Assembly (NCBI GenBank): GCA_963734695.1
Contig: CAVTIL010000011.1
Coordinates: forward strand, 158,144 to 222,143
Direction: 5' to 3'
Source of the DNA: an uncultured Acidobacteriota bacterium
GTDB lineage: Bacteria > Acidobacteriota > Vicinamibacteria > Vicinamibacterales > 2-12-FULL-66-21
DNA length: 64,000 nt
Below, piece by piece: positions 1 to 64,000 of this stretch (within the stretch, counting starts at the first letter, position 1; the number at the start of each line of letters is the position of its first letter). Made by a program: the position numbers and the translations under genes. The notes beneath the pieces are model-generated. The model did no database searches, was not told where the DNA came from, and saw only the letters and a list, made by a program, of their open reading frames with translations.

Positions 1-30
1 GGAATCGGCGCAGAAAGAACCGGGCGGCGG

Positions 31-1971
31 TTAGCTCGGAGCCCCCGTAGTGGCGGACGTTCTTTCGTCCGGCTCGGTCGTGTCCCTCTCCTGATCCCGG
101 TACTGCAACTGATACAGCTTGTAGTAGATGCCCCGCTCGGCCAGCAGTTCCTGGTGCGTGCCGACCTCCCGGAGCTGCCCCTTGTGCAGGACGAGGATCT
201 TGTCCATGTCCTGGATCGTCGAGAGGCGATGGGCAATGGCGATGGTCGTGCGCCCGGCCATTAGGACTTCGAGGGCGTCGCGAATCAGCAGCTCCGTTTC
301 GGTGTCGATGCTCGACGTGGCCTCGTCCAGGACGAGGATTCGGGGGTTGAACGCCAGCGCCCTCGCGAACGAGAGCAACTGCTTCTGGCCGACTGAGAGC
401 GTCGCGCCCCGTTCGGCCACGGCGCTGCCGTAGCCTGACGGAAGCTGCTCGATGAAGCGGTTCGCGTGCACCGCTTCCGCGGCCCGCATCACGTCACGGT
501 CGGTGATGGACTGATCGCCGAGCCGGATATTGGCCGCAATCGTGCCGGAAAAGAGGTGCACGTCCTGGAGCACGAGGCCGAACAGCCGGCGCAGCTCCTT
601 CAAATCCATCTCTCGCACGTCGACGCCGTCCACGAGGATGCGGCCCCGGGTGACGTCGTAAAAGCGCAGCAGCAGGTTGATGAGCGTCGACTTCCCCGCG
701 CCCGTGGCGCCGACGACCCCCACGCGCTCGCCAGGCTTGACCTCGAAGGAGACGTCACGCAGGACGAAGTTCGGATCCCCTCCACCATCAGCTCCGGCGC
801 CGGCGTTGTATGCAAACCACACTTGGTCGAAGACGATGTGACCCGACTGGCTCCTGGCTTCTGGCTTCTGGCTCCTGGCGGTTCCGGATGCATCCTGGCA
901 GGCTGTCACTGGGTGGCTCTCGCCGTCTTCGCCAGCAGCCAGCAGCCGAGAGCCAGCAGCCGGCGGCGACTCGATCCGTACTTCGGTATCCAGCAATTTG
1001 AAAATCCGCTCCGACGAGGCCATGGCCGCCTGCAGGACGTTGAACTTCTCCGACATGTCGCTGATCGGGCGGAAGAACCGGCTGGAATAGAGCAGGAACG
1101 CGACGAGCGAGCCGATCGTCAAGGCGCCCTGCAGGGTCCACCACCCGCCGAACCAGATGATCAGCGCAGCCGCCAGCGCACCGATGATTTCAATCGCCGG
1201 GTAGAACAGGGCGTAGAACAGAATCGAGTCGATGTTGGCGTCGCGATGGCGCCGGTTGATGTCGTCGAACCGGTCGAAGGTGCGCGCTTCACGCCGGAAG
1301 AGCTGCACGGTCGACATGCCCGTGATGTGTTCCTGGAGAAACGCGTTGATGCGCGCGACCCACGCGCGCACGGTCCGGTACGACTCGCGCACGTTCCGCC
1401 GGAACCACTGCGTCACCAGCACGATGAGCGGGAGCACCGCAAACGTCACCAGCGCAAGCCGCCAGTTCATCGTGACGAGGACGATCATGATCCCGGCCAG
1501 CGTGAAGACATCCCCGAAGATCGACACGACGCCCGCGGTGAACATGTCGTTGATGACATCCACGTCCGTGGTCACCCTGGTCATCAGGCGGCCGACGGGA
1601 TTGCGATCGTAGAATTGCAGGTCGATCCGCTGCAGGTGCCGATAGATCTGCAGCCGCATGTCGTACATGATCTGCTGCCCGGTCAGCTGCAGCGTCCAGG
1701 TCTGCACGAACTCCAACCCGAACGAACCCATCAGGATGACGAAATAGACGAGCGCGATACGATCGATGCCCCGGAGATCGCCGTTCGCGATGTAGCGATC
1801 GATCGCGAGCTTCATCAAGTAGGGCTGGGCAAGCTGGAGGACCGATGCCGAAATGATGGCGGCGAGGGCCAGCGCAACCTGAGGCTTGTACGGCCGCAGG
1901 TACCGCAGCAGCCGCCGCATCAGGGTCGCGTCGTAGGCCTTACCGAGGACTTCTTCTTCGTGGAAAGACAT
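31..1971 (-). CDS. ABC transporter ATP-binding/permease protein (type I exporter half-transporter, downstream partner)
   Basis: ORF 31..2028, with the start moved to MSFHEEEV (ATG at 1971), 4 nt after the upstream stop. An N-terminal multi-TM exporter domain is followed by an NBD with Walker A GATGAGKST, signature LSVGQKQ, Walker B ILVLDEATS and H-loop IAHRLST. Confidence 0.9.
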   Translation of the reverse strand: MSFHEEEVLGKAYDATLMRRLLRYLRPYKPQVALALAAIISASVLQLAQPYLMKLAIDRYIANGDLRGIDRIALVYFVILMGSFGLEFVQTWTLQLTGQQIMYDMRLQIYRHLQRIDLQFYDRNPVGRLMTRVTTDVDVINDMFTAGVVSIFGDVFTLAGIMIVLVTMNWRLALVTFAVLPLIVLVTQWFRRNVRESYRTVRAWVARINAFLQEHITGMSTVQLFRREARTFDRFDDINRRHRDANIDSILFYALFYPAIEIIGALAAALIIWFGGWWTLQGALTIGSLVAFLLYSSRFFRPISDMSEKFNVLQAAMASSERIFKLLDTEVRIESPPAAGSRLLAAGEDGESHPVTACQDASGTARSQKPEARSQSGHIVFDQVWFAYNAGAGADGGGDPNFVLRDVSFEVKPGERVGVVGATGAGKSTLINLLLRFYDVTRGRILVDGVDVREMDLKELRRLFGLVLQDVHLFSGTIAANIRLGDQSITDRDVMRAAEAVHANRFIEQLPSGYGSAVAERGATLSVGQKQLLSFARALAFNPRILVLDEATSSIDTETELLIRDALEVLMAGRTTIAIAHRLSTIQDMDKILVLHKGQLREVGTHQELLAERGIYYKLYQLQYRDQERDTTEPDERTSATTGAPS

Positions 1972-1975
1972 TAGT

Positions 1976-3925
1976 TCAGCTGGCCGCGAGCTCCTCTTCG
2001 AGCAGCTGCTTCCTGTAAAGCGCGGCATAGAGTCCGCCGCGTGCGACGAGAGCGTCGTGATGCCCGCGCTCGGCTATCCGGCCGCGATCGAGGACGAAGA
2101 TTTGATCGGCATCCCGCACCGTCGAGACACGGTGCGCGACAATGATCGATGTCCGCTGGCGCATGACGCCCTTCAGCCTCGACAGGATTTCCTCCTCCGT
2201 ATACGTATCCACGGCCGACAGTGCATCGTCCAGGATCAGCACGCGCGGATCGACCATCAGCGCGCGCGCCAGCGCGGTTCGCTGCTTCTGGCCGCCCGAC
2301 AGGGTGATGCCTCGCTCCCCCACGGCCGTGTGGTACCCCTTGGGGAACGACTCGACGTCCTTGTCGAGCCGCGCCACCGCCGCTGCGTCCTTCATGCGCC
2401 GCTCGAGATCCGGGTCCATGCTGTGTTTCTCTGCATTCTTCTGTGACACGCTGTGTTTTTCTGTGTTTTTCTCAGGCCTGTGTTTTTCTGTGTTTTTCTG
2501 TGGCCTGGGTTCGTCTGTGTCTTTCTGCGGCCTGTGTTTTTCTGTGTTTTTCTGTGGCCCGTGTTCGTCCGTGTCTTTCTGCGGCCTGTGTTCGTCTGTG
2601 TTCTTCTGCGGCCGCACGCCGAACGCGATGTTCCCGGCAATCGACTCCGAGAACAGGAATGGCTCCTGGGGCACGAACCCGATGGCGCCCCGCAGGCGTT
2701 CGAGCGGTATTTCCCGCACATCGACTCCGTCCATGAAGACCGTGCCTGGCAGCGGATCGTGCAAACGCGGCAACAAAGAAATCAGCGTGGACTTGCCGGA
2801 GCCGGTCGCGCCAACGAACGCCACGGTCTGGCCCGGTTCGATCCGCAGCGACACGTCGTCGAGCACCGGCCGGTCTGAGGCGGGGTACGTGAAGGTCAGG
2901 TGACGGAGCTCGATCGCGCCGCTCAGCGTCACCATGCGTCCAGCTTCGGTCACGGACGCATCGCCGATATCGGGCGTCGCATCGAGGATCTCGAGCATGC
3001 GCTTCCACGACGCCATCCCGCGCTGCAGCATGTTCGTGACCCAGCCAAACGCGATCATCGGCCAGCTGAGCATCACGAGGTACGAGTTGAAGGCCACGAA
3101 GTCGCCAAGCGTGATGCGCCCGCGAATCACCTCGCGGCTTCCTACCCACAGGACGAGCAGCGCGCCGAGGCCCAGAAAGAAAGTCATGCTCGGATAGAAC
3201 ATGCCCTGCAGCCGGATGAGGACGCGATTCCGGCGGATGTATTCATCGTTCGCGACGCTGAACCGCGCGATCTCGTGCGGTTCCTGGTTGTAGGCCCGCA
3301 CCACCCGCACGCCGGCGAGCGCTTCCTGGACAACGGCGCTGAGATCGGCCAGCTGAGCCTGGATGGCTTCGAAGCGCTTGTGGATCGCGCTGCCGAAGTA
3401 TTTGACGCTCACCGACACCATGGGCAGCGGAATGAGCGCGATGAGCGTCAACCGTGCGTCGATCGACACCATCAGCACAATCGCGACCGCAAACACCAGG
3501 ATCGTGCTCGCGGAGTACATGACGGCAGGGCCGATCATCATGCGCACCGCGTTCAGGTCGTTGGTGGCGCGCGACATCAGGTCGCCCGTTCGGCGCGCCT
3601 GGTAGTACGCAAGCGGCATGTCCTGCAGCCGCGCGAAGAACGCATTCCGGATGTCGTATTCGATGTCGCGCGAGGCGCCGATGATGATTCGGCGCATGAG
3701 GAACTGGAAGACCGACCGCACGCACGTCACGCCGAGGATGAGGGCCGCGTACGTGATGAGCTTCTGACGCGTCACCGCCCGGGTCAGATCATCGATCGCA
3801 AAGCGGAGCACCCACGGGCCCAGGAGCTGGAACGTCGACGACAGCACGACACACATGAAGCCGAGCACGAACTGTCTCTTGTAGCGCAGAACAAAAGGAA
3901 GAAGACGACGGAAGGCGGGCCGCAT
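1976..3925 (-). CDS. ABC transporter ATP-binding/permease protein (type I exporter half-transporter, upstream partner) with repeat insert in the NBD
   Basis: 649-aa ORF. A TMD is followed by an NBD with Walker A GATGSGKST, Q-loop VPQEPFLF, signature LSGGQKQR, Walker B LILDDALS and H-loop VAHRVST. Tandem placement with the next half-transporter suggests a heterodimeric exporter. Confidence 0.9.
   Translation of the reverse strand: MRPAFRRLLPFVLRYKRQFVLGFMCVVLSSTFQLLGPWVLRFAIDDLTRAVTRQKLITYAALILGVTCVRSVFQFLMRRIIIGASRDIEYDIRNAFFARLQDMPLAYYQARRTGDLMSRATNDLNAVRMMIGPAVMYSASTILVFAVAIVLMVSIDARLTLIALIPLPMVSVSVKYFGSAIHKRFEAIQAQLADLSAVVQEALAGVRVVRAYNQEPHEIARFSVANDEYIRRNRVLIRLQGMFYPSMTFFLGLGALLVLWVGSREVIRGRITLGDFVAFNSYLVMLSWPMIAFGWVTNMLQRGMASWKRMLEILDATPDIGDASVTEAGRMVTLSGAIELRHLTFTYPASDRPVLDDVSLRIEPGQTVAFVGATGSGKSTLISLLPRLHDPLPGTVFMDGVDVREIPLERLRGAIGFVPQEPFLFSESIAGNIAFGVRPQKNTDEHRPQKDTDEHGPQKNTEKHRPQKDTDEPRPQKNTEKHRPEKNTEKHSVSQKNAEKHSMDPDLERRMKDAAAVARLDKDVESFPKGYHTAVGERGITLSGGQKQRTALARALMVDPRVLILDDALSAVDTYTEEEILSRLKGVMRQRTSIIVAHRVSTVRDADQIFVLDRGRIAERGHHDALVARGGLYAALYRKQLLEEELAAS
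2419..2612. repeat. 27-nt tandem repeat array (6 clean units plus a degenerate leader) inside the ABC transporter CDS
   Basis: Units at 2451, 2478, 2505, 2532, 2559 and 2586, e.g. ctgtgtttttctgtgtttttctgtggc. On the minus strand they translate as RPQKNTDEH/RPQKDTDEH/GPQKNTEKH and similar. Confidence 0.9.
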
Positions 3926-3943
3926 TCCTTTGAGTATATAGGT

Positions 3944-4030
3944 GCCGGGATCCGGGATCCGAGGTCCGGGGTCCGGGATCCGGGGTGCTGCCGGACTGAA
4001 TCCGCTGTCCGGGCCGGGATCGGATCCCGG
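3944..4030. repeat. GGATCC/CCGGG-rich micro-repeat tract with a 17-nt palindrome
   Basis: The tract ccgggatccgggatccgaggtccggggtccgggatccgggg lies at 3944..3987. The palindrome ccgggatcGgatcccgg lies at 4014..4030. Both sit between the TBDR stop and the ABC operon start. Confidence 0.7.
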
Positions 4031-4055
4031 ACCACGGACAACGGATCCCGACTAC

Positions 4056-7008
4056 TTAAAACTCAAATCGCAGACCGATCTGCACTTTGCGTGGCGCGTA
4101 GCTCGTGCTGTACGCAGTCAGCAGCAGGAACGACGTCGACGCCTGGTTGCCGGTCGGGTTTGCGAAGTTCGTGTGGTTCGTCATGTTGAACACATCGGCC
4201 GAGACTTCAATCCGCTTGCGGGCCGCCACGGTAAACACGTAGCCAAATCGCATGTCGACGTTGAGGAAGCCAGGACCGCGTGCCCCGTTGCGATGGCTCT
4301 CGAAACCTTTGACGTCGTAGGGATCCGCGCCAGTGCCTGAATAGTCGCCGGCCGGCAGCGGCTCCGCCTGAATGCCGTTGAGATCCGGATCGACGTTGGC
4401 GTTTGTCAACGTGAACGGACTGCCGCTGAGTGCCCGTGCAACCCAGCTGAGGTTCAGTCCCTTGGTGCGGGGAATCAGTGCCGTGCCGCTCAGCGTGAAG
4501 TTGTGGCGGATGTCGAAATCCGTCGGGCCCTCGTTCAGCTCCAGGTGCAGGTCGTCGGCCACCTGGAAGTTGCTGCCTGCCGCACCGTTCCCGGAGGTAT
4601 TGCCTTTGGACTTCCCGTAGGTGTACGACACCTGCGTGCTGTAGTTGTGGCTAAAGCGCTTCTTCAGCTGCAGCATGACCGCGTCGTAATCCAACTTCCC
4701 CACGTTGAGGAATTGATTGACGTTCGCGGTGAATGGCACGAAGCCCGGATACTGCGCCTGGAGCTCCGCGGTTGCCATCGTCAACGTGGTGCTCCCAATC
4801 CTCTGCAGCGTCGACGAGTTGACATTTGGATTCGAGCGCAGCTGCGGATTCAGGTTCAGCACCATGAGCATGTCCCGACCCTGCGAGTGCACGTAATCGG
4901 CGCTGACCGCAACATCCGGGAAGAGCTGGCGTTCGAAGCCAACCGTCATTTCGTCGGTGTACGGCGTCCGGCGGTCGGGGTTGTCCCACGTCGCGCCGGT
5001 ATTACGAAGAAGTTGGCCCCCAGGATAAAGACGATCGAGCTCTGCCTGATTGATGACCGGGCCGTTCACCAGGAACGGATCCGTCGGGAGCTGGCCGTTG
5101 CGGGGACCGAGATCCGGCCCGGCGACGGGGAATGTCGTCGCGAACGAGCTGGTGAACGGCGTGCCGGTGTACAACCCGCCGATCACTTCGAAATGCGTCT
5201 TGTCGAAGAAGCGTCCATAGCCGGCGCGGGCGACGCTCTTGCCGTCAAAGTCGTAGGTGACGCCGAGGCGGGGCGCGACGTTGTTGCGGTCGGTCGGGTA
5301 CTTGTCGACGAGCGGATCGTCGGTTTCCGGAATGGGAAGGATTTCCACGTCGTAGCGCGCGCCAAGGCTGATGGTGAAGTTCTTATTGAGCCGCCACTTG
5401 TCCTGCGCAAACCCTGAGATGTAGTGAGCCTTTTCGGTGAACGTGCTGGGGCCGCCAACGCGAATGGTGAACCTGTCCGGATACGTAAACGGGTTCGCCG
5501 AATTGAACGGCGCGTTGTTTCGACCGAAGGCGAAGGTGCCATTCAAGTTTCCCTGGTTCGTGTTCCACGCGTTGGAGTATTGGTACTGAGCCCCGAACTT
5601 GATGTCGTGGTCGCCCCCCTTGTTCGCCAGGAACCAGCCCAGGGTCTCTTCTGCCTGAATGCCGTCATTGATGCGCGCCTGCGCCGTGTTGTCCTGCTGG
5701 TCGTTGTAATCCTGGAAGGCAAGCGAGACCGGGCACTTCGAAAGATCGCGCCCGTTCGTATTGAAGCAATTGTTGGCGAAGGTCACGTTTTCGCGAGTCC
5801 ACGTCACCCGCAGCGTGCTGACCTTCGTGTTCGACAGCACGGAATTGAGATTCGTGGAAAGCGTCTGGTCGACGTCAGACTCCTCGCGAGCAGCCGCGGG
5901 AGTAATCGGCGGCGGTGTGATGATCTGGTTGGCCTGCGGCGACTGCTCTCGCAACCACCTCACGCTGTACGTATTGCTGTTGTTGACCTGGTGATCGCCG
6001 CGCACGATCGTGTTCCAGACTCGATCGCGCGTGAGCTGCGTCCCGTTCATGTCCGGGCGCGAGGGAATGTTGATGGTGTTCGGCCGATCGATCGAAAACC
6101 GCTCGAGGCTTCCGAAGTAATGCAGTTTGTTCGCCACGATTGGCCCACCGACCGTGCCGCCCCAGCGCTGGTAGTTGGTGTCCGGCTTGGCGAGCCCCTT
6201 CTCTTTCGCGAAAAAATCCTTCGTCGTCAGGTTGCCGTCCTGCAGAAAGGCGAAGGCGCTTCCGCGAACCTGGTTCGTTCCCGACTTGGTCACGGCGTTG
6301 ATGATCGCTCCTGACGTGCGTCCGTACTGCGCATCGTACTGTCCGGTGATCACCTGGAATTCCTGGATGGCTTCAATCGGCGTCCGCGCCTGCGTGCCGG
6401 CTCGCTGACCGATGACGTCGTCGTTGTTGTTGCCGCCATCGAGCATGTAGTTGTTGTTGCGCGGATCCTGGCCGTTCACGCTGATGGAATCGCTGCCGAA
6501 CGACTCGGTGCTGATTGAAGGGACGATGCCCGGGAAGAAGACCGACGAAGCCGACGAAGTTGCCGTTGACGCTGGGCAGCTTCACGAGCGTTTCATTGGT
6601 GATGTTGCCGCCGATTTCCTTGGAGGTGACGTCGACGAGCGGTGATTCGGTGGTGACGATCACGGTTTCTTCAACACCGCCGACCGTCATCGACACGTCG
6701 ATACTGGACGTCTTGCCGACCTCGAGACGCAAGTCCTTGCGCTCGAATTTCTTGAAGCCCTGAAGCTCCGCGTTGACCTGGTAGGTTCCGGGCACGAGAC
6801 CGCTCGCGATGAACGTCCCGTCGGGGCCCGAGACCGTTTCGCGGAACATCCCGGTTTCCTGGTTGCGCACCACGACCGTCACGCCTGGCAGAACGGCGCC
6901 CTGCGGGTCGATCACCCGGCCTCGAAGTTCGGTGGTGCCCTGCTGTGCCGACGCCGACATGGCGATGAGCAGGGTCATCAGGACCCAGCCCATTACACGC
7001 TGCTTCAT
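4056..7008 (-). pseudogene. TonB-dependent receptor with N-terminal carboxypeptidase-regulatory-like domain, interrupted by one frameshift (pseudogene or assembly error)
   Basis: ORFs 6373..7044 and 4056..6479 form one gene. It has the signal peptide MKQRVMGWVLMTLLIAMSASAQQ, with AGGAGG 7 nt upstream of the ATG at 7008. A CarboxypepD_reg-like segment (GVTVVVRNQETG..GTFIASGLVPGTYQV) follows. The sequence continues ..LLPG|IVPSISTESFGSDSISVNGQDPRNNNYMLDGG across one extra nt at about 6528, next to CCCGGG. The C-terminus is ..QIGLRFEF. Confidence 0.85.
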
Positions 7009-7326
7009 ACCATTGCCTCCTGAGCTTACACCTCCGGAAATCACCTTACTTAAACAGTAAAGTGCCTGCCCGGTGGTTTCACCACACCATCCATCCCTGC
7101 ATCTCGGACTAATCCGAAAATCTGGAAACGCGCGCGAGTTTTCTGGATTCCTTGAATGAAAGCGCCGTGAATTCCCCGGTCAGGGACGAAATACGCGTTT
7201 CGTAACCGATTGTTGAGCAAGCGCAATGCCGCATGGTATTCTTGGCACGCCTACCCAGCAGGCTGCCCGCGCTCCTATCTGTAGCGAGCGCGTTGTCCTT
7301 AATCTTTCCCGGGGCGAGAAAATTCC

Positions 7327-8145
7327 ATGCGCACACGTACCGCACAGATATTCGTCTGGTCAGCAGTGCTCTGCCTGGCGGCCGCCCCCGCCAGCGCGCA
7401 GTACGGCGCGAAGCCGATGGCGGATCCTGCAACCGGTGAGACCTATCACGTCGAAGTCTCCGGGGATTTCTGGAACCCGAATCCCCAGATCGCCATCACC
7501 AGCGAGTCGCTGGGAATCATCGGCTCACGGATCGACTTCGTGACCGACCTCGGGATCGTTCAGACGACGTTCCGCCAGCTGAAAGTCGTGTTGCGTCCCG
7601 CGCAGAAGCACAAGTTCCGCTTCGAGTACACGCCAATCAGCTACGAGGCCGAAGGCGCGATCAAAGCCAACATCATTTTCAACGGGATCCTGTACCCGGT
7701 GTCCCTGCCCGTCGCCAGCAAACTCGAGTGGAAGGCGTACCGCTTCGCGTACGAATACGACTTCGTCTACACGGACCGCGGCTTTTTCGGGATGGTGCTC
7801 GACGCGCACTACACGGACGTGTCGGCTTCGCTCTCGAATGTGATCGGCACTGAATTCGTGCAGGCCAAGGCGCCGATCCCAACCATCGGGGCCATCGGGC
7901 GTGTCTACGTCGCGCCGAACATCTCGATCACCGGAGAACTCGCGGGGCTGGGAAGTGGAGGCATCTTCGGCGAAGACTACCGCGCGCACTATATCGACTT
8001 CGATCTGTACGGCACGGTGAACTTCAACAACTACGTGGGCGCGCAGGTCGGATATCGCTCGTTCAACGTCTTCTATCACCTGAAGCACGACGAAGGGAAC
8101 CTCGATCTCAGGGGGCTCTACTTCGGGGGGGCCGTCAGATTCTGA
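7327..8145 (+). CDS. outer-membrane beta-barrel protein (family unknown)
   Basis: 272-aa ORF with the signal peptide MRTRTAQIFVWSAVLCLAAAPASAQ. It shows an alternating aromatic/Gly-rich beta-strand pattern and ends in ..YFGGAVRF, with a terminal Phe as in OMPs. Confidence 0.7.
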   Translation: MRTRTAQIFVWSAVLCLAAAPASAQYGAKPMADPATGETYHVEVSGDFWNPNPQIAITSESLGIIGSRIDFVTDLGIVQTTFRQLKVVLRPAQKHKFRFEYTPISYEAEGAIKANIIFNGILYPVSLPVASKLEWKAYRFAYEYDFVYTDRGFFGMVLDAHYTDVSASLSNVIGTEFVQAKAPIPTIGAIGRVYVAPNISITGELAGLGSGGIFGEDYRAHYIDFDLYGTVNFNNYVGAQVGYRSFNVFYHLKHDEGNLDLRGLYFGGAVRF

Positions 8146-8146
8146 T

Positions 8147-8262
8147 CGGGTTCTACTGGGTTCCACAGGGTTCGTGGCTCGAACCGGCAGAGAGGGAGAA
8201 CCTTGTAGAACCCTGAACGAACCTTGTAGAACCGTGTAGAACCTAGGAGAACCCTGTAGAAC
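8147..8262. repeat. TAGAACC decamer repeat region arranged as an inverted repeat
   Basis: The left arm gggttctactgggttccacagggttcg contains GGTTCTAC, the reverse complement of the motif. The right arm is gagaaccttgtagaaccctgaacgaaccttgtagaaccgtgtagaacctaggagaaccctgtagaacc. It is homologous to 47799..47873. Confidence 0.85.
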
Positions 8263-10983
8263 CTATTGTTCCGAGGCGATCTTGATCCAGACGCCGAGGA
8301 ACCGATCGTCCCGGCTCTTCGGATCGACTGCGGAGGGCCGGAATCCCGTCGACGTCGTGATGGTCACGAGCGCTGCTCCACGTTGAGGATCTATCGGGAT
8401 CTGGACTCGGCGCTCTTCGCCCGCGCCAAGCGACATTTCGTCACGCCACCCGGACTGATTCGAACCTGATGTGGTTGTCCACCGGCGCATTGCGGACGAA
8501 CAGGGTTGCCATGCCGGATGATCCGTCGGGCTGGATGACGATGGCTGCGCTGCGCGCGCCGCCAATCCAGAACGCCTCTGGCTCGGGAAAGGCGCGGTCG
8601 TCCAGGAAGAATACGCTGGCAGTGCCATAACGCACGGCGCGGCGCGCGGAATCGCCGGCAAGCCGGGCGCTGGCCGGCACGACCGAGAGCGGCTCGATCG
8701 TCAGCGCTCGCACGCTCCGGCGGGCCTGTTCATCGCCGCGAACGACGATCGCGCGCACGTCAACGGGAAAATCCAGGTCGATCGGTTGCGGCGGGCTTCC
8801 GAGCGGACCGCTTTTCAGCGAGAACTGATCGCGGCCGATGCCGATCATCAACCAGCCGCTCGCACCGGCGCCGCGTGGACGCAGTCGGTATCGTCCGGCA
8901 GGAACCGCAGCGACCTGATACAGGGGCCGATCGTTTGGACCCGCGCCCCCGGGCGCCGTGGATGGCCTGGGCTCCATGCGCAGGAGCGGCGGCACTTCCT
9001 GAACGTCGAGCCGGTGGACCGCCGGGAGCCCAAACGTCAGCGTGTGGCGCTCCGACCCGAGACGGCGGAGGATTTCCAGCTGCGCCGGGGTAAGGTTCCG
9101 CCCGTCCACGCCGGCGAGCGCCCACACGATCGTCAGAGCTACCATCACGGCTGCGGCATAGGTGACGCCAGTGGCTGCCGCAAGCGCTCCCCGGCCCGCG
9201 CAGCCAGCTCTTTCCCTCGACCGCTCGCAACACCGCCCACCAGGCAACGAACGACACGGCCCAAATCGCGACATCTCTGATACAGGAGCATCTCGCGATC
9301 GCGCCACCACGCAGGGATACCGAGCGCCAGATCCGTCGTGCTGTTCAACCAGTCGAGCCACACGGCGTATGTTTCGCGGCCGTTGAATGCGAGGCGGCCA
9401 CCGTCGACGAACACGAGCGACGCCGATGTAAAGGCCGTCAGCGCGAGGGCGGCGAAGACGGTCGCACGCGTCGCGCGGTGTCGAATCCGCGTCCATCCGA
9501 CGCCGGCAGGAATCGCGAGAAGCGGAAGCATCGGGACGAAGAACCGCGCCGGCGCGCTGTGCCCACCCCACCACATCGCGAAGTGCGTCACGGCGATCAG
9601 GTACGGCACCACAACGAAGAGCAACTCACATCCGAGCCGCCGCGATCGGCGATCAGTCAGCATCGCGCCGAGGCCGGCAAATGACACGACCAGGACCGGC
9701 GCATAGGCCAGCAGGCCGAATCGCTGATCGAAAAACAGTCCCGTCAGGCCTCCGGGGATGAACGACGCCGACCCTTCTTCATTCGCATAGGGTGCCGACG
9801 GATCGGGCGTGCCATAGATCGCGATGAAGAACCCGATCCAGCAGATGGCGCTGATGGCGGGGATCGTCAGGAACGCGACCGCCTTCCCGGCGGCATTCCG
9901 TGTTTTCGACAGTCTCCAAATGATCAGCGCGCCGAGGCTGCCGGCGATGAGTGCAAACCTCGTATGGATCCACGGCAGCGCAGCCAGCGCCGCACCATGC
10001 AGCCACCATGGACCGATCCGCTCAGAGCCGGACTCCGATTCCTGCTCCGCACGGAGCAACGCCCAGACGCCGGTCAGTGCGATGACTCCACCAGGGCCGT
10101 CCGGGTACACCGTGAAACTGTGAAAGATCCCGCTGACGGTGAGCGTCACGGCCGCCCAGCCAAACCACGCGGCGTCAGCCCGGCGTGTCACCTGCCACGT
10201 GAGGAGCCACGACAGGGCGCTGCCCGCCGACGCGATCAGAATCAGAAAGACCACGACGCCGTGATATCCGGCGATGGCAAATGCGGGTGCGACGATTGCC
10301 GGGAGGCCAGGCGCATGGATCGAATAGATCTCGCCGTTCCGCCCGCGGCGGCGGAAATCCGGCTTCGGCAGTTCTCCGGCAAAGTATGCGCGGTAGTCGC
10401 CGTTGCGATGATTGTTCTCGATCCGCAGATCATGATCCTTCAACAGGCTCTGCGTGATGATCAGGTAGTGCGGCTCGTCGCCTCCCGGGACCGATGGAGA
10501 CGCCTGCCACGCCGCGATCGCATAAACCGCGCACGCGAGCGCACCCGCCGTCAAAGCCGGCCGATGGTCGAACACTTCCTGGAAGAGGCGCTCGCGAACG
10601 GCGCGAACAATCGCCGGCGACGAGAACGCCAGCGCCAGCATGATCCCCAGCCACACGGTCAGTGCGAGCGGCCCGGACCAGATGAGAAGCGCCGCAGGCA
10701 GTGACGCCGACAGCCACGGAAGCAGGAGCAGCAGGAGCAGCCAGAGCGGCGCGAGCGACGCACCCAATCGCCAGGCCAGCCAGACGCCCACTGCCGCGAA
10801 AGCCACGATCAACGCGGCTGAGATGGAGAGCGGAAGAAGCGCGATTCGTGAGTCGCCTGAGCCTGTGACTGCGACCGTGCCCTGCGACAACCAAGCGGCC
10901 AGCGCAGTGGCCAGGAGCGCTGCCACGAGCACGGAGCGTGGCACGGGAGACTCGCGAGGAATTGGCGGTAGAATGTCCCGCAT
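8263..10983 (-). pseudogene. GT-C-like polytopic membrane protein (putative glycosyltransferase) with C-terminal soluble domain, about 3 frameshifts
   Basis: ORFs 9145..11055, 8760..9257, 8441..9574 and 8263..8661 read through as one protein. It has many TM helices and the motif GGDEPHYLIITQSLLKDHDL. Junctions are ..AWWRDREMLLYQ|RDVAIWAVSFVAWWAVL.. at about 9275, ..RGPGS|ALAAATGVTYAAAVMVAL.. at about 9185 and ..NHIRFES|GWRDEMSLGAGE.. at about 8470. The start is probably MRDILPP (10983). Confidence 0.6.
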
Positions 10984-10988
10984 TCTAC

Positions 10989-12668
10989 ATGGAGCGACGT
11001 CCGGATTCCATCGCGGCGCGTGCGCCGAGTGCCGCGATCGCATGCGGCCTCGCACTCCTGTTCGCCGTCGTCATGACGTGGCCGTTGGCCACCGGGCTTG
11101 GCCGCCTCGGCCGCACCACGACGATGGATGGGCTTTACGGAATCTGGAACGTCGGCTGGGTCGCGCACGCCATCGTGACGGATCCGGCGTCACTCTTCGA
11201 CGCCAACATTTTCTATCCTCACCGCGCCACGCTCGCCTACTCGGAAGCCAATATCGTCGCGGGCATCGTCGGCATTCCCGCGTGGCTGCTGACGCGCAAC
11301 GCATACGCCGCGCATAACACGGCCCTCCTCTTCGCCTTCGCTACGTCATTTCTCGGCATGTGGCTCCTTGCGCGCCACCTGTCAGGACGCGCTGACACGT
11401 CGGTGGTCCCGGCGATTCTGTTCGCGTTCTGCCCATACTTCTACTCCCACAGCGCTCACGTGCAGCTGCTGATGGCCGGAGGCATACCGCTCTCCATGCT
11501 TGCGCTGCATCGGCTGGCCGATGGTCCATCGATCCGGCGCGGAGTCGTGCTCGGTGTGGTATTGGCCACCCAGGCCCTCGCGTGTGCTTACTACGGCATT
11601 TTCGCAGGACTGATGGTCAGCTACGGGGTGTTGTTCCTTGCTGCGCGGCGCCGCTTGTGGAGCAACCGCGCGTTCTGGATCTCCGTGGGGGTCGCCGCAG
11701 CCGTCGCTGGACTGATCGTGTTGCCGTTCTTCATCCCGTATCTCGAACTGCAGCGGGAAGGCGGGTTCGTGCGATCGCTGGACGACGCGCGGAGGTACTC
11801 CGCGACGTGGCAAAGCTACCTGGCGTCGCCGGCGCACGCTCACGGACCGATTCTGTCGGTGGCCAGGCGAATGGGCTGGCATGTCGGCGAGGTGTTGTTC
11901 CCGGGAATCCTCGCCGTGGCCCTTGGCGGCATCGGCGCTGCGCTGGGCTGGGCGCCTGATGTGCGGAACGCGAACGGCGGCAGCGATCGGGATGCATTGT
12001 TGCTCTATGGCTCGCTGGGCGTGCTCGCGCTCTGGGGATCGTTCGGTCCTGACGCGCATCTCTACACGGTCCTCTATCGTGTCGTCCCGCTCTTTACGTT
12101 CCTGCGGGCGCCGTCGCGCTTCGGATTGCTGCTGGTGTTCGTGCTGGCCGTCTTCGCGTCGCTGGCGTTGAGACGCCTCGCGCCGGCCGCTGGCCGCCGC
12201 GGGCTCGCCTGCTCGGCGGCGCTCTCCGTGCTGGCGGTTGCGGAACTGAATGTCGTGCCGTTCCCATGGGAGCGCGCCCTGCCGGTGTCAGACAACTACC
12301 GGGTGCTCGCCGGGATGCCGCGCGCCGCGGTGGCCGAGTTTCCCTTCTACGGAGAGCGCGTCGCGTTCCCCCTGCATGCGCAGTACATGGTGCTCTCGAC
12401 CACCCACTGGCTGCCGCTCGTCAACGGCTACAGCGATTACATCCCCAGGGATTTTCGGGAAGCCGCTTCGGTCCTCGACTCGTTCCCGTCGAACGACACC
12501 TTCGCCGTGCTGCAGAAACATCGAGTCCGCTACGTGACCATTCACTGGGACATGTATGGGCCGCGCGCCGAGGAGATCAGGACGAAGCTGATGGCGTTCG
12601 AGCGGTATCTGCGGCCTCTAGGGGCCGACGACACGATGAGTCTTTACGAGATTATCGGGTTTCCGTGA
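10989..12668 (+). CDS. GT-C-like polytopic membrane protein (putative glycosyltransferase, family unknown)
   Basis: ORF 10938..12668, with a likely start at MERRPDS (10989). It has at least 10 hydrophobic helices, e.g. ACGLALLFAVVMTW and GIVGIPAWLLT. The motif LFDANIFYPHRATLAYSE resembles periplasmic-loop motifs of GT-C-type proteins. The C-terminal domain is soluble. Confidence 0.6.
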   Translation: MERRPDSIAARAPSAAIACGLALLFAVVMTWPLATGLGRLGRTTTMDGLYGIWNVGWVAHAIVTDPASLFDANIFYPHRATLAYSEANIVAGIVGIPAWLLTRNAYAAHNTALLFAFATSFLGMWLLARHLSGRADTSVVPAILFAFCPYFYSHSAHVQLLMAGGIPLSMLALHRLADGPSIRRGVVLGVVLATQALACAYYGIFAGLMVSYGVLFLAARRRLWSNRAFWISVGVAAAVAGLIVLPFFIPYLELQREGGFVRSLDDARRYSATWQSYLASPAHAHGPILSVARRMGWHVGEVLFPGILAVALGGIGAALGWAPDVRNANGGSDRDALLLYGSLGVLALWGSFGPDAHLYTVLYRVVPLFTFLRAPSRFGLLLVFVLAVFASLALRRLAPAAGRRGLACSAALSVLAVAELNVVPFPWERALPVSDNYRVLAGMPRAAVAEFPFYGERVAFPLHAQYMVLSTTHWLPLVNGYSDYIPRDFREAASVLDSFPSNDTFAVLQKHRVRYVTIHWDMYGPRAEEIRTKLMAFERYLRPLGADDTMSLYEIIGFP

Positions 12669-12854
12669 TGGCGCGCTCACGGAGGTGGCGGGAGACACGA
12701 GAGGCTTTACGACGTGCGGGCACGCCGACGCTGGGCCGGTTCGATTCCCGTCTGGCTCACTTCTTCACCAGTCAACACCATCAAGGACTTGCGGGCGGTC
12801 GTAACCGCCATCGCAAACAGGAATCGAAGCCGTCCGGGCACTCACTTGGGCGGA

Positions 12855-12883
12855 TTGACTAAACCCATCGATAGGTTTATGAT
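12855..12883 (+). promoter_or_regulatory. candidate sigma70-type promoter and operator of hicAB
   Basis: TTGACT (12855..12860), a 17-nt spacer and TATGAT (12878..12883). The spacer holds the inverted repeat AAACCcatcgatagGTTT. GTG at 12890 lies 6 nt after the -10 box, implying a leaderless or near-leaderless mRNA. Confidence 0.45.
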
Positions 12884-13075
12884 TTGGACGTGACCTGGGC
12901 CGAGGTAATCCGCAAACTGAAGGCCGCCGGGTTCGTCGAGGTCCGGTCCGGGAAGGGCAGCCATTTGCTGCTGAAGCACCCCACGGCCGGCAAGGAAGTG
13001 TGGGTGACGGTTCATACCAGGAAAGATGCCGGGCGGCTCGGCAATCGCATCCTGCGCGAGGCGGGTATCGAATGA
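12884..13075 (+). CDS. hicA: type II toxin HicA (mRNA interferase family)
   Basis: 63-aa ORF ..TWAEVIRKLKAAGFVEVRSGKGSHLLLKHP..VWVTVHTRKDAGRLGNRILREAGI matches the HicA/YcfA pattern. The start is TTG at 12884 or, more likely, GTG at 12890. Confidence 0.85.
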   Translation: MDVTWAEVIRKLKAAGFVEVRSGKGSHLLLKHPTAGKEVWVTVHTRKDAGRLGNRILREAGIE

Positions 13076-13431
13076 CAATGCTCTATCCGATCGTCCTGGA
13101 AACTGAAGAGAACGGCGCCGTGAGCGCTTACGTGCCGGGACTCCCCGTGTATGCCGCGGCCGATTCGCACGCGAAGGCCGAGCGCGCCATCCGCGCGGTG
13201 CTGGCCGATTACCTCAGCGCGCACCCGGCCAGTCGTCCAGGCGCACGAGTCCGCGTCGCACGCGTTTCCGATCGAGGGAAGACGCGAATCAGCGTCGTTG
13301 GTGTTGCCGCTCTGGTGGGCGCGAAGCGCAGCGACGCGAAGGCGCGGGCCTCGCGTGCCAATGGCCGGCTCGGCGGGCGCCCTCCCAAGAACGCGACCAT
13401 ACGAACGACTCGGACGAAGGCATCGCGCTGA
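13072..13431 (+). CDS. hicB: type II antitoxin HicB-like with basic C-terminal tail
   Basis: The start ATG at 13072 overlaps the hicA stop (ATGA). The N-terminus MTMLYPIVLETEENGAVSAYVPGLPVYAAADSHAKAERAIRAVLADYL is HicB/UPF0150-like. The C-terminus carries ..KARASRANGRLGGRPPK. Confidence 0.8.
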   Translation: MTMLYPIVLETEENGAVSAYVPGLPVYAAADSHAKAERAIRAVLADYLSAHPASRPGARVRVARVSDRGKTRISVVGVAALVGAKRSDAKARASRANGRLGGRPPKNATIRTTRTKASR

Positions 13432-13511
13432 AGGGTCGCCGCGGCGGCAGTCTCACGACCATCACGCGGCACGCCGCAGCCTGTCGACAGCGGACTGCAT
13501 CCAGCTGCCCC

Positions 13512-15156
13512 TCACGGCTCAAACCTCTCCCACCGGTCACGAACGGTCTCCATCAGCTTCTGAAATCGTGGTTGGCTGCGGAGTCTCCCGAAGCAGGGAT
13601 CGTGTTGCGCGAGAAACGGATAGTTGATGAAACCACGATCGACGGCAATCGCGAGCCAGTGCAGCGCCCGCTCCGACATGCCGGCCAGCGCGTAGCCCTC
13701 GGCGACGAACCGCGGAAACACGTCTGCAGCGGTGGCGACCGCCTCAATCTCCGCTGTCATTGTCGCGTGCGCGTCCTGGGCGTTCCCCGCAAGGGCGTGC
13801 GCCAGGAAACACGCGAGCCGCGCCGGGACCGTATCGCGCAACTCGGGCGGGAACGTCTCCAGGACCGAGCGGACCGTCTCCGTGCGGCGATTGAGCACCA
13901 GCACCCAGACGTAGAACAGCCGCGCCATCGGGTTCCCTGGATCCATTTCAGACATCTGCCGGTACGGCTCGACGGCCGCGGCAAAGTTCCCCTCCAATGC
14001 ATCGGCGAACGCCGGCATGCAACGGCTGACCGGGGTCAGGGGATCGACCGCCAGCGCGCGCTCGATGAGCGGGCGTGCGGCCGCCATCTTTCCGGATATC
14101 AGGTAACAGTTGACCAGCAGGAGGAGCGTGTCGGCGTGATTGGGCTCGATCGCGAGCGCCGCTTTCAAATCGTGCACCGCGTCCTGGATCCGCCCGCGGC
14201 CGTAGTGGATCCACCCACGCAGCTGCAACCCTGACGCGGATGCCGGCTCGAGCGCGAAGACTTTCCGCGCGCAGCCTTCGGCTTCATCGAGCGGGCGCTC
14301 GCTGAGGTCGATGCCGGCTTCCCGGTATTGAAGATACGCGTGGCCCAGCGCCGCGTACAGCCCGGCGTTGTCGCCGACAATCGCGAGCCCGTTGCGCAGG
14401 AGCTGTATCGCATGATCAATCGCATCCTCCCGCCAACGCCAGGCTTCCTGGCGCGCCCGGAGATAGCATTCGTAGGCGTGCACATTCACGATGGGACGGT
14501 CGGCCAGCCGCCGGTCTTCGTCGGCGGTGAGCCGGAGCTCCAAGGCGTCCACGATGACACGGGCGAGGCGTTCCTGCATCGCGAAGACGTCGGCGATCGA
14601 CCCGTCGTACGTGTCGGCCCACAGGTGATCGTCGGTGGTGGCATCGATCAACTGAGCGGTGATCCGCAGCCGGTCGCCGGCTCGGCGCACGCTGCCTTCC
14701 AGGAGGTACCGCACTCGCAGCTCTCGCGCGATCGTGTTGACGTCCTTGCTCGTTCGCTTGAACGTCATCGCTGAGGTCCGTGAGATGACGCGAAGGGCGC
14801 CGATTCTGGACGAGATCGGCCGTCACTTCGTCGGTGAGGCCGTCCGCAAAGTACTCGTTTTCCGGATCGGTGCTCAGGTTCGTAAATGGCAACACGGCGA
14901 TCGACGTGATCCGGCCGATGCCGGGATCGCTGCGACCGGCCGCAGCAGGCGACGGCGCGGAGCGGCGTTGGCCGGTCTGTCGCCACGATTCGATTTCGGA
15001 TTTGTACGCGTAGACGCTGCCAAGCACACGATGCACCTGGCGGTGCACGGGCAGGCCCTCCTCGCGTTCCCAGCGGCGCACCGTGCGCACGCCGCGCTTC
15101 AGGTAGGTGGCAATCTCCTTCCACGAATCGAGACGGTCTTCAGGAGAGGCTGGCAC
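13512..15156 (-). pseudogene. HTH / TolB-N-like / TPR-repeat regulatory protein, one frameshift
   Basis: ORFs 14416..15156 and 13512..14768 form one gene. The N-terminal HTH is DSWKEIATYLKRGVRTVRRWEREEGLPVH. It is followed by IAVLPFTNLSTDPENEYFADGLTDEVTADL|SRIGALRVISRTSAMTFK, with one extra nt at about 14811. TPR-like repeats extend to the C-terminus. Confidence 0.75.
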
Positions 15157-15329
15157 GCGGCGCTCATTCTAGCCCGCGACCGTGGCGGAGCCGAAGTGGG
15201 CCAAAGCGGGCCATCGGCGCCTCGGCCTCCTTTGTCGGCTTGGCGTGCCCCTCTGGAGCGCGTAGCGTCGACCTGCTGGTCACGCGGTCGAACCGGCCGC
15301 TTCGTGATTCGTTCTCACAGGAGGCTTCC

Positions 15330-15878
15330 ATGATGTCGTTCCACGCAGTCCGCGCCCTCGCCGTTGTCGCGTTTACAACGCTGTTCATCAGTAGCGGTGA
15401 TGCACGCGCGGTCAGCGACTCGGCCGCCGCAGGTCACCCTCAGGCCCCGAGGACGGTGAGGGTCGCCGGTAGCGGCTTCGATGATCTCAACAACGCCATC
15501 GTTCACAGGCAGACGCCCACACCGACGGGAATGATCCAGCAGAGCACGGAGATCGTCGAGCTCTTCGGCGACTTGCGGGGACGGGTGCTCTATCACGTCA
15601 CGTCCGTCTTCGACTTTGTCAACGGCACGCTCGTGAATACAGGAGATCAGGTGTATTCAGGAACCATCGCCGGCTCGGCTCCCGTCATGATTCACGACGA
15701 CCAGTTTCGCTTCGATGTCAACCTGGTCACGGGGGAAGAATCCGGTCAGGTGTTCTTCTTCAATCACATCGCCGGTCCGAAAGTCAGATGCGCACTTGAC
15801 GTCGTCGGAACCGGGGTCACTGCTGAAGGTAACCCCACGTTCGACTACACCGGGACGTGCACGTTCCGCGGTGAATAG
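15330..15878 (+). CDS. secreted hypothetical protein
   Basis: The ATG at 15330 is preceded by caGGAGGcttcc. The signal peptide is MMSFHAVRALAVVAFTTLFISSGDARA. I recognise no family. Confidence 0.6.
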   Translation: MMSFHAVRALAVVAFTTLFISSGDARAVSDSAAAGHPQAPRTVRVAGSGFDDLNNAIVHRQTPTPTGMIQQSTEIVELFGDLRGRVLYHVTSVFDFVNGTLVNTGDQVYSGTIAGSAPVMIHDDQFRFDVNLVTGEESGQVFFFNHIAGPKVRCALDVVGTGVTAEGNPTFDYTGTCTFRGE

Positions 15879-15879
15879 T

Positions 15880-15995
15880 GGGTGGGCGCCAAGCGCACCG
15901 TAGCGAAGGTGCGCGCATCGAGAGCCAACGGGAGGCTCGGCGGCGTCCTGCCAAACACGCGAGCACGCGGAAGAAGGCATCGCGCTAGCCCCTCC
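15880..15995 (+). repeat. orphan copy of the hicB 3' tail segment
   Basis: 15882.. translates GAKRTVAKVRASRANGRLGG, against GAKRSDAKARASRANGRLGG in HicB. DNA is alignable with 13315..13431, including the shared end gaaggcatcgcgct. Confidence 0.6.
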
Positions 15996-15997
15996 GA

Positions 15998-18298
15998 TCA
16001 CTTTTTGGTCGGCGTGCTCTTCTTCGCTGGCGTCTTCTTCGTCGTCGGCGTCGCCTTTTTCGTAGCAGCCTTCTTCTTGGCAGGGGGTTTCTTCGCGACA
16101 GTCGCCTTCGCCGGCGTCAGCGTCGAGATCGTACGCGGGATGCTGGCGCCGTCGGGATACAGGCGCCGGTAGTCCTCAGCAGTTCCCAGGATTCGCTTGA
16201 CGTAGTTCTGCGTCTCCGGGAACGGAATGTCGTCGATGAATTCGTCCTCATCGAGATCCTGGCGCTCCTCTTTCCACCGCACCACTCGACTGTCGCCCGC
16301 GTTGTAGCTCGCGAGCGCGTAGTAGGTGCCGCCGAACTTCGACACGAGCTCCGAGAAATACAACGTCCCGAGCCGGATGTTGATTTCCGGGTTCGTCAAC
16401 GACGCCGTGGTGAAGCCGCGGAGGCCAACCGATTTCGCCAGCTTCCGTCCTGTCGACGGCACCAGTTGCATCAGCCCCCACGCGTTGGCTGACGATCGCA
16501 CCCCCGCGTCGAAGGTTGATTCCTGGGCGATGAGCGCGGCCATGAGGTACGGATCGAGGTCGTACGCCGCCGACTGCTTCCGAATGGAGTCCCAGTAGAC
16601 GAGCGGAAAGATCACCTGAAGGATTTCGGACGGCAGACCCTGGCTCGCCGTCAGGAACTGCGGATACGTTCGGCGCATCAACGAAATCGCCCGCCGCAGC
16701 TCTCCCTTGCGGTTGTAGACCCACGCAATCGTCGCGTCGATCCGGGCCGAGTTTCCCCACGCGCGCTGCGCATACCGAAGCTCGCCGAGCGCGTCGTCGT
16801 ACATCTCGTTTGCGAGCAGCAGCCGGATCAGCGGCTCGGTCGGAATCGGCTTGACCTCGGGCAGCGGCGCCTGCGTGGTCGAGGCGAGACGCACGTCGGT
16901 GCGGGTCCCGACCACGTCGCCTTTTCGGGCAAGCTGCCGTTCCGCCAGGCGCCCGTAGTACGAGTTCGCGTAATCGGTATAGACGAGGCGCAGTCGAGAC
17001 TCCGCCTGTGTGCCTTCGCCGAGCCTGGCGTGCGCTCGCCCCGCCCAATAGAGGAACGATGGCCGGTAATCCGAACGGGGAAAACCGACTGACGCGCTTT
17101 CGAACACCCGGATCGTTTCGCCGTACTCTCCAGCCTTGTAGGCCGACCATCCGTACTTCCAGGCGGCGCGCTCCGCGCGCGGACCGGTCGGAAAGTGATC
17201 GTAAAGGTCTTTGAATGCCTTCGCGGCGCCCTCGTCATCGTCCTGGAGGAGGTAGTAGGTGCCGAGGTTGTTGAGGGCCTCCTCCGACCACGAGCTATCG
17301 GGGAACTCGGAGACCAGCGCCTGGGTCAAGGAGACGTATCGGTCTTCATCGTGCAGCTCGCGCAGGCTGCTCAGATAGAAGAACCGTGCTTCCGCCTTCC
17401 GCGATGCGCGATCGAGATAGGGCTGAACGCCGTCGCGCGCGGCCGCGTATCGCTTCACATTGAAATCGCATTCGGCAATGCGGAGGCTCACGAGCTCGCG
17501 GTCGTCCCCGTCAGTCGAGCCCTGGAGCGCCACGAACGCGGTTTTCGCATCCTCGAAACGCCTGGCGCCAAACAGCGTCTGCGCGCGCGCGAGATCGGCC
17601 TTCGAGTCCCGGCGCGTCACTTGATCCTGGAGCGACGCCAACTGGGACGCGGCGCCCGTCGCCGCGTCGCTCAGCGGGAAGTCGTAGTAGACGCGAAGGA
17701 ATGCCTGGGCGGCCTTGGCGCGATCGCCGGCCGCCAGGGCCGCGCGGCCGAGGCGCGACAGAAGGTCCTCGGTAATCGCCGCCTTCTGATCCGCGACCCG
17801 CTCGTACACCGCGACCGCGCCGGCATAGTCGCCTGCCAGTTCAGCGGCTTCTCCCGATGCCAGCCCGGCGGCCACGCTCACGTAACCGGGCGCCTTGCGA
17901 TCGATGACCGCGTCGAACGTTCGTCGCGCGTCGGCGACCTGCCCGAGCCGCAACTGCGCAAGCCCTCTGTAATAGGTCGCGTAATCGGCAAGCGCGGTCT
18001 TCGCCAGCGATGGCGTCGAGAACAGCGGAAGCGCCGCCTGATAGTTACTCTCCTGGAACTTTTTCAGCCCGTCGGTCAGCGGATCGAACGGCGCGGTTGA
18101 GCGCGTCGATCGTTCGCCTTCCGGCGGCACGAGCCAGAGATCGCTCAGGCTCGAGGACAGCGCGGGATGAGCGGTCGGAACGAGTTGTTGTGGCGCGGGC
18201 TGTGGTGGCGCGGGCGGTGTTTGAGAGGGTGGCGCCAGGAGCAGGGCACAGACCAGCGGCGGCAGTACTGAGCGCGCGGTGAAGTCGTAGATCGGCAC
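15998..18298 (-). CDS. soluble lytic murein transglycosylase (Slt70-like) with Lys-rich C-terminal tail
   Basis: 766 aa. A long TPR/superhelical N-terminal region is followed by an SLT catalytic domain (AQESTFDAGVRSSANAWGLMQLVPSTG...YNAG). The tail is KKPPAKKKAATKKATPTTKKTPAKKSTPTKK. Confidence 0.85.
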   Translation of the reverse strand: MPIYDFTARSVLPPLVCALLLAPPSQTPPAPPQPAPQQLVPTAHPALSSSLSDLWLVPPEGERSTRSTAPFDPLTDGLKKFQESNYQAALPLFSTPSLAKTALADYATYYRGLAQLRLGQVADARRTFDAVIDRKAPGYVSVAAGLASGEAAELAGDYAGAVAVYERVADQKAAITEDLLSRLGRAALAAGDRAKAAQAFLRVYYDFPLSDAATGAASQLASLQDQVTRRDSKADLARAQTLFGARRFEDAKTAFVALQGSTDGDDRELVSLRIAECDFNVKRYAAARDGVQPYLDRASRKAEARFFYLSSLRELHDEDRYVSLTQALVSEFPDSSWSEEALNNLGTYYLLQDDDEGAAKAFKDLYDHFPTGPRAERAAWKYGWSAYKAGEYGETIRVFESASVGFPRSDYRPSFLYWAGRAHARLGEGTQAESRLRLVYTDYANSYYGRLAERQLARKGDVVGTRTDVRLASTTQAPLPEVKPIPTEPLIRLLLANEMYDDALGELRYAQRAWGNSARIDATIAWVYNRKGELRRAISLMRRTYPQFLTASQGLPSEILQVIFPLVYWDSIRKQSAAYDLDPYLMAALIAQESTFDAGVRSSANAWGLMQLVPSTGRKLAKSVGLRGFTTASLTNPEINIRLGTLYFSELVSKFGGTYYALASYNAGDSRVVRWKEERQDLDEDEFIDDIPFPETQNYVKRILGTAEDYRRLYPDGASIPRTISTLTPAKATVAKKPPAKKKAATKKATPTTKKTPAKKSTPTKK

Positions 18299-18309
18299 GA
18301 TGGGTATTG

Positions 18310-19911
18310 CTATTCGAACAAGGATTGATCGCCGTCGGCCAGCGTTTGCACGAGTTCCTGTTGAAAGTACGTGTCTCGTCCCTGAATGGACCGAGGGACA
18401 CGCTGATCGTAGAGCCGCCTCGCTCGATCGATCTCCTCCGCCAGCCGCGCGCGCAGATCGCGCCGCTCGCGCCCGACCCGAACCGCCCCTTCGTTATAGA
18501 GCTTGATCTCGGAGACAAGCAGCTTCGCGTAACGTCGAGCGCTCGCTTCATCGTCGGTGGTGTCGGTCGGGGCGGCCGCCTGATCAGTGCCATCGTTGCC
18601 ACTCTGCCCCGATCGGCTGGCGATGTAGCCCAACGCCTGCGCCGTTCGAACCGCCGTGAGCGATGCCACGACGGACGTCGCGTGGCTGCCGAGAATCTGC
18701 ACCGTCTCCAGCCACGACGCGAGCGGCTGACCATCGGTCCCCTCGTCGGCGTACAACACCGCGACGGGACGTCCGTCCAGCACCAATGGAACGGCAATCG
18801 CCCGCCGTCCCGGCGCCAGTCCTGCAAACATCGGTGCCGCATGGCCATTGGTGCCATCCATCGACACCGTCTCACCCGTACGCAGAACTTCCGCGAGAAA
18901 TCCTGCTTCGCGGCCCTCTGCCCGGATGGGTCCGGAGTCAACCGGCGGAACGCCATCCACAGGCCATTCTTGCAACGTTGTGCCGTCGACGACAAAAAGC
19001 GCGGCGCGCGGCGACTCGAGCGCCGCGCCGCGAACGGCTGCCGAGAGCGCTTCCGTCAGCGTGGATGATTCGTGGATCGCACGCATGGAAATGAGGAGGT
19101 CTGAGGTATCGCGCGGCGTCGACTCGGCGATCTGACGTGCAGTGGCGAGCGCGTCGGCCGTCGAGGCGCGTTCAATCTCATGCCGTTGACGCGTCTCCTC
19201 CAACTCGCGTGAAGCCTGGGTACGAGCCGACTCGGCCTCAGCCTGCGTACGCTCGAGTTCCTGTTGCGCCCGTTCGAGCGCTTCCCGTGCTTGCTGCAGG
19301 GCTTCCAGCGCGTGCCCACATTCACTGCTGACCCGTTGAAAGTCCACCTGCGCGCGATCCCGATCGGCAAGGGCGCCCTGCAGATCCTGCTGCGACCGCT
19401 GGTGATCCGCCTGCGCCTGCTTCAGGACTGCCTCGATCCTGTCTCGATCCGCCTGCGTCTGCTGCAGATCCTGCTGCGCGCGTTCGAGATCGGCCCGCGC
19501 GCGCTGAAGTTCTTCCTGCGCACGTTCTCGTTCGGTCTGAGTTCGCTCGATCTCGCCTTGCGCACGCGCGCGTTCCGAGGCGACGGCCTCGTCGAGTTGA
19601 CGCGTCGCGTGAACCGCCGCGTCGGTGGCGGCCTGTTCCGCTTCCATGCGCGCGCGCATGGCGTCGGCGGCCAGGGCGCGCTCGACGTCGGCGCGCGCCG
19701 ACGAGACTTCGGACTCGAGCCGCGTTCCCCATTGCGAGTGGACCACGTCGAGCTTCGATGCCCAGCGCTCTTCTGCGTCGGCGTCGGCGCGTTGTCGGGC
19801 TTCATGGATCGCCTGCTCGTGCGTATGTGCGAGATTGCCCAGCTGCTCAAGCTCGGCTTGAAGCCGGGCTCGAATGCTGTCAATGACGCCTCGAAGATGT
19901 TCCTCGGCCAT
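18310..19911 (-). CDS. coiled-coil / GAF-domain protein
   Basis: 533 aa. About 250 aa are Q/E/R/A-rich heptad-like sequence (ERAQQDLQQTQADRDR, ERAQQELERTQAEAE). A GAF-like core follows (..LFVVDGTTLQEWPVDG..AVPLVLDGRPVAVLYADEG). The conserved-looking C-terminus is ARRYAKLLVSEIKLYNE. Confidence 0.65.
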   Translation of the reverse strand: MAEEHLRGVIDSIRARLQAELEQLGNLAHTHEQAIHEARQRADADAEERWASKLDVVHSQWGTRLESEVSSARADVERALAADAMRARMEAEQAATDAAVHATRQLDEAVASERARAQGEIERTQTERERAQEELQRARADLERAQQDLQQTQADRDRIEAVLKQAQADHQRSQQDLQGALADRDRAQVDFQRVSSECGHALEALQQAREALERAQQELERTQAEAESARTQASRELEETRQRHEIERASTADALATARQIAESTPRDTSDLLISMRAIHESSTLTEALSAAVRGAALESPRAALFVVDGTTLQEWPVDGVPPVDSGPIRAEGREAGFLAEVLRTGETVSMDGTNGHAAPMFAGLAPGRRAIAVPLVLDGRPVAVLYADEGTDGQPLASWLETVQILGSHATSVVASLTAVRTAQALGYIASRSGQSGNDGTDQAAAPTDTTDDEASARRYAKLLVSEIKLYNEGAVRVGRERRDLRARLAEEIDRARRLYDQRVPRSIQGRDTYFQQELVQTLADGDQSLFE

Positions 19912-19985
19912 TTGTTCGCATTATCCGGGGCGTGATCCCGATAGTCAAGCTGTGAAAATGCCGCAACTTCAAGCCCGACAGCAAC

Positions 19986-20014
19986 TTGACGGCACGCCAG
20001 GCCGGCTGTACAAT
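19986..20014 (+). promoter_or_regulatory. candidate sigma70-type promoter upstream of ssrA
   Basis: TTGACG (19986..19991), a 17-nt spacer and TACAAT (20009..20014). This would give a leader of about 70 nt before the mature 5' end. Confidence 0.4.
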
Positions 20015-20089
20015 CGGGGTTCGGTGGATCGGCAGTCCGCTCGGTATATCGGCAGAAGCAGCCGAGCCGGCCATGCCGGCACTGCATGA

Positions 20090-20440
20090 GGGGGCGACCT
20101 AGATTCGACGGAGATATGGTTTCGCAGGATGCGTGCCGAGGACCATCACCCTCGTAAATCAGATGGAAAACAACATAACTGCGAACACGCAGCTCGCTCT
20201 CGCAGCGTAAAACCCTGTGAGCGTCCACTCCGGTCAGCCTGCGGGCCGGAACTGGATGTCATTTCAGTAGGCTGGCTGCTGACGGTTGCCTCGGACGTCA
20301 GCGGCGAGATCTCTTCGGGGTTGGTGCCCGGCGGTTTTTCCGCCTCTTCACGCCGGGCGCGACACTATAGAGGCGGATACGCATCGTAGATTCCTGTGGG
20401 GATATATTTTCGGACCCGGGTGCAAATCCCGGCGCCTCCA
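20090..20440 (+). ncRNA. ssrA: tmRNA (transfer-messenger RNA)
   Basis: The 5' end GGGGGCGACCTAGATTCGACGG and ..GCGTGCCGAGG..CCCTCGTAAA match tmRNA hallmarks. The tag ORF GCG AAC ACG CAG CTC GCT CTC GCA GCG TAA (20181..20210) encodes ANTQLALAA. The 3' T-arm is GGACCCGGGTGCAAATCCCGG. The acceptor strand CGCCTCC pairs with 5' GGGGGCG through a G-U at position 3. The discriminator is A at 20440, and CCA is not encoded. Confidence 0.9.
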
Positions 20441-20576
20441 ACCTTCGCTCACGCTTGCCAACGAGAGCGTGAGCTACGGTTGGCAAGCCACGCGAAGGTT
20501 GTCCGCCGTAGCGCGCAGCGCGAAGGTGGACCCCTATCCCGTTTCTTCAACAACGGGGGGCTTAGCCCCTCGTTCC
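20441..20576 (-). repeat. structured intergenic mosaic repeat (CCTTCGC...GCGAAGG stems plus GC hairpin) abutting the tmRNA 3' end
   Basis: Contains the inverted repeat CAACCTTCGC...GCGAAGGTTG and ccgtagcgcgcagcgcgaaggtggacccc, which is shared with 33271..33296 and 51743..51770. The hairpin aacggggggcTTAgcccctcgtt lies at 20552..20574. Confidence 0.75.
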
Positions 20577-20866
20577 CGACGCCTCCACGATTCCTCCACG
20601 GCCTTCGGCAGCACCGTCCAGCAGCCGGATCGCGTGATCGTACACCTGAGACGTTGCGAGTTCATGAACGCGTCAGTCAACGCGGTGTATCATGCGCGGC
20701 CATGCCACGACAGGCACACCACTACGTACCGCAGACGTACCTGCGTGGTTTAACGATCGGCACGTCGATATGCGATTGAATGCGCTCATTACCCGTCTGA
20801 ATTGTGAATCTCGGCTGTCGGCCGCTCCGAAGACCCGCATCACGCGAGGTCAGCACGCGCCTTGCC

Positions 20867-21562
20867 CTAGTTCTTCCGCGCGACGACCGAGCGGCCGAAC
20901 AGCATCGTCGTCCACTTCTTCACGATTGTGAATCCGTTGCGCTCGAAGAACCTGGCATAAGCGTGCCGGACGTCGAAGATGGCGGCGTGGCCGCCGGGCT
21001 TGAGGACGCGGGCAATCTCACCCAGCGCCTGCTCGCGCTCCCTCGCATTGTAGATGTTGTGCAGCGCCAGGCTGGAGACGACGACATCGAATGCCGCGCC
21101 GTCGAAGGGAATCCTCCGCGCATCACCGTCGCGGACGTCGACGCTGACGCCTTCCAGCTCCGCGTTGCGCCGCGTGGCTGCGGCGGAGTTATTGGCCTGA
21201 TCGACGTCCTGCCAGATGTCGATGCCGATGGCGCGGCCACTGCTCAGCCGCTTCGCCGCGCCGATCAGCATCAAGCCGTGCCCGCAGCCAACGTCGAGCA
21301 CCTGCTCATCCCCCCGCCACGGAACCGCGTTCAGCAGCGCGTCGCGTGCGCGGAATTTTCCGACCAGGCTGCTCCAGAGCAGCAGCAGCGCCCCGAGACC
21401 GGAGCCCCAGCCCATTGATAGGAACGGGCGCCCGATTGGACCGACATAGCGAAGGAGTACGAGTCCGCCGATCATGCCAGCTGCCGCGGCGATTAAGAGA
21501 TTCCGCAGGACGGTCGGCGCGTCAATTCCATAGTTCGCTTTCGGCATGGCAATCGCACTCAA
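20867..21562 (-). CDS. class I SAM-dependent methyltransferase with N-terminal TM segments
   Basis: 231 aa with motif I VLDVGCGHGLMLIGAA and the post-I/II segments AIGIDIW and FDVVVSSLALHNI. The N-terminus is hydrophobic. Confidence 0.8.
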   Translation of the reverse strand: MSAIAMPKANYGIDAPTVLRNLLIAAAAGMIGGLVLLRYVGPIGRPFLSMGWGSGLGALLLLWSSLVGKFRARDALLNAVPWRGDEQVLDVGCGHGLMLIGAAKRLSSGRAIGIDIWQDVDQANNSAAATRRNAELEGVSVDVRDGDARRIPFDGAAFDVVVSSLALHNIYNAREREQALGEIARVLKPGGHAAIFDVRHAYARFFERNGFTIVKKWTTMLFGRSVVARKN

Positions 21563-21663
21563 GATAGTCGAAATGGGGAATGCGTGCGAATACCAGAGAC
21601 GACAGGATCTGAACGTCGTCCGTTTGACGTGTCTCCCTTGTCTAGACTATATATAGCCCAGAC

Positions 21664-22003
21664 ATGGGAAAGACCTCCGCCAACCCCGAGTTGCTGCCGG
21701 GTACAGCTGTACCTCCTGATTCTCCGCACGCTCCGCGCGGGTCCGCTGCACGGCTATGCGATTGCCAAACGGATCAAACAGGCGTCGGGGCAGGGGCTCG
21801 ATATCGAAGACGGCTCCCTGTACCCAGCTTTGAACCGCATGCTCGTCAAGGGCTGGCTGAGGGCAGAATGGGGCACCTCCGAGAATAACCGCAAGGCCCG
21901 TTTCTATCGCCTCACGCCGGCGGGACGGAAGCAGCTCGCGCGCGAAGCGGACATCTTCGATCGCCTGGTGCTCGCGATCCAGTGCGTCATGCGGACGGTG
22001 TGA
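21664..22003 (+). pseudogene. PadR family transcriptional regulator, one frameshift near the N-terminus
   Basis: MGKTSANPELLPGT (frame of the ATG at 21664) joins LYLLILRTLRAGPLHGYAIAKRI...SLYPALNRMLVKGWL..RFYRLTPAGRKQL (frame of ORF 21584..22003). The junction is at about 21705, inside the palindrome GGTACAGCTGTACC. Confidence 0.8.
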
Positions 22004-22004
22004 C

Positions 22005-24731
22005 ATGTCGGCCTGGAAGGAACTACTTCGCCGCGCGGGATATCTGGTCCGACGCTCCCAATTTGACCGGGATCTCGACGATGAGATGGGCTTCCATATC
22101 GAGACCCGCGCAGAGGAACTGCAGCGGGACGGCGTGCCGCCGGACGTCGCCCGTCAACGCGCCCGGCGCGAATTTGGCTCGCGCGCCCGCGTGAGCGAAG
22201 ACACGCGCGCGGCGTGGCAGGTCATGTGGATTGAGGATCTCTGGCGCGACCTTCGATACGGGACGAGGGCGCTGGCGAGGAGCCCCGGGTTCGCCGCGGT
22301 CGCGATCCTCTCGTTGGGCATCGGCGTGGGCGCGAACTCCGTGATGTTCACCCTGGTCGATGCCCTCTTACTCCAGCCACCGAACGTGCCCCGGCCAAAC
22401 GAATTGGTCGCGCTGGTGTCTACGGCGCGCGAGTCCAACGCGGCGACCGTGTCCTATCCCGATTTCGCCGCCGTCCGCGATCGGAGCGATAGCTTTCAGG
22501 AGTTGGCCGCATTCACGGAGGTTTCGACGGGCTTGGCCCGCGCGGGTGCGGCGCCGAAGGTGAAGGCCGGCAAGCTGGTCACCGAAAATTTCTTCCGCGC
22601 GATGGACGCGCGCCCGGAGTTGGGACGGCTGTTTGGCGTAGGGGACCATCGCGTGGACGATCAGGTGACGATCCTGAGCCACGCCTGCTGGCAGGAGGAG
22701 TTTGGCGCCGATCCGGCGGTGGTCGGAAAGCCCGCGCGCATTAACGGCGTCGAATTCACCATTGTCGGCGTCATGCCCACGCGCTTCACCGACGTGGACG
22801 ACAACCTCTCCGACGACACGCCCGACTTCTATGTGCCTCTGCGAGCGGCCCGGCAGATCGGCCCCACGCCCGACCTGCTGGATAACCGCGGTCAGCGGTC
22901 GCTCACCGCCTTCGGTTATCTGAAGCCCGGCGTCCCTATGGCGCGTGCCCGCGCGGAGGTAGCGACGATCGCCGGCACGCTCGAAAAGGATTTTCCGGCC
23001 ACCAATCGCGATCGCAGTCTGACGGTGCGGACCGTTCTGGAGTATCGGTCCGGCGGTGGTGGAGGACTGGTGGCGGGCGCGCTGGCCATGATCCTGGCGG
23101 GGATGGTGCTGCTGGTGGCGTGCGCGAATCTCGCCGGCCTGCTCACGTGTCGCGTGCCAGCCCGGGCGCGCGAAATGGCGATGCGACGCGCCATTGGGGC
23201 GGGACGCGTGAGACTGATCCGCCAGTTGCTCACCGAGAGCCTGCTGCTGGCCGTCGGCGGGGGGATCGTCGGCATCGCGCTCGGCTACATCCCCATCCAG
23301 TTGGGAAAGCGGCTTGCGATCGAGTTCGATCCCCAGGGAGCGGCGTCGTATCCGTTTGTCATGAACGTGCGCGTGGTGGTGTTCAGCCTGACGCTGGCGA
23401 TCCTCAGTGTGGTCGTGTTTGGCCTCACACCCGCGTTTCACGCGACGCGCGCCGACGTGGCAAGCGTGATGAAGGGGGTGGTGGGTGTCGCACCGCGACG
23501 TCGATGGTGGGGACGCCTCCTTCGTGGCCGCCATCTGCTTGTCACCGGACAAGTGGCGGTCGCCTTGCTGCTGCTGACCATCACCACGGTGGTGTACGCG
23601 GGTGTGTATCAAGGCCTGGTCACGTCGTTCCGAAACCCGGGATTTCACATCGATCACCTCGTGGCGGTGGATTTTGATCCCTCGACGATCCACTTCAAGG
23701 CGGCCCGTGCCGGGCAGTTCTTCAAGGATCTCGCGGGACGGCTGCGCGGCGCCCGTGGGGTGCAAGCGGTCACGTTGGAGTATCAGGACGTCGCGGTCAT
23801 CCGCCCGGAGAGTCCGATCGCTCGCGAGGACGTCAGGACGTCGGGCGTGTGGATCGACGACGGCTTCTTCGACACGCTCGATATTCCGATTGTCGAGGGG
23901 CGCGCGATTCGGCGAGCCGACCTCGGGACGTCCCCCGCCGTGGCGATGGTCAATGACGTGCTGGCGCGGCGCTACTGGCCGGGGCAGAGTGCCGTCGGCA
24001 AACAGATCCATCTGAGCACCGGCCAATGGGTGGCGGTGATCGGCGTCGTCCGCCTGAACACCTTCATGTCGTTTGGCAGCCCACCGATGGACACGGTCTT
24101 TCTGCCCTACGGCGAGCCGACGCAACGGGACATTCGTCTCTTAGCGCGGTCCGCTGGCGATCCGCAGGCGCTCGTGGATCCCATCCGGAAGGTGGTCCGC
24201 GATCTCGATCCCGATCAAGCCATGCCCGACGCCCTGACGTGGCAGAGCAGCATGAACGTCTTCATCAAGGCCGCGTTGCTGAGCCTCGACACCCTCGGTG
24301 CGATGGGCGCGTTGGGGCTGCTGCTGGCGCTGGTGGGCTTGTACGGACTGATCGCCTACGAAGTAACATCGCGTACGCGCGAGATCGGCATTCGCATGGC
24401 GTTGGGCGCGCGCGCTGGCGAGGTGGTGCGCATGGTGCTGCGCCAAGGACTCGCGCTGGCGGTGTGTGGCGTGGGGGTGGGCTTGGCGCTCACGTGGGGG
24501 GTATTACAGGCGGCGACGGCGGTCTTGCCGGGTGCCGGGTCAAGCGCGGCGAACCCGCCCGAGCCGAATGGGGGTTCCCAGATTACCGCCAATTTCGGGA
24601 CCGAGTCGTTCGGCGGCGAGGCGTTTACCGTCCTAGTGATCGTGGTCCTGATCGTCACCATTCTCTCGGCGTATCTTCCGGCGCGTCGCGCCTCCCGAGT
24701 GGATCCCAACGTCGCGCTGCGAGCCGAATAG
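22005..24731 (+). CDS. ADOP-family duplicated FtsX/MacB-like permease (no ATPase domain)
   Basis: 908 aa, with the ATG 1 nt after the PadR stop. It has two MacB-like periplasmic domains and two FtsX 4-helix modules (..REIGIRMALGARAGEVVRMVL..). The C-terminus is PARRASRVDPNVALRAE. Confidence 0.9.
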   Translation: MSAWKELLRRAGYLVRRSQFDRDLDDEMGFHIETRAEELQRDGVPPDVARQRARREFGSRARVSEDTRAAWQVMWIEDLWRDLRYGTRALARSPGFAAVAILSLGIGVGANSVMFTLVDALLLQPPNVPRPNELVALVSTARESNAATVSYPDFAAVRDRSDSFQELAAFTEVSTGLARAGAAPKVKAGKLVTENFFRAMDARPELGRLFGVGDHRVDDQVTILSHACWQEEFGADPAVVGKPARINGVEFTIVGVMPTRFTDVDDNLSDDTPDFYVPLRAARQIGPTPDLLDNRGQRSLTAFGYLKPGVPMARARAEVATIAGTLEKDFPATNRDRSLTVRTVLEYRSGGGGGLVAGALAMILAGMVLLVACANLAGLLTCRVPARAREMAMRRAIGAGRVRLIRQLLTESLLLAVGGGIVGIALGYIPIQLGKRLAIEFDPQGAASYPFVMNVRVVVFSLTLAILSVVVFGLTPAFHATRADVASVMKGVVGVAPRRRWWGRLLRGRHLLVTGQVAVALLLLTITTVVYAGVYQGLVTSFRNPGFHIDHLVAVDFDPSTIHFKAARAGQFFKDLAGRLRGARGVQAVTLEYQDVAVIRPESPIAREDVRTSGVWIDDGFFDTLDIPIVEGRAIRRADLGTSPAVAMVNDVLARRYWPGQSAVGKQIHLSTGQWVAVIGVVRLNTFMSFGSPPMDTVFLPYGEPTQRDIRLLARSAGDPQALVDPIRKVVRDLDPDQAMPDALTWQSSMNVFIKAALLSLDTLGAMGALGLLLALVGLYGLIAYEVTSRTREIGIRMALGARAGEVVRMVLRQGLALAVCGVGVGLALTWGVLQAATAVLPGAGSSAANPPEPNGGSQITANFGTESFGGEAFTVLVIVVLIVTILSAYLPARRASRVDPNVALRAE

Positions 24732-25336
24732 GCTGTCTGCGGCCCCTGCACTGGCCACGGAAGCGACGTCCTTCGACAATGAGACAGATTGTCCGGTATT
24801 GGAGCCTTCCGTCTTCGGAGGCGACGGCGCCGGGCTTCGGCACGGGGGAGCAGTGTTGGAACACCACGCAGTTCTGCGGAAAGAGTCAAACGCCGCGTTC
24901 CACGAACTTCACGGAATCGCAGTGCCGCTGTAACGAAATCGGCTCACGACCCGGCGCCGGGAAGCCCTTCCCGGCGCGCCAAGAACCGAGATTCTTCGGA
25001 AGGGTACGCCCATTTCATCGTGACGCTCGGCGACGGTGTCACGTGGCAGGAGGCACGCCGCCACTTCGAGAAGCTGCCAGCGCAACTTGCGAACGCGTTC
25101 CCCGATGTGAACCAGAAGTTCAAGTCTGTTTCGTTCTACGATCTCGGGTTACTCAGCTGCGCTTCTCAATGAACCGTTGATTTGGATTTCGGTACACAAG
25201 ACTGGCAGTTGGCTCGTTTCGTATCTATGGATGCGCGTCACGGTTGCAGACACTCTGTTTGTGTCAGCGGTGATCGAGTACGCTGGCTCCCACTCGCAGC
25301 GAAAGCAGCGGCCTCACCGGACCACGGCGTTACATT

Positions 25337-25471
25337 AGAAGCTGTCTCATAAACCTGACGCTCATTCTAAGATGCGAGCGAGCCGTGCGAGCGAGCCACG
25401 CGATCGGAGCGCGCCGTCGAAGCGGCGCGCGAGAGCGCGTGTAGGGGAGTCCGAGGGGCGAAGCCCCTCGG
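25337..25471 (-). repeat. intergenic mosaic repeat, full copy (hairpin + body + tail module)
   Basis: Its reverse complement is about 92% identical by eye over about 100 nt to 54422..54527. The hairpin ccgaggggcGAAgcccctcgg lies at 25451..25471. The tail agaagctgtctcataaacctgacgct..aagatgcgagcgagccgt is shared with 37905..37955. Confidence 0.85.
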
Positions 25472-25515
25472 AGAGAGAATAGTATCGAACATACTTAGGC
25501 AGGACAGGGACGAAG

Positions 25516-25995
25516 ATGACCACCAGCCTTGCTACGACATTCCTCTTGTCGCTCCTGATCGGCGTCATTGCGGGACTCCGCGCGATGACGGCGCCGGCCG
25601 CGCTCAGTTGGGCAGCCAGAACGGGTTGGATCAACCTGGCCCCCACCAGCCTCGCGTTCCTGGGGTACGCATTCACGCCGTGGATTCTGACGCTGCTGGC
25701 GCTCGCCGAACTGGTGACAGACCAATTGCCGACGACGCCAAGTCGCAAGGCGCCCGGTCCGTTCGGCGCTCGAATTGTCTCGGGAGCCCTGTCGGGCGCA
25801 GCGATCGGAGCGTCTCGCGGCGCGCTCTTGGCGGGACTGATTGCGGGGATTCTCGGTGCCGTGATTGGCACGCTGGGCGGATACGCATTTCGTGCGCGAC
25901 TCGCCTCGGCGTTTGGAAGAGATCGCCCAGCGGCGCTCATCGAAGATGCCATCGCAATCGGCGGCGCCTTCCTCATTGTGGCGGCGCTGCAGTAG
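25516..25995 (+). CDS. DUF4126-like small integral membrane protein
   Basis: 159 aa, Gly/Ala-rich, with 4-5 TM helices. The motif IAGLRAMTAPAALSWAA is as I recall for DUF4126. Confidence 0.55.
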   Translation: MTTSLATTFLLSLLIGVIAGLRAMTAPAALSWAARTGWINLAPTSLAFLGYAFTPWILTLLALAELVTDQLPTTPSRKAPGPFGARIVSGALSGAAIGASRGALLAGLIAGILGAVIGTLGGYAFRARLASAFGRDRPAALIEDAIAIGGAFLIVAALQ

Positions 25996-26077
25996 TCCGA
26001 TTGACAGCCCGTATCGCCATGCTCGCTCGCAGCGTCGACGAGCATCGTCAACACGCGTTCATGCTAAGGTCTGCGGC

Positions 26078-27198
26078 ATGAAAACGTCACGCCTCGTCAG
26101 CGCACTGCTGATCGGCTGTGTCTGCACGCTCGCCCTGGCGCAGGCGCCAGCGGGCCGCTGGTCCGAGGCGAAGGCCAACGAGTGGTACGCGAAGCAGCCA
26201 TGGCTGGTCGGCAGCAACTACATTCCGGCAACCGCGATCAACGAGCTCGAGATGTGGCAGGCCGAGACGTTCGATCCGAAAACGATCGACAAGGAGCTCG
26301 GCTGGGCCGAAGGGCTCGGCATGACGACGATGAGGGTGTTCCTGCATGATTTGCCGTGGCAGCAGGACGCCAAGGGTTATCAGGGGCGAATCAATCAGTT
26401 CCTCGACATCGCCGCGAAGCACAAGATCAAGCCGCTGCTCGTGCTCTTCGATTCGTGCTGGGATCCGAATCCGCATCTCGGCAAGCAGCACGCTCCGAAA
26501 CCTGGCGTGCACAACTCCGGCTGGCTGCAGGCTCCCGGCGCGAAGGCGCTGCAGGATCCGAAGGAGTATCCGCGGCTCAAGACCTACGTGACGGGCGTTG
26601 TCGCCGCCTTCGGCAAGGACTCGCGCGTGCTCGGCTGGGACGTCTGGAACGAGCCCGACAACATGAACACGAACAGCTACGGCAGCCAGGAGCCGAAGAA
26701 CAAGGTCGATCTCGTGCTCGAAGCTGCTGCCGCAGGTGTTCGCGTGGGCGCGCGAAGCGGGCGCCGAGCAACCGTTGACGTCGGGCGTGTGGAAGGGCGA
26801 CTGGTCGAGCGACGACAAGCTCTCGCCGATGGAGCGCGTGCAGCTCGAGAACTCGGACGTCATCTCGTTCCACAACTACGACAACGGCGCCGGAATTCGA
26901 GAAGCGCATCCAGTGGCTGCAGCGCTTCCATCGTCCGATCCTCTGCACCGAGTACATGGCGCGCGGCAACGGCAGCACGTTCGACGGCTCGCTGCCGATC
27001 GCGAAGAAGTACAAGGTGGCCGCGATCAACTGGGGCTTCGTCGCCGGGAAGACGCAGACGTATCTGCCGTGGGACTCGTGGCAGAAACCCTACGTCGACC
27101 GCGAACCGACGGTGTGGTTCCACGAGATCTTCAAGCAGGACGGAACGCCGTACAAGCCGGACGAGGTGGATCTGATCCGGAAGCTGACGGGACGCTGA
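26078..27198 (+). pseudogene. secreted glycoside hydrolase (GH5-like TIM barrel), two frameshifts
   Basis: The signal peptide is MKTSRLVSALLIGCVCTLALAQA, followed by ..MRVFLHDL.., ..LVLFDSCWD.. and ..GWDVWNEPDN. Junctions are KVDLVLE|LLPQVFAWAREAG at about 26720 and HNYDNGA|EFEKRIQWLQRFHRPILCTEYMARGNG at about 26892. The ends of ORFs 25865.., 26736.. and 26956.. join into one protein. Confidence 0.7.
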
Positions 27199-27263
27199 CG
27201 TCCGCACTCGAGTGCGTGGCAAGTGCTACCGATTGCGTTCTGTTAATCTGCGGGTAGACGGTC

Positions 27264-27291
27264 TTGACGTGCGGTGCTACATATGTAGAAT
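27264..27291 (+). promoter_or_regulatory. candidate promoter with palindromic operator for the second PadR-ADOP pair
   Basis: TTGACG (27264..27269), a 16-nt spacer and TAGAAT (27286..27291). The 12-nt palindrome CTACATATGTAG (27278..27289) overlaps the -10 box. The ATG at 27299 lies 7 nt after the -10 box. Confidence 0.5.
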
Positions 27292-27298
27292 ACGTCAT

Positions 27299-27625
27299 AT
27301 GCACGCGCGCTCCCTCTCGTATGCGGCCACAGCCGTGTTGGATGCCATCGGCCAAGGCCACCGGTACGGCTTCGATGTCATCGCGGTGACCGGTCTCGCG
27401 AGCGGCACTGTCTATCCAGCCCTCCGGCGCCTTGAAGAAGCTGGTTACGTCGAATCCCGGTGGGAAGATCATCGCGTGGCGCAGCGAGAGGTCCGCCCGG
27501 TGCGCAAGTACTACGAGGTTACTGAGACCGGACAGGCGGCGCTTACGGCAGCGCTGCTGCGCTATCGAGCAATGGGGCGTCGCCGTCGGGCCTCGGCCCG
27601 AATCCTTCGACCGTCTCGCACCTAA
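27299..27625 (+). CDS. PadR family transcriptional regulator
   Basis: MHARSLSYAATAVLDAIGQGHRYGFDVIAVTGLASGTVYPALRRLEEAGYVESRWE...KYYEVTETGQAAL shows a PadR winged-helix pattern. Confidence 0.85.
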   Translation: MHARSLSYAATAVLDAIGQGHRYGFDVIAVTGLASGTVYPALRRLEEAGYVESRWEDHRVAQREVRPVRKYYEVTETGQAALTAALLRYRAMGRRRRASARILRPSRT

Positions 27626-27637
27626 GGGGATGCGATC

Positions 27638-30406
27638 GTGTCGCCCAAGCGAGAACTGCGGCCGCACCGGTGGATCATTCGCGTCGTCAGCGCGTTCATT
27701 CCCAAACGACTTCGACCCGAATGGCGCCGCGAGTGGGAAGCGGAACTCCTGCATCAGGAGTCAACCTTCGCGAAGTGGAATCGGCCGCGCTGGCGGACGC
27801 GGATGGATTTGGTGCGCCAAAGTCTCGGGTCAACGTGGGATGCTGTCTGGCTCCAGCGCCGTCGGCTGGAGGAGGACTTCGCGCAGGACGTCCGTCACGG
27901 ATTCCGCCTCATCGGCCGGGCACCCGGGCTCGCGCTCGCTGCCTGCACCTCGCTCGCGATAGGGATCGGAGGTACGACCGCGGCGTTCACCATGATCGAT
28001 GCGGCACTGCTTCGGCCTTGGCCCTACCCTGATGCTGACCGCCTGATGGTGGTGAGTACGAATCTGGGACGCTACTTTTCTCCACCCGCGTTCCGGCGGC
28101 TTTCAGATCGCCACGATGGGTTGGACCACCTGACGGCGGCAGAAGCGCACGGATTCCTCATGAACTTCGGAGGTCAGGCGGTGCTTGTGAACGGGCACCG
28201 GGTCTCGGCGGAAGTGGTCGCGCTGTTAGGGTTGAATGGTCCCCTTCACCCTGAGGCTGGACGTGCTTTCATTCCGTCGGAGTTCGCGCCCGACAGCGAG
28301 CCGGTCGTCGCGATCAGTCATCGTCTGTGGCAGACGCAGTATGCGTCGGCCGACAGTATTGTCGGGCAGACGATTACTGCCGACGGCAAACCCTTGCGCG
28401 TCGTCGCCGTCCTCTCGCGAGAGTTCGATTTCTTTCCCGACTCGGATCTTCTCGTACCACTGACATTTGCCGAGCCGGGCTCGTACAGCGAGTATGCCCG
28501 CAGGCTCGAGGTGTACGGATCGCTCCGACCGGGCCTGACACCGGATCTGGCAGCATTGATGCTGGCTAGCGCGACCCGCTATTTTTCGCCCGCCCAGGTG
28601 GCTTCTGTGGAAAGCGTACGCGAACGTGTGTTCCGTGGCTTTCGGCCGACGGTCAAGGTTCTGTCGGTGGTGTCGCTAATCATTCTGGTTGTCGGCTGCT
28701 TGAACTTTGCGACGCTGCTTACTGTCAGATCGTCCGATCGGCAGCCGGAGCTCGCGGTTCGCATTGCGCTCGGCGCGGGCCGCCAACGTATCGTCCGCCA
28801 ACTCGTCACCGAAGCACTCGTATTGTCCTTCGCCGGCGGAGTCGCCGGAGTACTGCTCGCATATCTCGGCCGCGGGGTTCTCGCCGGGAACACCGTTGAA
28901 GGAATGCTTGCATTGCCGCGGAACCTTGAGTGGAGGGTCATTGCATTCGCGACGCTCCTTGCGGTCACGACGGGCGTGTTATTCAGCCTCGGACCGGCCC
29001 GACGGGCGACGGCGCGTGTGGACCTCGAGTCCGCGTTGCGCGACGCGGTATCTTCGCGTCTCCACGGGATTGCGCTTGGTGGACTTCGCGCGAACTGGCT
29101 CGTCGGATCGATCCAGGTGGCATTTACGATGGTGCTGCTTGTCGGGGCGGCACTCTTGGTCAAGAGCCTGCTCCGCATTCAGGCCTTCGATCCCGGCTAC
29201 GACAGCGCCCACGCGGTGACGCTACGGTTCGAGCTGCCGCGTTCCCGCTATCGCACCGACGCGGATGTCGCACGTTTCGTGGAGCTGCTCACCGAGCGCA
29301 TTCGCGGCGTGCCGGGCGTTGACGATGTAGGCGCCGCATCTAGCCTGCCGTTCTTCGTCGGAGCTTTGGGGATGCGCATGTTCCTGCTGGAAGGCCCGAT
29401 CCACGTCAGCGGACCGCCGGAAGCGATGCCGCTCGGCTGGCGCGTACCCCCGCCGCCCCCGCCGCCGCCCGGCATGATCGACATGCCGCCCCTTGATTTC
29501 TTTTCTGCACTCTCGTGCGAAGTTGATCCGGCGTTCTTTCGAACAATGCGCATCCCCTTGGTGAAGGGGCGCGACTTCAGTCCCTTTGACACGGCGGCAT
29601 CGCCGCCAGTCGTCATCATCAACCAGGCTATGGCTGCGCGATATTGGCCGGATACCGATCCGGTTGGCCGCCGCATGAGACTGGGGCCGTTATTTCCCTG
29701 GAAGACGATCGTCGGCGTTGTCGGCAACATCCGACGCTTTGCGCGAGACGATGAGATCCGCTCCGAGTATTACGAGCCGTTCGCGCAGGCGGGCGATCAG
29801 CGGCGCCTTTTCGCTCGCCTCGGAACCGACGTCGCGACGCGAGCGTTGTTTGGCCAGCCTACGGTGAGTCCAGTGATGGTGGTGGTGCGCAGCCGCCTCA
29901 GCGTCCGCGCCATCGCGAACGCAGTTGCTCCGTTGGTCCGTACGATCGACCCGGTACTGCCCATTGCGCAGGTCTCGAGTTTGCGGGAAGCATTGGACAA
30001 CGCGATCGCCGATCGTCGTTTTATATTGAGTCATATTGTCGGGTTCGCGGCGCTGGCGCTGCTGCTTGCGGCGGTGGGAGTCTACGCCGTCACGTCACAC
30101 GTGGTCCGACGGCGAGGACGCGAGCTGAGTATCCGCGCCGCACTCGGTGCGCGAAGTGCTCACCTGATCTGGCTTCCTATGCGCGACGGAGTAGTCGTGG
30201 CGGTCGTCGGCGTGTTCTTCGGTGGTCTTCTGTCGATTGCGCTGACGCCGCAACTCCGCGGGTTCCTGTACGAGGTCAATCCGTGGGACTGGAGCACGTT
30301 GTTGTTGGTCGCAGTGCTACTGGTTCCTGCCGTGATATGCGCATCGTATTTTCCGGCGCGCCGGGCCGCGCGAGTCGATCCGTTGACGGCGTTGAAATCG
30401 ATTTGA
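27638..30406 (+). CDS. ADOP-family duplicated FtsX/MacB-like permease
   Basis: 922 aa. The GTG at 27638 has AAGGGGA 7 nt upstream. The N-terminal prefix is ..RLRPEWRREWEAELLHQE. It has two FtsX modules and the C-terminus PARRAARVDPLTALKSI. Confidence 0.9.
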   Translation: MSPKRELRPHRWIIRVVSAFIPKRLRPEWRREWEAELLHQESTFAKWNRPRWRTRMDLVRQSLGSTWDAVWLQRRRLEEDFAQDVRHGFRLIGRAPGLALAACTSLAIGIGGTTAAFTMIDAALLRPWPYPDADRLMVVSTNLGRYFSPPAFRRLSDRHDGLDHLTAAEAHGFLMNFGGQAVLVNGHRVSAEVVALLGLNGPLHPEAGRAFIPSEFAPDSEPVVAISHRLWQTQYASADSIVGQTITADGKPLRVVAVLSREFDFFPDSDLLVPLTFAEPGSYSEYARRLEVYGSLRPGLTPDLAALMLASATRYFSPAQVASVESVRERVFRGFRPTVKVLSVVSLIILVVGCLNFATLLTVRSSDRQPELAVRIALGAGRQRIVRQLVTEALVLSFAGGVAGVLLAYLGRGVLAGNTVEGMLALPRNLEWRVIAFATLLAVTTGVLFSLGPARRATARVDLESALRDAVSSRLHGIALGGLRANWLVGSIQVAFTMVLLVGAALLVKSLLRIQAFDPGYDSAHAVTLRFELPRSRYRTDADVARFVELLTERIRGVPGVDDVGAASSLPFFVGALGMRMFLLEGPIHVSGPPEAMPLGWRVPPPPPPPPGMIDMPPLDFFSALSCEVDPAFFRTMRIPLVKGRDFSPFDTAASPPVVIINQAMAARYWPDTDPVGRRMRLGPLFPWKTIVGVVGNIRRFARDDEIRSEYYEPFAQAGDQRRLFARLGTDVATRALFGQPTVSPVMVVVRSRLSVRAIANAVAPLVRTIDPVLPIAQVSSLREALDNAIADRRFILSHIVGFAALALLLAAVGVYAVTSHVVRRRGRELSIRAALGARSAHLIWLPMRDGVVVAVVGVFFGGLLSIALTPQLRGFLYEVNPWDWSTLLLVAVLLVPAVICASYFPARRAARVDPLTALKSI

Positions 30407-30490
30407 GCGCACGCGGGCGTCTTAGCCGCATCACCGGCTCCATTCATTCGGATGCCCTCCGCTCGCGCGAACCGGTCGCGCCTCATCATG

Positions 30491-32161
30491 TTATTGCGGC
30501 CGTGCTGGTCGCGGCAGCATATCTTCCCGCATTGCCGTGTTGTACAGCATCGTCGCCACGACCACCGCCGCCTGACGCAGATCGTCCGGGATCAGATGCT
30601 CATACGTATCCATGTTGGTGTGATGCGTGCGCGTGTCGTAATCCAGCGGATCGTGCCTGAACACCGGCGTCGGCAGGCCCACCTCCGCGAACGGACGGCA
30701 GTCACCGCCACAATCGGTCCTCGGGCTCACCATCGTCATTCCGAGATCCCGCAGCGGCGCGACCCACGGCTCGAAGATGGCCGCGAGCGCCTGCGTGCCC
30801 ACGCTGACACCTCGAATTCGTCCCCCACCCGCGTCCAGGGTGAAGATCGCCGAGATCCGCGCGTGCTCCGCCTTGAACACGATCGGTCCCGCCCTGCGCC
30901 GCAGAAACTCCGGCACCGCCATCGCCGAGTCCGTCGTTGCGCGCGGCACGGCCGCGACGTGCTCTTTCACGTAGCCAAGCGATCCCAGCGCGCCCTGTTC
31001 TTCACCGGTCCAGAGCGCGATGCGAATCGTCCGCCGCGGCTGGACTGCGATCGCGCGTAAGATCCGCATCGCCTCCATCGCGATCAGCACGCCCGCGCCA
31101 TCGTCGGTGGCCCCCGTCCCGGCCCCCCAGCTGTCGAGATGCGCGCCGACCATCACGACTTGATCTTTGCGCAGAGGATCGACGCCGGGGATCTCGGCGA
31201 GGACGTTCAAGCCTTCCTCGCGATCGCCGGTGAACACGGTGTCGACGTTGACCTCGACGCGGACAGGCACGTTCCGTGTCAACAGGCGCGCCAACCGGCC
31301 GTAGTGCTCGTTGGCTACGATGACCGTTGGCACCTGCATCTGATGCGCTTTCTCGTACGCGCGGAACCCGAAGCCTGCGTCGCCGTCGACGATCAGTGTG
31401 CCGCCGCTGATGCCGCCACTCGGCCGATTGCCGCTCGGCGCGATGACCGCGCGTACGCCCTCCGCTGCGAGGAAGCGCCCGATCCGCTCGCCGTGCGCGA
31501 GCGGCGCGTACATCCGCTCCCGGATCTCCGGAGCCACGTGGGCGTCGGTGCTGTCCGGCACACGCGCGTATGCTGCAAGCTCCGCGTCATCGAACCGTCT
31601 GAACAACGGCTTGTCGAATGGGACGACGTCGGGCGGCCCGGGCGCGCGGGCGAGCAGCACGATTCGATCGCGCAGCATGCCGCGATGGGCTGCGAACGCC
31701 TGCTCATTGGGGAGCCCTCCGACCGACCGAACGTCTGCCGTCACTGGGCCGGGGGTCGGCGGAGACCACGGGGCTGCGTGCGCGATGAACACAGCGGTGT
31801 CAGGCGTCAGCATGCGGACCCAGACGTTGCGCTGCTCCCAGCCGACCCCAAACTCCCCCCAGCTCTCAGCCCGCACCTGCGAGAGCCCCATATGCGTGAG
31901 CTGCTCGCGCGCCCAGTCGATTGCCTTCTTCAGATTGCGAGACCCCGTCAGCCGCGGGCCGACGCCGTCGATCAGCTCGGCGGCGTAGTCCATCACTTTT
32001 GAGCGGGACAACCCTTCGTCGCGGATGCGCGCGTACGCGGCCTGCGCCGTCTCTGGTGGTACCTGATGAACGCCGCTGACAAGCGGTCCCGCCGGATAGA
32101 GGACGAGGCTCGCCACGACGAGCATCCCCGAGGCTCGAACGCTGAACGGGATGTCGAGCAT
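30491..32161 (-). CDS. M28 family metallopeptidase (aminopeptidase) with PA-like insert
   Basis: Motifs VMVGAHLDSWGAGTGATDDGAGV, WTGEEQGALGS and HHTNMDTYE are present. The start is uncertain (MLDIPF at 32161, while the ORF extends to 32506). Confidence 0.8.
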   Translation of the reverse strand: MLDIPFSVRASGMLVVASLVLYPAGPLVSGVHQVPPETAQAAYARIRDEGLSRSKVMDYAAELIDGVGPRLTGSRNLKKAIDWAREQLTHMGLSQVRAESWGEFGVGWEQRNVWVRMLTPDTAVFIAHAAPWSPPTPGPVTADVRSVGGLPNEQAFAAHRGMLRDRIVLLARAPGPPDVVPFDKPLFRRFDDAELAAYARVPDSTDAHVAPEIRERMYAPLAHGERIGRFLAAEGVRAVIAPSGNRPSGGISGGTLIVDGDAGFGFRAYEKAHQMQVPTVIVANEHYGRLARLLTRNVPVRVEVNVDTVFTGDREEGLNVLAEIPGVDPLRKDQVVMVGAHLDSWGAGTGATDDGAGVLIAMEAMRILRAIAVQPRRTIRIALWTGEEQGALGSLGYVKEHVAAVPRATTDSAMAVPEFLRRRAGPIVFKAEHARISAIFTLDAGGGRIRGVSVGTQALAAIFEPWVAPLRDLGMTMVSPRTDCGGDCRPFAEVGLPTPVFRHDPLDYDTRTHHTNMDTYEHLIPDDLRQAAVVVATMLYNTAMREDMLPRPARPQ

Positions 32162-32593
32162 GGCCGCAGCGTACCACGGGACGGCGGCGTGAACGTTCCG
32201 GCGAGCCGGATCGATCCGGCCGCGGGAACCGTCGTCGCTAGGCGACCCACTACGAAACGCCACCGGCGTTACGATGACAAGCAGAGAGCGCAGAACCAAC
32301 AGAAGGACTGGTCCGCGACGCGCGTCGACGTCGTGGAAACGTAGCGAGCACGTCAGTCCAGCCCTGTTGTCGCGCCCGTCGCGACGGGCACCACCGCGCA
32401 GCTCAAGCTTGCCAACCGGAGCGCCTCTAGTCGCCGCAGCCAGGCCACCGCTTGGTTCCAACTCGTGAAAATGCGGCTCACCAGCTAAATCCACTGACTT
32501 CAGCAAATTGCTGGGAACTTTGGAACCGGGACCTTCACGCGAGTGTGTCCCGCATCCTGGTTACGCTGCGAGTGTTCGACGTGTGAAGTGGAG

Positions 32594-33076
32594 CTACTTC
32601 ATGTGTTCGCGCAGATACTTCGCGACGTCTGTAATGAGGCGATGGACCGACGCCTGGGCGATGCGGTGCCCCACCGTCGCATCGAGCGCACCGCCGACGA
32701 TTCCCAGCGGCGGCTCGTAGCGTCCCACGAAGTCGAGCTGGGTTTCCGTTGCCGTGAGCGGAAAAACCGACAATTCGGCTTTCATGACCGGAAACAGCGC
32801 TGCACGCTGCGCGGCCGACCATTCGATCGGGATGCGCGTGACTCGTGAAATCGGCGCTGTGTAGCTCTGCTCGCTGATCTCCCCTACCGTGACGGCAATC
32901 TCCGCGCCGATATCGAGCGGCCCGATGTTCACGTGCAGCGCGGCGGCGACGTCCCTCGCGCGCGCGGCCGCAGCATTCGTGGCGGCGCTCAGTACGGCCG
33001 CCGGATCCTTGACGAGCGCGTCACGTACCGCCGCATACGGGTGGTTGACGTAGTCATGGCTTCGAATCTCGTTCAT
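32594..33076 (-). CDS. hypothetical protein (possibly SRPBCC-like fold)
   Basis: ORF 32594..33193, with a likely start at MNEIRSHDYVNHPY (33076). I recognise no diagnostic motif. Confidence 0.45.
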   Translation of the reverse strand: MNEIRSHDYVNHPYAAVRDALVKDPAAVLSAATNAAAARARDVAAALHVNIGPLDIGAEIAVTVGEISEQSYTAPISRVTRIPIEWSAAQRAALFPVMKAELSVFPLTATETQLDFVGRYEPPLGIVGGALDATVGHRIAQASVHRLITDVAKYLREHMK

Positions 33077-33261
33077 GCGCCGGACCTTGCCGATCGATCC
33101 TAGACCGTTGAGCCTGCACCTATCATAGACCATCGCTAACAGGCGCCGCTGCTTCCGTGTTCGCACGTAAAGCGTGATCAGCTCCTCCGCCATTCGTGTC
33201 GGTCATCGTCCCGCGCTGAGGGCCGGCGAACCTGAACCATCCCGATGACTCTCCGCCACAT

Positions 33262-33300
33262 TCCCGAGAAAGCGCGCAGCGCGAAGGTGGACCCCCAAGC
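33262..33300 (+). repeat. partial copy of the GCGAAGG module of the mosaic repeat
   Basis: agcgcgcagcgcgaaggtggaccccc (33271..33296) is identical to 20508..20533. Confidence 0.7.
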
Positions 33301-33550
33301 CAAACTTCGCTGCTCGTGCCACTGCTTAGGGCTCAGTGAGGTCACTGCCGGGGGTGCGAAACACTCACTCGCACGTCACCACCAGCTCCCTTTCGTTCCC
33401 GCTCCCGATCCGGCGGCATCACCGCGTTCATCGCGCAGTCATCCAGCGTTTGTAACAATTCGACTCCGGCACACGACGAGCCACTGATCCTGACGGTCGT
33501 CAACTCGTCGGGCGCGATGGTCTCGGCCTGTAACCCTGCGAGAAACGAGC

Positions 33551-34768
33551 ATGCGTCTACTGCTGCCACTGCGCATCGCCCTGAAAGCGTTGCGCGGCAA
33601 CGTCATGCGCACGTTGCTGACAATGCTCGGCGTCATCATCGGTGTGAGCGCCGTGATCTGCACGGTGTCCATCGGCGAGGGCGCGTCCGCCAAGATCCGC
33701 GAGGCCATCGTCAACATCGGTGCCAATCTCGTGTGGGTCGAAGCGGGTGGCGTCAACCGCAACGGCGTACGGACCGGAACCGGTGGCACCAAGACCTTGA
33801 CGGTGGCGGACATGCTGGCCATCAGGGAACAGGTTCCCGCCGTGACCAACGTCTCCCCGCAGGCGGACGGTCGCGTCCAGCTCGTGTTCGGCAATCAAAA
33901 CTGGAGCGCGAGCGTTCGCGGCGTCTCCCCGGAGTACGTGGCGCTGAAGAACTGGCCGATGAATAGGGGCGGCATGTTCACCGAGCAGGACGTCGAACGG
34001 GCCTCGCCGGTGTGCGTGCTCGGTCAGACGGTCACGACGATGTTGTTCGGAGAGCAGGATCCGGTGGGGGAAATGGTTCGAGTCTTCAACTTGCCGTGCC
34101 GCGTCGTCGGCGTATTGGCCACCAAGGGCCAGTCAGCGACGGGCCAGGATCAGGACGATACGCTGCTGATGCCGTACACCACGGTCATGAAGAAGATCAA
34201 AGGACAGCCCTGGTTGGACGACATCCTGATGTCGGCCACCTCGCCGGAGATGGTCTCGATCGCGCAAGAGCAGCTCGCGGATTTGTTGCGCGCCCGTCAT
34301 CACATCCGCCCCGGCGCCCAGGACGACTTCAACTTGCGCAATCCGACCGAGATTGCGGAGACGCTCGCCGCGTCTGCGCGCACGATGGAGGGGCTTCTGG
34401 CCAGCGTCGCGTCCGTCTCCTTGTTGATCGGCGGAGTCGGGATCATGAACATCATGCTGGTGTCCGTGTCCGAGCGCACCCGCGAGATTGGCTTGCGGCT
34501 CGCGATGGGCGCCCGCAATCGCGATGTCCTGCGTCAGTTCTTGTGCGAAGCCATCGTGCTGAGCATGAGCGGAGGACTGATCGGGATTGGGCTTGGGGTC
34601 GCGGCGAGCCATGCCATTTCCGATCTTTTCGGCTGGGCGACTCGTGTCTCTCCGAATGCCATCGCGGTATCGGTGCTCTTCGCGCTCGCGGTCGGCATTT
34701 TCTTTGGCTACTATCCCGCGACCCGCGCCGCCACGCTGGATCCGATTGAAGCGCTCCGATACGAGTGA
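33551..34768 (+). CDS. MacB/LolE-type ABC transporter permease (single FtsX module)
   Basis: 405 aa. An N-terminal TM is followed by a MacB periplasmic domain and FtsX helices (..SERTREIGLRLAMGARNRDVLRQFL..). The C-terminus is PATRAATLDPIEALRYE. Confidence 0.85.
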   Translation: MRLLLPLRIALKALRGNVMRTLLTMLGVIIGVSAVICTVSIGEGASAKIREAIVNIGANLVWVEAGGVNRNGVRTGTGGTKTLTVADMLAIREQVPAVTNVSPQADGRVQLVFGNQNWSASVRGVSPEYVALKNWPMNRGGMFTEQDVERASPVCVLGQTVTTMLFGEQDPVGEMVRVFNLPCRVVGVLATKGQSATGQDQDDTLLMPYTTVMKKIKGQPWLDDILMSATSPEMVSIAQEQLADLLRARHHIRPGAQDDFNLRNPTEIAETLAASARTMEGLLASVASVSLLIGGVGIMNIMLVSVSERTREIGLRLAMGARNRDVLRQFLCEAIVLSMSGGLIGIGLGVAASHAISDLFGWATRVSPNAIAVSVLFALAVGIFFGYYPATRAATLDPIEALRYE

Positions 34769-34795
34769 CGAGCGCCCGTGCTTCCGTGCGACTCC

Positions 34796-34822
34796 GGAGC
34801 CCACGTTCGGGGACGTGGCTCC
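34796..34822. terminator. GC-rich hairpin between convergent genes (possible bidirectional terminator)
   Basis: ggagcccacg-ttcgggga-cgtggctcc has 9-10 bp arms with one bulge. There is no clear U-tract. Confidence 0.35.
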
Positions 34823-34874
34823 GAAGTCGTTGACGAAACCGATTAGGTCACGATAGTCGCGTGAAGCCCCGCAT

Positions 34875-37709
34875 TCAGCGAAGCGTCGCCAGAATGGCGC
34901 GCACGTCGGTGATCAGCACGTCGCTCGGATTGAACGTCTGGCCGTTTACTGTGCACGTTGAACCGATGTGCTTGCCGCTCTGCGCGAGGAGTTGATTGAG
35001 GAGCGAATTCAGCGTGTTGATCGCCTGCTGAATCTGTCCGGCATCGATTTCCTGTTGAGCCTCCGTCAGCTTGTTGATCAGCGCGCCGCTGATGCCAGAA
35101 TTGTCGATGCAGCCCGCCGCCGTCAGATCGTCGATCACGGTCGACGTTCCGTTGCTCGACGCCCGCACCGTCAGCTGGAGCGGGACCGAATGCGTCAGCA
35201 GCCCGGAGGTTCCGGTGACATTCAGGCTGAACGTGCCGGGCGTGGTGGCCAACCCCGGCTTGACGGTGATCACTGAGGACGCCGAGCTCCCCGGAGACGG
35301 TGCCACCGGCTCCGGATTGAATGTTGCGGTGACACCCGAGGCACCGGATACGCTCAGCGTCACCCCCGCATTGAATTCGTCAATCGAATTCGCCGTGACA
35401 GACGATGTGCCCGATCCACCGACGTCAGCGGTAATCGAGGCGACTGGATTCAAGGAGAAGTTCCCAATTGGCACCGCCGCCACAAAGGCGTCAGTGAGGA
35501 ACCGGCCGCCGCCGAATGTTGTCTGAATGGCGTCTGGCGTGTGCGGAAAATCAGTGGAAAAGGTTACCCCAGAGAGGTGCGCATTCCCTACGCCATCCAG
35601 GGCGATAGCCAGCGCGCCGTCTTCGTCACTGCCCCCGAGATAGCTCGCGTAGACCAGGTCGGACTGTCCTCCCCCCGCGGGATTCAACTTCACCACGAAG
35701 CCATCGCACAGATTGCCACTCGCAAATGCGGGACCCGCAAACGACCGCTGAAAGGCATCGCTGGTAACGGGAAAATCCTTCGAGCAGGTGTCGCCGGCGA
35801 CGTAGATATTGCCGGACGGTCCCACGGCGACGGCGAGGGCTTTCTCCCCTTGCAACGCGTGGGTTTCGCTGCTGTTGCCTCCAAGGAACGTCGAGTACAG
35901 CAGGTCGTCGGTACCCTTGCCGGCAGGCTTCAGCTTTGTGACGAAGGCGCTCAGGACAGCAGCGCCTGCGTCATCCGTGTCGGGGCTTCGCGAGGTTTGA
36001 AACGCGCCTGACGTGGTGGGAAAGTTGGCGGAGTCGGTCGTCCCGCTCACATACATGTTGCCGTCGCCGTCCACAGCCACCACTGGTAGAGAGTGCGTGC
36101 CTTCGCCGAATCGGCCGCCCAGGTAGGTGGAATAGAGGAGTGAACTCGAGCCCGACTTCGTCATGTCGAGCTTGACCGCGAATGCGTCGCTGAAGCCGGC
36201 GTTCGAGGTCTGGAATGCTCCATCCGTTGTCGGGAAGTCATCTCCTGTGGTCAAGCCGGACACGTACACCTTGTTCAACGCGTCCACGGCAATTCCCGTA
36301 GCATCTTCGACCCCGTCATCGCCTCCAAGGAGTGTCGAGTAGAGCAGATCGGACGATCCTCCGCCTGCAGGATGGAGCTTGACGGCAAAGCCATCGCAGT
36401 GATCCTGGGTGCTCCGGAAGCCGTTCTTGGTCGGAAAGTCGCTCGTGCAGGTCACGCCTGCCACGTACGCATCGCCCGCGGAGTCCACGGCGATGCCGAA
36501 CCCTTCATCGCCGGATGACGCCGAATTCTCCTGGCCACCGAGATAGGAGGAGTAAAGCTCTCCGCCGTTGGAATCGAGCTTGGTCACGAACGCGTCGCAG
36601 TCGCCCGCCAGCGAGGTCTGAAATGCACCGCTCGTTTGCGGAAAATCTGGCGAACAGGTCGATCCCGTGATATACGCGTCGCCGAAACCGTCCAACGCGA
36701 CCGAGCTGGCCCTGTCGTCTTCGCTGCCGCCCAACACAGAGGAATAGACCACCGCGGTGCCGGTGGAATTAATCTTGGTCACCGTCGCATCGCATCCGGT
36801 GTTGAGTGTTATGCACGTAAACCCCGACACGTACAAATTGCCGGAAGCGTCTACGGCAATGCCCGTCGCTGCATCATCGCCGCTGCCTCCGAGGTAGGTG
36901 GAGTAGGACAGCACGGGATCGATGATCAAGGGCTGGGTCTGGTCATACGTGCCGACCTGGAAGCCGACGCGGTTTCCCGTCAGGAGGACGAAGCGGCCAT
37001 CCACGTGTCGCCGTCCGCGCGCCGGGTCTGCTTGATACACGACGGGCTTGAAGAGCCGCAGGTCTCCGCCCGCTGCCTGGATCACCAGGTCGCCGGTTGC
37101 GTCGACCCGCACGCCGGCAGGCTTCGATGCGAGGCTCTTGTGTTTCGAATCCGCCGTCTCCAGCGAAAGCTGGATGGCACTCGGATCGGCGCCCGGCGCC
37201 ACGATGAAGTCGTACTCCAGGTGCTGCTGGTTCCCGTAAAACACCAGGTCAATGCCGGGATAGACGCCGTCGTACTTGACCTTGGCGTAGTTCGGGACGT
37301 TGGCGCGCCACGTCCGAGGATCCTTGCCGATGAAGTAGTTGCTCGTGCCCGAAAGTTTGTCGAGCCCATTCACGTCAGCGGCTCGATTCCCTCCGATTAG
37401 TTTCATCTGGACCAGGTCAGTGGCTGAGGACCTTCGCAACAACAGCGCGGCCTCGTTGCCGCCGAGCATGAGCGTGTATCCCCTGCCCCGTGAAATGAAC
37501 TTCGTCGCGGGGTCCGCCTGACCTTCGTTCGGCTCGAAGGCCAGAGGCAACCTGACGAACCCGGCCGAAATCTTCGAATCCGCTTTCGGTTTCGACGCCG
37601 ATGCGGGACGTTCCGGTGCTCCCTGAGAGGCAGACAGCGCCACGGCAATAGTTGCGATAGGTACCAGCGGAAATACTAGTGAGAAAACTCGACGCGTCGA
37701 GGTGTTCAT
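34875..37709 (-). CDS. large secreted SBBP (beta-propeller) repeat protein with C-terminal helical domain
   Basis: 944 aa with the signal peptide MNTSTRRVFSLVFPLVPIATIAVALSA. It has at least 8 repeats of YSTYLGG..D.A.GIAVD..GN.YV.G.T.S.DFPTT.GAFQ. Ig-like segments follow. The C-terminus DNSGISGALINKLTEAQQEIDAGQIQQAINTLNSLLNQLLAQSGKHI resembles a FIMAH-type helical hairpin (from memory). Confidence 0.8.
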   Translation of the reverse strand: MNTSTRRVFSLVFPLVPIATIAVALSASQGAPERPASASKPKADSKISAGFVRLPLAFEPNEGQADPATKFISRGRGYTLMLGGNEAALLLRRSSATDLVQMKLIGGNRAADVNGLDKLSGTSNYFIGKDPRTWRANVPNYAKVKYDGVYPGIDLVFYGNQQHLEYDFIVAPGADPSAIQLSLETADSKHKSLASKPAGVRVDATGDLVIQAAGGDLRLFKPVVYQADPARGRRHVDGRFVLLTGNRVGFQVGTYDQTQPLIIDPVLSYSTYLGGSGDDAATGIAVDASGNLYVSGFTCITLNTGCDATVTKINSTGTAVVYSSVLGGSEDDRASSVALDGFGDAYITGSTCSPDFPQTSGAFQTSLAGDCDAFVTKLDSNGGELYSSYLGGQENSASSGDEGFGIAVDSAGDAYVAGVTCTSDFPTKNGFRSTQDHCDGFAVKLHPAGGGSSDLLYSTLLGGDDGVEDATGIAVDALNKVYVSGLTTGDDFPTTDGAFQTSNAGFSDAFAVKLDMTKSGSSSLLYSTYLGGRFGEGTHSLPVVAVDGDGNMYVSGTTDSANFPTTSGAFQTSRSPDTDDAGAAVLSAFVTKLKPAGKGTDDLLYSTFLGGNSSETHALQGEKALAVAVGPSGNIYVAGDTCSKDFPVTSDAFQRSFAGPAFASGNLCDGFVVKLNPAGGGQSDLVYASYLGGSDEDGALAIALDGVGNAHLSGVTFSTDFPHTPDAIQTTFGGGRFLTDAFVAAVPIGNFSLNPVASITADVGGSGTSSVTANSIDEFNAGVTLSVSGASGVTATFNPEPVAPSPGSSASSVITVKPGLATTPGTFSLNVTGTSGLLTHSVPLQLTVRASSNGTSTVIDDLTAAGCIDNSGISGALINKLTEAQQEIDAGQIQQAINTLNSLLNQLLAQSGKHIGSTCTVNGQTFNPSDVLITDVRAILATLR

Positions 37710-37904
37710 CTGACCTCCATGTTTGTCGGGACATGGGTCTCGCTTCCCGCGAACACACGGGCGGACCCTCGCCTGATAGGGTGGCCTACTGAAATCCTTT
37801 CCGACCCCCGTGACTCAGGACTCGTCGGAAGAGCGGCAAGGCGATAACCGCAGTGCCCGGTGCACCTCACACTCCAGAAACTCCGCCGACTTTTCGAAAC
37901 AGGC

Positions 37905-37955
37905 TAGAAAGCTGTCTCATAAACCTGCCGCTGATCCAAGATGCGAGCGAGCCGT
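37905..37955 (-). repeat. partial copy (tail module) of the intergenic mosaic repeat
   Basis: tagaaagctgtctcataaacctgccgctgatccaagatgcgagcgagccgt matches 25337..25385. Confidence 0.75.
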
Positions 37956-37969
37956 CCTTGGAGTTTGCG

Positions 37970-39166
37970 ATGAACACCGCCGGTGAGCTCGAGCCGCGTT
38001 GTTGCGCGGTGCTGGAATTGCGACAGTACACCCTGAAACCCGGGCGGCGCGACGCGCTGATCGACATCTTCGACCGCCATTTCATCGAATCCCAGGAAGC
38101 GCTGGGCATGTCGGTGGTCGGTCAGTTTCGCGATCGGCGGCGACCGGATCGATTCGTGTGGCTGCGTGGATTCTCCGACATGGAGAGCCGCCGGAACGCA
38201 CTCGCGGCGTTCTACGACGGACCGATTTGGGGCGCTCACAAGGCCAAAGCAAACGACACGATGCTGGATTCGGATAACGTGCTCTTGCTCAAGCCCGCGC
38301 GGCCGGACCTGGCGTTCCGAATGAACATACGCGCTGAAGGAATCACGCAGCCTGGCGCCGGACCTCTAACGGTACTCGCGGGGATCTATCAGATGACGCA
38401 GCCACTTGACGCAACGCTCGTCTCGGACTTCGAGCATCAGGTTGCGCCGATCCTGCAGTCGAATGGCGTGCGCATCGAGGGCGTCTTCATCACCGAGCCG
38501 GCGCCCAACACGTACCCGAGGTTACCCGTCCGCGAAGGCGAGCATGTGTTGGTCTGGTTTGGCATCCCGAAGGATCGGGTGATCTCGTCAGAGTGGCTGG
38601 ATCGCCTCGCCCTCACGACCAGTCTCGGCAACCAGCAGGCCTCGCTTCTGGAGCTGGAACCAACCTCGCGCTCGGTTCTAGGCCGGGGCGCGGCAGCGGC
38701 GCGCGCGTCGAAACACGATTTCGATTTCGTGTTCGGATCGTGGAAGGTTCACAACCGATTTCTCAACGGTCGTTTGCGCCAGTCCACCGAGTGGCTCGAA
38801 TTCGACGCGCGCTCGGACGTGCGGCCATTGCTCGACGGTTTCGGCCACCTGGATTGCTACAGCACCGTCCGTGATGGCGAGCCCTTCGAAGGCCTTACGC
38901 TGCGGCTGTTCGATCCCGCCACGGGCGAGTGGTTGATCCACTGGGCGGATTCCCGGCGCGCCCACCGGCTTTTGCCGCCGATGGTCGGGAGGTTCACGGG
39001 CGACGTCGGCGAGTTCTTCGGCGGCGAGACCGTGGATGGCAAGGACGTCCTCTGCAGGTTTCTCTGGACTCGAGCCGCGGGATTGCCTCGATGGGAGCAG
39101 GCATTCTCCGATGACGGCGGCACGACCTGGGAGACGAACTGGATCATGACGTTCACCCGGTCTTGA
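37970..39166 (+). CDS. NIPSNAP-domain protein fused to a C-terminal domain of unknown function
   Basis: The start is MNTAGELEPR (37970). VLELRQYTLKPGRRDALIDIFDRHFIESQE..FVWLRGF is NIPSNAP-like. The C-terminal half reads DFDFVFGSWKVHNRFL...WETNWIMTFTRS. Confidence 0.55.
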   Translation: MNTAGELEPRCCAVLELRQYTLKPGRRDALIDIFDRHFIESQEALGMSVVGQFRDRRRPDRFVWLRGFSDMESRRNALAAFYDGPIWGAHKAKANDTMLDSDNVLLLKPARPDLAFRMNIRAEGITQPGAGPLTVLAGIYQMTQPLDATLVSDFEHQVAPILQSNGVRIEGVFITEPAPNTYPRLPVREGEHVLVWFGIPKDRVISSEWLDRLALTTSLGNQQASLLELEPTSRSVLGRGAAAARASKHDFDFVFGSWKVHNRFLNGRLRQSTEWLEFDARSDVRPLLDGFGHLDCYSTVRDGEPFEGLTLRLFDPATGEWLIHWADSRRAHRLLPPMVGRFTGDVGEFFGGETVDGKDVLCRFLWTRAAGLPRWEQAFSDDGGTTWETNWIMTFTRS

Positions 39167-39200
39167 CCCTGATGACGCGCCGTCAAAGTCGACCTCGCAG

Positions 39201-42200
39201 TCACTTCGCCGACGAATGGAACGAGGTCTCCACACGTGAGGCTTCACGGCCAGCTGACGCCGCCAACCATGCAGACCACCGCTCTTCGACCCAGGAGTAC
39301 AGGACGGGCAACACCACCAACGTCAGGATCGTAGACGTGACCAGCCCGCCGATCACGACGGTCGCGAGCGGACGTTGAACTTCGGAACCGGGACTCGTCG
39401 AGATCGCCATCGGGATGAAGCCAAAGCTCGCGACAAGGGCTGTCATCAGCACCGGTCGCAACCTGACCTCCGAGCCTTCCCGGACTGCGTCCGGAAGTGC
39501 CCGGCCCTGCTCCCGCAACTGGTTGATGTAGGCCAGGAGCACCACGCCGTTCAGCACCGCCACCCCGAACAGCGCGATGAATCCGACGGCGGCGCTCAGA
39601 TTCAGGTGCAGCCCGCGCAGCCACAGCGCGGCGATCCCGCCGACAATCGCGAATGGCACATTCGTCATCACGAGGAGTGCCTGGCGAATGACTCCGAAAC
39701 TGCCGTACAGGAACCCCGCGATGAGGAGCAGAACGATCGGGACGATGACACGCAACCGCTTCATCGCACGCTCCTGGTTTTCGAACTGGCCACCGTAGGT
39801 CACGAAATACCCCTCCGGCATCTGCACTCTGGCGCCGACCGCGCGCTGCACGTCCTGGGCGAAGCCTCCGAGGTCGCGTCCCCGGACGTTGCTTTGCACA
39901 ATTACCAGGCGTTCAGCGTTCTCATGGTTGATGAGCTCCGGGCCTTCCACCACGTTGACCGCCGCGACCTGGGACAGCGCAATCTTTCCCCCTGCGGGCG
40001 TGGTCAGCACCAGCCGGCCGATCGCATCCGGGGTTCCACGATAGGCGTCGGCTAGCCGGACAACGACGGGAAACCGTTTGCGGCCGTCGATGATCTCGGT
40101 GACTTCACGTCCGCCAACGCCGCTCTCGACGGCTGCACGGACATCCGAAATGTTCAGTCCATACCGGGCGAGCTTTGTCCGATCGATCGCCAGCTCGACC
40201 TGCATAGCCCCCGCGCTCACATCGACCGAAACGTCTGCCGCACCACGGACGGCCAGGATGACGTCGCGGATTTCTGCGGCCTTCCTTTCGAGCACGGCGA
40301 GGTCGTCCCCGAAGACCTTCACGCCGAGCTCGGTCCGAACCCCGGAAATGGCCTCGTCAAGCCGCATCGCCATTGGCGCCGTGAAATTGTAGTCGATGCC
40401 CGGGATCTGTTTCAGGACGCCATCCATCTTCTCAATCAGCGCGTCGTTGGATGTCACACGCCACTGGTTCCGAGGTCTCAAGATCACGTAGACATCGCCG
40501 GCATATAAGCCCATCGTCTCGGTCGCGAGCTCCGGACGGCCCATCTTCGTCACGATACTCTGCACCTCCGGCAACGCCATCAACGTGCGCTCGACCTCTC
40601 TCGCAATCTGCATTCCCTGCGGGAGCGACGTGCTCGGCAATCGGCGGGTCTCAATCAGCATCGATCCTTCGTCGAGCTTCGGCATGAACTCGGTCCCGAG
40701 GTACGGGACCGACGCGACGGACATCGCCAACAGGACCACGGCCGTGAGAACTACCACGGCCCGGTGTTGAAGGCTCCAATCGAGCGTCGAACGATAGCGG
40801 CGTCTGACAGCTTCGAACCAGCGCGACGGCTTCTCCGATACGTGAGTCAGCAGGAACGACGACAGCATCGGAATGTACGTCAGTGCCAGGCCAAGTGAGC
40901 CGACGACGGCGACACAAACCGTGATGGCCATCGGCGTGAACATCCGGCCCTCCAGCCCCTGCAGCGAGAAGATCGGCAGATACACCGCGATGATGATGAA
41001 CACGCCAAACACGATCGGACGCCCGACCTCCATGGCCGCGTCCCGGATGAGAGCACGGCGCGGGTCGGGTGCGAGGTGGCCGGAGTGCTCGAGCCGCCGC
41101 ACGAAGTTCTCGACCATGACGACGGAGGCGTCCACCAGCAGTCCGAAATCAAGCGCGCCGAGGCTCATGAGGTTCGCGGAAATGCCGGCGCGCTCCATTA
41201 TCAGGAAAGCGAAGAGCAGCGACAGCGGAATGACCGACGCCGTGATGAGCGACGCGCGCAGGTTGCGCAGGAAGACGAACAGGATGAGCGTGACCAGGAG
41301 TCCGCCTTCGAGCAGGTTCTTGAAGACCGTATGCGTGGTGCGATCGACGACCTCTCCCTGGTTATAAAAGGGACGAATGGTCACGCCCGCCGGCATCAAC
41401 GTCCGGACTTCCTCGAGGCGCTCCTCGACCAGGCTGACGACTTCTTTGCCGTTGGCGCCTTTCAGCATGACGATCATGCCGGAGAGCGTTTCGCCGCGCC
41501 CTTCACGCGAGACAGCGCCCTCGCGCGGCATCGGCCCGGCCGCGACCGACGCGACGTCGTGGACGTAGATCGGAGTGCCACTCCGCGTCGCAATCACCAC
41601 GTTGCCAACGTCGATCTCGTTCGCGAGACGGCCGAGACCGCGAATCGTGAACCGCTCGCCCTGCGTCTCAATATAGCCGGCGCCGAAGTTTCCATTGTTG
41701 GCGGCGAGTGCACGCTCGATGTCCTGGAACGCCAGGTCATACCCGGCGAGACGAACCGGATCGACGTCGACGTGATACTGCTGCACCATGCCGCCCCACG
41801 AGTTGACATCCGCGACCCCCGGCAACGTGCGCAACTGCGGTTTGATGATGTACTCCTGGATGTTCTTGAGTTCCATCAGCGACACCGAGTCCGACTCGAC
41901 GAGATACTGAAAGACCTCTCCCATTGGCGTCGCCGGAGGTCCGAGCGTTGGGCGGAGGCCGTCGGGGAGCCCGGACACGTCCTGCATCCGCTGCTGGACC
42001 TGCGCACGCGCGAAGTACATGTCCACGTCGTCGTCGTAGGAGATCGTGACGACCGAGATGCCGGCTTTCGAGATCGACCGGACACCCTGGGTGCGCGGCA
42101 GGCCCATCATTGCGGCTTCCATCGGGTAGCTCACCAGGTTCTCGACCTCGTTGGGTGAGAGTCCCGGTGCGACGATAATGACCTGGACCTGGTTTGGCGT

Positions 42201-42326
42201 CAGGTCCGGGAACGCGTCCACGTTGATGTTGGCGAGCGCCCAACTGCCCATGCCGATGAGCAGCAGCGTGATGGTGACGACGGCGAGCCGGAACCGGATC
42301 GCGGCGGAAATGATCGCGTCAATCAT
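39201..42326 (-). CDS. CusA/CzcA-family heavy-metal RND efflux pump
   Basis: 1041 aa with 12-TM RND topology. The N-terminus MIDAIISAAIRFRLAVVTITLLLIGMG and the overall pattern are typical of HME-RND. Confidence 0.9.
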   Translation of the reverse strand: MIDAIISAAIRFRLAVVTITLLLIGMGSWALANINVDAFPDLTPNQVQVIIVAPGLSPNEVENLVSYPMEAAMMGLPRTQGVRSISKAGISVVTISYDDDVDMYFARAQVQQRMQDVSGLPDGLRPTLGPPATPMGEVFQYLVESDSVSLMELKNIQEYIIKPQLRTLPGVADVNSWGGMVQQYHVDVDPVRLAGYDLAFQDIERALAANNGNFGAGYIETQGERFTIRGLGRLANEIDVGNVVIATRSGTPIYVHDVASVAAGPMPREGAVSREGRGETLSGMIVMLKGANGKEVVSLVEERLEEVRTLMPAGVTIRPFYNQGEVVDRTTHTVFKNLLEGGLLVTLILFVFLRNLRASLITASVIPLSLLFAFLIMERAGISANLMSLGALDFGLLVDASVVMVENFVRRLEHSGHLAPDPRRALIRDAAMEVGRPIVFGVFIIIAVYLPIFSLQGLEGRMFTPMAITVCVAVVGSLGLALTYIPMLSSFLLTHVSEKPSRWFEAVRRRYRSTLDWSLQHRAVVVLTAVVLLAMSVASVPYLGTEFMPKLDEGSMLIETRRLPSTSLPQGMQIAREVERTLMALPEVQSIVTKMGRPELATETMGLYAGDVYVILRPRNQWRVTSNDALIEKMDGVLKQIPGIDYNFTAPMAMRLDEAISGVRTELGVKVFGDDLAVLERKAAEIRDVILAVRGAADVSVDVSAGAMQVELAIDRTKLARYGLNISDVRAAVESGVGGREVTEIIDGRKRFPVVVRLADAYRGTPDAIGRLVLTTPAGGKIALSQVAAVNVVEGPELINHENAERLVIVQSNVRGRDLGGFAQDVQRAVGARVQMPEGYFVTYGGQFENQERAMKRLRVIVPIVLLLIAGFLYGSFGVIRQALLVMTNVPFAIVGGIAALWLRGLHLNLSAAVGFIALFGVAVLNGVVLLAYINQLREQGRALPDAVREGSEVRLRPVLMTALVASFGFIPMAISTSPGSEVQRPLATVVIGGLVTSTILTLVVLPVLYSWVEERWSAWLAASAGREASRVETSFHSSAK

Positions 42327-42337
42327 TGTTGTACCCG

Positions 42338-43530
42338 TTAACCTTCCGCCATCTTGCCGCGGGCAAATTCAGACTTCACGGCAAACGCCCCGTCCACCAC
42401 GATCAAGTCCCCGGGTTGAACGCCCTTCAAGAGCACCGTGCGGCCACCCTGCTTCGGTCCGATTTCGACGTCGCGACGGGTGAAGACCGCGCCGCCGCTG
42501 GTGTCCGGCTTCACCACAAAGACCACTGGCTTTTCGTCGAGCAGTTGGACGGCGGCGTCCGGCACGGTAACGACCGCTGCGGTTGTCCCTTCGACCCAGA
42601 CGGCCGCAAACATCCCCGGCTTCAGCTTCCCGCCGGCTGTGTGCGCGACGGCGCGCACCGGCAAGGTGCGCGTCTCCGAGTCGAAGGCGGCGCCGACGCT
42701 CTCGATTCGAGCGTCGAATTTTTCGTCGCCGTATGCCGGAACCGTGAACTCGACCCGTTGCGCTCGCTTCAACGCTGCGGCGACGCTTTCGGTCGCCGCG
42801 ATCTCCAGCCAGAGCGACGAGGCATCGGTGATGGCGACGAGCAATGTCCCCGGATCGACGACCGAGCCCGGCACCGCGTCGCGACCCACGACGACCCCGC
42901 GGCCGGGGCGCGCAACACCACGTCACTGCCCGAGCCTGCACCGTACTCCCGAAGAGCGGCTTGGGTGCGATCGACGTCGGCCTGCGCCTGCGAGCGCGCC
43001 GCTTCCGCGAGCTGCTCGTCGTTGCGGGCGCGCTCGACCTCCTGCGCCGAAATGGCCTTGAGCTCCAACAGCCGCTCGGCGCGCTCGCGCGCGCGTCTCG
43101 CGAAGTTGACCGCGGTCGCACGCGAGTTCAGCTCGGCGATCGCCTTCGCCTCGTCGGCGCGCGCGGATGCGGCCCCGGGACTTCGGAGGGAGACGAGCGG
43201 CTGGCCGCGGGTGACACGGTCACCCAATTTCACGTGGACCGCCACGATACGACCCTGAAGAGGCGCGCTCAGACGCGTCGTGCGATCGTCGTCGGGAACC
43301 AGCCGTCCGGGCAGTTCCGTGCGGCTGCCGACCGAATCCGACGTCGCCGCGGACCATTTGACGCCGCCGTGCGTGACCTGATCGGGCGTGAACGTGACGG
43401 TTGTCGCGTTCGAGGGCGGCACTCGCTTCTTTTCTTCGACTGGCGGCGCAGAAGAACCACAGGCTGGGCACGTGGAAACCACGGCAGCGACCAGCAGCGC
43501 GCGCGTAACTGTTGTCTTCATGGTGGTCAT
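42338..43530 (-). pseudogene. RND periplasmic adaptor (membrane fusion protein), one frameshift
   Basis: ORFs 42769..43530 and 42338..42889 join at ..GSDVVLRAPAAG|VVVGRDAVPGSVVDPG.., with about 1 nt missing near 42897 at CCGCGG. Lipoyl/hairpin/beta-barrel adaptor motifs include GRIVAVHVKLGDRVTRGQPL. Confidence 0.8.
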
Positions 43531-44813
43531 TTCGTCCTGTTCTGCAGCGGTTCGTCGCCCGACGCGATCGCCAGCTCAATCAGACTCGCGCGCGCGGCGA
43601 AGGCGGCCCGGAAATAGGTGATTCGTGCGTCCGACAACGTTCGGGTCGCGTCGAGAACCTGGAGCAACGTCGCGCCACCCTCCTGGTAGGCAGCCAGAGT
43701 AAGGCGGTGCAGGTCCCCCGCCCTTTCCACGAACGTTTTCGGAGATCCGCTCAGCGCAGCCGACAGCCGCTGCACAGCCTGGTACGCAGACTCGACTTCG
43801 GTGTCGATGGCACGCGTGAGTGCCTCCATCTCCCGTTCGGCCGCGATGCGATCGGCCGTCACGCGTTGCACTTCGCCTGTATTGCGATCGAAGATCGGGA
43901 TCGGCAAGCTGATCCCGGCAATCAGTGAACTGGTTCCAGCGGACTGCTTGACTCCAAGAGTCGCACCCAGCTGGCGCACGACGAGGTGGCGCTGATATTC
44001 AGTCTCCTCGGCGGCGGCCTGGATACGCGCGCGAGCGGCGGTCAGCTCGGGCCGCCGACTCCGCGCGAGGGCCAGAAGGGAAGAGAGCGCGGGCATCGGC
44101 CCGTCAGGCAGGAGCTCTGCCGGAGCGGTCGAAACACGGAGAGCCGTCAGATCTGCTGGCGCACGACTGCCCAGAAAAGGATGCAACTCCACCCGGGCGC
44201 GCGCCAGCTCGGCGTCCGCGACGGCCGAGTCAAGAACAGCACGGTCACTTTCGATCTGCACTCGCATGAGCTCCACTTCCGCAGTCGCCCCCTGAGAGAC
44301 GCGTGCGCGGTTCGTACTCCACGAGCCGATCGAGCGCCGCGCGATTTTCTGAAACTGTTTCCAGCGCGATCTGCGCGAGTGCCACGCGGAAGAAGGCCCT
44401 GGCGGCGTCGAGCGAGAGTTGCCGCTGGATGGCGGTGACCTCTGCGTGCGCGACCGCGAGGTCCTGGTCCGCAGCGCGGACCCGTGCCGGCCGCTGAAAC
44501 AGGGGTTCGAGTGGAATCGTCGCGTACGCCGAGGATTCACGGTCCAGTCCCGGCGGCGCACCGCGCAACGGGAACGCAGAGTTCTCAACCCAGTACGTGA
44601 AAACAGGGTTCGTCCAAGTCCCGGCGGTCCGACGCGCGCCCGCGGCGGCGTCAGCCCGGGCCTGCGCGGCCTGCACCTGTGGGTGGCTCACCGCGACCGC
44701 CTCGACGATTTCCTCGAGCGTCCATTCATGACCTGGCGGCGATTGCCCTGACTGTGCGAACAGGGCATGCGGTACGACCATGAGGGCAAGAAGAAGACAC
44801 CCCGAGACAGCAT
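43527..44813 (-). pseudogene. TolC/CzcC-like outer membrane efflux protein, two frameshifts
   Basis: The ATG at 44813 (GGAGG upstream) gives MLSRGVFFL|ALMVVPHALFAQS, with a shift at about 44787. A second shift at about 44310 gives ..ALDRLVEY|NRARVSQGATAEVELMRVQ.. OEP-type repeats continue to 43527. Confidence 0.75.
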
Positions 44814-44920
44814 CAGCCTCACGACCTCCTCCACAGAAAGTGGGTGGACACGAGAACGGACGCGTATGCAGCGGACTACTGCAGCCGCGCAGACGCGTAC
44901 CGATGAGATTCGAAGGTTAG

Positions 44921-45331
44921 CTAGACCGGGAGCGGAGGTCCGCGCAGGGCGCGCGGCGCGAGTGGAGGCCCGTGGTCGGGGCGCAGTCGGACAGAAGGCA
45001 GCGGCGCTCCCCGGCGCAGCGGGGGTGTCTCACGCCAGGCACGCAGTGCTGCCGCGCAGACGGAAAGGATGAACGGTCGCCCGGCGAGAGCCGCCTCCTG
45101 TAGATCCTGGTGATCGTCGTGATCACGGAGATAGGAGCCGGTGGAGCTTGGCGCTGCGGAAACATGTCGATGGACGACTGCCGTCTGACGCCCGTGGTGG
45201 GCGTAGTGCACGTGTTCCGTCGGCAGCAACGCACTGCCGGGAAGTGCCAGGAGCGCTACAACAGCAACCGCTTTGCCGAATCGGGTTCGTGTCAACCGGG
45301 CGATTATGCCGCACTCGGCGGCCGGTAGCAA
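44921..45331 (-). CDS. small exported His-rich protein (hypothetical; possible metal-binding accessory protein)
   Basis: The TTG start lies 10 nt after the ADOP stop. A signal-like segment FGKAVAVVALLALPGSA is followed by EHVHYAHHGRQTAVVHRHV..DHDDHQD. The C-terminal Pro/Arg-rich part may be out of frame. Confidence 0.3.
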   Translation of the reverse strand: MLPAAECGIIARLTRTRFGKAVAVVALLALPGSALLPTEHVHYAHHGRQTAVVHRHVSAAPSSTGSYLRDHDDHQDLQEAALAGRPFILSVCAAALRAWRETPPLRRGAPLPSVRLRPDHGPPLAPRALRGPPLPV

Positions 45332-45340
45332 AGGTGGACC

Positions 45341-54979: not shown

Positions 54980-55602
54980 CGAATTATCCCCTTCTCTATC
55001 TGGAGCGACTCATCGGCAGTTTCCCGGCGTGCGGAGCGGCGCTCATACAGGAAGAGTTGGAACTTTTCTTCCCGGATTTCACAATCCTGCTTTCAGATGT
55101 GACTCATCTGATTCCGGGATTCTGCGACGAATGCGGAAACGGCTCGCCGGTCAGATTCACTCAGACCACGGCCACGTTCTCCGGCCATTCGATCGGCGAT
55201 CCTGGACTCAGGACGATCGATGCTGACGTGAGGGGCGAACTGTCTTTTGACGGCCCGACCGACGTCATCAATATCGCGCCTGAGCAGTTCGCCTCCGACG
55301 TCATCAGCGAGAGCGTGCAAATTTCCGGCAGGCTCAGGGTGATGCAGGCCAATCGCGTCCTCTTCAGCGGAATGCTCGCCGGGACTGGTCTCGCCAATGC
55401 GGTGTATGCGAATCGGTTCAGTGCCTTTTCCACGCGGCTGGAAGGCTACCAGTACGACATCAACGCCGTCGCCACCACGCCGGAGCCAGCATCGATCGCG
55501 CTCCTGGCCACGGGAATCGCGTGGCTCGGAGCAAGACGACGATTTACGAGCTTCCGCCGCACCCACCTGCGCCGTAGCACGCGAGCACCGGCACCACGAT
55601 GA
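54964..55602 (+). CDS. PEP-CTERM sorting-domain protein
   Basis: The C-terminus ..ATTPEPASIALLATGIAWLGARRRF is a PEP motif, a TM helix and a basic cluster. The start is uncertain because I could not see an N-terminal signal peptide. Confidence 0.6.
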   Translation: MAHAVANYPLLYLERLIGSFPACGAALIQEELELFFPDFTILLSDVTHLIPGFCDECGNGSPVRFTQTTATFSGHSIGDPGLRTIDADVRGELSFDGPTDVINIAPEQFASDVISESVQISGRLRVMQANRVLFSGMLAGTGLANAVYANRFSAFSTRLEGYQYDINAVATTPEPASIALLATGIAWLGARRRFTSFRRTHLRRSTRAPAPR

Positions 55603-55656
55603 GTCCGACTGCCCCGACGACGGGTTGGACGAAACAGCTCACGGTGGTTTGATACG

Positions 55657-56883
55657 TCAGCTTTGAGCCACCGAGATCCGGCCGGTCATCTTCGGATGCA
55701 GCGAGCAGAAGTACTCATAGGTTCCGGGAGCATCGAAGGTATACGAGAACTGTTCATCAGTATCGAGCACAGGCGACTTGAACTTTTTCTCGGTGCTCAT
55801 GATGACGTGGGGGACGTCGTCATGATTCGTCCATCGGACCGTGGCGCCAACCGGCACCGATGTCGCCACCGGGGTAAAGCTGAAATTGTCCACCACCACG
55901 TCACGCCCTGCCGTTGTGACGGTCTCGGCCTCGAGCGGCAGATCGGTGATGGCAATCGGCGAATTCACGGCGTGGAAGGACATGCGGGAGAGACCGAGCA
56001 CCTTCCGGAGGCGGTCGTCAGCCACTTTCATCGGACCCGGCGATGGTGCGGTGCCGGGCGCAGGTTGGGGGAACGCAGTCGACATCGCCGTGTGAAATGT
56101 CACGTGGCCTTCGACCTTCTGCATGACTTGATGGATGTGCCCGTTGAGCACCGATACCGATCCGAACCGCTTCAGATACGACAACGCCTGTTCACTGTCG
56201 TCGGTGCCCCATCCCCACTCGGGATACACCGACCAGAGCGGGATGTGGGCAAAGACCACGATTGGTGTGCTGCTCGAAAGCCGCTTGACGTCCTGCTCCA
56301 GCCATGCCAGCTGATCGCTCCCGAGCGTCCCAAGCCCGCCCGCCTTGAGGTTCACGACGTTGACCAGTCCAATGAAGTGAACACCGTCCCGGTCGAAGCT
56401 GTGCCACCCGGCACCGAGCGTGCCCTTCCCGAACCGTTCCAGATAGCTCTGCCCATCGTCCACCAGGACATCGTGTTCCCCGGGGACGTAGAAGACCGGC
56501 ACCGACAGTTCGGACAGGACTTGCTGCAGTGTGTCGAATTCCGCTGGCTTCGAGAGGTGCGTCAGGTCTCCCGTGTGAAGTACAAACGCCGGCGGCTCGG
56601 GTTCAGCCTTGATCTTTGCGATCGCCTCGCGAAGGGTTGCCGTGACGTCGGTGTTGGCCGGCTTGTCGAACCCGATGTGACTGTCGCTGATCTGGACGAA
56701 GCGCAGTCCGCCGCCTCCAGGCGACATCGTCGAGCCGTGCGACGTCTGTCCAAGCGGAGAGCCTTTCAGGACTCCACCTGAGAGCGCCCACACGGCGCCC
56801 GTGCCTACCCAGGCCATGCAGTGCAAGAAGTTTCGCCGACCGGGATCGTTCACATCTTTCGGTGCCACACATACCTCCCACAT
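55657..56883 (-). CDS. Tat-exported metallophosphoesterase fused to a C-terminal cupredoxin domain
   Basis: The twin-arginine signal is GRRNFLHCMAWVGTGAVWALSG. Metallophosphoesterase motifs are ISDSH, TGDLTH, PGEHD, FAHIP and NGHIHQ. The cupredoxin ligands are ..VPHVI.. and CSLHPKM. An alternative start is GTG 56868, 5 nt after GGGAGG. Confidence 0.8.
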   Translation of the reverse strand: MWEVCVAPKDVNDPGRRNFLHCMAWVGTGAVWALSGGVLKGSPLGQTSHGSTMSPGGGGLRFVQISDSHIGFDKPANTDVTATLREAIAKIKAEPEPPAFVLHTGDLTHLSKPAEFDTLQQVLSELSVPVFYVPGEHDVLVDDGQSYLERFGKGTLGAGWHSFDRDGVHFIGLVNVVNLKAGGLGTLGSDQLAWLEQDVKRLSSSTPIVVFAHIPLWSVYPEWGWGTDDSEQALSYLKRFGSVSVLNGHIHQVMQKVEGHVTFHTAMSTAFPQPAPGTAPSPGPMKVADDRLRKVLGLSRMSFHAVNSPIAITDLPLEAETVTTAGRDVVVDNFSFTPVATSVPVGATVRWTNHDDVPHVIMSTEKKFKSPVLDTDEQFSYTFDAPGTYEYFCSLHPKMTGRISVAQS

Positions 56884-56987
56884 GGAACATCCGTCGCTTC
56901 GGATGTCCGTTCTGTTTGAGAGACCCGGTTGGGGACGCAGATATTCCCGGGAATAAAGCCTCAAATCCGCGAGTCTTAGGGGGAGCA

Positions 56988-57509
56988 ATGCCTGCGCGGG
57001 TGTTCGAAGCCACGGTCCTGCCTCACCTGGACGCGGCGTTCAACTTTGCGCGGTGGCTGACGAGAAACGACGATGAGGCAGAGGACGTCGTCCAAGATTC
57101 TTGCGTGCGGGCGCTGCGGTACTTTTCGTCGCTCCGCGACGATGATGCGCGGGCGTGGTTTTTCGCGATTGTGCGGAACACGTGGTACACCCGTGCCTCA
57201 CGCCGGCCTGTCATCGCGGGAGCAGGATCGCCAGACGGAACGCACGGCGAACCATTCGATGAGGGTCCCGATCCGGAGGCACAGCTGCTGCAACAGGACA
57301 CCGTCGCCCGCGTGCGCGAGGCGATTGGGCAGCTTCCCGTCGAGTTTCGCGAAGTGATCGTGCTGCGCGAGATGGAAGGCTTGTCGTACAAGGAGATCGC
57401 GACGGTCGTGCGGGTGCCGATCGGCACGGTAATGTCCCGGCTCTCGCGCGCCCGCGAACGGCTGCTGGCCGGGCTGAAGGCAGCAGCAAACCTGGAGACG
57501 TTGCCGTGA
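56988..57509 (+). CDS. ECF (group IV) sigma-70 factor
   Basis: The ATG at 56988 follows GGGGGAG. Region 2 is EDVVQDSCVRALRYF..AWFFAIVRN. Region 4 is EFREVIVLREMEGLSYKEIATVVRVPIGTVMSRLSRARERL. Confidence 0.9.
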   Translation: MPARVFEATVLPHLDAAFNFARWLTRNDDEAEDVVQDSCVRALRYFSSLRDDDARAWFFAIVRNTWYTRASRRPVIAGAGSPDGTHGEPFDEGPDPEAQLLQQDTVARVREAIGQLPVEFREVIVLREMEGLSYKEIATVVRVPIGTVMSRLSRARERLLAGLKAAANLETLP

Positions 57510-58234
57510 GCTGCAAAGTCATCGATCGCGATTTGGATGCTTACGTCGATCTCGAACTCGACGTCGATGCCACCCAGGCGGTTCGAGAGCACCTCGTTCG
57601 TTGCGGGGCATGTCGCACCCAAGTCGATGAGCGGCAGGCGCTCCGCCGGCTCGTGCAGTCGGCCCCGTACTATACCGCGCCCGATCGCCTGCGTGCGCGT
57701 GTGTCGGCGATGACGAGACGGGCATCCACGACGCGACGGCTGCTCACGTGGGCGGCCGCGGCGGCGCTGGTCGTCGCGGTCGGCGGCGCAATCACGCTCG
57801 TCCGATCAGCGACAACAACACCCGACGCGATCGTGGAAGCAGTGGTTGACGGCCACGTGCGCTCCCTCATGACCGATCACTTGTTCGACGTTCACTCGAC
57901 CGATCAGCACACCGTGAAGCCGTGGTTTCTGGGCAAGCTCGATTTTTCGCCGCCCGTCGCCGACCTGGCGACCATCGGCTATCCGCTCGTGGGGGGCCGC
58001 CTCGACTATCTCGAGGGCCGGCCGGCGGCCGCACTCATCTACGAACGACGGCAACACACGATCAACGTATTCGTCTCTCCCGTCGTCAACGAGACGATCG
58101 GTGCAATCGCCGCTCGAACGGTCCGAGGATTCCACGTTCATCACTGGACCCGCGACGGGATGTCGTTCTGGGCGGTGTCAGATCTCAACGAGCGCGAGCT
58201 GACCGAGTTCGTGCGCGCGCTCAACGCGTCGTAG
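57506..58234 (+). CDS. zinc-binding (ZAS-type) transmembrane anti-sigma factor
   Basis: It overlaps the sigma gene stop. The HxxxCxxC motif is REHLVRCGACRTQV. It has a single TM segment (LLTWAAAAALVVAVGGAITLV) and an extracytoplasmic domain. Confidence 0.85.
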   Translation: MSCKVIDRDLDAYVDLELDVDATQAVREHLVRCGACRTQVDERQALRRLVQSAPYYTAPDRLRARVSAMTRRASTTRRLLTWAAAAALVVAVGGAITLVRSATTTPDAIVEAVVDGHVRSLMTDHLFDVHSTDQHTVKPWFLGKLDFSPPVADLATIGYPLVGGRLDYLEGRPAAALIYERRQHTINVFVSPVVNETIGAIAARTVRGFHVHHWTRDGMSFWAVSDLNERELTEFVRALNAS

Positions 58235-58968
58235 TGGAAGGACGGCGGTTCTCCGCCACCAACATCCCGACACCGACGGCCATGGCGACGAGCGACGCGA
58301 GGTGCGCCACCGACAGGCCGCCGACGACGCGCACGTCCACGCGGAGGAATTCGATCAGAAATCGAATGGCGCCCGCCAGCGTCAGATACGCGCCGAGCAC
58401 GAACAGGTCCGAGCGCCCCGAGGCTCGCCACCGTACCAGCAACCAGGCAAGCGGAATCAACGCGGCGGCCTCGTAGATCTGCGTCGGGTGCACCGGCACC
58501 GTCGTGGGTGGCAGACCGCGGGGAAAGGCCACGCCCCACGGGAGATCCGTGGGCCGGCCGTAATCATCGCCAACGAGAAAGCATCCGAGGCGGCCGATGG
58601 CCTGCCCCACCGCAAGCGCCGGGGCCGCCGCCGCGAGAACCGCGACCTTTGGCAGCCGCTTGGACTGCATGACGGCAAGACCGGCGACAATCCCGCCGGC
58701 AAAGCCGCCGAACCAGCTCATCCCGCCACGGCTCAGGATGAGGTCCAGCAGCGGGCCCTCGTGCCGGTGCTCGACGACCCACAGGAGCTTCGCTCCTGCG
58801 AGGCCGCCAGAGTACTCCGGCCATCGCCGCGTCGACAGCCTGCGGGCCAATCCCCGAACGCTGAGCCTCCCGCTGAAACAGCCAGAGGCCGACGAAGGCG
58901 CCAAGCGCGACCAGCACGCCGAAGCTCGTGATGTCGAACGAGCCGATGCGGAAAAGGACTGGATACAC
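58221..58968 (-). pseudogene. lgt: prolipoprotein diacylglyceryl transferase, one frameshift
   Basis: The GTG at 58968 gives MYPVLFRIGSFDITSFGVLVALGAFVG..DAAMAGVL|GGLAGAKLLWVVEH..GGMSWFGGFAGG..GQAIGRLGCFLVGDDYGRPTDLPWGVAFP..VHPTQIYEA. One extra nt lies at about 58811, within GAGTACTC. Confidence 0.85.
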
Positions 58969-58990
58969 GCTGGCGATTCTGAACAGTTCC

Positions 58991-59380
58991 TCAGTGAACG
59001 GTTACCGTCCCGACCATACCAGGATGAATCGCGCAGTGGTATGGAAACGCCCCGGTGGTTCCGAAGAGTCTCGAGAACTGACCGCGCGGCGCGATCGATC
59101 CAGAATCCCATGCATTCCCATCGGCTGTCGAGGTATGAGCGACGGAATCCGTGTTCGTCCACGTCACGGTCGTGCCAGCGGCGACGTCCAGGTTGGCCGG
59201 GCTGAACGCGCGATTTCCCAACGTGGATGCTCCAGAGGGAATGGTGATCGGCGATCCCGGTTCAGTCGGCATGGGCGCGGGGGTCGGTGACGGTGTTGGT
59301 GACGGCGCCGAATAACCGCCGCCACAGGCGGTGACCAGCAATGCGAAAGCAGAAACGAGTACGAAACGCGACGATAACAT
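58991..59380 (-). CDS. cupredoxin (plastocyanin/pseudoazurin-like) lipoprotein
   Basis: The ATG at 59380 follows GGAGG. The lipobox is FALLVTAC, followed by a Pro/Ser-rich linker. Type-1 Cu ligands are ..SVAHTS.. and YHCAIHPGM. Confidence 0.8.
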   Translation of the reverse strand: MLSSRFVLVSAFALLVTACGGGYSAPSPTPSPTPAPMPTEPGSPITIPSGASTLGNRAFSPANLDVAAGTTVTWTNTDSVAHTSTADGNAWDSGSIAPRGQFSRLFGTTGAFPYHCAIHPGMVGTVTVH

Positions 59381-59559
59381 GAAAGCCTCCAAAACAAGTT
59401 CGCACAGGCAGGCGCCCGCACACACTTCATCCAACCATCGGGGTCACTCGAATATTCCCGACAGCACGAATGCCACGGTGCGCAGTCGCCGAGTGGCGAA
59501 ATGGAAAGAGTGTGCCGGCACTATGGAATAGGTCGAGGCCTCATGTAGTGGGCATCATC

Positions 59560-60114
59560 ATGGAGAACACAATGCCGGTTCGCGTCCTCGCGATTTCAGG
59601 AAGCCTTCGCCGTGCATCGTCGAACAGCGCGCTCGTCGCAGCCGCCATTCACGTCGCACCAAGTGTCGTGCACGTGTCGGTGTTTCACGACCTCGCTGGG
59701 CTTCCGCCTTTCAATCCGGACATCGAGAGCGAAGGCACGCCGGATGCGATCATCAACTTCCGCGCAAAGCTCCGGGCGTGCGACGCCGTCCTGATATCCA
59801 GCCCGGAGTACGCGCACGGAGTGCCGGGTGTCCTGAAGAACGCGCTGGACTGGCTGGTGGGAAGCGGCGAGCTCGTTGACAAGCCGGTCAGCCTGATCAA
59901 TGCATCGACGAGGGCGACGCGCGCGTGGGCCTCGCTGGCCGAGACATTGACGGTGATGTCGGCACGCGTGATTCTCGATGCCTCGATCACGATCCCGGTT
60001 CAAGGCCGATCGCTGGATGCTGAGGGAATCGCTGCGGACTCCGGGCTTGCGGGGTTGTTGAGGTCTTCAATCGAGATACTCGCCGACGCGGCGCGCGAAA
60101 GTCGGGCGGCCTAA
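59560..60114 (+). CDS. NADPH-dependent FMN reductase family oxidoreductase
   Basis: ..VRVLAISGSLRRASSNSALVAAA.. and ..ISSPEYAHGVPGVLKNALDWL.. The start is at 59560 or 59572. Confidence 0.8.
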   Translation: MENTMPVRVLAISGSLRRASSNSALVAAAIHVAPSVVHVSVFHDLAGLPPFNPDIESEGTPDAIINFRAKLRACDAVLISSPEYAHGVPGVLKNALDWLVGSGELVDKPVSLINASTRATRAWASLAETLTVMSARVILDASITIPVQGRSLDAEGIAADSGLAGLLRSSIEILADAARESRAA

Positions 60115-62456
60115 TTCCCCGTCCGACGCTTGCTGTCGATATCCTTCAACAGCGTGTCGATCGACGCGCTGCGCCCGGCCGCGTGGGCGCGAGTCCAGCG
60201 ATCGGGCCCGAGACGAGCGCGCACGTCCTGTTCCGTCCGGTCCCGCAACACTTGCACTGATTTGTCGACGGTCGTCGTGCCGGTCCGTTCCGTGACGGCG
60301 TCGCGGGTACCAAGAATTCGCGCCGCCCACGCGTGGTCGCCCTTGAGGGCCGCGGCGGCGGCCAGAGGCGTCAGCGCGTAGATGAACTGGAACTTGTCGT
60401 GCAGTTCCCGGCTGCATTCGAGACTCTGACGCACGTACGAGATGGCCTGGTCGGCGTTCCCTCGGCGGACGGCGAGGATCGCGCGGATATAGAGCGGCTG
60501 ATTCAGGAACCACGGGCCGGCACGCCGGAGCATCGAGGTCGCTTCATCCAGCAGGCGCTCACCCTGCTCGACGTCTCCTGCTGCCAGCGTTATGCCCGCC
60601 TTGCCGATGAGCGCGTTCCCGATGCCCCATGGAACGTTCAGCTTCTTGAACCCGTCGAGACTGACGGCAAACCGCTCGCGCGCCGCACTCGGGTTCCCCT
60701 CGGCCTGTTCGATGTGTCCGAGCAAGTGCCCGCCAAACACGGCGACGTCGGCGTCAGCGTTCTCGAGCGCCAGCGCGCGCGTGACGCCGGCGCGCGCGCG
60801 AGCATGGTTGCCCTGCGTGAACAGCATCACGGCGGCGCCGACGAGCGCTTTCGACTCGACCTGTGGCGCAGGCGGCGACGGTTTGAGGCATCGCTCGTAC
60901 CACTGAAGTCCCTCAGCCGCCCGACCGCGAATCAACCAGAAGAACAGCAGCCGCCATGCAATCGCGCATGCGTCTGCTGCGCGCTCGTGTTCGAGCAGCC
61001 ACGTCAGGACGACACGGTAGTTTTCGAGATCGCCCTGGATTCGATCCAGCCATTCGCCCTGCGCCGGTCCAATCAACCCATGCGCCGCACCGGATGCCTC
61101 CTCGCTGCAATACCGGACGAGCCCTTCCATCGCATCGTCGCGTTCCACTGCGGCATCGAGTTCGATGGCTGCGTAGGCGCGCACGGTCTCGAGCATCTGA
61201 TAGAGAGGGCGCGTCGACGTGGCGTCTGCCCGGAGCAGGAGGCTCTTGTCGATCAAGCCTGCCGCGGCGCCGATCGCCGTGTCAGTCCTGCGTGCGTCGC
61301 CATCAGTACCGGCCAGCACCGCGGCGGCTGCCTCGATAGGGAAACGGGCCGGGAGCGCTCCGAGCCGCCTGAAGGTTCGCTGCTCATCCGGATCGAGCAG
61401 GTGATAACTCCAGGCAACCGTCGCCCCGATCGTCTGCTGACGCTCGGGGAGATCCCGCGGACCCGCGGTGGAGAGCAGGACGTCGTCCTCGAGGCGACCG
61501 CGGAGGTCCTCGGGCGTCAAGACTTTCATCCACGGGGCGGCAAGCTCGAGCGCCAGCGGCAGGGCGTCGAGCCTCCGGCAGATTGCCGTGACGGTCGGAC
61601 CATTGGCCGGTGTCAAACGAAAATCGGGTCGCACGTCTCGAACGCGTTCGACGAACAGCCGTACAGCCGGAATGAGGGCCAGATCCGCGGGCGATAACGT
61701 CTCCGAGTTATCTCCCAACGCGAGAGGGCCAACCGCATATTCGCGCTCCCCCCTGACTCGAAGCGGAGCACGACTCGTCGCGAGCAGGCGCAGGGACGCG
61801 GACGCCATCAGGAAGTCCGCGATGAGCGGCGCGGCATCGAGCACGTGCTCGCAGTTGTCGAGTACGAGCAGCGTCGGCTGATCCTCGCAGGCGGCGCGAA
61901 CGCGTGCCGGCAGATCGACGCCCGTCACGTTCGACAAGCCCATCGCATCTGCAACGAACGTCGGAACGAACGTCGCGTCGCGCACCGCCGCCAGCGGCAC
62001 GAAGACGACGCGCAGAGCGCCCTCATCCGCGATCGCGCGTCCGAGTTCCAGCGCGAGCCGCGTCTTGCCGACTCCTCCTGGCCCGAGAAGCGTAATGAGG
62101 CGTGCAGTGGGATCCGAGAGCCATCGCCGAAGTGTCTGAAGGTCCGACTCGCGGCCCAGAAGGGCGGTCAACGCCAGCGGCAGCGACCCGGCGCTGAGTT
62201 CGTCAACCGCCGCAGGCGTCGCAGGCGCCCGTGAGCTTCCCAGAAGCAGATCGCGCGTCGGTCCGGTCAGGTCGAGTGCAGCCGACAGCGCGCGGACGGT
62301 GTCCACGTGCGGACGCCGGCGCTCTCCCCGCTCCAGTGCACTGACCGCGTGCACGGAGAGGCCGGAAATGGTCGCGAGTTCCTCCTGCGTAAAACCCGCA
62401 GCTTCCCTAAGCGCTTTCAATTGCGCCCCAAATGAACCCGGAGCGCCGGTTTTCAT
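60111..62456 (-). CDS. XRE-type HTH / STAND (NB-ARC-like) ATPase / TPR regulator
   Basis: 781 aa. The N-terminal HTH is LKALREAAGFTQEELATISGLSVHAVSALERGER. Walker A is GPGGVGKTRLA and Walker B is LLVLDNCEH. The C-terminal half carries TPR-like repeats. Confidence 0.8.
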   Translation of the reverse strand: MKTGAPGSFGAQLKALREAAGFTQEELATISGLSVHAVSALERGERRRPHVDTVRALSAALDLTGPTRDLLLGSSRAPATPAAVDELSAGSLPLALTALLGRESDLQTLRRWLSDPTARLITLLGPGGVGKTRLALELGRAIADEGALRVVFVPLAAVRDATFVPTFVADAMGLSNVTGVDLPARVRAACEDQPTLLVLDNCEHVLDAAPLIADFLMASASLRLLATSRAPLRVRGEREYAVGPLALGDNSETLSPADLALIPAVRLFVERVRDVRPDFRLTPANGPTVTAICRRLDALPLALELAAPWMKVLTPEDLRGRLEDDVLLSTAGPRDLPERQQTIGATVAWSYHLLDPDEQRTFRRLGALPARFPIEAAAAVLAGTDGDARRTDTAIGAAAGLIDKSLLLRADATSTRPLYQMLETVRAYAAIELDAAVERDDAMEGLVRYCSEEASGAAHGLIGPAQGEWLDRIQGDLENYRVVLTWLLEHERAADACAIAWRLLFFWLIRGRAAEGLQWYERCLKPSPPAPQVESKALVGAAVMLFTQGNHARARAGVTRALALENADADVAVFGGHLLGHIEQAEGNPSAARERFAVSLDGFKKLNVPWGIGNALIGKAGITLAAGDVEQGERLLDEATSMLRRAGPWFLNQPLYIRAILAVRRGNADQAISYVRQSLECSRELHDKFQFIYALTPLAAAAALKGDHAWAARILGTRDAVTERTGTTTVDKSVQVLRDRTEQDVRARLGPDRWTRAHAAGRSASIDTLLKDIDSKRRTGN

Positions 62457-62483
62457 GGCCCTTCCATCTTACCGCTGCTTACC

Positions 62484-62522
62484 TGTGCGGGTGTACGGGC
62501 GCCGTACGGATCTTGTGCGGGT
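62484..62522. promoter_or_regulatory. candidate operator in the divergent region: direct repeats flanking a palindrome
   Basis: TGTGCGGGT lies at 62484..62492 and again at 62514..62522. Between them is the palindrome GTACGGgcgCCGTAC (62493..62507). The site sits between the HTH-STAND gene and the epimerase gene. Confidence 0.35.
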
Positions 62523-62565
62523 ATCGTCCGTGGCGGCGAGGCCGACATCATTTCACACTCTGAGC

Positions 62566-63507
62566 ATGACAGTCGGAGGAGGGGCGACCACATTTGTCAC
62601 CGACGCGGCGGGGTTCGTCGGCACGGAGCTGGTCAAGGTGCTGGTCGGCCGCGGCCACCAGGTGTTCGGCCTTGCACCGTCGGTAGAGGCCGCTCAGAAG
62701 GTGCGGCGGGCCGGGGGCACACCAGTGATGGGGGATCTGTTGAAGCCAGGTCAGTGGCAGGACGAGGCTGGAACCGAGTGGGTGTTCCATCTTCCGCCGC
62801 ATCCGTTGATGCAGAACGGCCGGGGTACCCGGCCCGCCGATTCCCTGATCCGCACGCGGGTCGAGATGGATGCCCACCTGCTGGATGCCGTGTCCACCGG
62901 TACAACCGAGCGTGTCGTCTACGTCGCCGACTCGAACTGTTACGGCGTCACGGGGCCACGCCCTATAACCGAGGACGCGCCGCTCAGTCCGTCAGGCCCT
63001 GCACACTGTCTCGCGCCCGCGCTCGATCGGCTCGACGGCTATTTCGTCGCCGGGCTGCCGGTCATCACGGCGCTTCCGGGATGGGTGTACGGCAACGGGG
63101 CCTGGTTTCGCGAGCGGATCATGGAGCCAATCCTCGCCGGGCGCCGGGTGCTGCAGTTTGGCGCGAGCGCAAGCTGGGTCTCACCGATTCACGTCCATGA
63201 TTGCGCCCGCGCACTGGTGCACCTCGCCGAACGCAGCGAACCGGGAAGCCGCTACTTCCTCGCCAACAGCGATCCGATCCAGGTGCACGAGTTCGCGGAA
63301 ACGTTTGCCCGTGTCGCGAGTCGGTCTCTCAAGGTGCAGCGCCTGCCTCGCGGCCTTGCACGAATGCTGCTCGGGCCGCTGGTGGCCGACCGTCTCGAAG
63401 GTGACCGCGTCTTTTCAAACATCAGGCTGCGTGGCACCGGCTTCCGCTTCGAGTATCCGACGCTCGAAGAGGGACTCCGCCAGGTGCTTGGGTCGGTCGA
63501 TGAGTAG
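62566..63507 (+). CDS. NAD-dependent epimerase/dehydratase family protein
   Basis: The start is MTVGGGATTFVTDAAGFVGTELVKVLVGRGHQVFGL (Rossmann GxxGxxG variant). It has an SDR-extended-like length of 313 aa. Confidence 0.75.
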   Translation: MTVGGGATTFVTDAAGFVGTELVKVLVGRGHQVFGLAPSVEAAQKVRRAGGTPVMGDLLKPGQWQDEAGTEWVFHLPPHPLMQNGRGTRPADSLIRTRVEMDAHLLDAVSTGTTERVVYVADSNCYGVTGPRPITEDAPLSPSGPAHCLAPALDRLDGYFVAGLPVITALPGWVYGNGAWFRERIMEPILAGRRVLQFGASASWVSPIHVHDCARALVHLAERSEPGSRYFLANSDPIQVHEFAETFARVASRSLKVQRLPRGLARMLLGPLVADRLEGDRVFSNIRLRGTGFRFEYPTLEEGLRQVLGSVDE

Positions 63508-64000
63508 CGCGATGAATCGGCCCGACGCGCCCGCCGCCCGCGAGACGTTCGACGACGTGGTCTTGCCGCATCTGGATGCCGGGTACCGCCTGGCGCGCTG
63601 GCTGACGCGGAACGAGCACGACGCGGAGGATGTCGTGCAGGAGGCGTCGCTGCGGGCACTCCGGTACTTTCGGACGTTCGCAGGCGGGAACGGACGCGCG
63701 TGGTTTCTTCGAATCGTGCGAAATGCCTGTCACGGCGGCCGGCGGCCGTTTCAAGCTGTCACCGACCCGTTTGACGAAGAGCACCACAGCGCCGTTCAGT
63801 CGCACAGCGATCCTGAAACGTTGATGCTGCGAACCAGCGACGCGAGCCAGGTCGAGCGGGCCATCAACAGCCTGCCCGATCGCTTCCGCGAGCTGCTGAT
63901 TCTGCGCGAGCTGGAAGGCCTGTCGTACCGCGAGCTGGCGGACGTGATGGACATTCCAATCGGCACAGTCATGTCGGGCCTCTCGCGCGCGCGGGATGCG
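63500..64000 (+). CDS. ECF (group IV) sigma-70 factor, 3'-truncated by the window edge
   Basis: The ATG at 63500 overlaps the epimerase stop. VLPHLDAGYRLARWLTRNEHDAEDVVQEASLRALRYF..AWFLRIVRN...RFRELLILRELEGLSYRELADVMDIPIGTVMSGLSRARDA. It is a paralogue of 56988..57509. Confidence 0.85.
   Translation, partial: MSSAMNRPDAPAARETFDDVVLPHLDAGYRLARWLTRNEHDAEDVVQEASLRALRYFRTFAGGNGRAWFLRIVRNACHGGRRPFQAVTDPFDEEHHSAVQSHSDPETLMLRTSDASQVERAINSLPDRFRELLILRELEGLSYRELADVMDIPIGTVMSGLSRARDA

Follow-up and report, generated by a model that had tools for sequence, protein, structure and literature searches.

Conserved putative operators and strict PadR-to-prefix matching in permease operons of an acidobacterial genome

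The descriptions of the families TIGR03433 (padR_acidobact) and TIGR03434 (acidobacterial duplicated orphan permease, ADOP) already record that paralogues are very numerous in Acidobacteria, that the two genes are regularly adjacent and that the permease lacks an ATPase. A more general frame was provided by Ravi, Anantharaman, Aravind, Gennaro et al. (mSystems 2024; PMC11237479), who proposed that PadR receives a membrane signal by way of the HAAS domain; members of the HAAS superfamily (DUF1700/DUF1129/DUF1048) have three helices, the third of them kinked at a GxP motif. In Listeria, the main targets of the PadR repressors LstR and LltR are the operons in which they are themselves encoded, together with transmembrane proteins (Hauf et al. 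2019, PMC6624303); lstR adjoins an FtsW/RodA homologue, and Ravi et al. list the combination HAAS+FtsW_RodA_SpoVE beside a PadR gene (PMC6624303, PMC11237479). The SdpR–SdpI pair of Bacillus subtilis is a circuit in which a membrane immunity protein sequesters the autorepressor of its own operon on meeting an external ligand (PMC2910880). PadR dimers bind palindromic operators, and that of B. subtilis PadR consists of two palindromic 6-bp repeats with a 6-bp spacer (PMC5728393). An earlier note on the DNA analysed here, which is from a soil acidobacterium, had called the regulatory logic of PadR–ADOP modules testable; this ground is not new, and such pairing is already covered by the HAAS–PadR dyad of Ravi et al. 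The gene pairing itself being known, what is new here are conserved putative binding-site motifs and a strict matching of repressor type to permease type.

Four ADOP-type duplicated permeases had been claimed for the window (the whole 64-kb stretch that was analysed), and profile HMM searches confirmed all four, three of them above the curated TIGR03434 cut-off of 622.3 bits: ADOP1 (22005..24731, plus strand, 908 amino acids; 682 bits), ADOP2 (27638..30406, plus strand, 922 amino acids, GTG start with an AAGGGGA ribosome-binding site; 663 bits) and ADOP4 (51887..54394, plus strand, 835 amino acids; 673.8 bits). Each of these three intact proteins matches both MacB_PCD (PF12704) and FtsX (PF02687) twice in Pfam. 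The minus-strand gene (ADOP3, 45341..47764) is an ADOP as proposed but not an intact one, being divided into three ORFs by frameshifts near 47526–47540 and 46096–46138; its pieces match TIGR03434 profile positions 1–69, 76–538 and 552–803 with 82.6, 477.8 and 292.9 bits. The claim that no ABC ATPase adjoins these genes also held. The only ABC nucleotide-binding domains within the 64 kb belong to two fused exporter genes (31–4051, minus strand), and a profile search of 1.09 Mb, covering ±4 kb around 184 related loci, found an ORF with such a domain at 4 of them and none at the other 180.

PF03551 matches are located at 21664–22003, 27299–27625 and 50386–50697, all on the plus strand, and in the short proteins concerned (103–112 amino acids) Pfam finds only the PadR domain. 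The TIGR03433 cut-off (101.8 bits) is reached by PadR1 only (130.7 bits); PadR2 (108 amino acids) and PadR3 (103 amino acids) score 37.9 and 23 bits with that model, and 54 and 39 bits with PF03551, whose gathering score is 27. Homologues of PadR2 mostly have 108 amino acids and those of PadR3 101–105, and no phmmer match was obtained between PadR1 and PadR2. The padR1 gene (21664..22003) carries an extra A at 21705 which breaks the reading frame, so that its ATG is out of frame with the PadR domain. The repaired product (112 amino acids) is 98% identical to 112-amino acid homologues over 100% of its length, and the A is missing from all 7 orthologous loci, whose sequence at this point is GGTAC-GCTG/GTTG. 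Should the frameshift be genuine, the padR1 copy present here makes no repressor.

Two of the permeases start immediately downstream of a PadR gene, ADOP1 1 nt past the padR1 stop and ADOP2 after a gap of 12 nt, and each has an N-terminal prefix of its own type. That of ADOP1 is a perm_prefix_1 domain (amino acids 12–67; NF038403, cut-off 30, scoring 52.9 bits when the entire protein is searched and 57.7 bits with the N-terminus alone) with a conserved G-x-[SP] turn and a REFGS motif; it does not match Pfam DUF1700 even at E = 10. A single-sequence AlphaFold2 model consists of two long helices (pLDDT 69) and gave no meaningful Foldseek match. The 81-amino acid prefix of ADOP2 (pre2) matches no Pfam or NCBIfam family, and no relatedness to the first type (pre1) could be detected. 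Since only the former has an NF038403 match and a published precedent (a protein of this architecture from Acidobacterium capsulatum, labelled HAAS by Ravi et al., PMC11237479), the HAAS label is directly supported for ADOP1 only. ADOP3 and ADOP4 have no prefix (residue 6 of ADOP4 aligns with TIGR03434 profile position 3) and no PadR gene of their own, none being found near ADOP3 by phmmer; these two, of which ADOP3 is broken, are outside the circuit proposed below.

The same correspondence is seen in related loci. The PadR gene is followed by an ADOP-like gene in 81 of the 83 PadR1-type loci that could be assessed and in 65 of 66 PadR2-type loci, and pre2 is conserved 3' of the PadR2-type gene in 65 of these 66. 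Prefix pre1 occurs only with PadR1-type genes (88 times, 83 adjacent and 5 in tandem) and pre2 only with PadR2-type genes (85 times, 65 adjacent plus 20); no cross pair exists among the 88 and 85 cases. For 6 of the 10 ADOP N-termini that lack a prefix, no PadR gene is found within 3.8 kb, and in the window both prefixed ADOPs have a PadR gene while both prefix-less ones have none. As the related loci were gathered with PadR queries from different collections, the pairing may in part reflect lineage; the window, however, carries both pairs in one genome.

The third PadR gene has another kind of partner. It overlaps by 4 nt a gene for an LptF/LptG-like permease (50694..51642, plus strand), which is frameshifted near 51173 by an extra G (a 1-nt insertion relative to related locus L171 in blastn) and whose second piece matches PF03739; the N-terminus of the protein has no family match. 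Intact orthologues of 315–330 amino acids come after PadR3-type genes wherever the downstream gene is visible, and in none of 12 related loci is an ADOP directly 3' of the PadR3-type gene. The pair is separated from ADOP4 by 245 nt and a hairpin (TCCGAGAGGC-ttc-GCCCCTCGGA, 51649..51671, plus strand), of which further copies are found at 25450–25472 and 54422–54444. The true partner of padR3 is thus the LptF/G-like permease and not ADOP4. Three ADOPs had been described as preceded by a PadR gene, one of them through an intervening permease; this is correct for ADOP1 and ADOP2, but the intervening permease is itself the partner of PadR3, and the idea of recurrent PadR–ADOP modules fails in so far as only two of the four ADOPs are in one.

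The −35 box of the padR1–ADOP1 promoter, as read from the sequence, is TTGACG (21624..21629, plus strand), and TTGAC is found 16–18 nt 5' of a central TATATA in most related loci; position 6 of this −10 box is not the T that is usual there, and a promoter scan does not call the promoter. The two small palindromes noticed at the −10 box, GTCTAGAC (21640–21647) and CTATATATAG (21647–21656), are present, but they form the interior of a single conserved inverted repeat of 36 bp (21634..21669, halves TCCCTTGTCTAGACTATA and TATAGCCCAGACATGGGA), within which lie the −10 box, the ATG (21664) and the predicted start of transcription. It is a composite of the form GTCYRGAC-N8-GTCYRGAC with flanks TCCC and GGGA. 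With a PWM built from 48 related loci it scores 51–52 bits on both strands, and no other site in the window reaches 10 bits; scanning of 614 kb gave one site per locus in 49 loci. Between orthologues the identity of the element is 0.69–1.0, as compared with 0.44–0.96 at third codon positions and ∼0.27 further upstream. The putative PadR1 operator, for which this was measured, is therefore conserved above the level of synonymous sites.

The padR2 promoter (TTGACG-16-TAGAAT, 27264..27291, plus strand; −35 box 27264–27269, −10 box 27286–27291; 10 of 12 consensus matches) encloses the palindrome CTACATATGTAG, unique in the window, which was reported at 27278..27289 and is in fact one base to the left, at 27277–27288; a second box, CATATG, lies over the start codon. 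In the case of padR3 (promoter TTGACA-16-TAAGAT, 50350..50377, plus strand; −35 box 50350–50355, −10 box 50372–50377) the palindrome is likewise real, but its full extent is TCTTACA-ATA-TGTAAGA (50360–50376) and not 50361..50375. The pattern TTGAC..CAGTCTTACA..TGT(A/C)AGA is kept at related loci L171, L175–179 and L180–184, and not at L172–174. For all three PadR genes the palindromes proved to be conserved at orthologous loci. The layout said to be shared was found before all three genes (a TTGACR −35 box and an AT-rich −10 box overlapping a palindrome), but since each of the three proteins is of a different subfamily and their operator motifs are unrelated to one another, it is a common design and not a repeated sequence element.

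Could such palindromes be a mere by-product of −10 regions being AT-rich where the genome is GC-rich, their conservation resulting from promoter function and from recent duplication or transfer of the module? In the window, perfect palindromes whose arms have 6 bp or more do not exceed chance level (138 observed versus 125 ± 12 in shuffled sequences), TATATATA is inherently palindromic, and the sharp edge of the conserved block, which begins exactly at the PadR1 −35 box, could mark the border of a mobile or duplicated segment. The promoter scan of 20.5–31 kb likewise called the padR2 promoter only, versus 1.6 calls expected. As neither palindromes nor promoter calls exceed chance, their significance rests on position and conservation, and it is these that make the by-product explanation very improbable. 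The conserved PadR1 arms (TCCCyTGTCyrGAC and its mirror) reach far past the −10 box, 18 nt to each side, and include spacer bases that promoters normally leave free; where third codon positions are down to 0.44–0.51 identity, the operator is still 0.69–0.89 identical; in more remote subfamilies the position is taken by other palindromes, which often have the same TCCC...GGGA ends and are sometimes present twice; and in 9 loci whose PadR proteins are 60–96% identical the PadR2 columns C-T-A-C-x-T-A-x-G-T-A-G-A-x-T are invariant. These features support the view that the palindromes would behave like operators.

The padR2 gene starts with ATG at 27299 and padR3 with GTG at 50386. The start codons follow the −10 boxes by 7 nt (PadR2), 8 nt (PadR3) and 8–10 nt (PadR1), so that the mRNAs of the padR operons, judged from the predicted promoters, would be leaderless or have a leader of a few nucleotides. 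The spacing of 7–10 nt given in the earlier note holds for the window and close clades, but not for the wider families, in which the operator centre is 12–59 nt from the start (implying leaders from ∼1–3 nt up to ∼47 nt, and of ∼7–47 nt in many members) and Shine-Dalgarno-like motifs are visible; the near-leaderless geometry is conserved in close orthologues only. This variation would suit transcripts that start at a promoter further upstream, with the palindromes serving as roadblock operators within a leader. We consider this improbable for the genes described here: none of the three padR starts in the window has a Shine-Dalgarno motif ahead of it, the −10 box occupying that place, and the sequence 5' of the −35 box is unconserved, indeed unalignable for PadR1, between orthologues. 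Moreover, the promoter pattern is rare. Against an expectation of 0.79, the window has 4 matches to TTGACR-N15-19-TANNNT, of which two are the padR2 and padR3 promoters and one is 5' of the tmRNA gene, 3 of the 4 thus being directly 5' of genes.

Taking together the gene identities, the operon layout, the conserved and unique operators, the pairing of PadR with prefix and the absence of linked ATPases, we infer, with somewhat better than even confidence, three operons of the same design (padR1–ADOP1, padR2–ADOP2 and padR3–LptF/G-like) in which PadR represses its own operon and induction goes through the permease. Each would start at a sigma-70-type promoter (TTGACR, 16–18 nt, AT-rich −10 box) overlapped at the −10 box by a subfamily-specific inverted repeat, which for PadR1 and possibly PadR2 also overlaps the start codon; a PadR dimer on this operator would block RNA polymerase. 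A cytoplasmic prefix, perm_prefix_1 (putative HAAS type) in ADOP1 and an unrelated second type in ADOP2, would take the position of the MacB ATPase, and on engagement of a substrate or stress signal by the periplasmic or membrane part it might bind or reconfigure the cognate PadR and so bring about derepression. A less likely alternative keeps the autorepression and replaces the inducer by a small molecule bound directly by PadR, as in B. subtilis PadR, the prefix then having some other function, for example in folding, in oligomerisation or as a docking site for an unlinked ATPase. Ligand sensing by PadR proteins is well established (PMC5728393), and pre2 has no recognisable family; however, the three PadR proteins are short, with no domain but PadR in Pfam, and the one-to-one correspondence of PadR and prefix types, together with the lack of PadR genes beside prefix-less ADOPs, is hard to explain if the two never meet.

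A bolder version of prefix-mediated induction, which we regard as doubtful, would make the prefixed ADOPs ATPase-independent transmembrane sensor-effectors and not ATP-driven machines. The prefix would replace the MacB ATPase, and ligand-induced movement of the periplasmic domains, transmitted inwards by long stalk helices (the mechanotransmission of MacB reversed) would capture or release the cognate PadR, mutually exclusive prefix–PadR–operator classes insulating many paralogous one-operon circuits from one another. If true, a single acidobacterial cell would signal through a large set of such two-protein circuits, alongside two-component systems.

Among known systems, the type VII ABC transporters MacB, LolCDE and FtsEX have membrane topology and periplasmic core domain in common with ADOPs, and NF007826 (MacB) aligns with the permease part only of each ADOP. 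An ADOP differs in that the permease is duplicated within one chain, as a pseudo-dimer, and has neither a fused nor a linked ATPase, and prefixed ADOPs carry a helical prefix of ∼80 amino acids at the N-terminal position where MacB has its ATPase. With respect to the TIGR03433/TIGR03434 pair, PadR1 and three ADOPs pass the cut-offs whereas PadR2 and PadR3 do not, and the partner of PadR3 is LptF/G-like instead of an ADOP. The putative operators are palindromic like that of B. subtilis PadR but differ in geometry: CTACAT is directly followed by ATGTAG, TCTTACA-ATA-TGTAAGA has a 3-bp spacer and the PadR1 element is a 36-bp composite. The resemblance of a TACA..TGTA core to PadR half-sites, suggested previously, is not borne out, order being opposite and spacing different in the B. 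subtilis operator (PMC5728393). Listeria LstR and LltR have other membrane partners, a firmicute host and operators unrelated to those described here. In SdpR–SdpI the circuit logic is the one proposed here, with the genes for repressor and membrane protein in one autorepressed operon; as SdpR belongs to the ArsR family and SdpI is unrelated to FtsX permeases, the likeness is mechanistic only. A close counterpart is the dyad of HAAS and PadR-like wHTH, in which, as here, a standalone short PadR gene is directly 5' of a membrane protein with a small helical cytoplasmic N-terminal domain. The prefix of ADOP2 and the N-terminus of the LptF/G-like protein are different domains with the same gene linkage, and the study of Ravi et al. 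(PMC11237479) is comparative genomics without the operators or promoters that are described here; with gaps of 1 and 12 nt between repressor and permease genes, the PadR–ADOP operons of the window fit the HAAS–PadR dyad.

The names of homologues put the window (64% G+C) in the neighbourhood of the Bryobacteraceae, within the Acidobacteriota. Profile searches of it with NCBIfam and Pfam models identified three intact ADOP permeases scoring above the curated TIGR03434 cut-off of 622.3 bits: ADOP1 (22005-24731, 908 aa, 682 bits), ADOP2 (27638-30406, 922 aa, 663 bits) and ADOP4 (51887-54394, 835 aa, 674 bits). MacB_PCD and FtsX each occur twice in all three. An earlier note had counted four such permeases; the remaining one, ADOP3 (47764 to 45341, minus strand), is split into three ORFs matching positions 1-69, 76-538 and 552-803 of the TIGR03434 profile, and hence contains two frameshifts. 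A non-duplicated MacB_PCD+FtsX permease of 405 aa (33551-34768, plus strand) is adjoined by neither an ATPase nor a PadR gene. Three PadR genes were located by NCBIfam, Pfam and phmmer at 21664-22003 (PadR1), 27299-27625 (PadR2) and 50386-50697 (PadR3). Only PadR1 reached the TIGR03433 cut-off of 101.8 bits (130.7 bits; PadR2, 37.9 bits; PadR3, 23 bits), PadR2 and PadR3 being recognized as PadR by Pfam only. An exact-sequence look-up of PadR2 returned no record. With phmmer, similarity was found between PadR2 and PadR3 (E = 5e-9) and none between PadR1 and PadR2; judged by sequence, the three belong to different subfamilies.

The gene next after PadR was ADOP-like in 81 of 83 assessable PadR1-type loci and in 65 of 66 PadR2-type loci. 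Similarity starts at residues 1-23 of ADOP1 or ADOP2 and therefore includes the N-terminal prefix. No ADOP was found downstream of the PadR3-type gene in any of 12 loci; wherever visible, the next gene encodes a 297-330-aa LptF/LptG-like permease, usually with a 4-nt overlap of the PadR3 stop. In the window, this LptF/G-like gene is separated from ADOP4 by 245 nt and by a hairpin element at 51649-51671. A single operon running from PadR3 to ADOP4 was rejected on both counts, the family pairing and the intervening sequence. Since PadR3 pairs with the LptF/G-like gene, only two of the four ADOPs stand in PadR modules: of the three that the earlier note placed behind a PadR gene, directly or through an intervening permease, ADOP1 and ADOP2 belong to such a module and ADOP4 does not. 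The hairpin element (~45 nt) comprises a 10-bp stem, TCCGAGGGGC-ttc-GCCCCTCGGA, followed by CTCCCCTACACGCGC, and looks like a REP-type or terminator-type element without a T-run. It recurs at 25450-25472 and 54422-54444, and also in the related locus L171; in the window, the copies after the LptF/G-like gene and after ADOP4 come directly behind the stop codons, and the remaining copy is inverted.

Residues 12-67 of ADOP1 correspond to NF038403 (perm_prefix_1), the 81-aa prefix of ADOP2 has no family match, and ADOP3 and ADOP4 have no prefix. When three N-terminal prefixes were compared with Pfam and NCBIfam (E ≤ 10), perm_prefix_1 (ADOP1) was the only match, and neither a DUF1700 nor a HAAS model was hit. 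Iterative searches of all ORFs from 184 related loci and the window found the ADOP1-type prefix (prefix 1) in 98 ORFs, the ADOP2-type prefix (prefix 2) in 100 and both in none. The cognate PadR1-type gene was adjacent to the prefix-1 gene in 83 cases and one gene further upstream, in a tandem arrangement, in 5; pairing with the other PadR type was never seen, and a single case had no PadR within 3.8 kb. The corresponding figures for prefix 2 and PadR2-type genes were 65, 20, 0 and 1. In the tandem cases, two prefixed ADOPs follow one another behind one PadR gene, the second lying ~3 kb downstream of it (examples are L148, L152, L112, L124, L150 and L158). Six of ten prefix-less ADOP N-termini had no PadR within 3.8 kb, two were behind PadR3 and an LptF/G-like gene (window and L171), and two were apparent exceptions (one a broken gene, the other perhaps carrying a different prefix). 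The profiles of the two prefixes aligned only over their last 17 columns, which represent the start of the ADOP core (hhalign), and detectable homology between the prefixes was rejected on this basis. Profile searches with both prefixes against PDB sequences returned noise, and a single-sequence AlphaFold2 model of ADOP1 residues 1-95 (two helices, pLDDT 69) had no PDB match at E ≤ 0.001 with Foldseek.

The absence of linked ATPase genes was borne out. A profile search of all ORFs (1.09 Mb) detected an ABC nucleotide-binding domain in 4 of the 184 loci, one of which (L147) has no ADOP after PadR; within the 64 kb, such domains occur only in two fused exporter genes (31-4051). In the fused exporter at 1976-4051 (minus strand), tandem peptide repeats (RPQKNTDEH / RPQKDTDEH / PQKNTEKH ...) are inserted into the nucleotide-binding domain at about residues 480-570, between Walker A and LSGGQ.

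Upstream of PadR1, TTGACG (21624-21629) is followed by GTCTAGAC (21640-21647), CTATATATAG (21647-21656) and an ATG at 21664. The PadR2 promoter consists of TTGACG (27264-27269), 16 nt and TAGAAT (27286-27291), with CTACATATGTAG at 27277-27288 and ATG at 27299; that of PadR3 consists of TTGACA (50350-50355), 16 nt and TAAGAT (50372-50377), with GTG at 50386 and a full palindrome, TCTTACA-ATA-TGTAAGA, at 50360-50376. All motifs of the earlier note were present, CTACATATGTAG being displaced by one base and the PadR3 palindrome being longer than described. As had been noted, start codons lie 7-10 nt past the -10 box (8-10 nt for PadR1, 7 nt for PadR2 and 8 nt for PadR3), too short a distance to accommodate a Shine-Dalgarno motif. 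Perfect palindromes (arms ≥ 6 bp) are not enriched (138 in the window versus 125 ± 12 in dinucleotide shuffles); palindromes alone are therefore not evidence. A generic promoter scan of 20.5-31 kb called the PadR2 promoter only. The pattern TTGACR-N15-19-TANNNT occurs four times on the two strands of the window (0.79 expected), and two of these occurrences are the PadR2 and PadR3 promoters. Another, TTGACG-N17-TACAAT at 19986-20014, is promoter-like and lies ~75 nt upstream of the tmRNA (ssrA) gene (20090-20443, plus strand; Rfam RF00023, 162.6 bits).

The 100 nt upstream of PadR1-type genes were inspected in 80 genome loci. Members at least 65% identical share a 36-bp inverted repeat (consensus TCCCcTgTCcgGaCTATAtATAGTCTgGACAaGGGA) that has the -10 TATA at its centre and a TTGAC ahead of it. 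The window copy spans 21634-21669 (TCCCTTGTCTAGACTATA / TATAGCCCAGACATGGGA) and has the padR1 start codon inside its right arm; its inner segments account for the two small palindromes previously taken as separate. With a PWM derived from 48 sites, the window site scored 51-52 bits on either strand, the rest of the 64 kb contained nothing at or above 10 bits, and each of 49 loci (614 kb scanned) had a single site. Identity between orthologues is 0.69-1.0 in the putative operator, 0.44-0.96 at padR1 third codon positions and ~0.27, equal to random, from -90 to -41; between the window and locus L013, the operator is 0.89 and third positions are 0.51 identical. Upstream of the -35 box, sequences of PadR1 orthologues could not be aligned. 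The element is conserved as a motif, its palindrome being imperfect: a score for complementary arm pairs set only 18% of PadR1-family upstream regions apart from controls and was dropped in favour of the PWM. More distant PadR1-type genes (55-64% identity; Vicinamibacterales, Gemmatimonadaceae) have different palindromes at the same position, for example TCCCATCG-ATAGA-CGATGGGA with the ATG within the right arm; in some cases the palindrome is repeated ahead of the -35 box. The distance from operator centre to start ranges from 12 to 59 nt in the family, which implies leaders of ~1-3 nt to ~47 nt. In many paralogues (L020, L025, L026 and others) the outer right arm, (A/G)GGGA, precedes the ATG by 0-8 nt and may also serve as the ribosome-binding site; in the clade of the window, the ATG is inside the arm (GACATGGGA).

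Among 80 metagenome loci with PadR2-type genes, nine (PadR 60-96% identical) share invariant or nearly invariant columns, C-T-A-C-x-T-A-x-G-T-A-G-A-x-T; the start, 7-11 nt further on, is similarly constant, and the flanks diverge. Distant members of lower G+C keep CTATGTAGAAT-like boxes, often every 16 bp, and have longer leaders with GGAGG-like Shine-Dalgarno motifs. The PadR3 element, TTGAC(A/C)-(G/C)CAGTCTTACA-N3-TGT(A/C)AGA, is kept in three of four lineages (70-96% protein identity) with the start 7-9 nt past the -10 box, and is absent from L172-174. Comparison of related loci thus upheld conservation of the palindromes for all three PadR genes; near-leaderless spacing is a property of close clades. 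Arrays of a 10-bp tandem repeat (AGAACCTTGT) are found at 8201-8263 and at 47801-47872 (7.2 copies), the latter separating the start of an MFS transporter gene (47883) from that of the broken, minus-strand ADOP3 (47764). The repeat unit holds TGTAGAA, which resembles the PadR2-family box CTATGTAGAAT (8 matches versus 0.05 expected).

The padR1 ATG at 21664 is out of frame with the PadR domain. Removal of one base yields MGKTSANPELLPGTLYLLILRTL..., whose whole length matches 112-aa metagenome proteins at 98% identity, and DNA alignment of seven orthologous loci identified an extra A at 21705 (GGTAC[A]GCTG). GTG 21584 and other in-frame starts were rejected, since in the orthologues the gene begins at the ATG and the extra A is missing. 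The insertion creates a perfect 14-bp palindrome, GGTACAGCTGTACC, with CAGCTG inside. Together with an extra G near 51173 in the LptF/G-like gene and the two ADOP3 frameshifts (~47526-47540 and ~46096-46138), this makes four positions in ~30 kb at which the frame shifts by a single base when compared with orthologues or HMMs. Assembly errors may account for them, or genuine gene decay (pseudogenes).

The analysis established the anatomy, conservation and pairing rules of these modules. The explanation that fits best is one of two-gene operons under autorepression, in which PadR binding, the transcription start sites and the inducing signal are inferred. One PadR dimer (on the 36-bp site, perhaps two) would occupy the operator across the -10 box, transcription start and start codon; repression would be lifted once PadR is engaged by the matching cytoplasmic prefix of the permease encoded in its operon. 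That prefixed ADOPs serve as ATPase-independent sensors, with MacB-type mechanotransmission operating in reverse, seems unlikely to us.

Few gene families of soil Acidobacteria are as strongly expanded or as poorly understood as the ADOP permeases. For the PadR1-type regulator alone, the protein collection contains at least 8,000 relatives (E ≤ 1e-10). The TIGRFAMs entries TIGR03433 and TIGR03434 already mention adjacency, paralogous expansion and the absent ATPase. Literature searches on ADOP, TIGR03433, TIGR03434 and perm_prefix turned up no functional study. The basic PadR-permease pairing and the proposed mechanism are already in the literature; this analysis adds motifs for the operators, a rule for cognate pairs and corrections to the earlier observation. 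Candidate operator sequences for three PadR subfamilies are now exact and usable in experiments, and the 36-bp consensus picks a single site in each operon. PadR type can be predicted from prefix type, and most prefix-less ADOPs have no PadR gene. With the motifs and the pairing rule, the published HAAS-PadR hypothesis can be put directly to the test in EMSA, reporter-fusion and two-hybrid experiments that set cognate against non-cognate pairs.

In the HAAS-PadR dyad, a PadR gene beside one for a membrane protein with a small helical N-terminal domain, HAAS is proposed to relay a membrane signal to PadR, causing its release or reconfiguration (Ravi et al. 2024, PMC11237479). PadR repressors of Listeria control their own membrane-protein operons (PMC6624303). 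The Bacillus subtilis PadR target consists of two palindromic 6-bp repeats separated by 6 bp (PMC5728393); the boxes in the window are palindromic too but differ in order and spacing. The nearest experimentally supported analogue is SdpR-SdpI, in which a membrane protein captures the repressor of its own operon (PMC2910880).
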